A DNA stretch of 42,260 nt from the IMG/VR virus record IMGVR_UViG_3300044611_001249, positions 1-42,260 of that record; one strand, 5' to 3'. Both the position numbers and the translations under genes were made by a program. The stretch is from a virus (lineage: Duplodnaviria > Caudoviricetes). The notes beneath the pieces are model-generated. The model did no database searches, was not told the DNA's origin, and saw only the letters and a program-made list of their open reading frames with translations. Shown piece by piece: positions 1 through 42,260 of the stretch (the first letter of the stretch is position 1; each line of letters begins with the position of its first letter).

Positions 1-241
1 AAGACTCCTTGAGTCCCTTGGTCAAATTGCCCAAGCGAAACCTGAGGTATTTGATCGAATCGACGCGGATGGAACGGTGGACTTCTTGGCTGATGCCTAC
101 GATGTCAGCTACCAGACTCTGACTCCGATGGAGCAGGTAAAACAGATCCGTGACGATCGTGCGGCTAAGCAAGATCAAGCGGGCGAAAGCGAGGGTATGA
201 ACCAGGATTCTGGTACAGCCCTCAATATGGCCAAGGCTTTA
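1..241. repeat. Terminal overlap copy 1 (circular-assembly overlap within the portal gene)
   Basis: Matches 42020-42260 with 6 substitutions (positions 52, 100, 124, 154, 163, 164). Confidence 0.95.
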
Positions 242-304
242 CAAGCCGCAACTCAAGCTGGAGGTATGACTGATGGGGCTAAAGGACCTGCTGCAAAGGC
301 GTGA
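2..304 (+). CDS. Portal protein, C-terminal end (continues from 40659 across the contig join)
   Basis: Same frame as the ORF starting at ATG 40659 once the 241-bp overlap is merged; stop at 304; total ~554 aa. Confidence 0.9.
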   Translation, partial: RLLESLGQIAQAKPEVFDRIDADGTVDFLADAYDVSYQTLTPMEQVKQIRDDRAAKQDQAGESEGMNQDSGTALNMAKALQAATQAGGMTDGAKGPAAKA

Positions 305-533
305 TCACGTCGCAAGCGCCTATCGAGCGGTATTTGAATCTCCGCAAGGTGAAATCGTGCTGGCCCACTTGGCTAAGCACGGTTTTGTTTTCGACTCGAC
401 CTTCGTTCAAGGTGATCCAACTGCGACAAGCCTGAACGAAGGCTCGCGAAGAATGGTGCTTAGTATCCTTCGGATGCTGAACACTGATTTCAATAAACTC
501 CGACAAATGATGGAGGATACACAAAATGTTTAA
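273..533 (+). CDS. Small head-associated protein (Bordetella phage BPP-1 Bbp19-like)
   Basis: 86 aa between portal and scaffold; pattern AYRAVFESPQGEIVLAHL...NEGSRR is typical of this family. Confidence 0.7.
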   Translation: MGLKDLLQRRDHVASAYRAVFESPQGEIVLAHLAKHGFVFDSTFVQGDPTATSLNEGSRRMVLSILRMLNTDFNKLRQMMEDTQNV

Positions 534-1446
534 GGCTCGATATGCATTCATGGATGAAATGGGCGGAGACGGTGGCGCCGGCGGCGCTGGCGGGGCTCCT
601 GGCGGCGCTGGTGGGGCTCCTGCTGGTTCTGGTACTGGTGGAAGTATTGATTACTCCGCCCTCTCAGCGAACTTCAAACAAGCCCTCTCGTCCGACTACC
701 AAAGTCACCCGGCGCTGAATGACATCAAGGACCTTAACGGTCTGGCGAAGTCGTACATCAGCGCGCAGCAGATGATCGGTGCTGACAAAATCGTTCTTCC
801 GCGCACAGATGCTACGCAAGAAGAGTGGAACAACCTGTATACCAAGCTGGGCCGTCCAGAGGCTCCTGATGCCTACGAACTCGGCCAGGGCATCGAGTTC
901 CCAGCAGGGTTTCCTCACGACGACAAGATTGACTCGTTCGTCAAGGGCTTGTTCCATGAGGCTGGGTTGAACCCGAACCAAGCTGCTACCCTCTACGAGG
1001 GGTTTACCAAGATGCAGATTGAGGAATTCACCAATGCTACAAACGCCCAGATGCAGTCTGTTCAGGCTGGACTGGACGGTCTCCGTAGTGAGTGGGGCGG
1101 CAAGTTCGATACCAACGTTGCAATGGCTCGTCAGGCTATCCACGCATTCGGAGGCGAGGACGTCAAAGCCCTACTCAACCAGAACGGCCTTGGGGACCAT
1201 CCGCTCCTGATCAAGACCTTTGCAAACATCGGCGCTTCACTTGCTGAAGACCGTGCGTTCAATGAACGTTCTGGCGACGGTGGCTTCGTCCAATCGCAGG
1301 ATCAGGCTCGTGTTGAGATCAGCAAGTTGCAGTCGGACGAGGGCTTCATGAAGGCTTACACCAATCGGGATCATCCGCAACACCAAGCCACCAAGGCTCG
1401 GATGGATGCTCTCTGGGGTAAGGCCTATCCTGGACCGCAGCAGTAA
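526..1446 (+). CDS. Capsid scaffolding protein
   Basis: 306 aa, GGAGG RBS, Gly-rich N-terminus; LGRPEAPDAY, EWGGKFD and GLGDHP motifs; directly upstream of the capsid gene. Confidence 0.8.
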   Translation: MFKARYAFMDEMGGDGGAGGAGGAPGGAGGAPAGSGTGGSIDYSALSANFKQALSSDYQSHPALNDIKDLNGLAKSYISAQQMIGADKIVLPRTDATQEEWNNLYTKLGRPEAPDAYELGQGIEFPAGFPHDDKIDSFVKGLFHEAGLNPNQAATLYEGFTKMQIEEFTNATNAQMQSVQAGLDGLRSEWGGKFDTNVAMARQAIHAFGGEDVKALLNQNGLGDHPLLIKTFANIGASLAEDRAFNERSGDGGFVQSQDQARVEISKLQSDEGFMKAYTNRDHPQHQATKARMDALWGKAYPGPQQ

Positions 1447-1465
1447 TTTCCCCGCAACCCAGGGG

Positions 1466-1494
1466 TTTACATGATTGGACCCCTGGGGTATAAT
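1466..1494 (+). promoter_or_regulatory. Sigma70-type promoter for the capsid operon
   Basis: TTTACA (1466-1471), 17-bp spacer, TATAAT (1489-1494) in the scaffold-capsid intergenic region. Confidence 0.8.
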
Positions 1495-1498
1495 GGTT

Positions 1499-1633
1499 AC
1501 ATCGGGTAGCACTATGTGTCCGATTGGCCGTCTGGAAACAGACCACCCACGCAGGTGTAATCGCTAGAGGGGTCCGACATCGGGTAGCTCTTCGAAAATG
1601 TGAAGTATTCTTTCATTTTTTCAGGAGACAGAT
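1499..1633 (+). ncRNA. Putative structured 5' leader of the capsid mRNA
   Basis: ACATCGGGTAGC repeated at 1499-1510 and 1577-1588; GTCTG-GAAA-CAGAC tetraloop hairpin at 1530-1543; several further stems. Confidence 0.5.
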
Positions 1634-2527
1634 ATGTCACTCCAAATTGATCTGGCGATGGTGAATGCCTATAAGGCAAACGTCACGCTGCTGGTTCAGC
1701 AGAAGGGCTCGCGTCTGCGTAGCGCAGTTCGCACTGAGTCCCAGAACGCTGAGTTCGAGTTCTACGATCGCATCGGTGCAACCGAAGCTCAAGAAATCAC
1801 CGGCCGTCACCAAGACACGCCGCTGATGTCCACTCCGCACGATCGCCGTCGTGTGTCGCTGCGCGACTTCGACTGGGCCGACCTGATCGACCGTCAGGAC
1901 AAGCTGAAAATGCTCATGGACCCCACGGGCCCGTACGCACAGAACGCTGTCTACGCCATGGGTCGCAAGATGGACGATCTGCTCATCGATGCCGCTCTCG
2001 GCACTGCGTACTCCGGCAAGACCGGCGCAACCAGCGTCGCCTTCCCCGCTGCCAACCAGATCGCCGTCAACTACGTCGAATCCGGTGGCGCATCCAACAG
2101 CAACCTGACCATCGGCAAGCTTCGTCGCACGAAGGAAATCTTCGATGCTTACGACAACGATCCCGATGAAGAGCGCTTCATGACCTGTACGGCCAACAGC
2201 TTGCACTCGCTGCTGCGCAATACGGAAGTCACGAACGCCGACTACAACTCGGTCAAGGCTCTGGTTGAGGGCAAGCTCGATACCTTCCTCGGGTTCACGT
2301 TCATCCGTACCCAACGCCTCCAGGTCGACGGTTCCGGCTATCGCCGCCACCTCGCGTGGATCAAGTCCGGTATGCTGCTCGCGGTCTCGCAAGAGCCGGG
2401 TGTCGACGTCGGTCCGCGCCGTGACAAGCGCAATTCGGTCCAGGTCTATGTGACTCTGGGTATCGGGGCAACCCGCATGGAAGAAGAGAAGGTCGTCGAG
2501 ATCAAAGTCGACGAGTCCGTCCTCTAA
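1634..2527 (+). CDS. Major capsid protein
   Basis: 297 aa, AGGAG RBS, strong codon bias; LVQQKGSRLR, DTPLMSTPHDRR, AMGRKMD and FLGFTF motifs typical of podovirus HK97-fold capsids; follows scaffold. Confidence 0.9.
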   Translation: MSLQIDLAMVNAYKANVTLLVQQKGSRLRSAVRTESQNAEFEFYDRIGATEAQEITGRHQDTPLMSTPHDRRRVSLRDFDWADLIDRQDKLKMLMDPTGPYAQNAVYAMGRKMDDLLIDAALGTAYSGKTGATSVAFPAANQIAVNYVESGGASNSNLTIGKLRRTKEIFDAYDNDPDEERFMTCTANSLHSLLRNTEVTNADYNSVKALVEGKLDTFLGFTFIRTQRLQVDGSGYRRHLAWIKSGMLLAVSQEPGVDVGPRRDKRNSVQVYVTLGIGATRMEEEKVVEIKVDESVL

Positions 2528-2551
2528 TCCGCATAGCCAAGGAGAACTTTC

Positions 2552-3007
2552 ATGGCAACGTTCAGCTCCGTCGAATACACCGCCCAAACCGCGGTTCCTC
2601 CGACTCCGTTGGATCCGACTCAGGACAAGGGGCGTGTTCGCATCGCTCACTTTGATCTGACCGGTATCGTTTCGGGTTCCATCGGTGACGTCATCCAGTG
2701 CTGCAAACTGCCGGCCGGCAAAGTGCGCGTTCTGCGTTACTGCAACAAGCACGGTTCGTGGGCCGCTTCCTCGACCTTCTCGCTGGGCAACGCGGCGTAC
2801 ACCCGCTCGTCCGACAAGACTACGGTCGCGGCTTCGGCTACCTCGGTGGCTGCCGCGGTGACGATGAACAACTCCACTGACGTCGATGTTCTGGCCGGCG
2901 TGGTGTTCGATTCGACCACTGGTGTTCTCATTCAGGGTACGGTCGCAGGTGCGGCTGGTGGTACCCTCCCGTCCTCGCTCGGTTGGATCGAGTACGTTCA
3001 GGACTAA
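2552..3007 (+). CDS. Capsid decoration/cement protein
   Basis: 151 aa, AAGGAG RBS, beta-rich with KLPAG motif; co-transcribed with the capsid gene before the terminator. Confidence 0.65.
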   Translation: MATFSSVEYTAQTAVPPTPLDPTQDKGRVRIAHFDLTGIVSGSIGDVIQCCKLPAGKVRVLRYCNKHGSWAASSTFSLGNAAYTRSSDKTTVAASATSVAAAVTMNNSTDVDVLAGVVFDSTTGVLIQGTVAGAAGGTLPSSLGWIEYVQD

Positions 3008-3026
3008 AGGTTGCAGTTGGGCCTTG

Positions 3027-3060
3027 GCCAGGATCTCCATTAGGGGGTTCTGGCTTTTTT
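3027..3060 (+). terminator. Rho-independent terminator after the capsid/decoration genes
   Basis: 12-bp stem GCCAGGATCTCC / GGGGGTTCTGGC (3 G-U pairs), loop ATTA, followed by TTTTTT. Confidence 0.85.
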
Positions 3061-3070
3061 GGGAGTAGTT

Positions 3071-3634
3071 ATGGCTTCTTCGCAAATTGAGATTGTCAAC
3101 TACGCCTTGGCTGAATTGGGGGCAGATCTCATCACCTCGATGAGCGACCCTGTAAAGGCCGCATCACTCGCCACTGCAATGTGGCCAATATGTACTGAGG
3201 CAGTTATGCGGGCCTATCCGTGGAACTGCCTTATTGATCGTGCGGACTTGACTCCAGACGCACAGGCACCGCTTGGCGATGACTGGAGTACTTCCTTCGC
3301 GCTGCCGCCTCTGTGTCTACGCGTACTCAGGACCGATATCACCGACGACGAGTATGTTGTGGAGGGCCGGAAGCTGCTGGCTAACACGAACACAGTGAAG
3401 ATTAAATACCTGAAGAAGGTTACCGATGTAACCCTTTGGGACTCACTGTTCGTTCATGCAGTCACCGCTCGTATGGCACAAGCTCTAGCCTACCCATTGA
3501 CTCAATCGCAATCCCTGAAGGATACCATGGGCGAAGCCTACAAGACTCGCGTGCGAGAAGCTCGTTCCATCGATGCTCAGGAAGGAAAGCTAGACACGCT
3601 ACAAGCTGATGAGTGGCTGGAGTCGAGGGTATAG
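3071..3634 (+). CDS. Tail tubular protein A / head-tail adaptor (T7 gp11-like)
   Basis: ATG 3071 with GGAG RBS; IVNYALAELG, YPWNC and FALPPLCLRV motifs; position after the capsid module. Confidence 0.8.
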   Translation: MASSQIEIVNYALAELGADLITSMSDPVKAASLATAMWPICTEAVMRAYPWNCLIDRADLTPDAQAPLGDDWSTSFALPPLCLRVLRTDITDDEYVVEGRKLLANTNTVKIKYLKKVTDVTLWDSLFVHAVTARMAQALAYPLTQSQSLKDTMGEAYKTRVREARSIDAQEGKLDTLQADEWLESRV

Positions 3635-3635
3635 C

Positions 3636-5813
3636 ATGGCACGAGCGTCTATAATTCAGACGAACTTCACCGCGGGTGAGCTATCTCCAAGGATGGCAGC
3701 CCGCGTTGACGTTTCAAAATACGCCAACGGTTGTTTCAAACTTGAGAACTTCGTAGTTCTTCCGCAGGGTGGAATCTCCCGGCGCACAGGCACGTATTAC
3801 GTAAAACCTGCAAAGAACAGCAACAAACTGGCTCGCCTTATTCCGTTTAAGTTCTCTGTAACACAAGCTTATGCTATTGAGCTTGGTGACACGTATATGC
3901 GGTTCTTCAAGGACCACGGACAGATCATTACCTCAGGTGTTGCGGCGTGGGTAACAGCTACGGCCTATACTGTAGGGGATCTTGTCACGAATGGTGGTAC
4001 CACGTACTACTGCATAACAGCCCACACGTCTTCTGCGGCTTTTGCCACAGACTCCGCTAAGTGGTATGCCCAGACTGGAACTATCTACGAGATTCCCAGT
4101 CCGTACACAGAGGCTCAGTTGCGCAAGGTGCGTTGGGCCCAGAGTACCGACACAGTATACATGGTGCATGGTTCTGTTCGCCCAAAGAAGTTGACGAGAA
4201 CTACGCACACGCGTTGGACGTTGACGGATATGAATTTCGTCGACGGTCCGTACATGGACAACAACGCCACAGCAACTACTCTAACTCCGGCAGCAACTAC
4301 CGGAAACGGGATCGTGGTGACTGCTTCCTCGATTGTGGGCATTAACGGCGGTCAGGGCTTCTTGATAACGGATATTGGTCGGGGCATTCGTATCAAGAAC
4401 GGATCCACGTGGGGCTGGGGCAAGATCGTTGGACATTCCAGTACCACCTCGATTACGGTAGATATTATCAGCGCATTTGCAGCAACCTCCGCCATTAACC
4501 TGTGGGCACTCGGACTCTGGTCTGATACGACAGGTTGGCCACAGAGCGTGGGTTTCTACGAAGACCGCCTTTGGTTCGGAGGCACGACCAATGGCCCGCA
4601 GACCTTCTCTGCTTCGATTTCTGGGGCCTATGAGACCTTCTCGCCAACGCAGAAGGACGCTACTGTTATCGCAGACAGTGGCCTTGTGTACACGATTTCG
4701 ACGGATGACGTAAACGACATCAAGTGGTTCTCTGCTGGTAAGGTCCTCTCTATCCTGACCGGTAGCGCAGAGTTCACTGTGTCTGCGTCTAACCTGAACG
4801 AGGCGATTACGCCTACTAACATCAAGGTCGTACGTGAAACTAATCGCGGATGTAATGACACTCGTCCGGCTCGGATTGATTCTTCGGTTCTGTTTGCGCA
4901 GGCTTCTGGTCGAAAGCTTCGCGAGTACGCTTACTCGTTCCAGACTGATCAGTTCCAAGCACCTGACATGACCGTCTTGTCTGAGCGTATTACGCGTTCA
5001 GGCATCGTGGACATGGATTACCAGCAAGAACCCTACAGCATAGTCTGGGTGATCTTGAACAACGGCCAATTGATTGCCTTGACCTATAATCGTGAGCAAG
5101 AAATCGTTGGTTGGCATCGGCACCCGCTTGGTGGTACAAATGCCAAGGCTATATCGATTTGTTGTATACCTGCACCTGACGGCACCTACAATGAAGTATG
5201 GCTTCTGGTTGAGCGTACTATCAACGGGGCTACAGTCAAGTCGCTGGAGTATCTGACACCTGAGGTTGAGTATGAGGTCTCGACGGATAAGGAGAAAGCG
5301 TTCTTCGTGGATTGTGGGCTTACCTACGAGGGCGCATCTACCTCTACAATCAGCGGGTTGAACCACCTCATTGGCGAGACGGTTTCTATCCTTGGCAACG
5401 GCGCTGTTCAACCTGATAAGGTCGTTAGCGGTGGTGGAACCATTACACTGGATTATCCAGTGACGAAGGCTTCAATAGGCCTTAAGTACAAGTCAGCGAT
5501 GCTTTCAACCCGATGGGAAATTGGTGGCAACGAAGGTACGGCGCAAGGCAAGACCGGGCGTATTCATAATCTCGCTATCAGATTCCTGGACACCCTTGGC
5601 TGCAAGTACGGACCGTCTGCAAGCAAGCTTGAGGAACTACAGTTCCGTACACCTTCCATGCCTATGAACCAATCGCCCGATCTGTTTACGGGTGATAAGA
5701 CGGTTTCATTCCCGGCGGACTACGGTACTGAGCGTCAAGTGTACCTGGAGACAGATCAACCGTATCCTTGCACAGTTCTTGGAGTTATGCCTGCGATGGT
5801 GGTTTATGGCTGA
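3636..5813 (+). CDS. Tail tubular protein B / nozzle (T7 gp12-like)
   Basis: Begins QTNFTAGELSP; GGISRRTGT, FYEDRLWFGG and VGWHRH motifs; includes a WVTATAYTVGDLV carbohydrate-binding-like insert. Confidence 0.85.
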   Translation: MARASIIQTNFTAGELSPRMAARVDVSKYANGCFKLENFVVLPQGGISRRTGTYYVKPAKNSNKLARLIPFKFSVTQAYAIELGDTYMRFFKDHGQIITSGVAAWVTATAYTVGDLVTNGGTTYYCITAHTSSAAFATDSAKWYAQTGTIYEIPSPYTEAQLRKVRWAQSTDTVYMVHGSVRPKKLTRTTHTRWTLTDMNFVDGPYMDNNATATTLTPAATTGNGIVVTASSIVGINGGQGFLITDIGRGIRIKNGSTWGWGKIVGHSSTTSITVDIISAFAATSAINLWALGLWSDTTGWPQSVGFYEDRLWFGGTTNGPQTFSASISGAYETFSPTQKDATVIADSGLVYTISTDDVNDIKWFSAGKVLSILTGSAEFTVSASNLNEAITPTNIKVVRETNRGCNDTRPARIDSSVLFAQASGRKLREYAYSFQTDQFQAPDMTVLSERITRSGIVDMDYQQEPYSIVWVILNNGQLIALTYNREQEIVGWHRHPLGGTNAKAISICCIPAPDGTYNEVWLLVERTINGATVKSLEYLTPEVEYEVSTDKEKAFFVDCGLTYEGASTSTISGLNHLIGETVSILGNGAVQPDKVVSGGGTITLDYPVTKASIGLKYKSAMLSTRWEIGGNEGTAQGKTGRIHNLAIRFLDTLGCKYGPSASKLEELQFRTPSMPMNQSPDLFTGDKTVSFPADYGTERQVYLETDQPYPCTVLGVMPAMVVYG

Positions 5814-6249
5814 GACGATAGCTGAACCGTTCAACTCGAAACAGTTGATCTTGTATAAGCCGCGAGCAACAGACGTTTTTGATGGGGATCCAGTACTAGA
5901 GATAACAGGCATTGCTGAACTGTCCTCAGCTGTTACACTACTTGAGGCAGATACTGGCTATGTTGTGGCTGTTGGTGGAGTTCTTCCATTGTGGAAGGGC
6001 GTTGGTGATGTTTGGATGGTAGGCTCGGATCTTGTGCCGAAGTATCCAAGAGCCATTTATCGGTTAGCCAGAGCCATGCTACGAGAAGCCTCCAAGGGAC
6101 TGACGCTGCGTCGGTTGCAGTGCACGGTTGATCCGCGGTACGAGGAGCACGTTAGATTTATCGAACGACTTGGTTTTACCTCTGAGGGCCTTATGCGTAA
6201 GTTCGGTCCCCATGGTGAAGATCACGTCAGATATGCGAAGGTGATATAA
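5806..6249 (+). CDS. GNAT-fold acetyltransferase-like protein (T7 gp13 position)
   Basis: ATG 5806; GVGDVWM and RFIERLGFTSEG motifs; lies between nozzle and ejection genes. Confidence 0.7.
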   Translation: MAETIAEPFNSKQLILYKPRATDVFDGDPVLEITGIAELSSAVTLLEADTGYVVAVGGVLPLWKGVGDVWMVGSDLVPKYPRAIYRLARAMLREASKGLTLRRLQCTVDPRYEEHVRFIERLGFTSEGLMRKFGPHGEDHVRYAKVI

Positions 6250-6803
6250 TGGCATGGGTTACACTGGTTGTCGCGGCGGTTCAGGCTATTAGCTCTATTC
6301 AGCAAGCTAAGCAGGAGTCGAGTGCACTTAAGCAGAACGCCAAGATCCACGAGAACAATGCGAAGCTCTTTACTGCACAGGCGACTGAGCAGGAGCGGAA
6401 ACATCGCATGCAGACTGATGCCATGCTTGCGCGTAACCGCGTGGGCGTGGCGAAATCCGGTGTTACTATGTCCGGTACGCCTTTACTTGTGGCAGAGGAT
6501 ATCACAGGCCAGAGTGAACTGGACGCGTTGACTATTCGCTACAATGGTGAGATGAAGGCTAGCAGTCAGCGCTATCAAGCGTCCGTAGCCAAGGCGCAGG
6601 CTAGCAACGTAAAGGCCGGCGGGTATATGTCGGCCGTCGGCTCTATCCTGGGCGGTGTTGCTGGTTACGCCAATGCAGGTGGATTCGCAGGCTCTACGGC
6701 AGGTTCTGGTCTAACTCAGAGTGGCTCTGCAAACCTGTCTTCAATGAACGGTGGATACGGTATTCGCGTCCCGAGTGACTACGGCTACAGGCCACAGGTG
6801 TAA
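6249..6803 (+). CDS. Internal virion/ejection protein (gp14-like)
   Basis: 184 aa, Ala/Gln-rich helical; AKSGVTMSGTPL motif; Gly-rich hydrophobic C-terminal segment. Confidence 0.7.
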   Translation: MAWVTLVVAAVQAISSIQQAKQESSALKQNAKIHENNAKLFTAQATEQERKHRMQTDAMLARNRVGVAKSGVTMSGTPLLVAEDITGQSELDALTIRYNGEMKASSQRYQASVAKAQASNVKAGGYMSAVGSILGGVAGYANAGGFAGSTAGSGLTQSGSANLSSMNGGYGIRVPSDYGYRPQV

Positions 6804-6804
6804 A

Positions 6805-9039
6805 ATGAAAATCGAAACCTACAACTCGAACGTACTGCCTGATGCGACTCCTCAGCCGACTGGTCCTATTGAGATGGGAAACAGTCGCGGTACGGCGGCT
6901 CTTGCTCAAGGTCTTGATCAGCTAGGTAGCGCGACCACTCGTCTTGCCGTTCGCCAGCAGGAAGAGGACGACCACCTTTGGTCCATGAATGCTATGACCG
7001 AGTTCAGGCAGCAGCATATGCGCCTGTTCGAGGACGCAAAGGACAACGCCCCAGACGGCGCCGACGGCTTTACGAAGGACCAGAACGACCAGTTCGAGTC
7101 CAACATGAAGCTGATGCTGGAGACGGCCCCGACTAAGCGTTCTCGTCAGCTGGCTGAGATGCAGGCTCGAGAATTTCAGCAGTCGTACTTTGCCCACTCT
7201 CTACAGTTTGAAAGTGCCGAACGCCAGCGCAATCGTTTCCAGCAGCATGTTGACGGAGCAAAGGCTGAGTCGAATGAGATTGACTTGGCGGCGTCTCCGC
7301 TTGATGCTTACTTGCAACTGGTGCCTGCTCGTTTGAAGTTGATTGCGGGCTCTGGTGGGGATCCTTCCGCACGCCAGAAGATTGCCGATGGTGTATCGAA
7401 TCACTACTCCAAGACACTTGTGCTGGCGGATGCTCGTAGGGATCCTGCCGGCACACTCGCGAAGATTGATGACGGCACGTATTCCAAGCTGGTAGGCTGG
7501 AATCTCTACGGCGACCAGCTGGAGATGCTTCGTCGTGGGGTGGAGGCTCGTGTTAATCATCGGGATTCTGGTGAGTCGGCTGTTATTCGGGATGCTATCA
7601 CTGAGTGGGTTGAGCGAGTCAAACGGGCCGAGTATGATCCCAATACTGGCAAGATGACTCCTCCGCCAGAATTCGCCTACGACGACGCTCGAGTTGAAAA
7701 AGCTCTCGGACCAGTGGCCTACAAGAACTGGAAAGAGAAGAAACAGGTTTTGCCTATTGTCATGGAGATCGGAGCAAGGATCCCTCTGATGGGCCCGAAA
7801 GAGATCTCCGAGACTCGAGCCAAGTTTAAGGCTGACGTGAACTCGGGCAAGGTCTCTGCCGAATTTGGCAATGCTGCCGAAAGCGCTCTTGATGATATCA
7901 TCCGGAACGTTACTAAGGAGAGACGTGAGGATCCTGCAACCGCGGCCCAGCGGGCGGCTGCGGGGTTATTCGGGGAAACTTATACCAATGGCACTCACGC
8001 AGACCAATTGAGTGCGCGAGTGATGGTTCAAAAAGGGATCTTCGGACTGCAGGACCACGAGGTCCGTTTGCTTGGCAAAGAAGAGCTCAAAGACACTGTT
8101 CGCAAACTTAAGGACATGACTCCAGATGGAGTGCAGGCCTACTTGCGTGAACTTCCTGAGCAGATCAATCAATCTCTGAAGAACGCAAAGATTATTCAGG
8201 GCAAGCACGAAGCCTTCAATCCTGAGAAGATGTCTAGCTTGTATATGGCAGAATTGTTCCAGCAAGGCGGATTGAATAAAGAGTATCTGTGGACGAACTT
8301 CTCGTCGAATCAGCACTATGGGAATACTTTGCTTGCGGCCACTCGTGCGAAAGAAGCTGAACTGGCAAAAGCTCTTCCAAAGGAGCAGGTAGTTGACTTG
8401 AACAAGCAAATCGAGACCAACGAAACTCTGGGTCAGTTCACGCGCATTATCTCAGCCTCAGCTGGGCCAGAGGGTGCCGACTATATTGGCTCACTGCAAT
8501 CCCTTGTTACCAAGGCTGCTATGATTGCCATGCAGGATCCGAATAAGCCGCAGATCAAGAATGTGGTGGATGCGATTGTCAAGGATGTGATCGACGACCA
8601 GATTTCGCTCAACGGTACCTACTACGTGCCGAAGCAAGATCCGCTTACTCACCGGCCCCTAGATCACAAAAAGATCGACGAGCAGCTGAAACTTGCTGGC
8701 GACAATTGGACCAAGGCTAACGGGGACCGATTTGTGCCTGTTATCCACACCAAGAAAACTGGACTTCAGGGCTCGCAGACACACACAGATGGTTCGTTGA
8801 ACCCGCGAGATGGAACCTACGTGTGGCTGTCGAACTCTGACGGTTCAGGCGTTTACCGCGCCGTACGGCTTATGGGGTCTGCTCAGGGCGATCAGCCTGG
8901 AGCCTACGCTGCTGTGCTTGATGGAAATAAACAGCGCTATGAGGTCTTGTTTAAGGATCTGGAAATGGTGTCTGGTTATGCTAAGGCTCACGCCTCGGCT
9001 CCTCGTAGGATTTCTGCAGGCTCTATTAGGGGCAAGTAA
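6805..9039 (+). CDS. Internal virion/ejection protein (gp15-like)
   Basis: ATG 6805 directly after the previous stop; ~744 aa, helical; second gene of the ejectosome block. Confidence 0.6.
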   Translation: MKIETYNSNVLPDATPQPTGPIEMGNSRGTAALAQGLDQLGSATTRLAVRQQEEDDHLWSMNAMTEFRQQHMRLFEDAKDNAPDGADGFTKDQNDQFESNMKLMLETAPTKRSRQLAEMQAREFQQSYFAHSLQFESAERQRNRFQQHVDGAKAESNEIDLAASPLDAYLQLVPARLKLIAGSGGDPSARQKIADGVSNHYSKTLVLADARRDPAGTLAKIDDGTYSKLVGWNLYGDQLEMLRRGVEARVNHRDSGESAVIRDAITEWVERVKRAEYDPNTGKMTPPPEFAYDDARVEKALGPVAYKNWKEKKQVLPIVMEIGARIPLMGPKEISETRAKFKADVNSGKVSAEFGNAAESALDDIIRNVTKERREDPATAAQRAAAGLFGETYTNGTHADQLSARVMVQKGIFGLQDHEVRLLGKEELKDTVRKLKDMTPDGVQAYLRELPEQINQSLKNAKIIQGKHEAFNPEKMSSLYMAELFQQGGLNKEYLWTNFSSNQHYGNTLLAATRAKEAELAKALPKEQVVDLNKQIETNETLGQFTRIISASAGPEGADYIGSLQSLVTKAAMIAMQDPNKPQIKNVVDAIVKDVIDDQISLNGTYYVPKQDPLTHRPLDHKKIDEQLKLAGDNWTKANGDRFVPVIHTKKTGLQGSQTHTDGSLNPRDGTYVWLSNSDGSGVYRAVRLMGSAQGDQPGAYAAVLDGNKQRYEVLFKDLEMVSGYAKAHASAPRRISAGSIRGK

Positions 9040-12000
9040 TGGGCGCGCTAGTTCTCCCAGTTCAACGTGACGTCGACGTAGAGACTCAGCAAGATCTGTT
9101 CTCTTCGATGAAGCCTACGCCCTGGCAGGCTATGGGTTCGTTCTCCGATTCTATGCGTGAGAACATCACCGGTGGTTTACTCAAACTCAAGGACCTGAAT
9201 TCGGCTGATCGAGTACCTTTTGGTAGTCAGCGGGATTTCGTGGATTCGGAGACTCTGAACGCCAAGTATGGCCTTGAGGGCTTGGACTTCTCGAAACATG
9301 GTCCGCGTACAGACGCGCAAGCCAAGTACATGTACAACCGCAAGCTGGCCGAGATTGAGCGTAAGGATCGCCGTGAGCGGGCCACTGGTTGGGCCACGGC
9401 TGCTGGCGTTGGTCAGGACTTAGTTGCTGGTATGCTCGACCCTGTGGGCATGGGTGTGGGTTTCGCTATTGCTCCGGCCAAGTTCGTTCCAGGCCTGAAG
9501 GCACTTGTACCTGTTGCCGAGAATACTGCAGGCAAATTTCTTCCTCGGGCAGCTTCAGCCTTCGCAACCACCGGCTTCAACACAACTGTTGGTATGGCCG
9601 CGCTTGAACCCGCTAACTATTACGCTCACCAGCAAGAGGGTGCTGACTACACCATGGCGGACTCGCTTGTCAACATCGCTGTAGGTGGCGTGGCCGGCGG
9701 TCTGTTGCATTCAGGGGCTTTGGGGGCGTACAGGATTGGTCAGGTTACGAACAAGGGCTTGCACTGGGTGGGTGACCAGGTTCCAGAGGGCTGGTTTGGC
9801 AAGATCGCACCTGAGACTCACGAAAGAGCCTTTGATACGCGTCTCAAGCAAATCCTTGCTGGCGATGACACGGGTATCGAACCGATTATTCGCTCAGACC
9901 GAAACGTTCAGGCGGAGTCCAGGGTTGCCGCGTCTATTGACGAACAACTGAAGCGGACTCAGCCGACAAGTGAGCCTGATGTCAATGTTTTGGCCGCCGA
10001 ACTGAAGGCCATTGCTCGCGAGATGGACCTTGAGGAGATTACGCTCAAGAGTTTGCCTGGACGCTCCAGCGAGCGATTCGATCAATTGAAGATGGATTTC
10101 GACGGTCGCATCGAGCAACTGGTCAAGGCCAAGCAGGTTAAACTCAAGACTACCTCAGATGGAGTAGAGCTTGACGGGCACGCTATTAAGTACGACTTAG
10201 AGGATATCACGCTCAACGGTGTGACTTTCCGCAAGGTTAGATCAGTTCCAGAGCACCTCACGGATTTCGATCAGGCCGTGGGCTACTTCAAGAATATGAG
10301 TGCTGAGGGCAATCCGTTCGAGCTATTCAGCGTCAATGACCATGTCATGGTAGGCGGCGTTGAGAAGCCAGCAGCATACGGAACAGTTATTATCGAGAAG
10401 GATGGCCGCATATGGGTCACTAAGCCGAAGGATGGTTTTGGCGGTTATCTGACGTCTTTTTCGAAAGGCCGACTTGATGGCGCGGAAGATGCCTATGCAA
10501 CAGCTGTCCGTGAGACTTTCGAGGAAACAGGCCTCGTAGTCAAGGGCGTCGATTATCTGGGCGGCTTTGACCGTAGCACCTCGTTTACACACTACATGGT
10601 TGCTGAACGTGTGGATGGCTCGCCGCAAGCCTTTGGTCACGAGACTGAGGGTATGGAGCTGCTGTCTGTAAAGGAGCTGTATAAGCGTCTGACTTCTGAA
10701 GGTAATGCCAATGATGCGGCTGTCCTGGAAAAGGCTATCGCTTGGATCAACAAAAATCAGAAGTCCGACAGCAATATCTTCGTTCCGCACATTGCCAAGC
10801 TTTCTGAAGAGGATGCTGCAGCTCTGCTGACTCGCACCAAGAACCCGTATGCCGTGTCGACTGACATGACGGTGCCGGTGATTCATGCCGATCAGCTTGG
10901 GGATCAGATTTCCGGGCCTCTTGGTTCCAATGACGGTGGCATTTACCGCCTGTCTGATGGCACTCAGGTTTACGCAAAGTTCCCGTCCAACCCTGACCAG
11001 ATCAGCACTGAGATTGCCGCTGGTTTGCTTTACAGCAAAGCCGGTCAGTTTGGTCAGGTTGGAACACCTCAACTTCGAGTGATCGTTCGTGATGGAAAAC
11101 CGGTAGGAGTAGCTTCTGAGTGGATCGAGGGACTGAAGCCCATTAGTCCGGATGATCTGGCCGCGCGACTGTCTGATCCACGCCTATCTCCAGCCGAAGA
11201 AGAGCACATCCGCCAGATTGGTGGTTCGTGGATCTTTGATGCGTGGATAAACAACCACGACGTTTACGGAACAGGTCCCACTTGGAATATTTTCTCAGAC
11301 GGCCACGGTAACTACATCAAGCTTGATTTTGGCGGCTCGATGGATTTCCGGGCGCAAGGCGGAACTAAGAATTTCGATTCCAACGTTTCTGAGATTGGCA
11401 CGTTCCCTGAGCATGCTGGTAAAAACCTGATTGCTGCGACAGTTGATTCTCAGGCTGTTGGCGCTGAGATGGTTCTGCGCATGTCGCCTGAAGACATCAA
11501 GGGGGCGTTGACATCGGCTGGGTTTGAGGGGGACAAGCTGAACCGGTTGGTGAGTAAGCTCATCGCGCGCCAGGATTCGATTCGCAAGCAGTTCCCCGAT
11601 ATTGCCTATCACATCGACGGCATTTACAACAACGTAACACATGCAGGTTCTCTGAAACTTGCAGACCTGTGGCTTGAGCAAATGGCTAGTAAGCTTACAC
11701 ACAAGCTCACTAACGCTATGAAGGCCACGATCGATGCGTATAAGGGTTCCTGGGCCTACGACATAAATAAACAACTCTGGGACGGTGGGCCTGTGCAAGG
11801 TAAAGACCTCTCGTCGCTCAGGGAGCTGGACGAGGCTATGGCTCTGTCTGAAGGACTTTCCACCGAGACAGTGATGTGGCGCTGGCAAGACTCTTACAGC
11901 ATGGGTCTTACGCCACTGAACGTTAAGTCCACGCTAGAAAAGACTGCCTACCTGTACAAGAGCTTCATGTCAGCCTCAACACATACAGATACCTCAATGG

Positions 12001-12590
12001 CCGGCCGTGACGTCCTTTGGAGACTTGAGGTAGAACCTGGGGTCAAGGGCATTCCGACAAAGGTGCTTAAGACGATACACGGAGATGAGCCGTTCGCTAG
12101 CGAGTATGAGTTCATCCTGCCGCGCGGTCAACTGCTTGTTATTGACGGCGTGGACAAGGTTGTGTCGTGGATTCATGGGTCCCCGCAAGAGCATTGGCAG
12201 GTTCGTGCTCGCGTTGTTAATCCAGCCAATCTGTCTAAGGATGCGGATTCGCTGATCCAGACACTGCATGCGTCTATGGCTGACAAGAAGGTCGAACCCA
12301 CAGACATGTTTGGTGGTGATGTTGAGGCTCATATCAACAAGCTGGTGGACGACCTGTATCAGGCGCGCAAACCGCCTGAGGTCCCCACTCTGACCGAGTC
12401 CGTCGATGTGAAGACGCCGGCGATGCTTGCATTTGAGAAAGAGATCGCTGACATGCAGGCTGCGATCAAGGATCTAGATCTGGATGATCTGGCTCTTAAG
12501 GAGCTTGAGATGGCCGACGCCAAGATCAAGGACACGGACAGCTTCGTTGACGGATTAAAGCAGGCTTGGGCCTGCATGAAGGGGCTATAA
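9039..12590 (+). CDS. Polyvalent ejection protein: Nudix hydrolase + HipA/PI3-PI4-kinase-like + ADP-ribosyltransferase (R-S-E) domains
   Basis: Nudix box GRLDGAEDAYATAVRETFEETGL; kinase motifs GSNDGG, YAK, TE, DAWINNHD..N and KLDFG; ART motifs MWR, FMSAST and SEYEFILPRG. Confidence 0.8.
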   Translation: MGALVLPVQRDVDVETQQDLFSSMKPTPWQAMGSFSDSMRENITGGLLKLKDLNSADRVPFGSQRDFVDSETLNAKYGLEGLDFSKHGPRTDAQAKYMYNRKLAEIERKDRRERATGWATAAGVGQDLVAGMLDPVGMGVGFAIAPAKFVPGLKALVPVAENTAGKFLPRAASAFATTGFNTTVGMAALEPANYYAHQQEGADYTMADSLVNIAVGGVAGGLLHSGALGAYRIGQVTNKGLHWVGDQVPEGWFGKIAPETHERAFDTRLKQILAGDDTGIEPIIRSDRNVQAESRVAASIDEQLKRTQPTSEPDVNVLAAELKAIAREMDLEEITLKSLPGRSSERFDQLKMDFDGRIEQLVKAKQVKLKTTSDGVELDGHAIKYDLEDITLNGVTFRKVRSVPEHLTDFDQAVGYFKNMSAEGNPFELFSVNDHVMVGGVEKPAAYGTVIIEKDGRIWVTKPKDGFGGYLTSFSKGRLDGAEDAYATAVRETFEETGLVVKGVDYLGGFDRSTSFTHYMVAERVDGSPQAFGHETEGMELLSVKELYKRLTSEGNANDAAVLEKAIAWINKNQKSDSNIFVPHIAKLSEEDAAALLTRTKNPYAVSTDMTVPVIHADQLGDQISGPLGSNDGGIYRLSDGTQVYAKFPSNPDQISTEIAAGLLYSKAGQFGQVGTPQLRVIVRDGKPVGVASEWIEGLKPISPDDLAARLSDPRLSPAEEEHIRQIGGSWIFDAWINNHDVYGTGPTWNIFSDGHGNYIKLDFGGSMDFRAQGGTKNFDSNVSEIGTFPEHAGKNLIAATVDSQAVGAEMVLRMSPEDIKGALTSAGFEGDKLNRLVSKLIARQDSIRKQFPDIAYHIDGIYNNVTHAGSLKLADLWLEQMASKLTHKLTNAMKATIDAYKGSWAYDINKQLWDGGPVQGKDLSSLRELDEAMALSEGLSTETVMWRWQDSYSMGLTPLNVKSTLEKTAYLYKSFMSASTHTDTSMAGRDVLWRLEVEPGVKGIPTKVLKTIHGDEPFASEYEFILPRGQLLVIDGVDKVVSWIHGSPQEHWQVRARVVNPANLSKDADSLIQTLHASMADKKVEPTDMFGGDVEAHINKLVDDLYQARKPPEVPTLTESVDVKTPAMLAFEKEIADMQAAIKDLDLDDLALKELEMADAKIKDTDSFVDGLKQAWACMKGL

Positions 12591-15145
12591 TGGGCAAGTC
12601 GTATATGGACTGCGTGGGCGTTATCCAGAAGGCTTCTGGAGACTATCTCACGACCAAGCAGGCAGAACAGATTCTGGCTGAGGTTGATAACATCGCCCAG
12701 ATCAAGAAAGCTTCTGGCCAACTTGACGCTGTCAACGCCATGGTTATGGACGAGATTGACAACGCCACAAATGCCTTACGCGAAGCAGCTCTTATCGAGA
12801 AGCGTAACGCCTTGATCAACGTCAAGGTCAAGAAGCAAGTACTTGACTACGTCAACAAGTTCAAGGATCCAGGCGAGGGCATGATGGCCTTGCTTGGAGG
12901 TAAGCACACGCGCGTTGAAGGGGCTCTTGCCTCTATTGACGCTCAGGGTAAGGCCGTCGTGGATGGTATGCTTGGCAAGTTCATCAACTCCCTGGAGAAA
13001 GAGGGCTTGATGGAGTCCTTCTCCTCTGGTGCTTACGACCGCGAGATTGCCGTCGAATTGTGGAACCTGCCGCATGGCAAGCCTGGTATTACTGGCGTTG
13101 AGGAAGCGGCCAAGATTGCAGGTTTCGTGCATGACATGCAGAATACCCTTGTGCTTCGTCAAAACCGCGCAGGGGCTTTCATCAAACTGATGCCTGGGTA
13201 CATCGTCCGTCAAGCCCACGACATGTTCAAGATTCGCAAGGCTGGCTTCGAGGAATGGTCGAAACTGGTAGCCCCTCTCCTTGATGAAAAAGCAACCTTT
13301 GGAAACAACATGGATCCGAAGGTCTTCCTGAAGGAAGCCTATGACGGGTTCACGTCAGGCATGCACTACAAGGCCAAAGCCGAGAATGCCGCTGATTCTG
13401 TAACCTACTTCCTTGGCTTCAAGGGTCCCAGCAACCTCGCCCAAAAGGTGTCGCAGGAGCGAGTTCTTCACTTCAAGGATGCTGAAGCCTGGTTGGCCTA
13501 TAATGAGGCCTTTGGACATGAGTCGCTTCGTGAGGCAATCATCGGGGGTGTTGAGCACTCAGGACGTAATATTGCTCTTATGGAGAACCTGGGAACCAAC
13601 CCCCTGAACATGATCGACCAGGTGCTGAAGGTTCTGCGATCTGCTCACAAGGATGATCCGAAGATCTTCGACATGCTCAAGGATCACAACATCCATAACC
13701 TGTACATGCAGCTGGACGGAACAGCTCGTATACCTGTCTACCACAAGGTCGCAGCTATTGGTGCCGGTATTCGCTCACTCCAGAACATGGCCAAACTGGG
13801 CGGTGCCGTTCTGTCTTCGATTACTGATATCCCGTTTCAAGCGGCTAACCTGCGCTTGAACGGCGTGAATATCATCGAGGCCTACACGAACGCGTTTACC
13901 AACATTCTTCGTGGTCGTGGCAGTGCCGAACAAAAAGAAATCGCGCGCCTTGTTGGTGTAGGCTTTGAGGGTTTGATTCGGGACATCTCGACTCGGTTCT
14001 CTGCTACTGATCAGTTACCAGGTACCATGGCCAAACTGCAGGCCAAGTACTTCAAACTCAACGGTATGAACTGGTGGAACGATTCGCACAAGACTGGCGT
14101 GTCGCTTATCCTGTCCAACCACATCGCAGAGCTTCGGAACACTCCTTTCGACAAGCTGCCAGGTCAGCTGAAACCCATTCTGAACCAATACGGTATCAAG
14201 GAAGCTGACTGGAAACTCGTTGGAGAGTTGTCCGAACAGCACCCAGATGGCCAATGGTACTTCACTCCTGACAAACTTCAGACTGTGAGTGAATCACGGC
14301 TAATTGAGGTCTATGGGTATGCAAAGGAGACTGATCCTTCCGTGACCTCTCGTGATATCCGGGGTATGAGGGATGACCTAGAAACCAAGTGGAGGACCTA
14401 TTTCGTCGATCAAATTAACCATGCGATCCCTCACCCGGGCGCCGCTGAGCAAGCATTCAGCATCTTGGGTGGTGGAACACAGCCTGGTACCACTCTCGGC
14501 GAAGCTCTGCGGTTCATTGGCCAATTCAAGTCGTTCCCCATCACCGTGGTTCGCAAAGGACTGGCACCGCACCTGTACCAAAACGAAGGATCCCTTTGGA
14601 GCAACGTCGCCAAGGGCAAATCTGACTACGTAGGCCTTGTGCACCTGATGGTGGCTACCACGATCTTTGGCTATCTTGCAGGTGCGGCCAAGGATACGGC
14701 TCGGGGGCTGACTCCAAGGGATCCGCGCGATCCAAAGACTTGGGTTAAGGCTATGGCGCAAGGTGGCGGTCTGGGCCTCTACGGAGATTTCCTGTTCGGC
14801 GAATTCAACAAGTACGGCAATTCAGCATTGGCCTCGCTTATGGGTCCGACTTTCAGTAACTTCGAAGACCTGATGAAGATCTTCTCGCGTGCTAAGGAGG
14901 GCGACAAGGTTGCAGGCCAAATGATGCGCGTCGCTATCAACAATACGCCGTTTGCCAACCTGTTCTATACACGTATGTCGATGGACTACTTGTTCCTGTA
15001 CCAGCTCCAGGAAAGTGTGAACCCGGGGTATCTTTCTAGGGTTGAACGTCGTATAATGAATGAAAATAAACAGCAGTTCTATATCCCGCCCACGCAGCAG
15101 ATTCCTTATGGTGGTGGTGACAAGGTGCTAGAGGGTGTGCGATGA
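12590..15145 (+). CDS. Large internal virion/ejection protein
   Basis: ATG 12590 overlaps the previous stop (TAATG); ~851 aa; GQFKSFP, GGGLGLYGDFL and TPFANLFY motifs typical of large podovirus ejection proteins. Confidence 0.75.
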   Translation: MGKSYMDCVGVIQKASGDYLTTKQAEQILAEVDNIAQIKKASGQLDAVNAMVMDEIDNATNALREAALIEKRNALINVKVKKQVLDYVNKFKDPGEGMMALLGGKHTRVEGALASIDAQGKAVVDGMLGKFINSLEKEGLMESFSSGAYDREIAVELWNLPHGKPGITGVEEAAKIAGFVHDMQNTLVLRQNRAGAFIKLMPGYIVRQAHDMFKIRKAGFEEWSKLVAPLLDEKATFGNNMDPKVFLKEAYDGFTSGMHYKAKAENAADSVTYFLGFKGPSNLAQKVSQERVLHFKDAEAWLAYNEAFGHESLREAIIGGVEHSGRNIALMENLGTNPLNMIDQVLKVLRSAHKDDPKIFDMLKDHNIHNLYMQLDGTARIPVYHKVAAIGAGIRSLQNMAKLGGAVLSSITDIPFQAANLRLNGVNIIEAYTNAFTNILRGRGSAEQKEIARLVGVGFEGLIRDISTRFSATDQLPGTMAKLQAKYFKLNGMNWWNDSHKTGVSLILSNHIAELRNTPFDKLPGQLKPILNQYGIKEADWKLVGELSEQHPDGQWYFTPDKLQTVSESRLIEVYGYAKETDPSVTSRDIRGMRDDLETKWRTYFVDQINHAIPHPGAAEQAFSILGGGTQPGTTLGEALRFIGQFKSFPITVVRKGLAPHLYQNEGSLWSNVAKGKSDYVGLVHLMVATTIFGYLAGAAKDTARGLTPRDPRDPKTWVKAMAQGGGLGLYGDFLFGEFNKYGNSALASLMGPTFSNFEDLMKIFSRAKEGDKVAGQMMRVAINNTPFANLFYTRMSMDYLFLYQLQESVNPGYLSRVERRIMNENKQQFYIPPTQQIPYGGGDKVLEGVR

Positions 15146-15885
15146 CTGTAGAGACTACAACTGCTAGAAACATACGAGACGGTAACGGCGTTTCTGACAC
15201 GTTTGTCTATGACTTCCTGGTCCTAGACTCTGCCCATCTTGAGGTGTATCAGCTGGTCGGTTCAACTCTGACGCTGATGACAGAGGGCTTGGATTACTCT
15301 GTTACAGGCGTCGGTAACGCGAGCGGCGGAACCGTAGTCTTCACCGTTGTTCCACCATCGGTTCCATCAGGAACTGGCAGTATTGTTCTTCGCCGCGCTG
15401 TGCCTATGACTCAAGGTACGCACTATGTGGCAAATGACGCCTTTCCAGAGTCCACGCATGAAGCTGCTCTGGATAAACTCACCATGCTTGTTCAGCAGGT
15501 CGTTGATGAAACCTCTCTCGCGGTAAAAGTTCCGATCAACTACACCGGCGATACCTCTGACCTTTTAACGCAGGTTCAGGAGGCCTTAACTGATGCTGAA
15601 TTAGCGGCCTTCGCGGCCCAAACCGCTGAGACTGCAGCAGCTGCTTCCGCAGGGGCAGCTTCCGGATCAGCGGCCTCTGCTGCTCAATCCGCTATCGATG
15701 CTCAGGCAGCTGTTGGCGGGGTAAAGGTCACGACTACTGATACAACCCCTGGCGTTCTCGAGTCGAAGATTCTTGCAGGACTGGGTCTTACCTCTTCTAT
15801 CCAAAATCCCACAGGTAATGCTACTGTGACATTTTCCTCCGTCGGCGCAACTATTCTGCTGGCGTCTAAACTAGGAGCATTGTAA
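15142..15885 (+). CDS. Tail fibre anchor (T7 gp17 N-terminal-like), no receptor-binding domain
   Basis: GNGVSDTFVYDF...DYSVTG and HEAALDKLTM motifs, then an Ala-rich coiled coil; only 247 aa. Confidence 0.75.
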   Translation: MTVETTTARNIRDGNGVSDTFVYDFLVLDSAHLEVYQLVGSTLTLMTEGLDYSVTGVGNASGGTVVFTVVPPSVPSGTGSIVLRRAVPMTQGTHYVANDAFPESTHEAALDKLTMLVQQVVDETSLAVKVPINYTGDTSDLLTQVQEALTDAELAAFAAQTAETAAAASAGAASGSAASAAQSAIDAQAAVGGVKVTTTDTTPGVLESKILAGLGLTSSIQNPTGNATVTFSSVGATILLASKLGAL

Positions 15886-16304
15886 TGGCCGGCAACAACT
15901 CCCCGATCTTCCCGGGCACCATGCAGAACTACCGTGCACGGATCCAAAACTCCGACGGCACGACGGCAGTCACGCTTGTCACCGGGCCGACAAACGGAAC
16001 GAAGGTCGAGTCCATCGCAGCAACCAGCGACGACACCGCTGCAGTCGTCGTCCAGTTGATTGCCACGGTCTCGGCTGTCGATCACGTCCTCGGCGAAGTA
16101 ACCATCCCGATTGCCGCAGGCACGAACGGAACGACGAAGGCGGTCAATCTGCTGAACACGACCGACCTGCCGTGGCTGCGCTCCGACGAAGCGGGTCGCC
16201 CGTACCTGTACGTCGCCAGCGGCACGACGCTGAAAGTCAGACCCAAGACGACTGTCACCGCTGCGAAGTTCATCAACCTGTTCGCGCAGGCCGGAGACTT
16301 CTAA
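15885..16304 (+). CDS. Tail fibre adaptor/accessory protein
   Basis: 139 aa, Thr/Val beta-rich, translationally coupled (TAATG) between anchor and adhesin. Confidence 0.5.
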   Translation: MAGNNSPIFPGTMQNYRARIQNSDGTTAVTLVTGPTNGTKVESIAATSDDTAAVVVQLIATVSAVDHVLGEVTIPIAAGTNGTTKAVNLLNTTDLPWLRSDEAGRPYLYVASGTTLKVRPKTTVTAAKFINLFAQAGDF

Positions 16305-16306
16305 TC

Positions 16307-17146
16307 GTGTTCGGCAGCATTGCTCACAAGCCATCGTTTGCGAAGTTGTTGAACATCAACATCACCGCCAACGTGCAGAACTTCAACATGAAGACTGCTG
16401 CGCTGGCTGCTGGGTGGAACGGGCGCACGCCGCTGAAGCTGACGGTGACGGTTGCCCCCGGTGTGTATGTCGGATCGTCATCGACTGGCAGCTTCGCCTT
16501 CGATACGGGTGTCGGTTTTCCGCTCGGCACAAAGCTGGCCGTGGTTAATAACGGAAACATACTAGCCACCGGAGGCGGCGGAGGTGGCGCCGGTTGGTAT
16601 ACCTACGCAAATCCGCGAACCGGATCTAGTGGAGGAGGTGCTGGAACGGCGTTTCGCGCACAATACCCGATCACAGTAACCAATGCCGGAATAATTGGTG
16701 GCGGTGGCGGCGGTGGTGGTGGTGGCGGCGCTGTCGGTGCCGCTACTGACGGCGAAGGCGGGGTTTGGGGTGCCGGTGGCGGTGGCGGTGGCGGTGGACA
16801 AGGCAACTCTGGCGGTGGTGGTGCTGGCGGCGGCAGTAGTTCTGATAGTTCCAGTTTTTATGGTGGCGGCGGCGGAACCGGAACAAACACAACCGCAGGT
16901 GGTGGTGGCGGCGGCGGAAGTGCTGGCGGTGGTGCGTATAGCGGTCCTTATGGGTATGGCGGTTCAGGTGGTAATGGCGGAGTTCTTGGCTCTGCCGGCG
17001 ACGGCGGGGGCAGTTCCTACATAACAGGCGGCTACGGCGGAACCACAACGGGCGGCGGGGGAGTGGGCGCTGCCGGCGCTTGCACATCAGGCAACGCAAA
17101 CATTACATGGGCTGTGACTGGCACCCGCCACGGCGCACTTAACTAA
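16307..17146 (+). CDS. Glycine-rich receptor-binding adhesin (T-even gp38-like)
   Basis: GTG 16307 with GGAGA RBS; NNGNILATGGGGG and TNAGIIGGGGGGG motifs, repeated polyGly runs, C-terminal ITW..TGTRHG. Confidence 0.65.
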   Translation: MFGSIAHKPSFAKLLNINITANVQNFNMKTAALAAGWNGRTPLKLTVTVAPGVYVGSSSTGSFAFDTGVGFPLGTKLAVVNNGNILATGGGGGGAGWYTYANPRTGSSGGGAGTAFRAQYPITVTNAGIIGGGGGGGGGGGAVGAATDGEGGVWGAGGGGGGGGQGNSGGGGAGGGSSSDSSSFYGGGGGTGTNTTAGGGGGGGSAGGGAYSGPYGYGGSGGNGGVLGSAGDGGGSSYITGGYGGTTTGGGGVGAAGACTSGNANITWAVTGTRHGALN

Positions 17147-17155
17147 GAGGAAATC

Positions 17156-17821
17156 ATGGAATACAAAATCACTGGATTCAACCCATATACCGGCTCGGCG
17201 CTGGTTAATTTCTTCACTGCCGAATTCCCGGAAGGGCTGACCTACAACGTGGATATTCCTGTCGAGAATGGTAGCTACATTTCCGGCGACGCGCTGCGCT
17301 CGCACATCATGGCCTTCGCGCCTTATGGCCAGATCGCCAGAATTGTGGAGCTGCGCGACAACCCGCCTGATGTGAGCGGAATTCCGACCGGCGACATCAT
17401 TGTGCCGCCTGAGCCACTTGACCCCGTGCTGGACGCTACGCTGCCGGAGGCAATCGCCTATGCCGAGAAGGCGATCGACAAGGGTGCATCTGCTGCACGG
17501 TCGCGCTTTATCTCGTCTGGCGTTGGTCAGGATGCCGTCTATGTGGTGAAGGGCGAGCAAGCGCAGGCGTATGCCGCCGCCGGTTTTACCGGGGCCGTTC
17601 CAGCCTACGTCGCTGCCGAGGCGGCGGCGACGGGAGTGACGGCACAAGCTGCGGCAGAGACAATCCTTGGCTTGCGTGACGCATGGAACGGAGCTGTCGG
17701 GCCCGCCATCGAACAGCAGCGAATTGGTGGGAAAAAATTAGTACGAGAGTCGGCGACGGTCGAGGCAGTTGATTCCTCCATGCGCGCCGCGCTTGTGGCA
17801 CTTGAGGCGATTCGCCCGTGA
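17156..17821 (+). CDS. Tail fibre assembly/chaperone-like protein
   Basis: 221 aa, GAGG RBS, follows the adhesin; helical C-terminal part (GQDAVY..K..QA; IEQQRIGGK) typical of fibre assembly proteins. Confidence 0.5.
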   Translation: MEYKITGFNPYTGSALVNFFTAEFPEGLTYNVDIPVENGSYISGDALRSHIMAFAPYGQIARIVELRDNPPDVSGIPTGDIIVPPEPLDPVLDATLPEAIAYAEKAIDKGASAARSRFISSGVGQDAVYVVKGEQAQAYAAAGFTGAVPAYVAAEAAATGVTAQAAAETILGLRDAWNGAVGPAIEQQRIGGKKLVRESATVEAVDSSMRAALVALEAIRP

Positions 17822-18042
17822 AACAGGTCTTGATCGCTCTCGACCAACTGGCGAACACGCTGGTTGGCGGCTACGCCGACGAGACGATTAGCGCCCGGGC
17901 GCACCGCAAGGGGTGGAAGCGACGCGAGGCTTTCATCAATTGGTTGTTTCGCGATCAGAACCATTGTAAATCGTCTTACGACAGTGAAGTTCTCCGCGAG
18001 CAACTGCCGAACGAATACAGGAGGGGAGTACACGATGCTTGA
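17818..18042 (+). CDS. Conserved small phage protein
   Basis: GTG start overlapping the previous stop; IALDQLANTL.GG.ADETISARA...HC pattern common at the end of tail modules. Confidence 0.6.
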   Translation: MKQVLIALDQLANTLVGGYADETISARAHRKGWKRREAFINWLFRDQNHCKSSYDSEVLREQLPNEYRRGVHDA

Positions 18043-18370
18043 GGGACTGAAGGTAGACGGCTCCAAGCCCGCGACGTTAAACGACGTCGAGGAGCTGTTT
18101 GCTTTGCATGAACTGCGCGAGCAGGAGATGTTCGACAAGATCATGTCAGCGTTTCCTAATGGTGACACGGTTGGCCACTGCGACTATCATCAGAGCAAGA
18201 TTGAGGCGGCTAAGGCTGAGAAAGAGTTCTGGGATACTGCCAAGAAGTCGGTTATCACGAACGGCGTCAATGGCGCTTTCTCTTTAGTCAAGATCATCTT
18301 GACCCTTGCCGCGCTCGGGCTCCTTGCCAAGTACGGTATCGTGCTTCCGTTCCTGGAGCATAACAAGTGA
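18035..18370 (+). CDS. Membrane protein of the lysis cassette (holin/antiholin-like)
   Basis: ATG 18035 with GGAG RBS; single C-terminal hydrophobic helix; directly upstream of the endolysin. Confidence 0.5.
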   Translation: MLEGLKVDGSKPATLNDVEELFALHELREQEMFDKIMSAFPNGDTVGHCDYHQSKIEAAKAEKEFWDTAKKSVITNGVNGAFSLVKIILTLAALGLLAKYGIVLPFLEHNK

Positions 18371-18690
18371 GAAAGACTCTTCGCCAGACTCAGAGTGAGT
18401 TCGCAGCCCTTGTTCCACGGTTGATAGATCGTGCGATAGAACTCGGGTTTGAAGTCACTTTAGGGGATGCATTCAGAGATCCTCGCGTTCCCTACGGCCA
18501 CTTGCTTTCGGCACATAAGAAGCGGCTGGCGATTGACTTGAACTTGTTCCGCAACGGCGAATTCCTTGAAACTACCGAAGCTCACAAGGATCTCGGCGAG
18601 TGGTGGAAGCAACAGCATCCTTTGGCTCGCTGGGGTGGGGACTTCCGTGATGGCAATCATTACTCATTCGAATGGGAAGGCATAAAATGA
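18367..18690 (+). CDS. Endolysin, M15-family Zn peptidase
   Basis: SAHKKRLAIDL (H..D zinc ligands) and WGGDF..DGNH motifs. Confidence 0.85.
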   Translation: MRKTLRQTQSEFAALVPRLIDRAIELGFEVTLGDAFRDPRVPYGHLLSAHKKRLAIDLNLFRNGEFLETTEAHKDLGEWWKQQHPLARWGGDFRDGNHYSFEWEGIK

Positions 18691-19088
18691 ATCCGCTAAT
18701 TCTTGGTAGCGTCCTGGAGCTAGGTAAGACCTTACTTGAGCGGTTCTTCCCTGATGAAGAAGAGCGCCGCAAGGCCGAGGCAGACTTCATCAAGTCCGCG
18801 ATGGACGGTGAGCTGAAACAGGTTATCGCACAACTCGAGATCAACGCACGCGAAGCCCAACACCCTTCAGTTTGGGTTGCTGGCTGGCGTCCGGCGTTCG
18901 GTTGGTTCGGTGCCGTGGGCTTTCTGTACGCCACTATCATTCAACCTGTTATGGTTTGGTACGGCTCAAGCAAGGGCTGGCCGATGCCTCCGGATATCAA
19001 CGCCGATCTTCTGTGGGTGGTGATCACCGGCATGCTCGGCATTGGTGGTCTTCGTACGTTTGAAAAAGTTCAGCGAGTTTCCAAGTGA
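18687..19088 (+). CDS. 3TM holin (gene-transfer-agent holin family)
   Basis: QLEINAREA, WVAGWRPAFGW and GMLGIGGLRTFEK motifs. Confidence 0.8.
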   Translation: MNPLILGSVLELGKTLLERFFPDEEERRKAEADFIKSAMDGELKQVIAQLEINAREAQHPSVWVAGWRPAFGWFGAVGFLYATIIQPVMVWYGSSKGWPMPPDINADLLWVVITGMLGIGGLRTFEKVQRVSK

Positions 19089-19441
19089 CGCAGAAGCATG
19101 TCAAGGGGATACAGGCCTTCACGGATGAGGGGGCTGCACATGTCCACTCACCTCTGCCCTTGTCGGTGCACGGGTATGTGTGGAACCCTAACACCTTGTC
19201 CTGGGAACCTGAGGAGCAAGCTACCGGGGGTAGTGCTTCTTCGCCTGTGCGTATGCTATTTGAAGAGGCTAGTGCAACAGTCTCTTACAAGGGAGAGGCT
19301 GCTCCTGGAACTGCGACCAGTTCGCCTGCCTGGCGTATCCAAAGGATTACGACTAGCGGCGCGTTGATCTCTATTCAATGGGCTGGCTCAGGTGCTTTTT
19401 CGCAGGTCTGGGATGATCGGTCTTCCCTAACATATTTGTAA
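19085..19441 (+). CDS. Hypothetical virion-associated protein
   Basis: GTG start coupled to the holin stop; YKGEAAPG..SSPAWRIQRI...WDDRSSLTY pattern. Confidence 0.55.
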   Translation: MTQKHVKGIQAFTDEGAAHVHSPLPLSVHGYVWNPNTLSWEPEEQATGGSASSPVRMLFEEASATVSYKGEAAPGTATSSPAWRIQRITTSGALISIQWAGSGAFSQVWDDRSSLTYL

Positions 19442-19453
19442 AAGGAGTAGAAC

Positions 19454-19888
19454 ATGGCAAAAGGAAACAAGACCTGCAATGACTTTGTGAAGTTCATTGC
19501 CCACGCCACGGCGATGCCCAGCTACGGGGCAAACCTCGAGATGCACATGCACACAGGCGATCCAGGTGACGCAGGTACTGGTGCGACAAACGAGTGCGTG
19601 TACACAGGTTACGCCCCTGTATTAATCTCGCGTGACGTTGCTGGCTTCACTATCTGTGATGCAGATGGTACGCCAAACGCTAACGGGCGCGCCTTCAAGA
19701 CTGCCGCCGAGACAACCTTTGGAGAGTGCACGGGTGTGTCTGATGATGAGCTGGTTACGTTCATCTCGCTCACGGCGCCAGGTGACGATCAGATCCTGTA
19801 CAAAGGTGCTTTGCCTGTGGGCATTCGCGTAACTTACCTGCATACGCCGCGCGTACCGGCTGGCGCTGGCATCTTTAAGGAGCGTTAA
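19454..19888 (+). CDS. Putative fibre/structural protein
   Basis: AAGGAG RBS; HTGDPG..GT..NE..YTGYA pattern seen in small phage fibre-base proteins. Confidence 0.55.
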   Translation: MAKGNKTCNDFVKFIAHATAMPSYGANLEMHMHTGDPGDAGTGATNECVYTGYAPVLISRDVAGFTICDADGTPNANGRAFKTAAETTFGECTGVSDDELVTFISLTAPGDDQILYKGALPVGIRVTYLHTPRVPAGAGIFKER

Positions 19889-19890
19889 TC

Positions 19891-20514
19891 ATGTCGAACG
19901 GGATCATCCAAGTTCCACCAGATTCCACTGGCAGCAAGTTGCAGACGCGTAGCTATGTACGCGGGGCCAATACTGTCCATTCGCAGGGCGTTCATTTCGA
20001 TGGGCTGCCGTCCTATCGTCTGATGATCCCGGCTATCGTTCCCGCAGCGAACAAGTACCACCTCGTCTTGCGGAATAGCCTGGGATCGGCGCAAACGGTA
20101 TTTCTGAACGGCCTGTACTGCGTTCCTGACGGCGTCGCTGCGGTGACTGGCGTCATCAACCAGTTCAACGCACGTCGTGTCACTGGCACCCCAACACTGA
20201 CGGCAGTAACCCCTCTGGCATACAACAGTGCTGACCCAGCCTTGGCCAACGTGGTTGCAGGCCACACCGCCACGGCCGGCCTGACCGATGGCGGAATCAT
20301 CACGCCGTTTGTGGTGAGTTCCGAGGAAAACACCGCCGTTCCGACCAACACGAATATGCAGCTGCCGTTCCTCGCCAACCTGCTCGGCCCGATGTACCAG
20401 CATGGCCGCCCGTGGGCACTGCGGCCAGATGAAGGCTTTGCCGTCAAGCAGATTGGCTCTGGTACGGTCGGCACAGTATCGTGGATTCTCGATTTCTCGG
20501 TTGAGGCCGACTAA
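19891..20514 (+). CDS. Hypothetical beta-rich structural protein
   Basis: 207 aa, AAGGAG RBS; IQVPPDSTG start and LRPDEGFAV near the C-terminus. Confidence 0.5.
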   Translation: MSNGIIQVPPDSTGSKLQTRSYVRGANTVHSQGVHFDGLPSYRLMIPAIVPAANKYHLVLRNSLGSAQTVFLNGLYCVPDGVAAVTGVINQFNARRVTGTPTLTAVTPLAYNSADPALANVVAGHTATAGLTDGGIITPFVVSSEENTAVPTNTNMQLPFLANLLGPMYQHGRPWALRPDEGFAVKQIGSGTVGTVSWILDFSVEAD

Positions 20515-20945
20515 TGCCCTACGCCGCCCTCGCCCCGCTGCATTGGTATGGTCCCGCCATGGCCTCGATCGTGGTGGAGGCCGAACCAGAGGCTCCTTCA
20601 CTAGATGTTCGTTGTGATGCGCGCATACCGGATACCGTGGTGGATGGGGGCGGTGTTGAGCCTCAGCTGCATGCGACTCTGCTTGTGGGTAATGGCTTCT
20701 CTATTGAGGCTGTATCAGAGGTAGAGTTTGCGCCTATGCGCGGGTCAGTGCGGATGGATATCTCTATTGACGTCGGTGCACAACCCTCTGTGCAGGAGAT
20801 TGTCGCAGGTATTCTCGATGCACTGGCCTTGTCCTACAACAAGCCAAATACCATCGGAGCGAAGATCAACGCTAGCGGTGCTGGTGGTGATCCGTGGGCT
20901 GACGCTCGAGCCCTAACTCTCAGTAAGTTTATTGCCCTGAAATGA
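20514..20945 (+). CDS. Hypothetical protein
   Basis: 143 aa, coupled by TAATG overlap; SGAGGDPW motif; ends LTLSKFIALK. Confidence 0.5.
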   Translation: MPYAALAPLHWYGPAMASIVVEAEPEAPSLDVRCDARIPDTVVDGGGVEPQLHATLLVGNGFSIEAVSEVEFAPMRGSVRMDISIDVGAQPSVQEIVAGILDALALSYNKPNTIGAKINASGAGGDPWADARALTLSKFIALK

Positions 20946-21160
20946 AACCCAAAGAAGCCCTTGTAATCGCCCGTGAGTGGCATAACCCGACCGTTCATGT
21001 GTGGGTCTCTGATGAGACGCTAGGGGTGAGCATTCCCATCGATGACTATCTGATAGCGATGGCCATGGAACTCGGCGATCCCACCCTTCTGGAAAAGATA
21101 AAGGCCGCTCACTTGCGTGTAGCGGCCTCTGCGAAGAAGTACGTCGCGCGCGTTATTTAA
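20942..21160 (+). CDS. Hypothetical protein
   Basis: 72 aa, start overlaps the previous stop; last + strand gene before the convergent helicase. Confidence 0.5.
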   Translation: MKPKEALVIAREWHNPTVHVWVSDETLGVSIPIDDYLIAMAMELGDPTLLEKIKAAHLRVAASAKKYVARVI

Positions 21161-22613
21161 TCCACTCGCGCCACTCATCTCCCATAACAAGGGCTGATAT
21201 ATGTTTCTTCTGAAGCAACGCCTTGATGATCTTTTCGTCGATGGTTTTACGGGCGATTAGGTCAATGTACGTCACCTTAGAAACCTGTCCGATGCGATGG
21301 GCTCGATCTTCAGACTGAGTCCTGTGTTCCAGGTTATGGTTATTCGAGTAATAGATAACGTACGGGCTTGCTGTAAGTGTGAGGCCATATCGTCCAGTGC
21401 TTGGGTTCCCAACGAAGAAACGGCATGTTGGATCATTCTGGAAGCGATCAACTGCAACTCGTCTGGCTTCATCTGAAGTCCCTCCATAGAAGTGAACCAC
21501 CGAGGTCGTCCCATACTCCTCTTTGAGTTTGAGAACTATCTCCTCGATGTTAGGCACGTACGTCGCCCAGATGATTACCTTACCGGTTATGCTTTCAAGG
21601 GCTTCCATGAGAGCAGTCAAACGGTTATTGGGAATACGGATAATGTCGCCGTCATCGGTCTTTACGTGGCCGCACACGATCTGGTGTAGACGGAGCGACT
21701 GCTCAAGAACCAACTCAGCTGTAATAACCTCTGTGCTTGACAGGAACGAAACGCATTGTTCCTTCATCTGCTTATAGATCTTGATCTGCTCAGGCGTGAG
21801 CTCAACGTCATAGGACTGATACACCTTTGGCGGCAGATCGAGGCACTCGTCTTTTGTAACGCGATACGAGAACCCCTTCAGCCTGTTCTGCAACTCGTCC
21901 AGTCGCTGGTACCCGACGATGTTCATGAACGAACGACCGTTCTGAAGCTTCATCTCCTTCATGATGCAGTAACGATTCCGGAACGCATAGAAGCTACTGA
22001 GTCCAAGCATCTGCGGCCCAAGGAACATGCACTGCGCGTAGAGGTCGGTTGGAGCCTTTGGAACCGCGTCGCCAGTCATGATACGTCTATGAGAAGCGTA
22101 CTTGCCGATCTTGATGGCATTCTTAGTTCGGTTAGCGCCCATATTCTTGATCATGGTGGATTCATCCACACCCACAAGCAACCGATCTTTGTGGGCCTTG
22201 GCGAAGTCTTCGCAGAACTTTACCCCACTAGCATACGCCAGCGATTCCACGTTAGCACAGACCCAGCGTAACCCTTTGAACTTCGCCAGATCCTTCCAAT
22301 CCTTCTGAAGTTCAGGGCGAGCGGCAGACTTCCAGTAGGACACCCTACAAGGGACGTCGTCTGGTAGATGTTTGGGCAGTTCGATGTCTACCCAGTTCAT
22401 GTATACGCCTTTTGGTGCCAGTAGAAGCACCGCGTCGATCTTTCCTTGCAGGTACAGATTCACTGCTGTGTCAATGAAGACCTTGGTCTTGCCGGTACCC
22501 ATATCCATGAGCAGGCCGTAGTTGGCCATGTTCAATGAAAGCTTGAGAGCAGTCTCTTGATGGGCGTACGGTTTGAGCTTATACTTAAGCTCGGGTGTTT
22601 GATGGGTTATCAT
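21153..22613 (-). CDS. SNF2-family (SF2) helicase
   Basis: MDMGTGKT (Walker A), VDES, MTG, GLTL and QSEDRAHRIGQ motifs. Confidence 0.9.
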   Translation of the reverse strand: MITHQTPELKYKLKPYAHQETALKLSLNMANYGLLMDMGTGKTKVFIDTAVNLYLQGKIDAVLLLAPKGVYMNWVDIELPKHLPDDVPCRVSYWKSAARPELQKDWKDLAKFKGLRWVCANVESLAYASGVKFCEDFAKAHKDRLLVGVDESTMIKNMGANRTKNAIKIGKYASHRRIMTGDAVPKAPTDLYAQCMFLGPQMLGLSSFYAFRNRYCIMKEMKLQNGRSFMNIVGYQRLDELQNRLKGFSYRVTKDECLDLPPKVYQSYDVELTPEQIKIYKQMKEQCVSFLSSTEVITAELVLEQSLRLHQIVCGHVKTDDGDIIRIPNNRLTALMEALESITGKVIIWATYVPNIEEIVLKLKEEYGTTSVVHFYGGTSDEARRVAVDRFQNDPTCRFFVGNPSTGRYGLTLTASPYVIYYSNNHNLEHRTQSEDRAHRIGQVSKVTYIDLIARKTIDEKIIKALLQKKHISALVMGDEWREWIK

Positions 22614-22668
22614 ACCTATGGACCTCCTAATTTCCCGAGTTCTATCGTTGCGCTAGATGTATAGGATT

Positions 22669-24093
22669 TCACCAAAGATCAAAGGCATTTTGACTTTGGG
22701 CATCCATTATATACAAGTTCTCCTTGGCTCGTGTAGCAGCCACGTAGAACACGCGGATCTCGTCATCGGGATCTTGTTGAAATTGCTCGAACGATTTGTA
22801 GCTCATATCGGACAGCACTACTACGTTTTCACACTCACCACCTTTGGAACCGTGTATCGTCGACAACCGGATACGTGGCTCCTTCGTCAGACTCTCTCCA
22901 CGACGGAGAGCAGCCACGAAGTAGTCCCGAACATCTTGACCGAGGCGTTTGAAGGCCTCATGCCAGATCGGATATTCTTTCGCTGGATCGAACCCAGGCA
23001 CAAACTTGCGAATGGCTGTAATATCGTCAGCAGTCAACGTCTCACCTTTGCGCCAGTGCTCGAACAACTTGATGGCCTTGACCGTGTCATGTTGCAAAGG
23101 GGACTTCTTGCTGGCATATGCGTAGCCTGATTCTTCGCAGATGGCTTCAAAGGGATTCAGGAGATATGCGTTGCGGGCCAGTATCAGCCAGTCACCCGAA
23201 GACAGATCAATATCGTCAGGTCCCGATACAAAGTGTACTGCTCCCTCACGTTCAGCTGGCTTAAACGACTTAGGCCGGCGAGCACCGCAGTGGCGAATAA
23301 CCCGTTCAGCTTGGGCATGCACAGCCTTTGGAAGGCGATAGCTCTGCTGCAGTTGCTGGACAGAACCTGGGCAATTGATGAACGAGTCAGGGTCTGCCCC
23401 CGCCCACCGGAAGATCGCTTGGTCGTCATCACCTGCAATATAGACCACTTCAGAATTGGCGATCAGTCGGTTAACCACTGCCCATTGCAACTTGCTGAGA
23501 TCTTGCGCCTCGTCAACGAAGAGCACCTTGAACTTTGGCAACTCGCGTTCTGTCAACAAGATGCTGAGCATATCATTGAAGTCGATCAGCGAGTACGAGG
23601 TCTTGTAGGTATCGACAGCCTTACAAAGGCGCTCAAACTCTTCGAATGAGTAATCTTCCTGCGACAGGCGATACTGTTCCTTGCAGTCAATCATCCGCAC
23701 GCGCATGAGACCTTCATTAAACAACATACGGTCACCAATGAGCGCACCAGACAGTTGCATACCGTCGTCTAGAACGACGTAGCCTGAATACTCTAGGCCC
23801 AACGCTTCGCAGATCTCAGAGTATTGATCGCGCTTAATCAAGTCACCTGTCGACAGGCCGAGTCGCTTGAACGCCAGCGAGTGCAGTGTGCGGAACCAGG
23901 GTAACTGTTCCTTCTTGTAGTCAAAGCGGGTCATGGCCCGAGTGATGGCCTCAGTAGCAGCCTTGACTGTGAATGAGATGTATCCTATCTGATCAGGCTG
24001 GATGCCCTTCTTCAGAAAGAATTCCAGATAGTCCAGCAACTTGGTCGTCTTGCCTGTTCCAGGCGGACCAACTACAACGGTAACATTGCTCAA
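22669..24093 (-). CDS. UvrD/Rep-family (SF1) helicase
   Basis: GPPGTGKT, VDEAQD, GDDDQAIF, QSYR, TIHGSKGGE and YVAATRAK motifs. Confidence 0.92.
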   Translation of the reverse strand: MSNVTVVVGPPGTGKTTKLLDYLEFFLKKGIQPDQIGYISFTVKAATEAITRAMTRFDYKKEQLPWFRTLHSLAFKRLGLSTGDLIKRDQYSEICEALGLEYSGYVVLDDGMQLSGALIGDRMLFNEGLMRVRMIDCKEQYRLSQEDYSFEEFERLCKAVDTYKTSYSLIDFNDMLSILLTERELPKFKVLFVDEAQDLSKLQWAVVNRLIANSEVVYIAGDDDQAIFRWAGADPDSFINCPGSVQQLQQSYRLPKAVHAQAERVIRHCGARRPKSFKPAEREGAVHFVSGPDDIDLSSGDWLILARNAYLLNPFEAICEESGYAYASKKSPLQHDTVKAIKLFEHWRKGETLTADDITAIRKFVPGFDPAKEYPIWHEAFKRLGQDVRDYFVAALRRGESLTKEPRIRLSTIHGSKGGECENVVVLSDMSYKSFEQFQQDPDDEIRVFYVAATRAKENLYIMDAQSQNAFDLW

Positions 24094-25601
24094 AAGACCT
24101 CTCCTTTGCTAAGCGTTCTCGGTATGGCCAGTTCAGGATTCAGAGCAAACTCTGGTATAGACCAGTAGTTTACGCCCTTACCCTTCAGATTCGAAAAATG
24201 GTGCTGCGCACCAAGATCATTCTTCAAATATGAAGTAATCTCGTGCAGTCCCATCTTGAACTTATGCCGCTCCAAGAACGAAGTCAAACCAGAAACCGTA
24301 AAGAAGTGCTGTCCTCCATCAGTGAAAGGCTTGCCCATGCGAATCTCTTCCTTAGCCATGGCCTGCGCTCTCTGAGTACAATACTTCTCTATAAGCTCAT
24401 TCAATTGCCCGCGTGGTGTCGCATCCTGCGGAGCCTCAATAACAGTGATGCTTTCCAAAAGGGACTGCACCATCGCGGTCCATGCCTTCTGATTCATCTG
24501 AGCAGGCATGCTGTTGAGCGAGTCCATACACCGCCTTTGGAATCGAATCTGCTGTTGCAGATCTTCCGTAGTCAGTTCCAAACGGCCACCACCCTCGATG
24601 TCAGCAAACCAAATGGGCGGTGACGACGCGTACTTGGTAAGGCCCGTCATAACAGGCATACCAGAGTGGTCACCGACGCCAAACTTGCGACCTCGACAAA
24701 CAGCAGAATTACAGTGGTGCGTTAGAGGAACTTGTGTGCAGGTGTACTGATAATCCCGCTTCTTCAGCGACTTGATGATCTCCTTAATCTCGCTGCTTCC
24801 CAAAGGTGGATCCATGTACTTGATGTTGTACTGTTCCACTGTTGGCTCCCAACTATCTGGGAAAGCCTTCTTTGCGTATACGCCGAGATTATATAGCCCG
24901 TTGTTCCTAGTACCTTCAGGAAAGGATTGGGTGATCAGTAGCTGTAAGCACGGAGGACCATCACTGATTGCAGCCTTTACTTCTGCTTGGTACGCTTCGA
25001 GTTCGTCCGGCCCGACACGCTTGAGGTTTGCCGTTTCGATGAACTCACCAAGATCCATAGGTGTACCATCTGGTCGGATTCCATGGCGTCCGCCCGACAT
25101 ACCACCAAAATATGGCATGTTGATCCAGGAGCCAATGTCACCACGCTCCGGTAGTACCTCAGTCTGTTTGGGAAATACTTCTGATCGGCCGTATCCCAAT
25201 GCTGCCGCCATGTCTCGAAGTTTTCTCTGAACCAGTCCTGCAGCGGTAGGTTCAGTAAGGAAGACCCAGGCGTGCAGACCTCCAGATTTTGTTGTTGTGG
25301 GAACCAACGGCATTCTAAGGCGGTCAATTCTGGTAGCAAGCTCTGCATGATTGATGCTGTAGTCGTCAATGTCGATGGCTCCGAAGAGCACGGTTGAATC
25401 GTCTTTGATGGGAACGATTCCAATTGCTTGCCTTCCCAATACGTGTTGGTTCCAGACATCGCGTGTTACCTCCTTACGAACGATAGATACTTTGCCGGTT
25501 TTCTTCTGATCCCTTGATCGGGATCCGTTTATTTCGAACGTACCATAAGACCTTTCGAGGCCGTCGAATAGCCTCATAAGGTCGTCTACGAACTGGTCCA
25601 T
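24090..25601 (-). CDS. Archaeo-eukaryotic-type primase with PriCT-like domain
   Basis: AIDIDD, KSGGLHAW and EVFPKQ motifs; GPPCL...EGTRNNGLY with a Cys cluster. Confidence 0.75.
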   Translation of the reverse strand: MDQFVDDLMRLFDGLERSYGTFEINGSRSRDQKKTGKVSIVRKEVTRDVWNQHVLGRQAIGIVPIKDDSTVLFGAIDIDDYSINHAELATRIDRLRMPLVPTTTKSGGLHAWVFLTEPTAAGLVQRKLRDMAAALGYGRSEVFPKQTEVLPERGDIGSWINMPYFGGMSGGRHGIRPDGTPMDLGEFIETANLKRVGPDELEAYQAEVKAAISDGPPCLQLLITQSFPEGTRNNGLYNLGVYAKKAFPDSWEPTVEQYNIKYMDPPLGSSEIKEIIKSLKKRDYQYTCTQVPLTHHCNSAVCRGRKFGVGDHSGMPVMTGLTKYASSPPIWFADIEGGGRLELTTEDLQQQIRFQRRCMDSLNSMPAQMNQKAWTAMVQSLLESITVIEAPQDATPRGQLNELIEKYCTQRAQAMAKEEIRMGKPFTDGGQHFFTVSGLTSFLERHKFKMGLHEITSYLKNDLGAQHHFSNLKGKGVNYWSIPEFALNPELAIPRTLSKGEVF

Positions 25602-25616
25602 GTCCCCTCCCCGATA

Positions 25617-25648
25617 AAGAAACGAAAAGCCCGCACTTGCGCACGGGC
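25617..25648 (-). terminator. Rho-independent terminator after the SSB-like gene
   Basis: Minus strand GCCCGTGC-GCAA-GTGCGGGC followed by TTTTCGTTTCTTT. Confidence 0.75.
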
Positions 25649-25663
25649 CCTAGGAACACGCGA

Positions 25664-26452
25664 TCAGAATGTGTCGTGTTCTTCTGCTTCTTCAACCGGG
25701 GGAGCAGCCTTCACAGAGCCAGAACGAACACTCTCAGCGAACTTCTTCGCAACAGCGTAGACTTCAGGACTGTTCACGAGTTCCTTGAACTGAACATTCC
25801 AGTTGTAGAAATCGCCCTTGTTATTCGATTCGGCAATCGAAGTAACATGGTAGACCTGAGCAAACATCGGCGGGTTGAACATGCCGCTGGGGCCTTGAAC
25901 CTGGAGCGAGGACAGCATGCTGTTCCACTTGCGAGCCTTCTTCAAGCCAGTACGCGTCATGGAGATGATACCAAACTCATGGCCGCCATTAGGACGCAGC
26001 ACCATGACGTAGTAGTAGAACGTCAGTACAATCAGGTTGCCGTTGTCCTTGCGAACGTCCATACCGATTTCGTTACGCTCGCAGACCTGGAGAATACGGT
26101 CGTCTTCGTGGCTGGCGACAAAGCCACCGCCAGAGTCACGTGGCGTCCACTCGACGTAGGCCTTTTGGAAGGCGCACGGCAACAGCGTCAGACCTTCTTC
26201 GCCGGAGAACAGCTCGGTTGTGACTGTGTTGAAGAAGTCACCTTCCTCAGCGCCGTCGATTCGGTTGGGACTGGACTTCTTGACTTGCGGGCTGAGGGCC
26301 TGGAGCAGCGAGAAGTACGGCAACGCCATGTCAGCAACAGACATCTTCTCACGACCGATGTTGGCATCGGCCATCATCATGCTGGTATCAACGTTCGTCG
26401 TCAGAGCAGTGGTCTGGGCGGCGGGTGCAACTGCAGTTTTCTTGGAGGTCAT
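25664..26452 (-). CDS. Single-stranded DNA-binding protein (putative)
   Basis: 262 aa; LLQALSPQ and YVEW motifs; acidic tail ending in Phe (EEAEEHDTF); strong codon bias; replication module. Confidence 0.65.
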   Translation of the reverse strand: MTSKKTAVAPAAQTTALTTNVDTSMMMADANIGREKMSVADMALPYFSLLQALSPQVKKSSPNRIDGAEEGDFFNTVTTELFSGEEGLTLLPCAFQKAYVEWTPRDSGGGFVASHEDDRILQVCERNEIGMDVRKDNGNLIVLTFYYYVMVLRPNGGHEFGIISMTRTGLKKARKWNSMLSSLQVQGPSGMFNPPMFAQVYHVTSIAESNNKGDFYNWNVQFKELVNSPEVYAVAKKFAESVRSGSVKAAPPVEEAEEHDTF

Positions 26453-26461
26453 GTTGGTTCC

Positions 26462-27010
26462 TTACTTAATGATGGCACGTTGGCCGATGTATGCCTTGAA
26501 CAGCTCAACCGGGAATTGAACACCCGATTCAACCTGCTCACGAATGAAGGCGCTGAGGGTCTGCGGATGCACGTGCTTCTTGTGGCGGTACGGAAGGTTC
26601 AGTTCCACCAGGCGATTCTCAAACGTCTCAGCGTCAGCGTCTTCGTTTTTGCCGAAGGCCACAGTGAAATCGTTCTTGATCAGATCGTCATGCCCGTGCT
26701 CCTTGAGCCAGCCGAACGCGCCCTCACGATTATCATCCCCGATAGAGCCGGAGTAGAACTTCTTGATCGTGATGCGCGTGCCATTGACCAGCTTGAACTC
26801 GGACAGACCGCACTGCTGCATCAAGGTGGGGAGCTCTTCCTCCTGTACCTTCTTCAGCTTGCCGGTCACTTCTTCGAGTTGATCGCTGAGCTGACGAATA
26901 GTTCGCTCAAGGTCCATCTGACGTTCAGCCAGAGATGCTACTGCAGTCAAGGCTTCAGGACTGGGCGCGGCTGAGGCGTCTGCCTGCATTTCTTGGAACA
27001 GGTTGGTCAT
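26462..27010 (-). CDS. Conserved phage replication-module protein
   Basis: 182 aa; coiled coil followed by AFGWLKEHGHDDLIKN and VHPQTLSAF; AGGAG RBS. Confidence 0.65.
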   Translation of the reverse strand: MTNLFQEMQADASAAPSPEALTAVASLAERQMDLERTIRQLSDQLEEVTGKLKKVQEEELPTLMQQCGLSEFKLVNGTRITIKKFYSGSIGDDNREGAFGWLKEHGHDDLIKNDFTVAFGKNEDADAETFENRLVELNLPYRHKKHVHPQTLSAFIREQVESGVQFPVELFKAYIGQRAIIK

Positions 27011-27090
27011 AACAACTCCTTTTCGGTGAGTAAGAAAGCGATTAAGCGAGCACCGATACTCAAGAAATCGCGATGAAAAACTATGAGCTT

Positions 27091-27119
27091 ATTATATCAC
27101 GGTAAAAACCCTTTGTAAA
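27091..27119 (-). promoter_or_regulatory. Sigma70-type promoter for the replication genes
   Basis: Minus strand TTTACA, 17-bp spacer, TATAAT. Confidence 0.75.
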
Positions 27120-27131
27120 TTCGCAGGGTAA

Positions 27132-27527
27132 TTATTCCGAGACCAAATTAGCCAATAGGCTGTTGTAATCGAAGGGCTTGCAGGTGGTGAATATGTGCTT
27201 CCATGTACCATCCGACTGGCAGCGATAGGCTACGATAGCATTTTCAGTACGGCCGATTACAAAGGCTCTTCCGCCCGCACGAGCACGCTTCACGTGCCAG
27301 GAATATTGGGCGGGGCGAAGCCAAATAGTCCCCAGTGGCGTTTCAATCGGGATGACGGTTGTCCTGGCCTTATGGCCGATAACCTTATACTCCATCCAGA
27401 ACTCGCAACCTTCGAAGACAGCATTGCAGTCTGCCACGCCTGAGCTGACACTGGACTCAATGCGATCAAGCAGGACTCGGCCGTCCCAGCGCACGTTCAA
27501 CAGTGAGTGGATCGATTTTTCGTTCAT
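27132..27527 (-). CDS. PD-(D/E)XK nuclease (VRR-NUC/Holliday junction resolvase-like)
   Basis: RIE..GVAD....FWMEYK...LRPAQ..W...GG motifs. Confidence 0.75.
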   Translation of the reverse strand: MNEKSIHSLLNVRWDGRVLLDRIESSVSSGVADCNAVFEGCEFWMEYKVIGHKARTTVIPIETPLGTIWLRPAQYSWHVKRARAGGRAFVIGRTENAIVAYRCQSDGTWKHIFTTCKPFDYNSLLANLVSE

Positions 27528-27856
27528 TTCAGTATCTCCAGTTCTCGCTTCATCCGTTCGCCGTTAGCTGTTCCGCAGTTCTCGGAAACCCATTCGATAG
27601 CTTGATCCAGCTTGGCCTCAAGCTCCTTGATCTGCCTTACAATACCCGGTGGCGCTTCTCGCAATGACAATGTGGTGTCGTCGCTCACCTCCCCGAATCT
27701 TGCGGGGTGGAAGAATGTAGCTACTACCTCGTAGTCTCCATCCCCGCTCTCTCGTGCAATCTGCACAATGCCTCTTTCTGCCTCAGCATCGTGGATACAA
27801 TGTGAGTCGTCGAAGTGGTGGCGCTGTCCGTACTGATCAATTACTTCAAGCATCAT
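27524..27856 (-). CDS. Hypothetical protein
   Basis: ATG 27856 with AGGAG RBS; 110 aa; stop overlaps the nuclease start. Confidence 0.6.
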   Translation of the reverse strand: MMLEVIDQYGQRHHFDDSHCIHDAEAERGIVQIARESGDGDYEVVATFFHPARFGEVSDDTTLSLREAPPGIVRQIKELEAKLDQAIEWVSENCGTANGERMKRELEILK

Positions 27857-27863
27857 TCTTCTC

Positions 27864-28193
27864 CTAGTGCTTGTACAAGGACGGCTCGGTCTGGTACTCA
27901 TCCAGCATGACAGACCAGACCTTGTAGTAGGCGTCATGTAACCGCGGATCGCTGACCGAATCCTTGAAGTTGGTATACTCCATGTTACGAATAACTTGCA
28001 ACAGGACTAGCATAACCTCGCCGCGCGAAATGATTACGCGATAGGGGTAATCCCGGTTCGGGGTATGGACGATCTGAGAGTCTTCGACTAGCGCATGAAG
28101 ATCCTCGCGCTTACGAGCACGCACCAGTAGCATGTTGGGCATCTCTTTGACGGCCACGATAGACAGAAACGCATTATTTAGGCAAATCCACAT
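27864..28193 (-). CDS. Conserved hypothetical protein (MW....AFLSIV...LLVRAR...DYPYR...NFK pattern)
   Basis: 109 aa, AAGGAGGT RBS. Confidence 0.7.
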   Translation of the reverse strand: MWICLNNAFLSIVAVKEMPNMLLVRARKREDLHALVEDSQIVHTPNRDYPYRVIISRGEVMLVLLQVIRNMEYTNFKDSVSDPRLHDAYYKVWSVMLDEYQTEPSLYKH

Positions 28194-28497
28194 TTGGCAC
28201 CTCCTTAAATGATTTAGCGAACAACATCATCTCAACATACAGATCGAGAATGGATTCAGCGTACTTCACGAGCGTCATCCCAAAGGGTGTGAAATAGGCA
28301 CCTTTGGAACGACGATAATAGATCGCTTGCTGGAAGTAGTTCTCCACCAGCTGCGACCGGTACACAATCATGGACTGAGTTACTCCCAGACTTGCTGCAG
28401 CCTGGTGCGTACCGCCTGTCTTGTACAAAGCAAGGACCACGCGCAAATCCATGATATCAAGCTCGTCGAGCTTGTGCGTCTTTACACCTCTTGGCAT
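28174..28497 (-). CDS. LysR-type HTH protein lacking an effector domain
   Basis: DLRVVLALYKTGG..QAAASLGVTQS...LVE.....Y.R...G..FTPFG matches the LysR DNA-binding domain plus linker helix. Confidence 0.75.
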   Translation of the reverse strand: MPRGVKTHKLDELDIMDLRVVLALYKTGGTHQAAASLGVTQSMIVYRSQLVENYFQQAIYYRRSKGAYFTPFGMTLVKYAESILDLYVEMMLFAKSFKEVPNVDLPK

Positions 28498-30278
28498 AGT
28501 TCAGTTTCTCCCCAGCTAGGACCGAGTTCCGCGTCAACCCGAAGAGGAACTTCAAGCTTTACGCAGTTCACCAGTATTTCAGAAATCTCTTTCGCATGGG
28601 CCACGTCTCGAACAGGACAGTCCACCTCGTCGTGAACCGTGTTGTAGATAACATGGCCCGCATCATGCAGGTTAACCAAGGCCTGCTTAATCATGTCCGC
28701 AGACGAGCCTTGGATAATTGCGTTCAAGGCTTTGTGGGCGAACTCTCCCCCAGGAAAATGCCTACGTCTGCCCATAATAGTTTTAACCCAGCCGCGCCGT
28801 TTAGCGAGACGCATTGCCTCATTACCAAGAAGTTTAACGTAGGGGACAGCCTCATGATATGCCGTGAGAACCGGCTGGGACTGGTCAACTGACATACCCA
28901 AGTTGGCCGCCAGTTTGTGTACTCCCATGCCGTATGCCATTCCAAGATTAAGCGTTTTAGCAACCTTTCTTCCAATGGGCGTACTGGTAATTTCCTCTGC
29001 CATATCAGCAACCATCTGATGATAGTCACTCTTAGGATCAGCAAGATAACGTGCCCGTGCTTCAGCTGCCCCTCTGTATCCGCGTAAGTAGCCATAATGT
29101 ACTGTCACCCTCGGTTCTTGTTGAGAATAATCGAACACTCCAAACTGCATTCCATCATCAGGAACAAATATCCCTCGGATGATAGGCGCGAGGATCGGAT
29201 TTCGCGCAGGTACCTGCTGCATATTTGGCTTACTTGACGCCAATCGTCCTGATCGAGTTCCGCCATCATCTTGCCTAGTTTGCTTGAACAATGGGTGTAG
29301 TCTTCCCTTATGAGAGAATCCAACGATTTTGGTTTTAATGAAAACATTAGCGCTCCGATCCAGTTTTCTGACGGTTGTTATATCTTGTGCCAGTTGTGTG
29401 TTCTGAGATTCAAGCCACTCTGCAGTAAAGCTCGGATTACCCTTTTCTGTACGTATAAAGGGCAACCCGCGTGATTCAAATGCACTGGCCAAACTCTTGC
29501 CAGACCACACATCAGTTGGAAAGCCAACCAGCTGGTCGATTCGTTTCTGTGCGTCACGTTGTTCTTGCCCAAGACGTACCATAGCCTGCTCAGCCTTATC
29601 GTACGATATTGGTATTCCTCGCAGTCGTACAGCGAGCAGTACGTCCACAAGCCGCGACTCCAGATCGAACACATGACGAAGTTCCTCTTTCGTAAGAATA
29701 GGCAGTTGTTTGAGGAAGACTTGTAAGGCCCCTTCAGCATCAAACTCTGCATACGGTCCAACATATCGAGCAGGCAGTCGCCAAAGGTTCTTCTTGACTT
29801 GCTTGTCGGTTGTCCAACCTTTCGCCGCTGCTGCACGTCGTAACTCGGCCTCATCCTTACCGCAACCCAGGTACTTAATGCAGATAGTATCCAACGATAG
29901 GCTCTCGCTGTTTTCATCAATCAATGCCTCCGCAATTTGAATATCATATTTTGGCCCGTTAACAGTAATGCCTTCGGCCCAAAGCCACTCAAGGTCGTAA
30001 CCTATGTTCGCGCCAACCTTCGGCTCATTGCCAGCGAGTTCGCGCTTCAAATACCGAATAACAACATCCTTTGGTAGATTATCCCCGCCCTCGTGCGCAA
30101 AGGGGTAATACGCCTTGAACCCAGAAGTAGCTATAGAGACGCCGACTACGTAGCCGTCGCCTCGAATAGCTCCAGGCCCCATCACCTCAAGGTTCGGATC
30201 ATTGGTCTCGCAGTCGATAGCGATGTAGTCCGCACCCTTCAGTGACGGGTATCTGCCGGATGGCCTCCAATCAGACAC
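28482..30278 (-). CDS. polA: DNA polymerase, family A, with 3'-5' exonuclease
   Basis: Exo motifs IDCET, NIGYDL and YAEFDA; Pol motifs DYSQQEPR, RKVAKTLNLGMAYG and VHDE; start placed at GTG 30278. Confidence 0.93.
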   Translation of the reverse strand: MSDWRPSGRYPSLKGADYIAIDCETNDPNLEVMGPGAIRGDGYVVGVSIATSGFKAYYPFAHEGGDNLPKDVVIRYLKRELAGNEPKVGANIGYDLEWLWAEGITVNGPKYDIQIAEALIDENSESLSLDTICIKYLGCGKDEAELRRAAAAKGWTTDKQVKKNLWRLPARYVGPYAEFDAEGALQVFLKQLPILTKEELRHVFDLESRLVDVLLAVRLRGIPISYDKAEQAMVRLGQEQRDAQKRIDQLVGFPTDVWSGKSLASAFESRGLPFIRTEKGNPSFTAEWLESQNTQLAQDITTVRKLDRSANVFIKTKIVGFSHKGRLHPLFKQTRQDDGGTRSGRLASSKPNMQQVPARNPILAPIIRGIFVPDDGMQFGVFDYSQQEPRVTVHYGYLRGYRGAAEARARYLADPKSDYHQMVADMAEEITSTPIGRKVAKTLNLGMAYGMGVHKLAANLGMSVDQSQPVLTAYHEAVPYVKLLGNEAMRLAKRRGWVKTIMGRRRHFPGGEFAHKALNAIIQGSSADMIKQALVNLHDAGHVIYNTVHDEVDCPVRDVAHAKEISEILVNCVKLEVPLRVDAELGPSWGETELCQEV

Positions 30279-30747
30279 AGGCGTCGAATCCCGGGTTGAT
30301 CTCGATTGTACGACCAGGTGTGCGTAGCCACAGATCAATGGCGGCTTGATCGTACAGCGAGCTGGCGACGATACGCTTGCAAGAGGTGTTCATCAGCAAC
30401 TTCATGCAATGAATGCATGGACTGGCCGTCACATACGCCGTATCGATCTGGTATACATCGCGGCACTGAAGGAGCGCATTTTGTTCCGCGTGAATTGCTT
30501 CGCATGCATGAAGATCCTGGCCGCTCTTAGCGCAAGCCCCTGCACAAGCATTCGGAAAGCCCACGTCGCTAAACATATCCTCCTTGTTACAGTGAGGTAG
30601 TCCCGACGCAACGCCATTGTAGCCAGTAGACAGCACGTGTTTACGGCTATCAACAAGCACGCAGCCAACAGCACGCCGCAGGCAAGTAGCACGAGTAGAA
30701 ACAAGTCTTGCCATTGCGCTAAAGTAATGATCATGTGTGGGCCTCAT
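30271..30747 (-). CDS. dCMP deaminase
   Basis: TCLRRAVG, TGYNG, HAEQNA and SPCIHC zinc-deaminase motifs. Confidence 0.9.
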   Translation of the reverse strand: MRPTHDHYFSAMARLVSTRATCLRRAVGCVLVDSRKHVLSTGYNGVASGLPHCNKEDMFSDVGFPNACAGACAKSGQDLHACEAIHAEQNALLQCRDVYQIDTAYVTASPCIHCMKLLMNTSCKRIVASSLYDQAAIDLWLRTPGRTIEINPGFDACV

Positions 30748-31535
30748 TGTTGTGTCTCCTCAAGCCAACCTTCAAAAGGCACTTTGCGTTCAGCCGCCAC
30801 CCAAAGGTGGTCGACCAGGTGCTCAGGCGATTCGAACTCTCGCGGGTTGAAATCCTTCACCTTGATTGTGCTGGTGATGCCATCAAGCAGATTCGTCGCG
30901 GCCTGCCATTCAGTCTCGTAGAGATGCTGGCTTGCGGCGTAGAAGTGCAGGTCGCCGAGTGCGATGTTCTCAAACGCCGGCTTTGCTCGACGCAGGATCA
31001 ACAGCAGATACGCGCTGATCATGGAGAAGTTGAACCAGTCGTAGGGTACACCCAGCCAGGCATCAGACGAGCGCATGTTAACGAAGCAGTGCAGGAATCC
31101 ATCACGGATCATCCACTGCATGGCCACAGTACACGGGACGTCACGACTAGGCATGGGAGACTCTCGCCACACAGTAAGCACGGACTGCCGCGAGTACTCG
31201 TCCTTCAATAGTGACTGCACGATATACGGCAGTTGCATAAGCACCTTTGGCCCGTACGCGCCGAAGAACTGGTAGCCATCGTCAGAGAAGTCACTGATGG
31301 CCTTGGAGAACGGAGAGATGGTCGAGACCTTGTTGTCGCCTGACAGAATCCACGCAGCCTCAGCAGCCATGAACCGATAGCCCAAACGCCGCTCACGAAT
31401 AGTGACAATCGGGTTGTCCATTGGTACTAGTGTCTTCCAACCCAACAACTCGCGAGTACTCTTACCCCTAGGGGCTACAACTGGAGCATCTAGCAGGTCG
31501 GCCAGAAGACTGAGCCAAACAACGTTTGCTTTCAT
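30744..31535 (-). CDS. Thymidylate-synthase-family dNMP modifier, cytosine-type (dCMP hydroxymethylase/methylase-like)
   Basis: GAYG, SRQ, catalytic PC and MRSSDAWLGVPYD (Asp at the dUMP/dCMP specificity position), then HLY. Confidence 0.8.
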   Translation of the reverse strand: MKANVVWLSLLADLLDAPVVAPRGKSTRELLGWKTLVPMDNPIVTIRERRLGYRFMAAEAAWILSGDNKVSTISPFSKAISDFSDDGYQFFGAYGPKVLMQLPYIVQSLLKDEYSRQSVLTVWRESPMPSRDVPCTVAMQWMIRDGFLHCFVNMRSSDAWLGVPYDWFNFSMISAYLLLILRRAKPAFENIALGDLHFYAASQHLYETEWQAATNLLDGITSTIKVKDFNPREFESPEHLVDHLWVAAERKVPFEGWLEETQQ

Positions 31536-32566
31536 ATAGTTCTCCCATATGCGCGAACTCGAAGGAGATCGCAACCAAGATCGCACTCAAGAGTACGACC
31601 ACTGTTCCGTACCAGATCATATAGCGGATCTGTGACGGTCCTAGCGTCATTGAGGTACGTCATCGTTAGCACCTTATGCGCTTTACCCGGGATCATCCGC
31701 ATCTTATCCATACCCCCGTTGTCGTCCATCCACTTGTAGAAGATATCAGACCCGAGAACATACGGCTTGATTTCAAACGCAGGTACGATCCTGTTCAACT
31801 CAGCTGGGGACTCGGTATAGCAGGTCATCATGATCTCATGCTCTGGAATACCCAGCTTCTCCAGAATCTGAGTGAAGTGCAGGCTGGCCCCTCCATAGTC
31901 AACAAAGGGATACCAGTCATCACGTTCAGCATGATTCTTACCGCCGACGAAGATGTACTTCGCAGGACTGATGTGACCGGTAATGTTATAGCACTCCGGT
32001 TCCAAGATCCAGGGTAGCTGCTCCTCTTGCCACTCCTGTTGATCCTGGATAAGCACAGCCGCAAAATCCTTTGTAAAGTCCAGATCCTTCTTTGCAAGCT
32101 GCACACAGTAGCGCCGAACATGTGGCCAGTCTTTCACCTTATCCCACAGCTTGTGGTATTCGACGCAGACCGGCGAGATATCCGAATACATCTCCTCACG
32201 CGTCTTCTTCAGGTCCTCATACTCATTCAAGTGGTCACGCAAATTCTCGGGAAGACAAACCACCTCAAGTGCGGCATGCTTGAGAATCAATCGCTCAAAG
32301 AAGCGATAGGCCAGTGGCCAGGTGCTACCACCGCGATATGCTGCGGCATAGCAGATCTCGCTCATCCAAAGGCGGTCAATTACAACAAATCGCGTTTTGG
32401 ACAGCTTGATAGCGCGGTGGAGCAAGGCCAACTGGTACGTGAACATCTTGTCGGTGAACCGATACGTGGCATGCATATACACGCCATCGGTCTGGCGAAC
32501 AATCTCCTTTGCAAGGGTTGTTTTGCCAGCGCCGTCAGGGCCGTCAAGAATGATCAGTCCACGCAT
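31532..32566 (-). CDS. dNMP kinase (P-loop) fused to a UDG-like domain
   Basis: DGPDGAGKTT and IDR.WMSE..Y in the N-terminal half; G....AKYIFVG....PFV..GG....ILEKLGI in the C-terminal half. Confidence 0.65.
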   Translation of the reverse strand: MRGLIILDGPDGAGKTTLAKEIVRQTDGVYMHATYRFTDKMFTYQLALLHRAIKLSKTRFVVIDRLWMSEICYAAAYRGGSTWPLAYRFFERLILKHAALEVVCLPENLRDHLNEYEDLKKTREEMYSDISPVCVEYHKLWDKVKDWPHVRRYCVQLAKKDLDFTKDFAAVLIQDQQEWQEEQLPWILEPECYNITGHISPAKYIFVGGKNHAERDDWYPFVDYGGASLHFTQILEKLGIPEHEIMMTCYTESPAELNRIVPAFEIKPYVLGSDIFYKWMDDNGGMDKMRMIPGKAHKVLTMTYLNDARTVTDPLYDLVRNSGRTLECDLGCDLLRVRAYGRTI

Positions 32567-33057
32567 CACACAAGATCCTTCAGAGTAGGTGGAACCCAGC
32601 CCGTTGGCTTGACCACGTCAAACGACGTGCCACGCTTGGAGTCACCAGAAGAAGCCGCCCGCGTCTTGGCCATATTGGCCTGCTGTACGCGACGCCACGC
32701 TTCATGGAAGCGCTGTCCAAAGGGACTGTTTGTGTGGAACCCGCAGAAGCGAACCGTGCCCATAAGAACATAGAGCAGGTCCACCAGACCGTCGAGCGTC
32801 TCTTCAAGACGAACGGAGCTGGGAGCATTCTCGCGAATGTCTTCGTCGATCTTGACGAACTTCATGTCCTTCTCTTCGTCGACTTCAAGCACGAAGTCGT
32901 TGGCCGCAGCGATCTCAGCCAGTTCTTCCAGCATGAAGTTCAGACGAAACGCCAGCATCTCGTCACTGGGAACAGCTGGTACAGCAGGCTCAAGCGCGTC
33001 CAAACCGAACTTGGAGTGGAAGGAACCTACGTCAGCGACAAAACGATCTTCAACCAT
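32566..33057 (-). CDS. MazG-like (PRA-PH family) dNTP pyrophosphohydrolase
   Basis: ATG 33057 with AGGAG RBS; EELAE, DGLVDLLYV, ANMAK and KPTGW..P motifs. Confidence 0.85.
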   Translation of the reverse strand: MVEDRFVADVGSFHSKFGLDALEPAVPAVPSDEMLAFRLNFMLEELAEIAAANDFVLEVDEEKDMKFVKIDEDIRENAPSSVRLEETLDGLVDLLYVLMGTVRFCGFHTNSPFGQRFHEAWRRVQQANMAKTRAASSGDSKRGTSFDVVKPTGWVPPTLKDLV

Positions 33058-33901
33058 TGAAATTCTCCTTGATGAAAGTAGTCCATGCTTCGGACGAGGA
33101 ATTGCATGGATCCATGATGCGATCCACTGGAACAGCACTGGGTTCTTCGATCTGGGCCTTACAGACTCGCCACAGACAATTCCTGCTCAGCTCAGGGAAG
33201 AGCGGGGCAAAAATAGTTGAGAGGTAGTTCGAGTCATAATATTCCCGTAACCTATCGAAGAGAGGCGTGAGCCCTTCGTCATCCAATTTGTGTTGATAAT
33301 CTCTCATGGATGCGAAGGTTCCATAGACCTTCTGAACACGCAGACCTGCATTCTCGATGAGGAACTGCAAGCCACGGAAACTCATCTCGTTGACGTGGTT
33401 AGCCGCAGCGCCCGTAGCCTGGTCGTAGACCGGGGTGGACAGAAACGCGACACCTTCGTCTTCCAGGAGCGAAGCGATACGCTTCAGCATGTCAAACGAG
33501 TGTGACGGCTCCACGTGTTCGAGGACCTCGAAGCAGGTAATGACGCGGAACGTAGAACCCTTGTCATCCCACATGCAGACGTCCCTTTGAGGAACCAGTT
33601 CGTACGGGAAGCGGCCAAGATTGAACGGCGGTTCGAGCTTGTTGATATCGACGCCCGTATACGAGCCGGTCTTGGGGATCAGGCGGCTGGAGTACAGGAG
33701 ACGTAACAAAGGGAGATCACGGCCACAGCCGATGTCCAGAATGTCAGCGGTCTCATACAGTCGTCCTTTGGTCAGGAACCGTGCAACGTGGGACCAGCGC
33801 AGGCAGTGCGCAATGTAGTCGCGATGAATGAAACCACGCCGTTCAGCGAGGTCGATAGACAGATGGGTGTTGTCCATAGCTTTGCCACGAGCATTCGCCA
33901 T
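33050..33901 (-). CDS. Class I SAM-dependent methyltransferase (small-molecule type)
   Basis: ILDIGCG, YTGVDI, CFEVLEHV and LSTP motifs; no DPPY/NPPY or PC motif of DNA methyltransferases. Confidence 0.85.
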   Translation of the reverse strand: MANARGKAMDNTHLSIDLAERRGFIHRDYIAHCLRWSHVARFLTKGRLYETADILDIGCGRDLPLLRLLYSSRLIPKTGSYTGVDINKLEPPFNLGRFPYELVPQRDVCMWDDKGSTFRVITCFEVLEHVEPSHSFDMLKRIASLLEDEGVAFLSTPVYDQATGAAANHVNEMSFRGLQFLIENAGLRVQKVYGTFASMRDYQHKLDDEGLTPLFDRLREYYDSNYLSTIFAPLFPELSRNCLWRVCKAQIEEPSAVPVDRIMDPCNSSSEAWTTFIKENFNG

Positions 33902-33944
33902 ATGTTCCTCCATGTAAAGATGTTTGTCAATCAGAGTATTTTAA

Positions 33945-34003
33945 AGGCCCGATCGGGCCTGAGGGGTCCCCACTGCTAGAGAGGGAGGTAACTAGCAGTG
34001 GGG
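33945..34003. other. Intergenic palindrome plus stem-loop
   Basis: AGGCCCGATCGGGCCT palindrome (33945-33960); 12-bp perfect stem CCCCACTGCTAG/CTAGCAGTGGGG (33968-34003) with a 12-nt loop. Confidence 0.7.
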
Positions 34004-34025
34004 GTGTTGCGCCGCGGCCGGGAGG

Positions 34026-34364
34026 TCAGGCGGCAGCAGCGGAACTCTGAGCCAGAACGCCGGCGTTGACCAGGTCCTTCTGGTAATAACCGATGATACG
34101 CTCAACGGGCTGCTTCGTCTTGAAGGCTTCGTCGGCGAGCAGGGCTTTGCCGAGGTCACCCTTGCTGATGCCGTTGGCACCGGCGTTCTGGACGTGCTTG
34201 ATGATCAGCATCGCCTGCGGGGCGAACTTCTGACCTTCAGCCGGCTCCTTGACGAAGGAGTAGGTGATGTTGGACACGCGCGGCGCCTTCGGTGCCTTCG
34301 GGGCAGCTTCGCCAGCGTTTTCCGGGGTGGTGTTTTCAGTTGCAGCAGTTTTAGCCTTGGCCAT
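34026..34364 (-). CDS. Small basic winged-helix-like protein (paralog 1)
   Basis: MAKAK start; FKTKQPVERIIGYYQKDLVNAGVL; own promoter and AAGGAG RBS. Confidence 0.7.
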   Translation of the reverse strand: MAKAKTAATENTTPENAGEAAPKAPKAPRVSNITYSFVKEPAEGQKFAPQAMLIIKHVQNAGANGISKGDLGKALLADEAFKTKQPVERIIGYYQKDLVNAGVLAQSSAAAA

Positions 34365-34407
34365 GATGATTCTCCTTGTGGATGGGTACTACGTTGAATG
34401 AGATTCT

Positions 34408-34436
34408 ATTATACATCAGCGGATGGTTTTAGTACA
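34408..34436 (-). promoter_or_regulatory. Sigma70-type promoter
   Basis: Minus strand TGTACT, 17-bp spacer, TATAAT, then AGAATC (shared with the 37558 promoter). Confidence 0.7.
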
Positions 34437-34466
34437 CCCGCTAATGTATCTTCCCGCAAACTATCG

Positions 34467-35462
34467 CTAAGCAACCAGGAGGATGTCGCGATCGTTAGCA
34501 GCAGCGACAGCCAGTTCCAAAGCTTGTTCTTTCAGTTTAGCCTTGGTACCGAACCACGCAGCCATGAGGGCGGTGTCACGCTCACGACCGGATTGGTGAT
34601 CAACCCAGTACGTCAACGAGTTCAGCGCGCCCCACCAGGTACCTTTGGACGATTCCATCTGTCCGCCGGGCTGGCTGTTGAGGACTGCGGCCACCTGGTA
34701 TGCGTTGCGATTCAGATCAGCGATGGTCAGCTCGTCTTCCTTGCCGAGTTGCTTGAAGTCGGCCGGTGCGAACAACTTCATCAAGAACCGATAGTATGCT
34801 TGTGCATCGCACTTGGTGGTGGACATGATCTCAGCCTGCCGATGGAAGATCCCCAGCTTATCACGGGCGATTCCAAGGGCTTCCTCGGCGGTCTTCATCA
34901 TCTCGGTACCGAACTCATAACGATGCGGCATACGGAACGATTCACCACCAGAGTTCATGGCCATTGTCAGCGTGTTCTGGCACACCACGCGAATCGGGGT
35001 GAACTTGACCACCAGCGACTTGCCCCAGATGTGCGGAGACGAGAGCAGCAGATAACCGTCCACCTTGTCCTCCTTGAACAGGGAGAACGTATCACTGATC
35101 TTGGCGAGAGCCCAGACCTGTTTGCCGCCGTCCAGTGCTCCAGCAGTCTCTAACTGCATATGGCCAGCCTCGGTCCAACGACGGAAGAACTCAAGCGCTT
35201 GCTTGTTCTGCGTGGGCACATACTCCCGGCCGCAGATCCCCAGGTTCTTGTTGTCCGAGTCCCGGACCAACGCATAATAGCCGTCGACTGGGCAGGACTT
35301 GCCTTCATCCGTAGCGTAGGACATGGGTTTCTTCTGAACCTTCCAGTCGAGGCCTGATGCTACCAGCATCGTATCAACGTCGACGGAGGGATCAACCTGT
35401 TGCCCCAGACCATGCCAGGGGACTTGATTGGCGTAAGCCATTGTTTCGATGTTTGCGGGCAT
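34467..35462 (-). CDS. DUF932 / phage-plasmid family protein
   Basis: PWHGLG, ETAGAL.GG..VW.LA, TPIRVVCQNTL and GTWWGALN motifs. Confidence 0.85.
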   Translation of the reverse strand: MPANIETMAYANQVPWHGLGQQVDPSVDVDTMLVASGLDWKVQKKPMSYATDEGKSCPVDGYYALVRDSDNKNLGICGREYVPTQNKQALEFFRRWTEAGHMQLETAGALDGGKQVWALAKISDTFSLFKEDKVDGYLLLSSPHIWGKSLVVKFTPIRVVCQNTLTMAMNSGGESFRMPHRYEFGTEMMKTAEEALGIARDKLGIFHRQAEIMSTTKCDAQAYYRFLMKLFAPADFKQLGKEDELTIADLNRNAYQVAAVLNSQPGGQMESSKGTWWGALNSLTYWVDHQSGRERDTALMAAWFGTKAKLKEQALELAVAAANDRDILLVA

Positions 35463-35568
35463 ATGTTTCTCCTGTTAGTGGAACAGTTTCCAAAGGACTG
35501 CGAACAGTCCCAGTGTAGTGAACACAACTACTGGTACGAGGACCATTAGGCCGAGAGCCTTCCAGTCC

Positions 35569-36246
35569 TCATTTGTCATGGTGGAACCGCAGGAAGCCAC
35601 CACTGATCAGCTTGCCACGATAGTACTGGAAGATGCGCCACGGATCTTGGCGAGTGTACAGCTGCTCGCGCCGAAGCGTGATGTAACCTTGCAGTTCTTC
35701 CTCTGTAAAGATGTGGCTGCGGCCTTCTGGCCGTTCTGGCAGCTTCGTCAGATCGTGCAGAAGATCAATCAACGCACACGCTTGCGGTGGCAGTCGGTTG
35801 TAGACAGCGGCGTGACCTTCGCATTCTGGGTCAAACACAAAGCGATAGCACACCTTCTTCTTATAGCGCTTGGGCCGCGGACCTCGCACCTTGCGTGCAG
35901 CCCGCTCGTTTGCAGCCATCTCCTCGTATTTGGCGAGGGGATCGTACGCCTGCATCTGCAGCTTCGCCCACAGTTCAGCCGTGGATTTGCATGCGAACTG
36001 TCGACCGAGTTCCATCGTACGCTTCGCTCCGAGCTTGAAGCCCAGATCATCTGGCGTCAGATAGATGCGATGGTGTTCGCGGGGTGGAACCACTTGCCTA
36101 GCCAGCTCCAGTGTGTCGAACCGCAGCCACTTATCGTGGACATAAGCAACCACGTGAGTGTGCACTGCGATATCTGCTTGGTTCGCAGAGGTTGGTGGTG
36201 GCCGTTCAGCCAGCACTTCTTTAGCGAACTTTCCGATATTGACCAT
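35569..36246 (-). CDS. Protein with a C-terminal winged-helix-like domain (paralog 3)
   Basis: ATG 36246 with GGAGGT RBS; ends LPPQA...TRQDPWRIFQYYRGKLISGGFL. Confidence 0.65.
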   Translation of the reverse strand: MVNIGKFAKEVLAERPPPTSANQADIAVHTHVVAYVHDKWLRFDTLELARQVVPPREHHRIYLTPDDLGFKLGAKRTMELGRQFACKSTAELWAKLQMQAYDPLAKYEEMAANERAARKVRGPRPKRYKKKVCYRFVFDPECEGHAAVYNRLPPQACALIDLLHDLTKLPERPEGRSHIFTEEELQGYITLRREQLYTRQDPWRIFQYYRGKLISGGFLRFHHDK

Positions 36247-36277
36247 GTTGACCTCCGTTTCGAATGGTACAAGGACC

Positions 36278-36306
36278 ATTATACCTCAGATAGAGGCAAA
36301 TGTATA
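36278..36306 (-). promoter_or_regulatory. Sigma70-type promoter
   Basis: Minus strand TATACA, 17-bp spacer, TATAAT; shares TACATTTGCC with the 37558 promoter. Confidence 0.65.
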
Positions 36307-36318
36307 TCCCGTTGGAGA

Positions 36319-36552
36319 CTATTTTTTGCGGGGCACGCGAACACGACGCGTTGCATCTGTGGGACTGATCGTCTTGTAGACGCACACGATGTGGTCGCTA
36401 TTCAGCTCAGCAACAACTACCTTTGGAGAGTCGGGGCACGTTACGGAGGCCTTGCTGAACCCCTTATTGTAGCCCGCTTCCCAAAGGTTGATGGAAGCGA
36501 GGGTGACCAGGCCTAACAGGCACGTGATCCCCACTGCGCGGTCCCCGCTCAT
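36319..36552 (-). CDS. Small membrane-anchored protein
   Basis: ATG overlaps the upstream stop (ATGA); N-terminal hydrophobic helix and two further Cys. Confidence 0.55.
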   Translation of the reverse strand: MSGDRAVGITCLLGLVTLASINLWEAGYNKGFSKASVTCPDSPKVVVAELNSDHIVCVYKTISPTDATRRVRVPRKK

Positions 36553-36752
36553 TCGATCGAGATCCACGTTGCGCAGGTACGGAGCAGCTGATCGTAGTCC
36601 CCGCTCGTTGCTTCTTTGTAAAACCGATCGATCTCTGCCTCCGGCACTTTCGCCTTACGCAGAGCACGCTTGACCGCGCCGAGGATAGAGAATGCGTTAC
36701 CATCCTCACCTATCAGCTTTACGCTGATATCAGGGTATTTGATTTCTGACAT
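36549..36752 (-). CDS. Conserved small early phage protein
   Basis: GGAGGT RBS; LIGEDGNAFSILG...SGDYDQLL pattern. Confidence 0.75.
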   Translation of the reverse strand: MSEIKYPDISVKLIGEDGNAFSILGAVKRALRKAKVPEAEIDRFYKEATSGDYDQLLRTCATWISIE

Positions 36753-36764
36753 GTTGACCTCCAT

Positions 36765-37013
36765 TTAGAAACCGTTGTCCGGTCGACCCATGTAACGCTG
36801 ATAGAGCTGTGCGGTCAGCATCCCACCGTTCGCTTCGACCACGTGTGGGTCGTCCGTGCTGATGTGCGCATCGTCGAATGCGTCAAAATAGTTCAACGCC
36901 ATCTGCTGCGCACTCTCCAGGGATTCAGTAACCCCCAGCACATGCCACGACGGATCATCATCTACACCGTCGACCACTGCTACATAAACATACACCAACT
37001 CTTTATCTGGCAT
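36765..37013 (-). CDS. Acidic hypothetical early protein
   Basis: GGAGGT RBS; 82 aa, Asp-rich. Confidence 0.6.
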   Translation of the reverse strand: MPDKELVYVYVAVVDGVDDDPSWHVLGVTESLESAQQMALNYFDAFDDAHISTDDPHVVEANGGMLTAQLYQRYMGRPDNGF

Positions 37014-37097
37014 ATTGACCTCCATTTAGTAAGCTACAATATGGACCATCTTTGGGATGATCCATACCCGTAGAACCAAACATCCGTGGAAACAAGC

Positions 37098-37121
37098 GGA
37101 CCAGCCCCGAAGGACTGGTCC
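37098..37121 (-). terminator. C(UUCG)G stem-loop after the first early gene (terminator or stability hairpin)
   Basis: Minus strand GGACCAGTCC-TTCG-GGGCTGGTCC followed by GCTTGTTT. Confidence 0.6.
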
Positions 37122-37130
37122 TACCTGCCA

Positions 37131-37514
37131 TTATTCTGCCACCACCTCGACGAGGCCCTCGCTGATCATGCGAGCCTTGTAGAAGGCAATGATCCGCTCG
37201 ACAGGCTGGTTGGTCTTGAACCCGTCGAACACGGCAAGCCTCTCAGCCCACGTCTTCATGTCGACCTTGTCCATGCCATCAGCTGCGAGGACAGCTTGCT
37301 GCATTTGCAGCGGCGTTTTGGCACCAAAGGTGGTGCTGACCACACGCCAGTGCTTGAACTGACGCTTGCTCGGTGCCTTGGCGAACAGAGCTTTGACCTC
37401 TGCCACGGTGGCGTCACTCAGTTCCACGCCCACAATTGCTGACAGGCGGGCATTCAGGGATTCATTGATGTTGATGGTCTCAACAGGTGCAGCGGTGTTT
37501 TTGGCTTTGGCCAT
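37131..37514 (-). CDS. Small winged-helix-like protein (paralog 2), first gene of the early arm
   Basis: MAKAK start with AAGGAG RBS; FKTNQPVERIIAFYKARMISEGLV. Confidence 0.7.
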   Translation of the reverse strand: MAKAKNTAAPVETININESLNARLSAIVGVELSDATVAEVKALFAKAPSKRQFKHWRVVSTTFGAKTPLQMQQAVLAADGMDKVDMKTWAERLAVFDGFKTNQPVERIIAFYKARMISEGLVEVVAE

Positions 37515-37557
37515 GATGGATCTCCTTACGAACCCGGTCAATCTCGACCGTGATTCT

Positions 37558-37586
37558 ATTATAGTACATGTGAGGGCAAATGTACA
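37558..37586 (-). promoter_or_regulatory. Early sigma70-type promoter
   Basis: Minus strand TGTACA, 17-bp spacer, TATAAT, with upstream A-tracts resembling an UP element. Confidence 0.75.
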
Positions 37587-37628
37587 ACATTTTTTAATCT
37601 TTTTTGCATATATGATGCATGTAGTAGT

Positions 37629-37643
37629 TGATAATCATTATCA
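37629..37643. promoter_or_regulatory. Fur-box-like site 1
   Basis: TGATAATCATTATCA, a perfect 7-1-7 inverted repeat. Confidence 0.6.
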
Positions 37644-37742
37644 TCTGTGCGTGTATTAGAGTTCTCGTATATTCGGCTTTCCATATATTATCAACCGCTA
37701 ATGCAACAAGAACCTTGTCATGTGAAGCCCAATACCCTGTAT

Positions 37743-37757
37743 CGATAATCATTATCA
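37743..37757. promoter_or_regulatory. Fur-box-like site 2
   Basis: CGATAATCATTATCA, 14/15 identical to site 1. Confidence 0.55.
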
Positions 37758-38066
37758 TTGGCGCTTGGATCCCACTTGATGGTGCTGTGTTTCACGATGT
37801 GGCATGCGAGGTCCATCTCACGATGTGGCATGTGCCACCACCATGTGAAGCGGCCCTCCGCTTCCCGGCCCCCGGTCCTCCCACTTTGACTCCCCTCTCG
37901 AATTGCTCTTTCCACGCCCCGGGGTATAAACCGCTTATAGTACCGAGTATGGAGCCAACCCAGTGGACCTGTCGGGAATCCTAGTAGCTTGAATAAAGAT
38001 TCTAACCCTACTGATATAGCGTATCAAAGGGATTATCGCCAACTGAGTATCGATTTCAACAGAGCA

Positions 38067-38284
38067 GTTATTGGAGTTATTGGACTGTTATTGGGGTTGA
38101 TATCTAAAAAAAACTCTTTATAATCAATAACTTAGGTTAGGGTTATTGGACGTATTATATATAGAGATCAAATTGAAATTTTTTTTATTCAATTACCAAG
38201 GTCCAATAGTCCAATAGTCCAATAACCGCTATCAAAAAGGATAATAAAATCAAAGACTTAGGGTGTTATTGGACGTTTATTGGA
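38067..38284. repeat. AT-rich TATTGG(AC) repeat array (origin or packaging/terminus signal)
   Basis: Six forward copies (38067, 38076, 38087, 38142, 38265, 38277) and three inverted GTCCAATA copies (38201, 38209, 38217). Confidence 0.75.
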
Positions 38285-38422
38285 TGTGAAATTATCGTTT
38301 ACCCTAACACCAGATTTCAAGGGATTCGTATAAACCTCGCGGAATCATATTGATTTTGCATTAAAGCACCTTTGTAGCCTATATAAGGGGGACAAAACCT
38401 TGTAAGATTGTATATTATCCCG

Positions 38423-38451
38423 TTTACATTAAGGGAGAGTCGAGGTACTAT
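38423..38451 (+). promoter_or_regulatory. Sigma70-type promoter for the terminase/portal operon
   Basis: TTTACA, 17-bp spacer, TACTAT. Confidence 0.6.
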
Positions 38452-38458
38452 GATACCT

Positions 38459-38905
38459 ATGTCACGGATCAATCCCCTTGGAGCGCACTCGCCGCTCATT
38501 AACCACGACATCCTCCGAACGCTGGAAGAGGAGGGGGCAGACCCTATTCGCTTGCTGGCTCAAGCGGTCAATGGTGATCTAACCGCGGACCCAGTACTGA
38601 GAATCGCTGCGGCTAAAGAGTTGGCCCAGTACATTCATCCGAAGAAAAAGGCTTTGGATCTGAGAGCCTCTGGAAAGCTGGCCGTCACCTACAATGTGGT
38701 GAACTTCAGCGAGGTGATGCCGGACCAAGCAAAACAACTCGCGGAGCAAACGCAGGCACTACTGGACAACCGTCCGAGAACCAAGGCGGAAGTGCGGCAG
38801 GCCGTCAGGGCCACCCCTGTGAACTCAGCCGTTCTTATCGAGGCGATGCGTAGTGACGTGGAGCGCCTGGTAGTGGACGAAACAGGGATAGCCTCTGATG
38901 AATGA
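38459..38905 (+). CDS. terS: Terminase small subunit (putative)
   Basis: Directly upstream of and overlapping TerL; DP...LA...RIAAAKELAQYIHPK helical motif; start could be 38450 or 38459. Confidence 0.6.
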   Translation: MSRINPLGAHSPLINHDILRTLEEEGADPIRLLAQAVNGDLTADPVLRIAAAKELAQYIHPKKKALDLRASGKLAVTYNVVNFSEVMPDQAKQLAEQTQALLDNRPRTKAEVRQAVRATPVNSAVLIEAMRSDVERLVVDETGIASDE

Positions 38906-40220
38906 CCTGGTCCCACAGGATGTTGATCTCGTAACGGTCCCCGTGAATTGGAGACCGCGCCCCTATCAGATGGACCTTTGGTCATTCATGGAGAACGGGG
39001 GTAAGCGAGCCGTGGCCGTCTGGCATCGACGCGCTGGCAAGGACTCGACGGCTCTGAACTGGACTGTGGTATCCGCGTTCAAGCGTCCTGGGATCTACTG
39101 GCATCTATTGCCTACGTACAACCAGGGGCGCAAGATCGTTTGGGATGGCCGAACCAAGGAAGGTGTAGCATTTCGGGACGCGTGGCCGAAGCAGGCTATC
39201 AAGTCAGAGAACAACACTGAGATGAAGTTGGAGCTCGAGAATGGGTCCATCTGGCAAGTGGTGGGTACTGACAATGTGGATCGCCTGGTCGGCGCAAATC
39301 CTGTTGGATGCGTTTTTTCCGAATATTCCCTTCAGGATCCTCGCGCATGGGATTATGTACGCCCAATTCTAGCGGAGAACGGTGGATGGGCCATGTTCAT
39401 CTACACTCCGCGGGGGCGCAACCACGGTTATGAAATCGCGGAGATGGCGAAGAGGAACCCCAAGTGGTTCTCGCAGACCCTTTCAGTCGAAGATACCAAG
39501 GTCCTATCTGATGAGGTGATTCAGGAGGAACGGGATGCTGGTATGCCTGAAGAGATGGTCCAGCAGGAGTACTTCTGTTCGTTTGACTCTGGCCTTGTGG
39601 GTTCGTACTACGGTACTCAGATGGCACGAGCTTTGGAAGAGGGTCGTATCACCGCGGTCCCTTACGAGCCGCGACTCGATGTGGTTACAGTGTGGGACCT
39701 CGGTGTTGGGGACTCCACGGCAATTTGGTTCTACCAAATACACGGATTTGAGATTCGCGTTATCGATTACTACGAGAACAGTGGCGAAGGACTCCCGCAC
39801 TATATACAAGTTCTCCGCGACAAAGACTACCTGTACGGCACCCACTACGCCCCTCATGACATCGAGGTCAGGGACTTCACTACAGGCAAATCGCGGAAAG
39901 ACACGGCCGCAGGCCTGGGCATCAAGTTCCGCGTTGTCCCGAAATTGCCAATAGAGGATGGTATTGACGCCGTCCGCAACCTGATTCGCAAGTGTTACTT
40001 CGATGAGCAGCGGTGTGTCCGCGGTATCGAAGCCTTGCGCCAGTATAAAAAGTCTTGGAACGACAAGATGCGCTGTTACAATAACCAGCCGGATCACGAC
40101 TGGACTTCCCACGCTGCAGACGCCTTCCGATATCTCGCGATTTCCCTGAGGGAGAAGAAGGTTGATACAAGTCGCCTACCACGTGTGGCTGACTCCAGCT
40201 ACGATATATTTGGAGGATAA
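38898..40220 (+). CDS. terL: Terminase large subunit
   Basis: PRPYQ, WHRRAGKD, FSEY, TPRG, WDLG..D and SHAADAFRY motifs. Confidence 0.93.
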   Translation: MNDLVPQDVDLVTVPVNWRPRPYQMDLWSFMENGGKRAVAVWHRRAGKDSTALNWTVVSAFKRPGIYWHLLPTYNQGRKIVWDGRTKEGVAFRDAWPKQAIKSENNTEMKLELENGSIWQVVGTDNVDRLVGANPVGCVFSEYSLQDPRAWDYVRPILAENGGWAMFIYTPRGRNHGYEIAEMAKRNPKWFSQTLSVEDTKVLSDEVIQEERDAGMPEEMVQQEYFCSFDSGLVGSYYGTQMARALEEGRITAVPYEPRLDVVTVWDLGVGDSTAIWFYQIHGFEIRVIDYYENSGEGLPHYIQVLRDKDYLYGTHYAPHDIEVRDFTTGKSRKDTAAGLGIKFRVVPKLPIEDGIDAVRNLIRKCYFDEQRCVRGIEALRQYKKSWNDKMRCYNNQPDHDWTSHAADAFRYLAISLREKKVDTSRLPRVADSSYDIFGG

Positions 40221-40221
40221 C

Positions 40222-40434
40222 ATGGCATCACTATTCGGAGGGGGTAAGACCCCGAAGGCAGAACCTTATGTACCGCCACCGGATCCGGAGATCGCGAAGA
40301 AGGCTATCGCGGAGGCTACCGAGCGGGAACGTGCAGCACAACGCGCAAAGTCTGGACGCGCGGCATCCATGTCTAACGAAGGTATCGGAGACCCTTTGGT
40401 CGCTGAAACCGCGAAAACAATTTTAGGAGGTTGA
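40222..40434 (+). CDS. Small virion protein (T7 gp7.3-like position)
   Basis: GGAGG RBS; FGGGKTPK..PPP; ends KTILGG. Confidence 0.6.
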   Translation: MASLFGGGKTPKAEPYVPPPDPEIAKKAIAEATERERAAQRAKSGRAASMSNEGIGDPLVAETAKTILGG

Positions 40435-40435
40435 T

Positions 40436-40657
40436 ATGTCTAAAGCAATCAAGGGACCGAAGAAATCAGGGCCTGATCCGGCTATCGCAGCGCAGGCCGC
40501 AGCTAATGCAAAGGCCGCCGCTGCGAAGAAACTCGCCGATGAGCAGCAGGCTGAAGCTCTTCGCAAGGCGAAAGCCAGTCAAGGGCGTTCTTCGCTGGGT
40601 AATCCTGGTGGCGACGATACCGCGGCTAGAGTTGGTAAGACGACCCTAGGGGCCTAA
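40436..40657 (+). CDS. Small virion protein (T7 gp7.3-like position)
   Basis: AGGAGG RBS; Ala/Lys-rich; ends KTTLGA. Confidence 0.6.
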   Translation: MSKAIKGPKKSGPDPAIAAQAAANAKAAAAKKLADEQQAEALRKAKASQGRSSLGNPGGDDTAARVGKTTLGA

Positions 40658-40658
40658 C

Positions 40659-42260
40659 ATGTCTGAAAATCAAGCCATAGTCCTGGAGCGTCGGTTCGAA
40701 GAGCTCAGTCAGGTAAAGGGCACTTGGAACGCTTCGTGGCAGAACGTGGTTGATTACGTCCTGCCCAAGCGGCAAGCCTTTACGGGGCCGCGTTCTGATG
40801 GGCAGACCGTTACAGACAAGATCTTCGATTCAACGGCCCCCTGGGCCCTGGATCAACTGGCCGCGGGTCTTCACTCGTACCTCACCAGTCCGACGCAACG
40901 GTGGTTCCGTCTTCGTCTGACGGACTACGCTGAGGAGGAGATGGAAGAGGATGAGGAGATCGAACGTTGGTTGGAGATTGTTACCAACACGATGTACGGG
41001 ATCTTCAACTCCCAGAAGACGAACTTCGCTCCGCAAGCTCATGAGCTCTACCAAGATCTCGGGGGTTTCGGCACTGGTGTCTTCTATGTGGAAGAAGATT
41101 ATGCGCAGGCTCCCGTGCGATTTAGCACCTTCCACCTCGCGGAGTGCGTGTTCGAAGAGAACGCCTATGGGGTGGTTGATACCCTCTACCGCAAGTTCAA
41201 GATGTCTCACAGACAAGCCTATCAGCGGTTTGGGGATAGGCTTCCGTCTAAGTATATCGAACTCGCCGAGAAGAAACCTGCGGACAAGGCCGAGATTCTC
41301 CACGTAGTAAAGCCGCGCGAGGAATGGGACCCCCGAGGTATGAGCGCGAAGAATATGCCCTTCGCTTCGTGGTGGGTCCTGTGTGAGGCCAAACTGGTGG
41401 TGCAGGAGAGCGGCTTCCGTGAGTTCCCGTTCATGGTACCTCGTTGGTCGAAACTGACTGGCGAGACCTATGGTCGTGGGCCTGCTATGCTTGCCATGCC
41501 CGACATCAAGATGGTTAACGCCATGGCGAAGACCGTTCTGGTCGCTGCTCAGAAGGTTGTTGACCCACCCCTGATGCTTCCGGATGAGGGGTTCCTTCTA
41601 CCTATTCGCACAAGCCCGGGCGGACTGAACTTCTACAATTCCACCCTTGGACCCGATCAGCGGATCTTCCCGCTGGAAACTAAGGGCCGTGTGGATATTG
41701 GTCAGCAGCTCATCGACTCCCGCCGCCAGCACATCACCCGGTCGTTCTACCTCGATTGGATGCAGCTGAACGAAGGCCCGCAGATGACGGCGACTGAGGT
41801 GGTTCAACGAACTGAAGAGCGTATGCGCCTCATGGCTCCGGCTATCTCGCGCCTGCAGTCTGAGTTCTTGGATCCACTGATCGAGCGCGTGTACGCCATC
41901 TGCCTTCGCAAGCAGCTTTTCCCGCCTGCTCCCCAGTCGATTCAAGGTCAAGACCTTAGGGTGGAGTACGTTTCTCCTGTCGCCAAAGCACAGAGGATGA
42001 CGCAAGTGGTCGGGTTCCAAAGACTCCTTGAGTCCCTTGGTCAAATTGCCCAAGCGAAACCTGAGGTATTCGATCGAATCGACGCGGATGGAACGGTGGA
42101 CTTCTTGGCTGATGCCTATGATGTCAGCTACCAGACTCTGACGCCGATGGAGCAGGTAAAACAGATCCGTGATGATCGTGCATCTAAGCAAGATCAAGCG
42201 GGCGAAAGCGAGGGTATGAACCAGGATTCTGGTACAGCCCTCAATATGGCCAAGGCTTTA
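40659..42260 (+). CDS. Portal (head-tail connector) protein, running off the window end
   Basis: ATG 40659 reads MSENQAIVLERRFEELSQVKGTW...KIFDSTAPWALDQLAAGLHSYLTSPTQRWF...PRWSKLTGETYGRGP...MTATEV; absent from the ORF track because its stop lies at 304. Confidence 0.92.
   Translation, partial: MSENQAIVLERRFEELSQVKGTWNASWQNVVDYVLPKRQAFTGPRSDGQTVTDKIFDSTAPWALDQLAAGLHSYLTSPTQRWFRLRLTDYAEEEMEEDEEIERWLEIVTNTMYGIFNSQKTNFAPQAHELYQDLGGFGTGVFYVEEDYAQAPVRFSTFHLAECVFEENAYGVVDTLYRKFKMSHRQAYQRFGDRLPSKYIELAEKKPADKAEILHVVKPREEWDPRGMSAKNMPFASWWVLCEAKLVVQESGFREFPFMVPRWSKLTGETYGRGPAMLAMPDIKMVNAMAKTVLVAAQKVVDPPLMLPDEGFLLPIRTSPGGLNFYNSTLGPDQRIFPLETKGRVDIGQQLIDSRRQHITRSFYLDWMQLNEGPQMTATEVVQRTEERMRLMAPAISRLQSEFLDPLIERVYAICLRKQLFPPAPQSIQGQDLRVEYVSPVAKAQRMTQVVGFQRLLESLGQIAQAKPEVFDRIDADGTVDFLADAYDVSYQTLTPMEQVKQIRDDRASKQDQAGESEGMNQDSGTALNMAKAL
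42020..42260. repeat. Terminal overlap copy 2
   Basis: Repeat of 1-241. Confidence 0.95.

What the first reader, a model, noticed from the sequence alone, without database searches (positions are those of the whole stretch)
30271..33901. Cytosine-modification operon with a SAM methyltransferase and no glycosyltransferase
Seen: overlapping genes in the order methyltransferase, MazG-like pyrophosphatase, dNMP kinase(+UDG-like), TS homologue, dCMP deaminase, PolA. The TS homologue reads RSSDAWLGVPYD, with Asp (codon 31038-31040) where thymidylate synthases have Asn. Known: this Asn/Asp position switches dUMP to dCMP specificity, as in T4 dCMP hydroxymethylase, and T4 also uses a dCTPase, kinase and dCMP deaminase. 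No glycosyltransferase is recognisable anywhere in the genome, and the methyltransferase lacks DNA-MTase catalytic motifs. Inference: C is replaced by 5hmC or 5mC at the nucleotide level, and the methyltransferase may add a further group (e.g. O-methylation to 5-methoxymethylcytosine) to evade both type II and modification-dependent nucleases. GAATTC (1024), AAGCTT (2117) and GGATCC (2611) are present, so these restriction sites are not eliminated.
Basis: partly seen in the sequence, partly recalled or inferred. Interest (0 to 1): 0.85.

Follow-up and report, generated by a model that had tools for sequence, protein, structure and literature searches.

The report
Phage pathway for methoxymethyl-cytosine DNA
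A lake-water phage carries a tightly coupled five-gene block predicted to replace the cytosine in its DNA with 5-hydroxymethylcytosine, headed by a methyltransferase that likely caps the new hydroxyl to give 5-methoxymethylcytosine, a DNA base we did not find described and that could be looked for in a phage already in culture.

Summary
A coupled minus-strand cassette reads methyltransferase (MT), MazG, dNMP kinase::UDG-fold, thymidylate-synthase (TS) homologue, dCMP deaminase, PolA. The TS has Asp at the E. coli 177, 143 and 169 positions, the dCMP hydroxymethylase signature, so 5mC and 5-hydroxyC are disfavoured. The MT family tracks this chemistry: 105 of 116 distinct MTs have a TS nearby, 104 with that signature, across several distant TS lineages. 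It is mutually exclusive with the known 5hmC carbamoyltransferase (0 of 37 carbamoyltransferase loci, 0 of 179 MT loci), which fills the same first slot in 10 loci. The MT keeps all five catalytic and metal-binding residues of the hydroxyl O-methyltransferase Hen1. Cultured phage AXL3 has the same cassette and no recognisable glycosyltransferase; its DNA resists 35 of 37 restriction enzymes, including KpnI, which cuts 5mC DNA. Best reading: C is replaced by 5-methoxymethylcytosine (about 0.55), probably before replication; no base has been measured. This scan noted the same cassette on at least five other genomes. The Hen1-type site was not in those notes as listed.

The parts
33050..33901 (-). 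Class I SAM methyltransferase (283 aa) with a Hen1-type metal site (R35, E125, E128, H129, H169); predicted 5-hydroxymethyl O-methyltransferase
   Evidence: Pfam PF13489; model pLDDT 94; fold searches; profile alignments to 3htx and 3jwi; conservation in 302 homologues
32566..33057 (-). MazG/PRA-PH-type nucleotide pyrophosphohydrolase (163 aa); inferred dCTPase
   Evidence: PF01503 E 2.3e-5, PHROG 671 E 4e-17; start overlaps the MT stop; substrate inferred by analogy with T4 gp56
31532..32569 (-). dNMP kinase (residues 1-185) fused to a UDG-superfamily fold (residues 178-342)
   Evidence: PHROG 761; model; YorR/TMP-kinase Z 14-15 and UDG 1l9g Z 11.1; 5 of 49 members hit PF03167
30744..31535 (-). 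Thymidylate-synthase homologue (263 aa) with the dCMP hydroxymethylase signature: R116, D132, C135, T136, S156, D158, D166
   Evidence: PF00303; best PDB hit MilA CMP hydroxymethylase E 6e-22; residues; rules from PMC13326640 and PMC5175136
31038..31040 (-). Asp166 codon (GAC), equivalent to E. coli ThyA Asn177: cytosine specificity
   Evidence: invariant in 38 aligned TS (numbered D167 there)
31140..31142 (-). Asp132 codon (GAC), equivalent to E. coli ThyA Leu143: hydroxymethyl rather than methyl product
   Evidence: sequence; rule in PMC13326640
30271..30747 (-). dCMP deaminase (158 aa); inferred to supply dUMP for host thymidylate synthesis
   Evidence: PF00383 E 7e-19; HAE/PCxxC; role inferred
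28482..30338 (-). Family A DNA polymerase with 3'-5' exonuclease, overlapping the deaminase stop; longest ORF given, GTG at 30278 is an alternative start
   Evidence: PF00476, PF01612; junction

Best explanation
The cassette is predicted to replace cytosine in the phage DNA with 5-hydroxymethylcytosine, and its methyltransferase likely O-methylates the hydroxymethyl group to give 5-methoxymethylcytosine. Steps: (1) MazG turns dCTP into dCMP (inferred). (2) The TS homologue makes 5hm-dCMP (predicted from three diagnostic residues; the strongest step, about 0.9). (3) The MT uses SAM and a Glu2-His2-bound divalent metal to methylate the CH2OH (residues shown, substrate inferred), probably on the mononucleotide or triphosphate (about 2:1 over DNA). 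(4) The kinase and a host NDP kinase make the triphosphate and PolA incorporates it (inferred). (5) The deaminase restores dUMP supply once dCTP is drained, and the UDG-fold domain may handle deaminated modified bases (both inferred). The ether would block type II restriction without a sugar donor.
For: TS signature D143/D169/D177; best PDB match MilA; Arg/Ser pair of deoxyribose-preferring enzymes. Linkage: 105 of 116 distinct MTs have a TS in the fetched locus, 104 D/D/D and 1 truncated; 10 of the other 11 have under 2.3 kb downstream and L109's TS is at the other end of the same contig; 0 of 75 distant bacterial MT loci have a TS. MTs paired with T4-gp42-type, KDYPC-type and L137-type TS sit at four separate places in the MT tree, so the link follows chemistry and not one TS clade. 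Slot swap: 10 of 37 carbamoyltransferase loci read CT-MazG-kinase-TS-deaminase, 0 of 37 carry the MT, 0 of 179 MT loci carry CT, and two CT-linked TS nest among MT-linked TS; CT is shown to modify the 5hm hydroxyl (PMC8670742). Active site: R35/E125/E128/H129/H169 align with HEN1 R701/E796/E799/H800/H860 and are kept in 287 of 289, 301 of 302, 302 of 302, 302 of 302 and 301 of 301 homologues. AXL3: same five genes, no glycosyltransferase among 35 of its 65 proteins scanned, DNA cut by only 2 of 37 enzymes, both AT-only. Nucleotide level: acidic protein (pI 5.8, family median 6.1), small-molecule fold, coupling to MazG and an MT::MazG fusion.
Against: No base or activity has been measured. Hen1 and UbiG chelate vicinal diols (Hen1; UbiG recalled), while 5hmC offers one hydroxyl. 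The fold search does not separate O- from N-methyltransferases. The MT is dispensable for the TS clade: 17 of 113 TS sequences with enough flank lack it, 12 of them T7-type pelagiphage-like. AXL3's digest pattern is largely explained by plain 5hmC; only XmnI/PdmI hints at more. In a T4-like locus (L154) the MT sits beside NDP-sugar genes. 35 of 40 long homologues are fused to a C5-DNA-methylase-like domain, which points to DNA-level action in that subclade. AXL3's MT is only 33% identical to the window's.
Confidence: 0.55

Rival explanations
1. DNA carries plain 5hmC; the MT acts on a ribose diol, as a Hen1-like RNA 3'-end 2'-O-methyltransferase or to dispose of ribo-hmCMP side products.
For: Hen1 is among the best sequence matches and its metal binds 2'- and 3'-hydroxyls; 17 of 113 TS loci manage without the MT; AXL3 digests mostly fit 5hmC.
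Against: No RNA ligase or Pnkp among the 25 most recurrent unlabelled neighbour families or in the window; exclusivity and slot swap with the carbamoyltransferase; TS residues favour deoxyribose.
Confidence: 0.17
2. The MT methylates N4, giving N4-methyl-5-hydroxymethylcytosine (same mass as the ether).
For: N-methyltransferases score as well as O-methyltransferases in the fold searches; linkage to 5hmC synthases fits either site.
Against: A Glu2-His2 metal site serves hydroxyl activation in Hen1; no NPPY-type amino-MTase motif; N4 methylation need not exclude the carbamoyltransferase, yet the two never co-occur.
Confidence: 0.1
3. The MT methylates a sugar put on 5hmC by an unrecognised phage or host glycosyltransferase.
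For: Diol-chelating site; NDP-sugar genes beside the MT in L154; four long homologues are fused to an unassigned domain of about 340 aa (PHROG 14998).
Against: No glycosyltransferase recognised in the window or AXL3, and none among the recurrent MT neighbours; the one unassigned 236-aa ORF nearby gave no GT-like hit.
Confidence: 0.08
4. The deaminase turns part of the 5hm-dCMP into 5hm-dUMP and the MT acts on the uracil branch (5-methoxymethyluracil), with 5hmC in place of C.
For: 7 of 90 TS-linked phage deaminases deaminated 5hmdC in vivo (bioRxiv 2024.12.05.627091); the window has no ThyA or ThyX of its own.
Against: AXL3 has ThyX and its AATT and TTAA sites are cut; the same deaminase sits in carbamoyltransferase cassettes, whose enzyme ignores 5hmdUTP; several MT loci show no deaminase in the fetched flank.
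Confidence: 0.06
5. The TS makes 5-methyl-dCMP or dTMP, as in Xp12-type or ordinary thymidylate pathways, and the MT is incidental.
For: Five of seven deaminase-linked TS tested by Yang et al. made 5mdCMP; the AXL3 authors read the cluster as dTMP synthesis.
Against: D143 and D177 in 104 of 104 readable MT-linked TS; AXL3's 13 KpnI sites are uncut while KpnI cuts Xp12 completely; AXL3 has a separate ThyX.
Confidence: 0.04

Closest known systems
5-carbamoyloxymethylcytosine pathway of uncultured phages (Yang et al. 2021, PMC8670742)
   Same: TS, PRA-PH/MazG and dCMP deaminase co-occur; 10 of 37 carbamoyltransferase loci have the window's gene order with CT first; a non-sugar group goes onto the 5hm hydroxyl, possibly before replication.
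   Different: A SAM methyltransferase takes the slot; the predicted group is a methyl ether, not a carbamate; the two genes never co-occurred.
T4 glucosyl-hydroxymethylcytosine pathway (gp56 dCTPase, gp42, gp1, cd, alpha/beta-glucosyltransferases)
   Same: Same logic of dCTPase, dCMP hydroxymethylase, dNMP kinase and dCMP deaminase; same D143/D177 signature. The T4 gp56 and cd roles are recalled.
   Different: No glucosyltransferase; MazG-type pyrophosphatase; TS closer to MilA than to gp42 by sequence; 42-kb podovirus with PolA; kinase fused to a UDG fold.
Hen1 RNA 2'-O-methyltransferase (and UbiG O-methyltransferase)
   Same: Class I fold (3htx Z 15.3, rmsd 2.9, 185 aligned); Arg, ExxEH, STP and the downstream His-x-x-Glu align.
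   Different: Own N-terminal HRDYxxHxxRW motif; no Pnkp or RNA ligase partner; lies in a dNTP-synthesis operon.
Stenotrophomonas phage AXL3 gp27-31 and Pseudoxanthomonas phage PW916 (PMC7504290, PMC9414467)
   Same: Same five genes in the same order, same TS signature.
   Different: Siphoviruses with ThyX (AXL3); both papers read the cluster as thymidylate synthesis and did not identify the base.
Xp12-type 5mC pathway with 5mC-selective deaminases (bioRxiv 2024.12.05.627091)
   Same: Asp177-type TS beside dCMP deaminase, PRA-PH and PolA.
   Different: Methyl product needs a hydrophobic residue at 143; here it is Asp.

Membership tests
dCMP hydroxymethylase (T4 gp42/MilA type) | TS fold with catalytic Cys and Glu | tested here: met
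   PF00303, C135, E59
dCMP hydroxymethylase (T4 gp42/MilA type) | Asp at ThyA position 177 | tested here: met
   D166
dCMP hydroxymethylase (T4 gp42/MilA type) | Asp/Glu at ThyA position 143 | tested here: met
   D132 in SRDVPC; rule from PMC13326640
dCMP hydroxymethylase (T4 gp42/MilA type) | Arg126'/Ser167 (deoxyribose preference, unlike MilA Lys/Ala) | tested here: met
   R116, S156
dCMP hydroxymethylase (T4 gp42/MilA type) | Makes 5hm-dCMP | not testable with these tools
   needs expression and LC-MS
dCMP methylase (Xp12 type) | Bulky hydrophobic residue at position 143 | tested here: not met
   Asp
5-hydroxy-dCMP synthase (RB69 gp48 type) | D169N | tested here: not met
   D158 retained
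T4 glucosyl-hmC pathway | DNA glycosyltransferase gene | tested here: not met
   none by Pfam, PHROGs or NCBIfam; a very remote one is not excluded
5-carbamoyloxymethylcytosine pathway | Carbamoyltransferase gene | tested here: not met
   absent from the window and from 179 MT loci
5-carbamoyloxymethylcytosine pathway | MazG-kinase-TS-deaminase cassette behind the group-transfer gene | tested here: met
Hen1 2'-O-methyltransferases | Metal ligands Glu, Glu, His, His and catalytic Arg | tested here: met
   R35, E125, E128, H129, H169; by sequence alignment, geometry not measured
Hen1 2'-O-methyltransferases | FxPP motif before the Arg (motif recalled) | tested here: not met
   HRDYIAH at that place
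Hen1 2'-O-methyltransferases | Pnkp/RNA-ligase partner in bacteria (recalled) | tested here: not met
   none in the window or among recurrent neighbours
Hen1 2'-O-methyltransferases | Methylates RNA 3'-terminal 2'-OH | not testable with these tools
   needs assay
DNA C5 or N4/N6 methyltransferases | PC plus ENV, or (D/N/S)PP(Y/F/W) catalytic motif | tested here: not met
   no PF00145-type hit
5mC-selective deaminases (mSCD) | Prefers 5mC/5hmC over C | not testable with these tools
   trait is polyphyletic, no sequence rule given
UDG superfamily (kinase C-terminal domain) | UDG fold | tested here: met
   1l9g Z 11.1, 6ail Z 11.0, 1mtl Z 10.2; glycosylase activity untested

The most novel reading that the evidence does not exclude
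A widespread phage family (347 protein clusters at 50% identity with E up to 1e-30) uses a Hen1-type metal site to make 5-methoxymethyl-dCTP, so that many podo-, sipho- and T4-like phages, including cultured AXL3 and PW916, carry an undescribed DNA base in place of all cytosine. It would be a sugar-free third way to cap 5hmC and an enzyme that alkylates 5hmC directly.
Probability: 0.45. Interest if true: 0.88.

Novelty: new variant of a known kind. Interest (0 to 1): 0.72.

Why it matters
It predicts a natural DNA base that five literature searches did not find, names the enzyme and its catalytic residues, and points to two cultured phages in which one LC-MS run would settle it; AXL3's restriction resistance has been unexplained since 2020. 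A small ether could block type II enzymes while being a poor target for nucleases that read 5hmC or glucosyl-5hmC (untested). An enzyme that transfers alkyl groups from SAM to 5hmC would also be a tool for 5hmC labelling and sequencing. The MetaGPA screen would have missed it: the generic Pfam family was only nominally enriched (27 selected against 1436 unselected contigs, corrected p = 1).

Tried and rejected
Fold searches of the MT gave many class I methyltransferases within about 2 Z units and no DNA methyltransferase among the listed rows; they do not name the substrate. A single-sequence PDB search of the MT found only one weak hit; the Hen1/UbiG link needed profiles. Restriction-site counts are uninformative beyond 'no strong avoidance'. 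No promoter or terminator was found at 33800-34500. RNA-library contigs touch the kinase, MazG and deaminase genes but not the MT; contigs cannot show expression, so this is not used. The ESM Atlas gave only an under-the-bar UDG match for the kinase tail and nothing for ORF 35569-36279. The domain fused to the MT in P0137/P0153/P0158/P0159 stayed unassigned. A single-sequence carbamoyltransferase scan found only itself; a two-sequence alignment found 37 loci. Three odd TS signatures were pattern errors, corrected. The careful TS tree did not finish; the quick tree has long-branch warnings and no one-clade test was run. MetaGPA supplements as far as held gave no sequences to test (file 3 was cut). 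Literature searches for the base or the pairing found nothing relevant, and a bacimethrin BcmC search was empty. Iyer et al. 2013, which may mention such gene neighbourhoods, was not held; most subscription papers and the bioRxiv supplements (which list the tested TS sequences) could not be seen. No complex prediction was run.
Full report
Setting. The window is a 42-kb podovirus-type genome, circularly permuted at the portal gene, with BPP-1/T7-like virion genes on the plus strand and replication genes on the minus strand. Five public runs hold half or more of the sampled words of the region, all lake-water metagenomes, one of them possibly the source. The host is unknown.

Observation. The six genes are present in the stated order and overlap at every junction. 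The Asp codon, the three restriction sites, the lack of DNA-methyltransferase motifs and the lack of a recognisable glycosyltransferase are confirmed. The kinase tail has a UDG fold. An independent contig spans the cassette without indels.

What the TS makes. PMC13326640 (sections 24, 28 and 29 read) gives three diagnostic positions: Asp177 for dCMP, Asp/Glu143 for a hydroxymethyl rather than methyl product, Asn169 for hydroxylases. The window has Asp at all three (D166, D132, D158), the hydroxymethylase pattern. The best solved relative is the CMP hydroxymethylase MilA, but R116 and S156 are the residues of deoxyribose-preferring enzymes (PMC5175136, passages). Two carbamoyltransferase-linked TS nest inside the window's TS clade in a quick tree, and that transferase needs a 5-hydroxymethyl group (PMC8670742, section 12). 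The 143 rule is a correlation from tested enzymes, not a measurement on this one.

Linkage. Four other genomes in the annotated phage collection carry the MT, each with the full cassette order: AXL3, PW916 and two spring-water phages (the PW916 kinase is unannotated but found). In all fetched loci, 179 carry the MT, 116 distinct; 105 have a TS within the fetched flank, 104 with D/D/D and one truncated. Of the 11 without, 10 have under 2.3 kb downstream and L109's TS lies at the other end of the same contig. At 70% clustering the count is 47 of 49. As a control, 0 of 75 distant bacterial methyltransferase loci have a TS. These loci are the best 80 of 316 MT and 381 TS stretches, so they lean to near relatives. 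In the other direction, of 113 distinct TS, 84 have the MT, 2 a carbamoyltransferase, 10 too little flank and 17 neither; 12 of the 17 are T7-type pelagiphage-like genomes with kinase and TS only. The MT is therefore an add-on to 5hmC synthesis, not part of it. MTs paired with T4-gp42-type TS (L124, L130, L142, L152; L012), a KDYPC-type TS (L121, L144, L153) and L137 fall at four separate places in the MT tree, each partner again D143/D177. The trees are quick trees and no donor or order of events is claimed.

Slot swap. Of 37 carbamoyltransferase loci (two are re-fetches of L048 and L075), 32 have a TS, 30 of 31 readable ones are D/D/D, none has the MT, and 10 read CT-MazG-kinase-TS-deaminase, the window's order with CT in the MT's place. 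No MT locus has a CT (0 of 179). This is what two enzymes competing for one hydroxyl would give, although choosing one decoration per phage would give it too.

What kind of methyltransferase. The model (pLDDT 94) is a compact class I small-molecule fold; fold searches do not pick a substrate class. Profile searches do better: UbiG and Hen1 lead, after or beside one protein-lysine methyltransferase that lacks the ExxEH motif. The alignments put R35, E125, E128 and H129 on HEN1 R701, E796, E799 and H800 (3htx, file offset 8), and N168-H169-x-x-E172 on the D-H-x-x-E of bacterial Hen1 (3jwi), which I take as the His860 ligand. In HEN1 those four residues hold the metal that binds the substrate hydroxyls (PMC10781085, passages; PMC1397878, passages). 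They are near-invariant in 302 homologues. The enzyme is not a Hen1 by membership: it has its own HRDYxxHxxRW motif and no RNA-repair partner. It is acidic, coupled to MazG and once fused to it, which favours a nucleotide substrate. Against that, 35 of 40 long homologues are fused to a C5-methylase-like domain with an intact PC motif and an altered SAM motif.

The one experimental handle. AXL3 DNA was cut by 2 of 37 enzymes, both with AT-only sites (PMC7504290, passages). Comparing with Flodman et al. (PMC7653180, Results part 1 and supplement 2): KpnI cuts 5mC DNA and 5hmU DNA completely but leaves AXL3's 13 sites, so neither plain 5mC nor a thymine change alone explains it. XmnI partly cuts 5hmC DNA and not glucosylated T4 DNA, and AXL3's 21 sites resisted PdmI (isoschizomer recalled). 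That hints at more than 5hmC but is weak, because enzymes and conditions differ and XmnI also fails on 5mC DNA. AXL3 has ThyX, so its TS is not needed for dTMP, and no glycosyltransferase was found in the 35 of 65 proteins scanned.

Mechanism and odds. Shown: gene order, coupling, residues, linkage, exclusivity, folds. Inferred: every activity. 5hmC synthesis about 0.9; O-methylation to 5-methoxymethylcytosine 0.55; MT on a ribose diol with plain 5hmC in DNA 0.17; N4-methylation 0.10; sugar methylation 0.08; uracil branch 0.06; 5mC or dTMP 0.04.

Novelty. The pattern, group transfer to the 5hmC hydroxyl, is known from glucosylation and carbamoylation, so this is a new variant. Searches for a methoxymethyl base or this pairing found nothing relevant (listings only), and passages of Pyle et al., the T-dioxygenase paper and the Tevenvirinae survey do not describe it. 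The library lacks most subscription papers and Iyer et al. 2013. Earlier notes of this scan reached the same idea on other genomes; my reading was logged before that look-up and they are not independent evidence. A second look-up with Hen1 and AXL3 among its words returned nothing.

Noticed in passing
window 9039-12590 (+): 1183-aa internal virion protein carrying a NUDIX domain (aa 444-554, E 7e-14) and an ADP-ribosyltransferase domain (aa 876-1042, E 9e-12; Alt-like PHROG 802): a likely injected host-takeover enzyme with both a writer and a possible ADP-ribose/NAD hydrolase.
   Followed up: no
L078:1177-3705, L079:4615-5766, L080:1715-2785; P0121-P0160: A divergent C5-DNA-methylase-like domain (YIFAGGF in place of the usual SAM motif, PC kept) lies in or near the cassette and is fused to the MT in 35 of 40 long homologues; five MT loci carry it.
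   Followed up: partly
L080:2851-4497; P0137, P0153, P0158, P0159: An unassigned domain of about 340 aa (PHROG 14998) stands in the MT slot in L080 and is fused to the MT in four proteins; possibly another 5hmC-decorating enzyme.
   Followed up: partly
L005, L006 (Pelagibacter phages HTVC119P, HTVC200P); L172-L199: T7-type pelagiphage-like genomes carry only the kinase and the D/D/D TS, with no MT, MazG or deaminase nearby: candidates for plain or partial 5hmC DNA in cultured SAR11 phages.
   Followed up: partly
window 31532-32030 (-): UDG-fold domain fused to the kinase in most relatives (131 of 177 kinase hits are 250 aa or longer); it also matches the UDG domain of a phage family-A polymerase (9qhs, Z 10.4).
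   Followed up: partly
L154:2984-4749: UDP-glucose dehydrogenase and NAD-dependent epimerase genes follow the TS and MT in a T4-like locus.
   Followed up: no
L330: A carbamoyltransferase-linked TS with an atypical residue pattern around the 177 position (GLIGAD).
   Followed up: no
L081:124-1998: An ADP-ribosyltransferase-domain protein sits directly before MazG in a cassette that lacks the MT.
   Followed up: no
window 28174-28497 (-) and 24090-25601 (-): A LysR-type HTH gene directly after PolA, and an AEP-TOTE-type primase.
   Followed up: no
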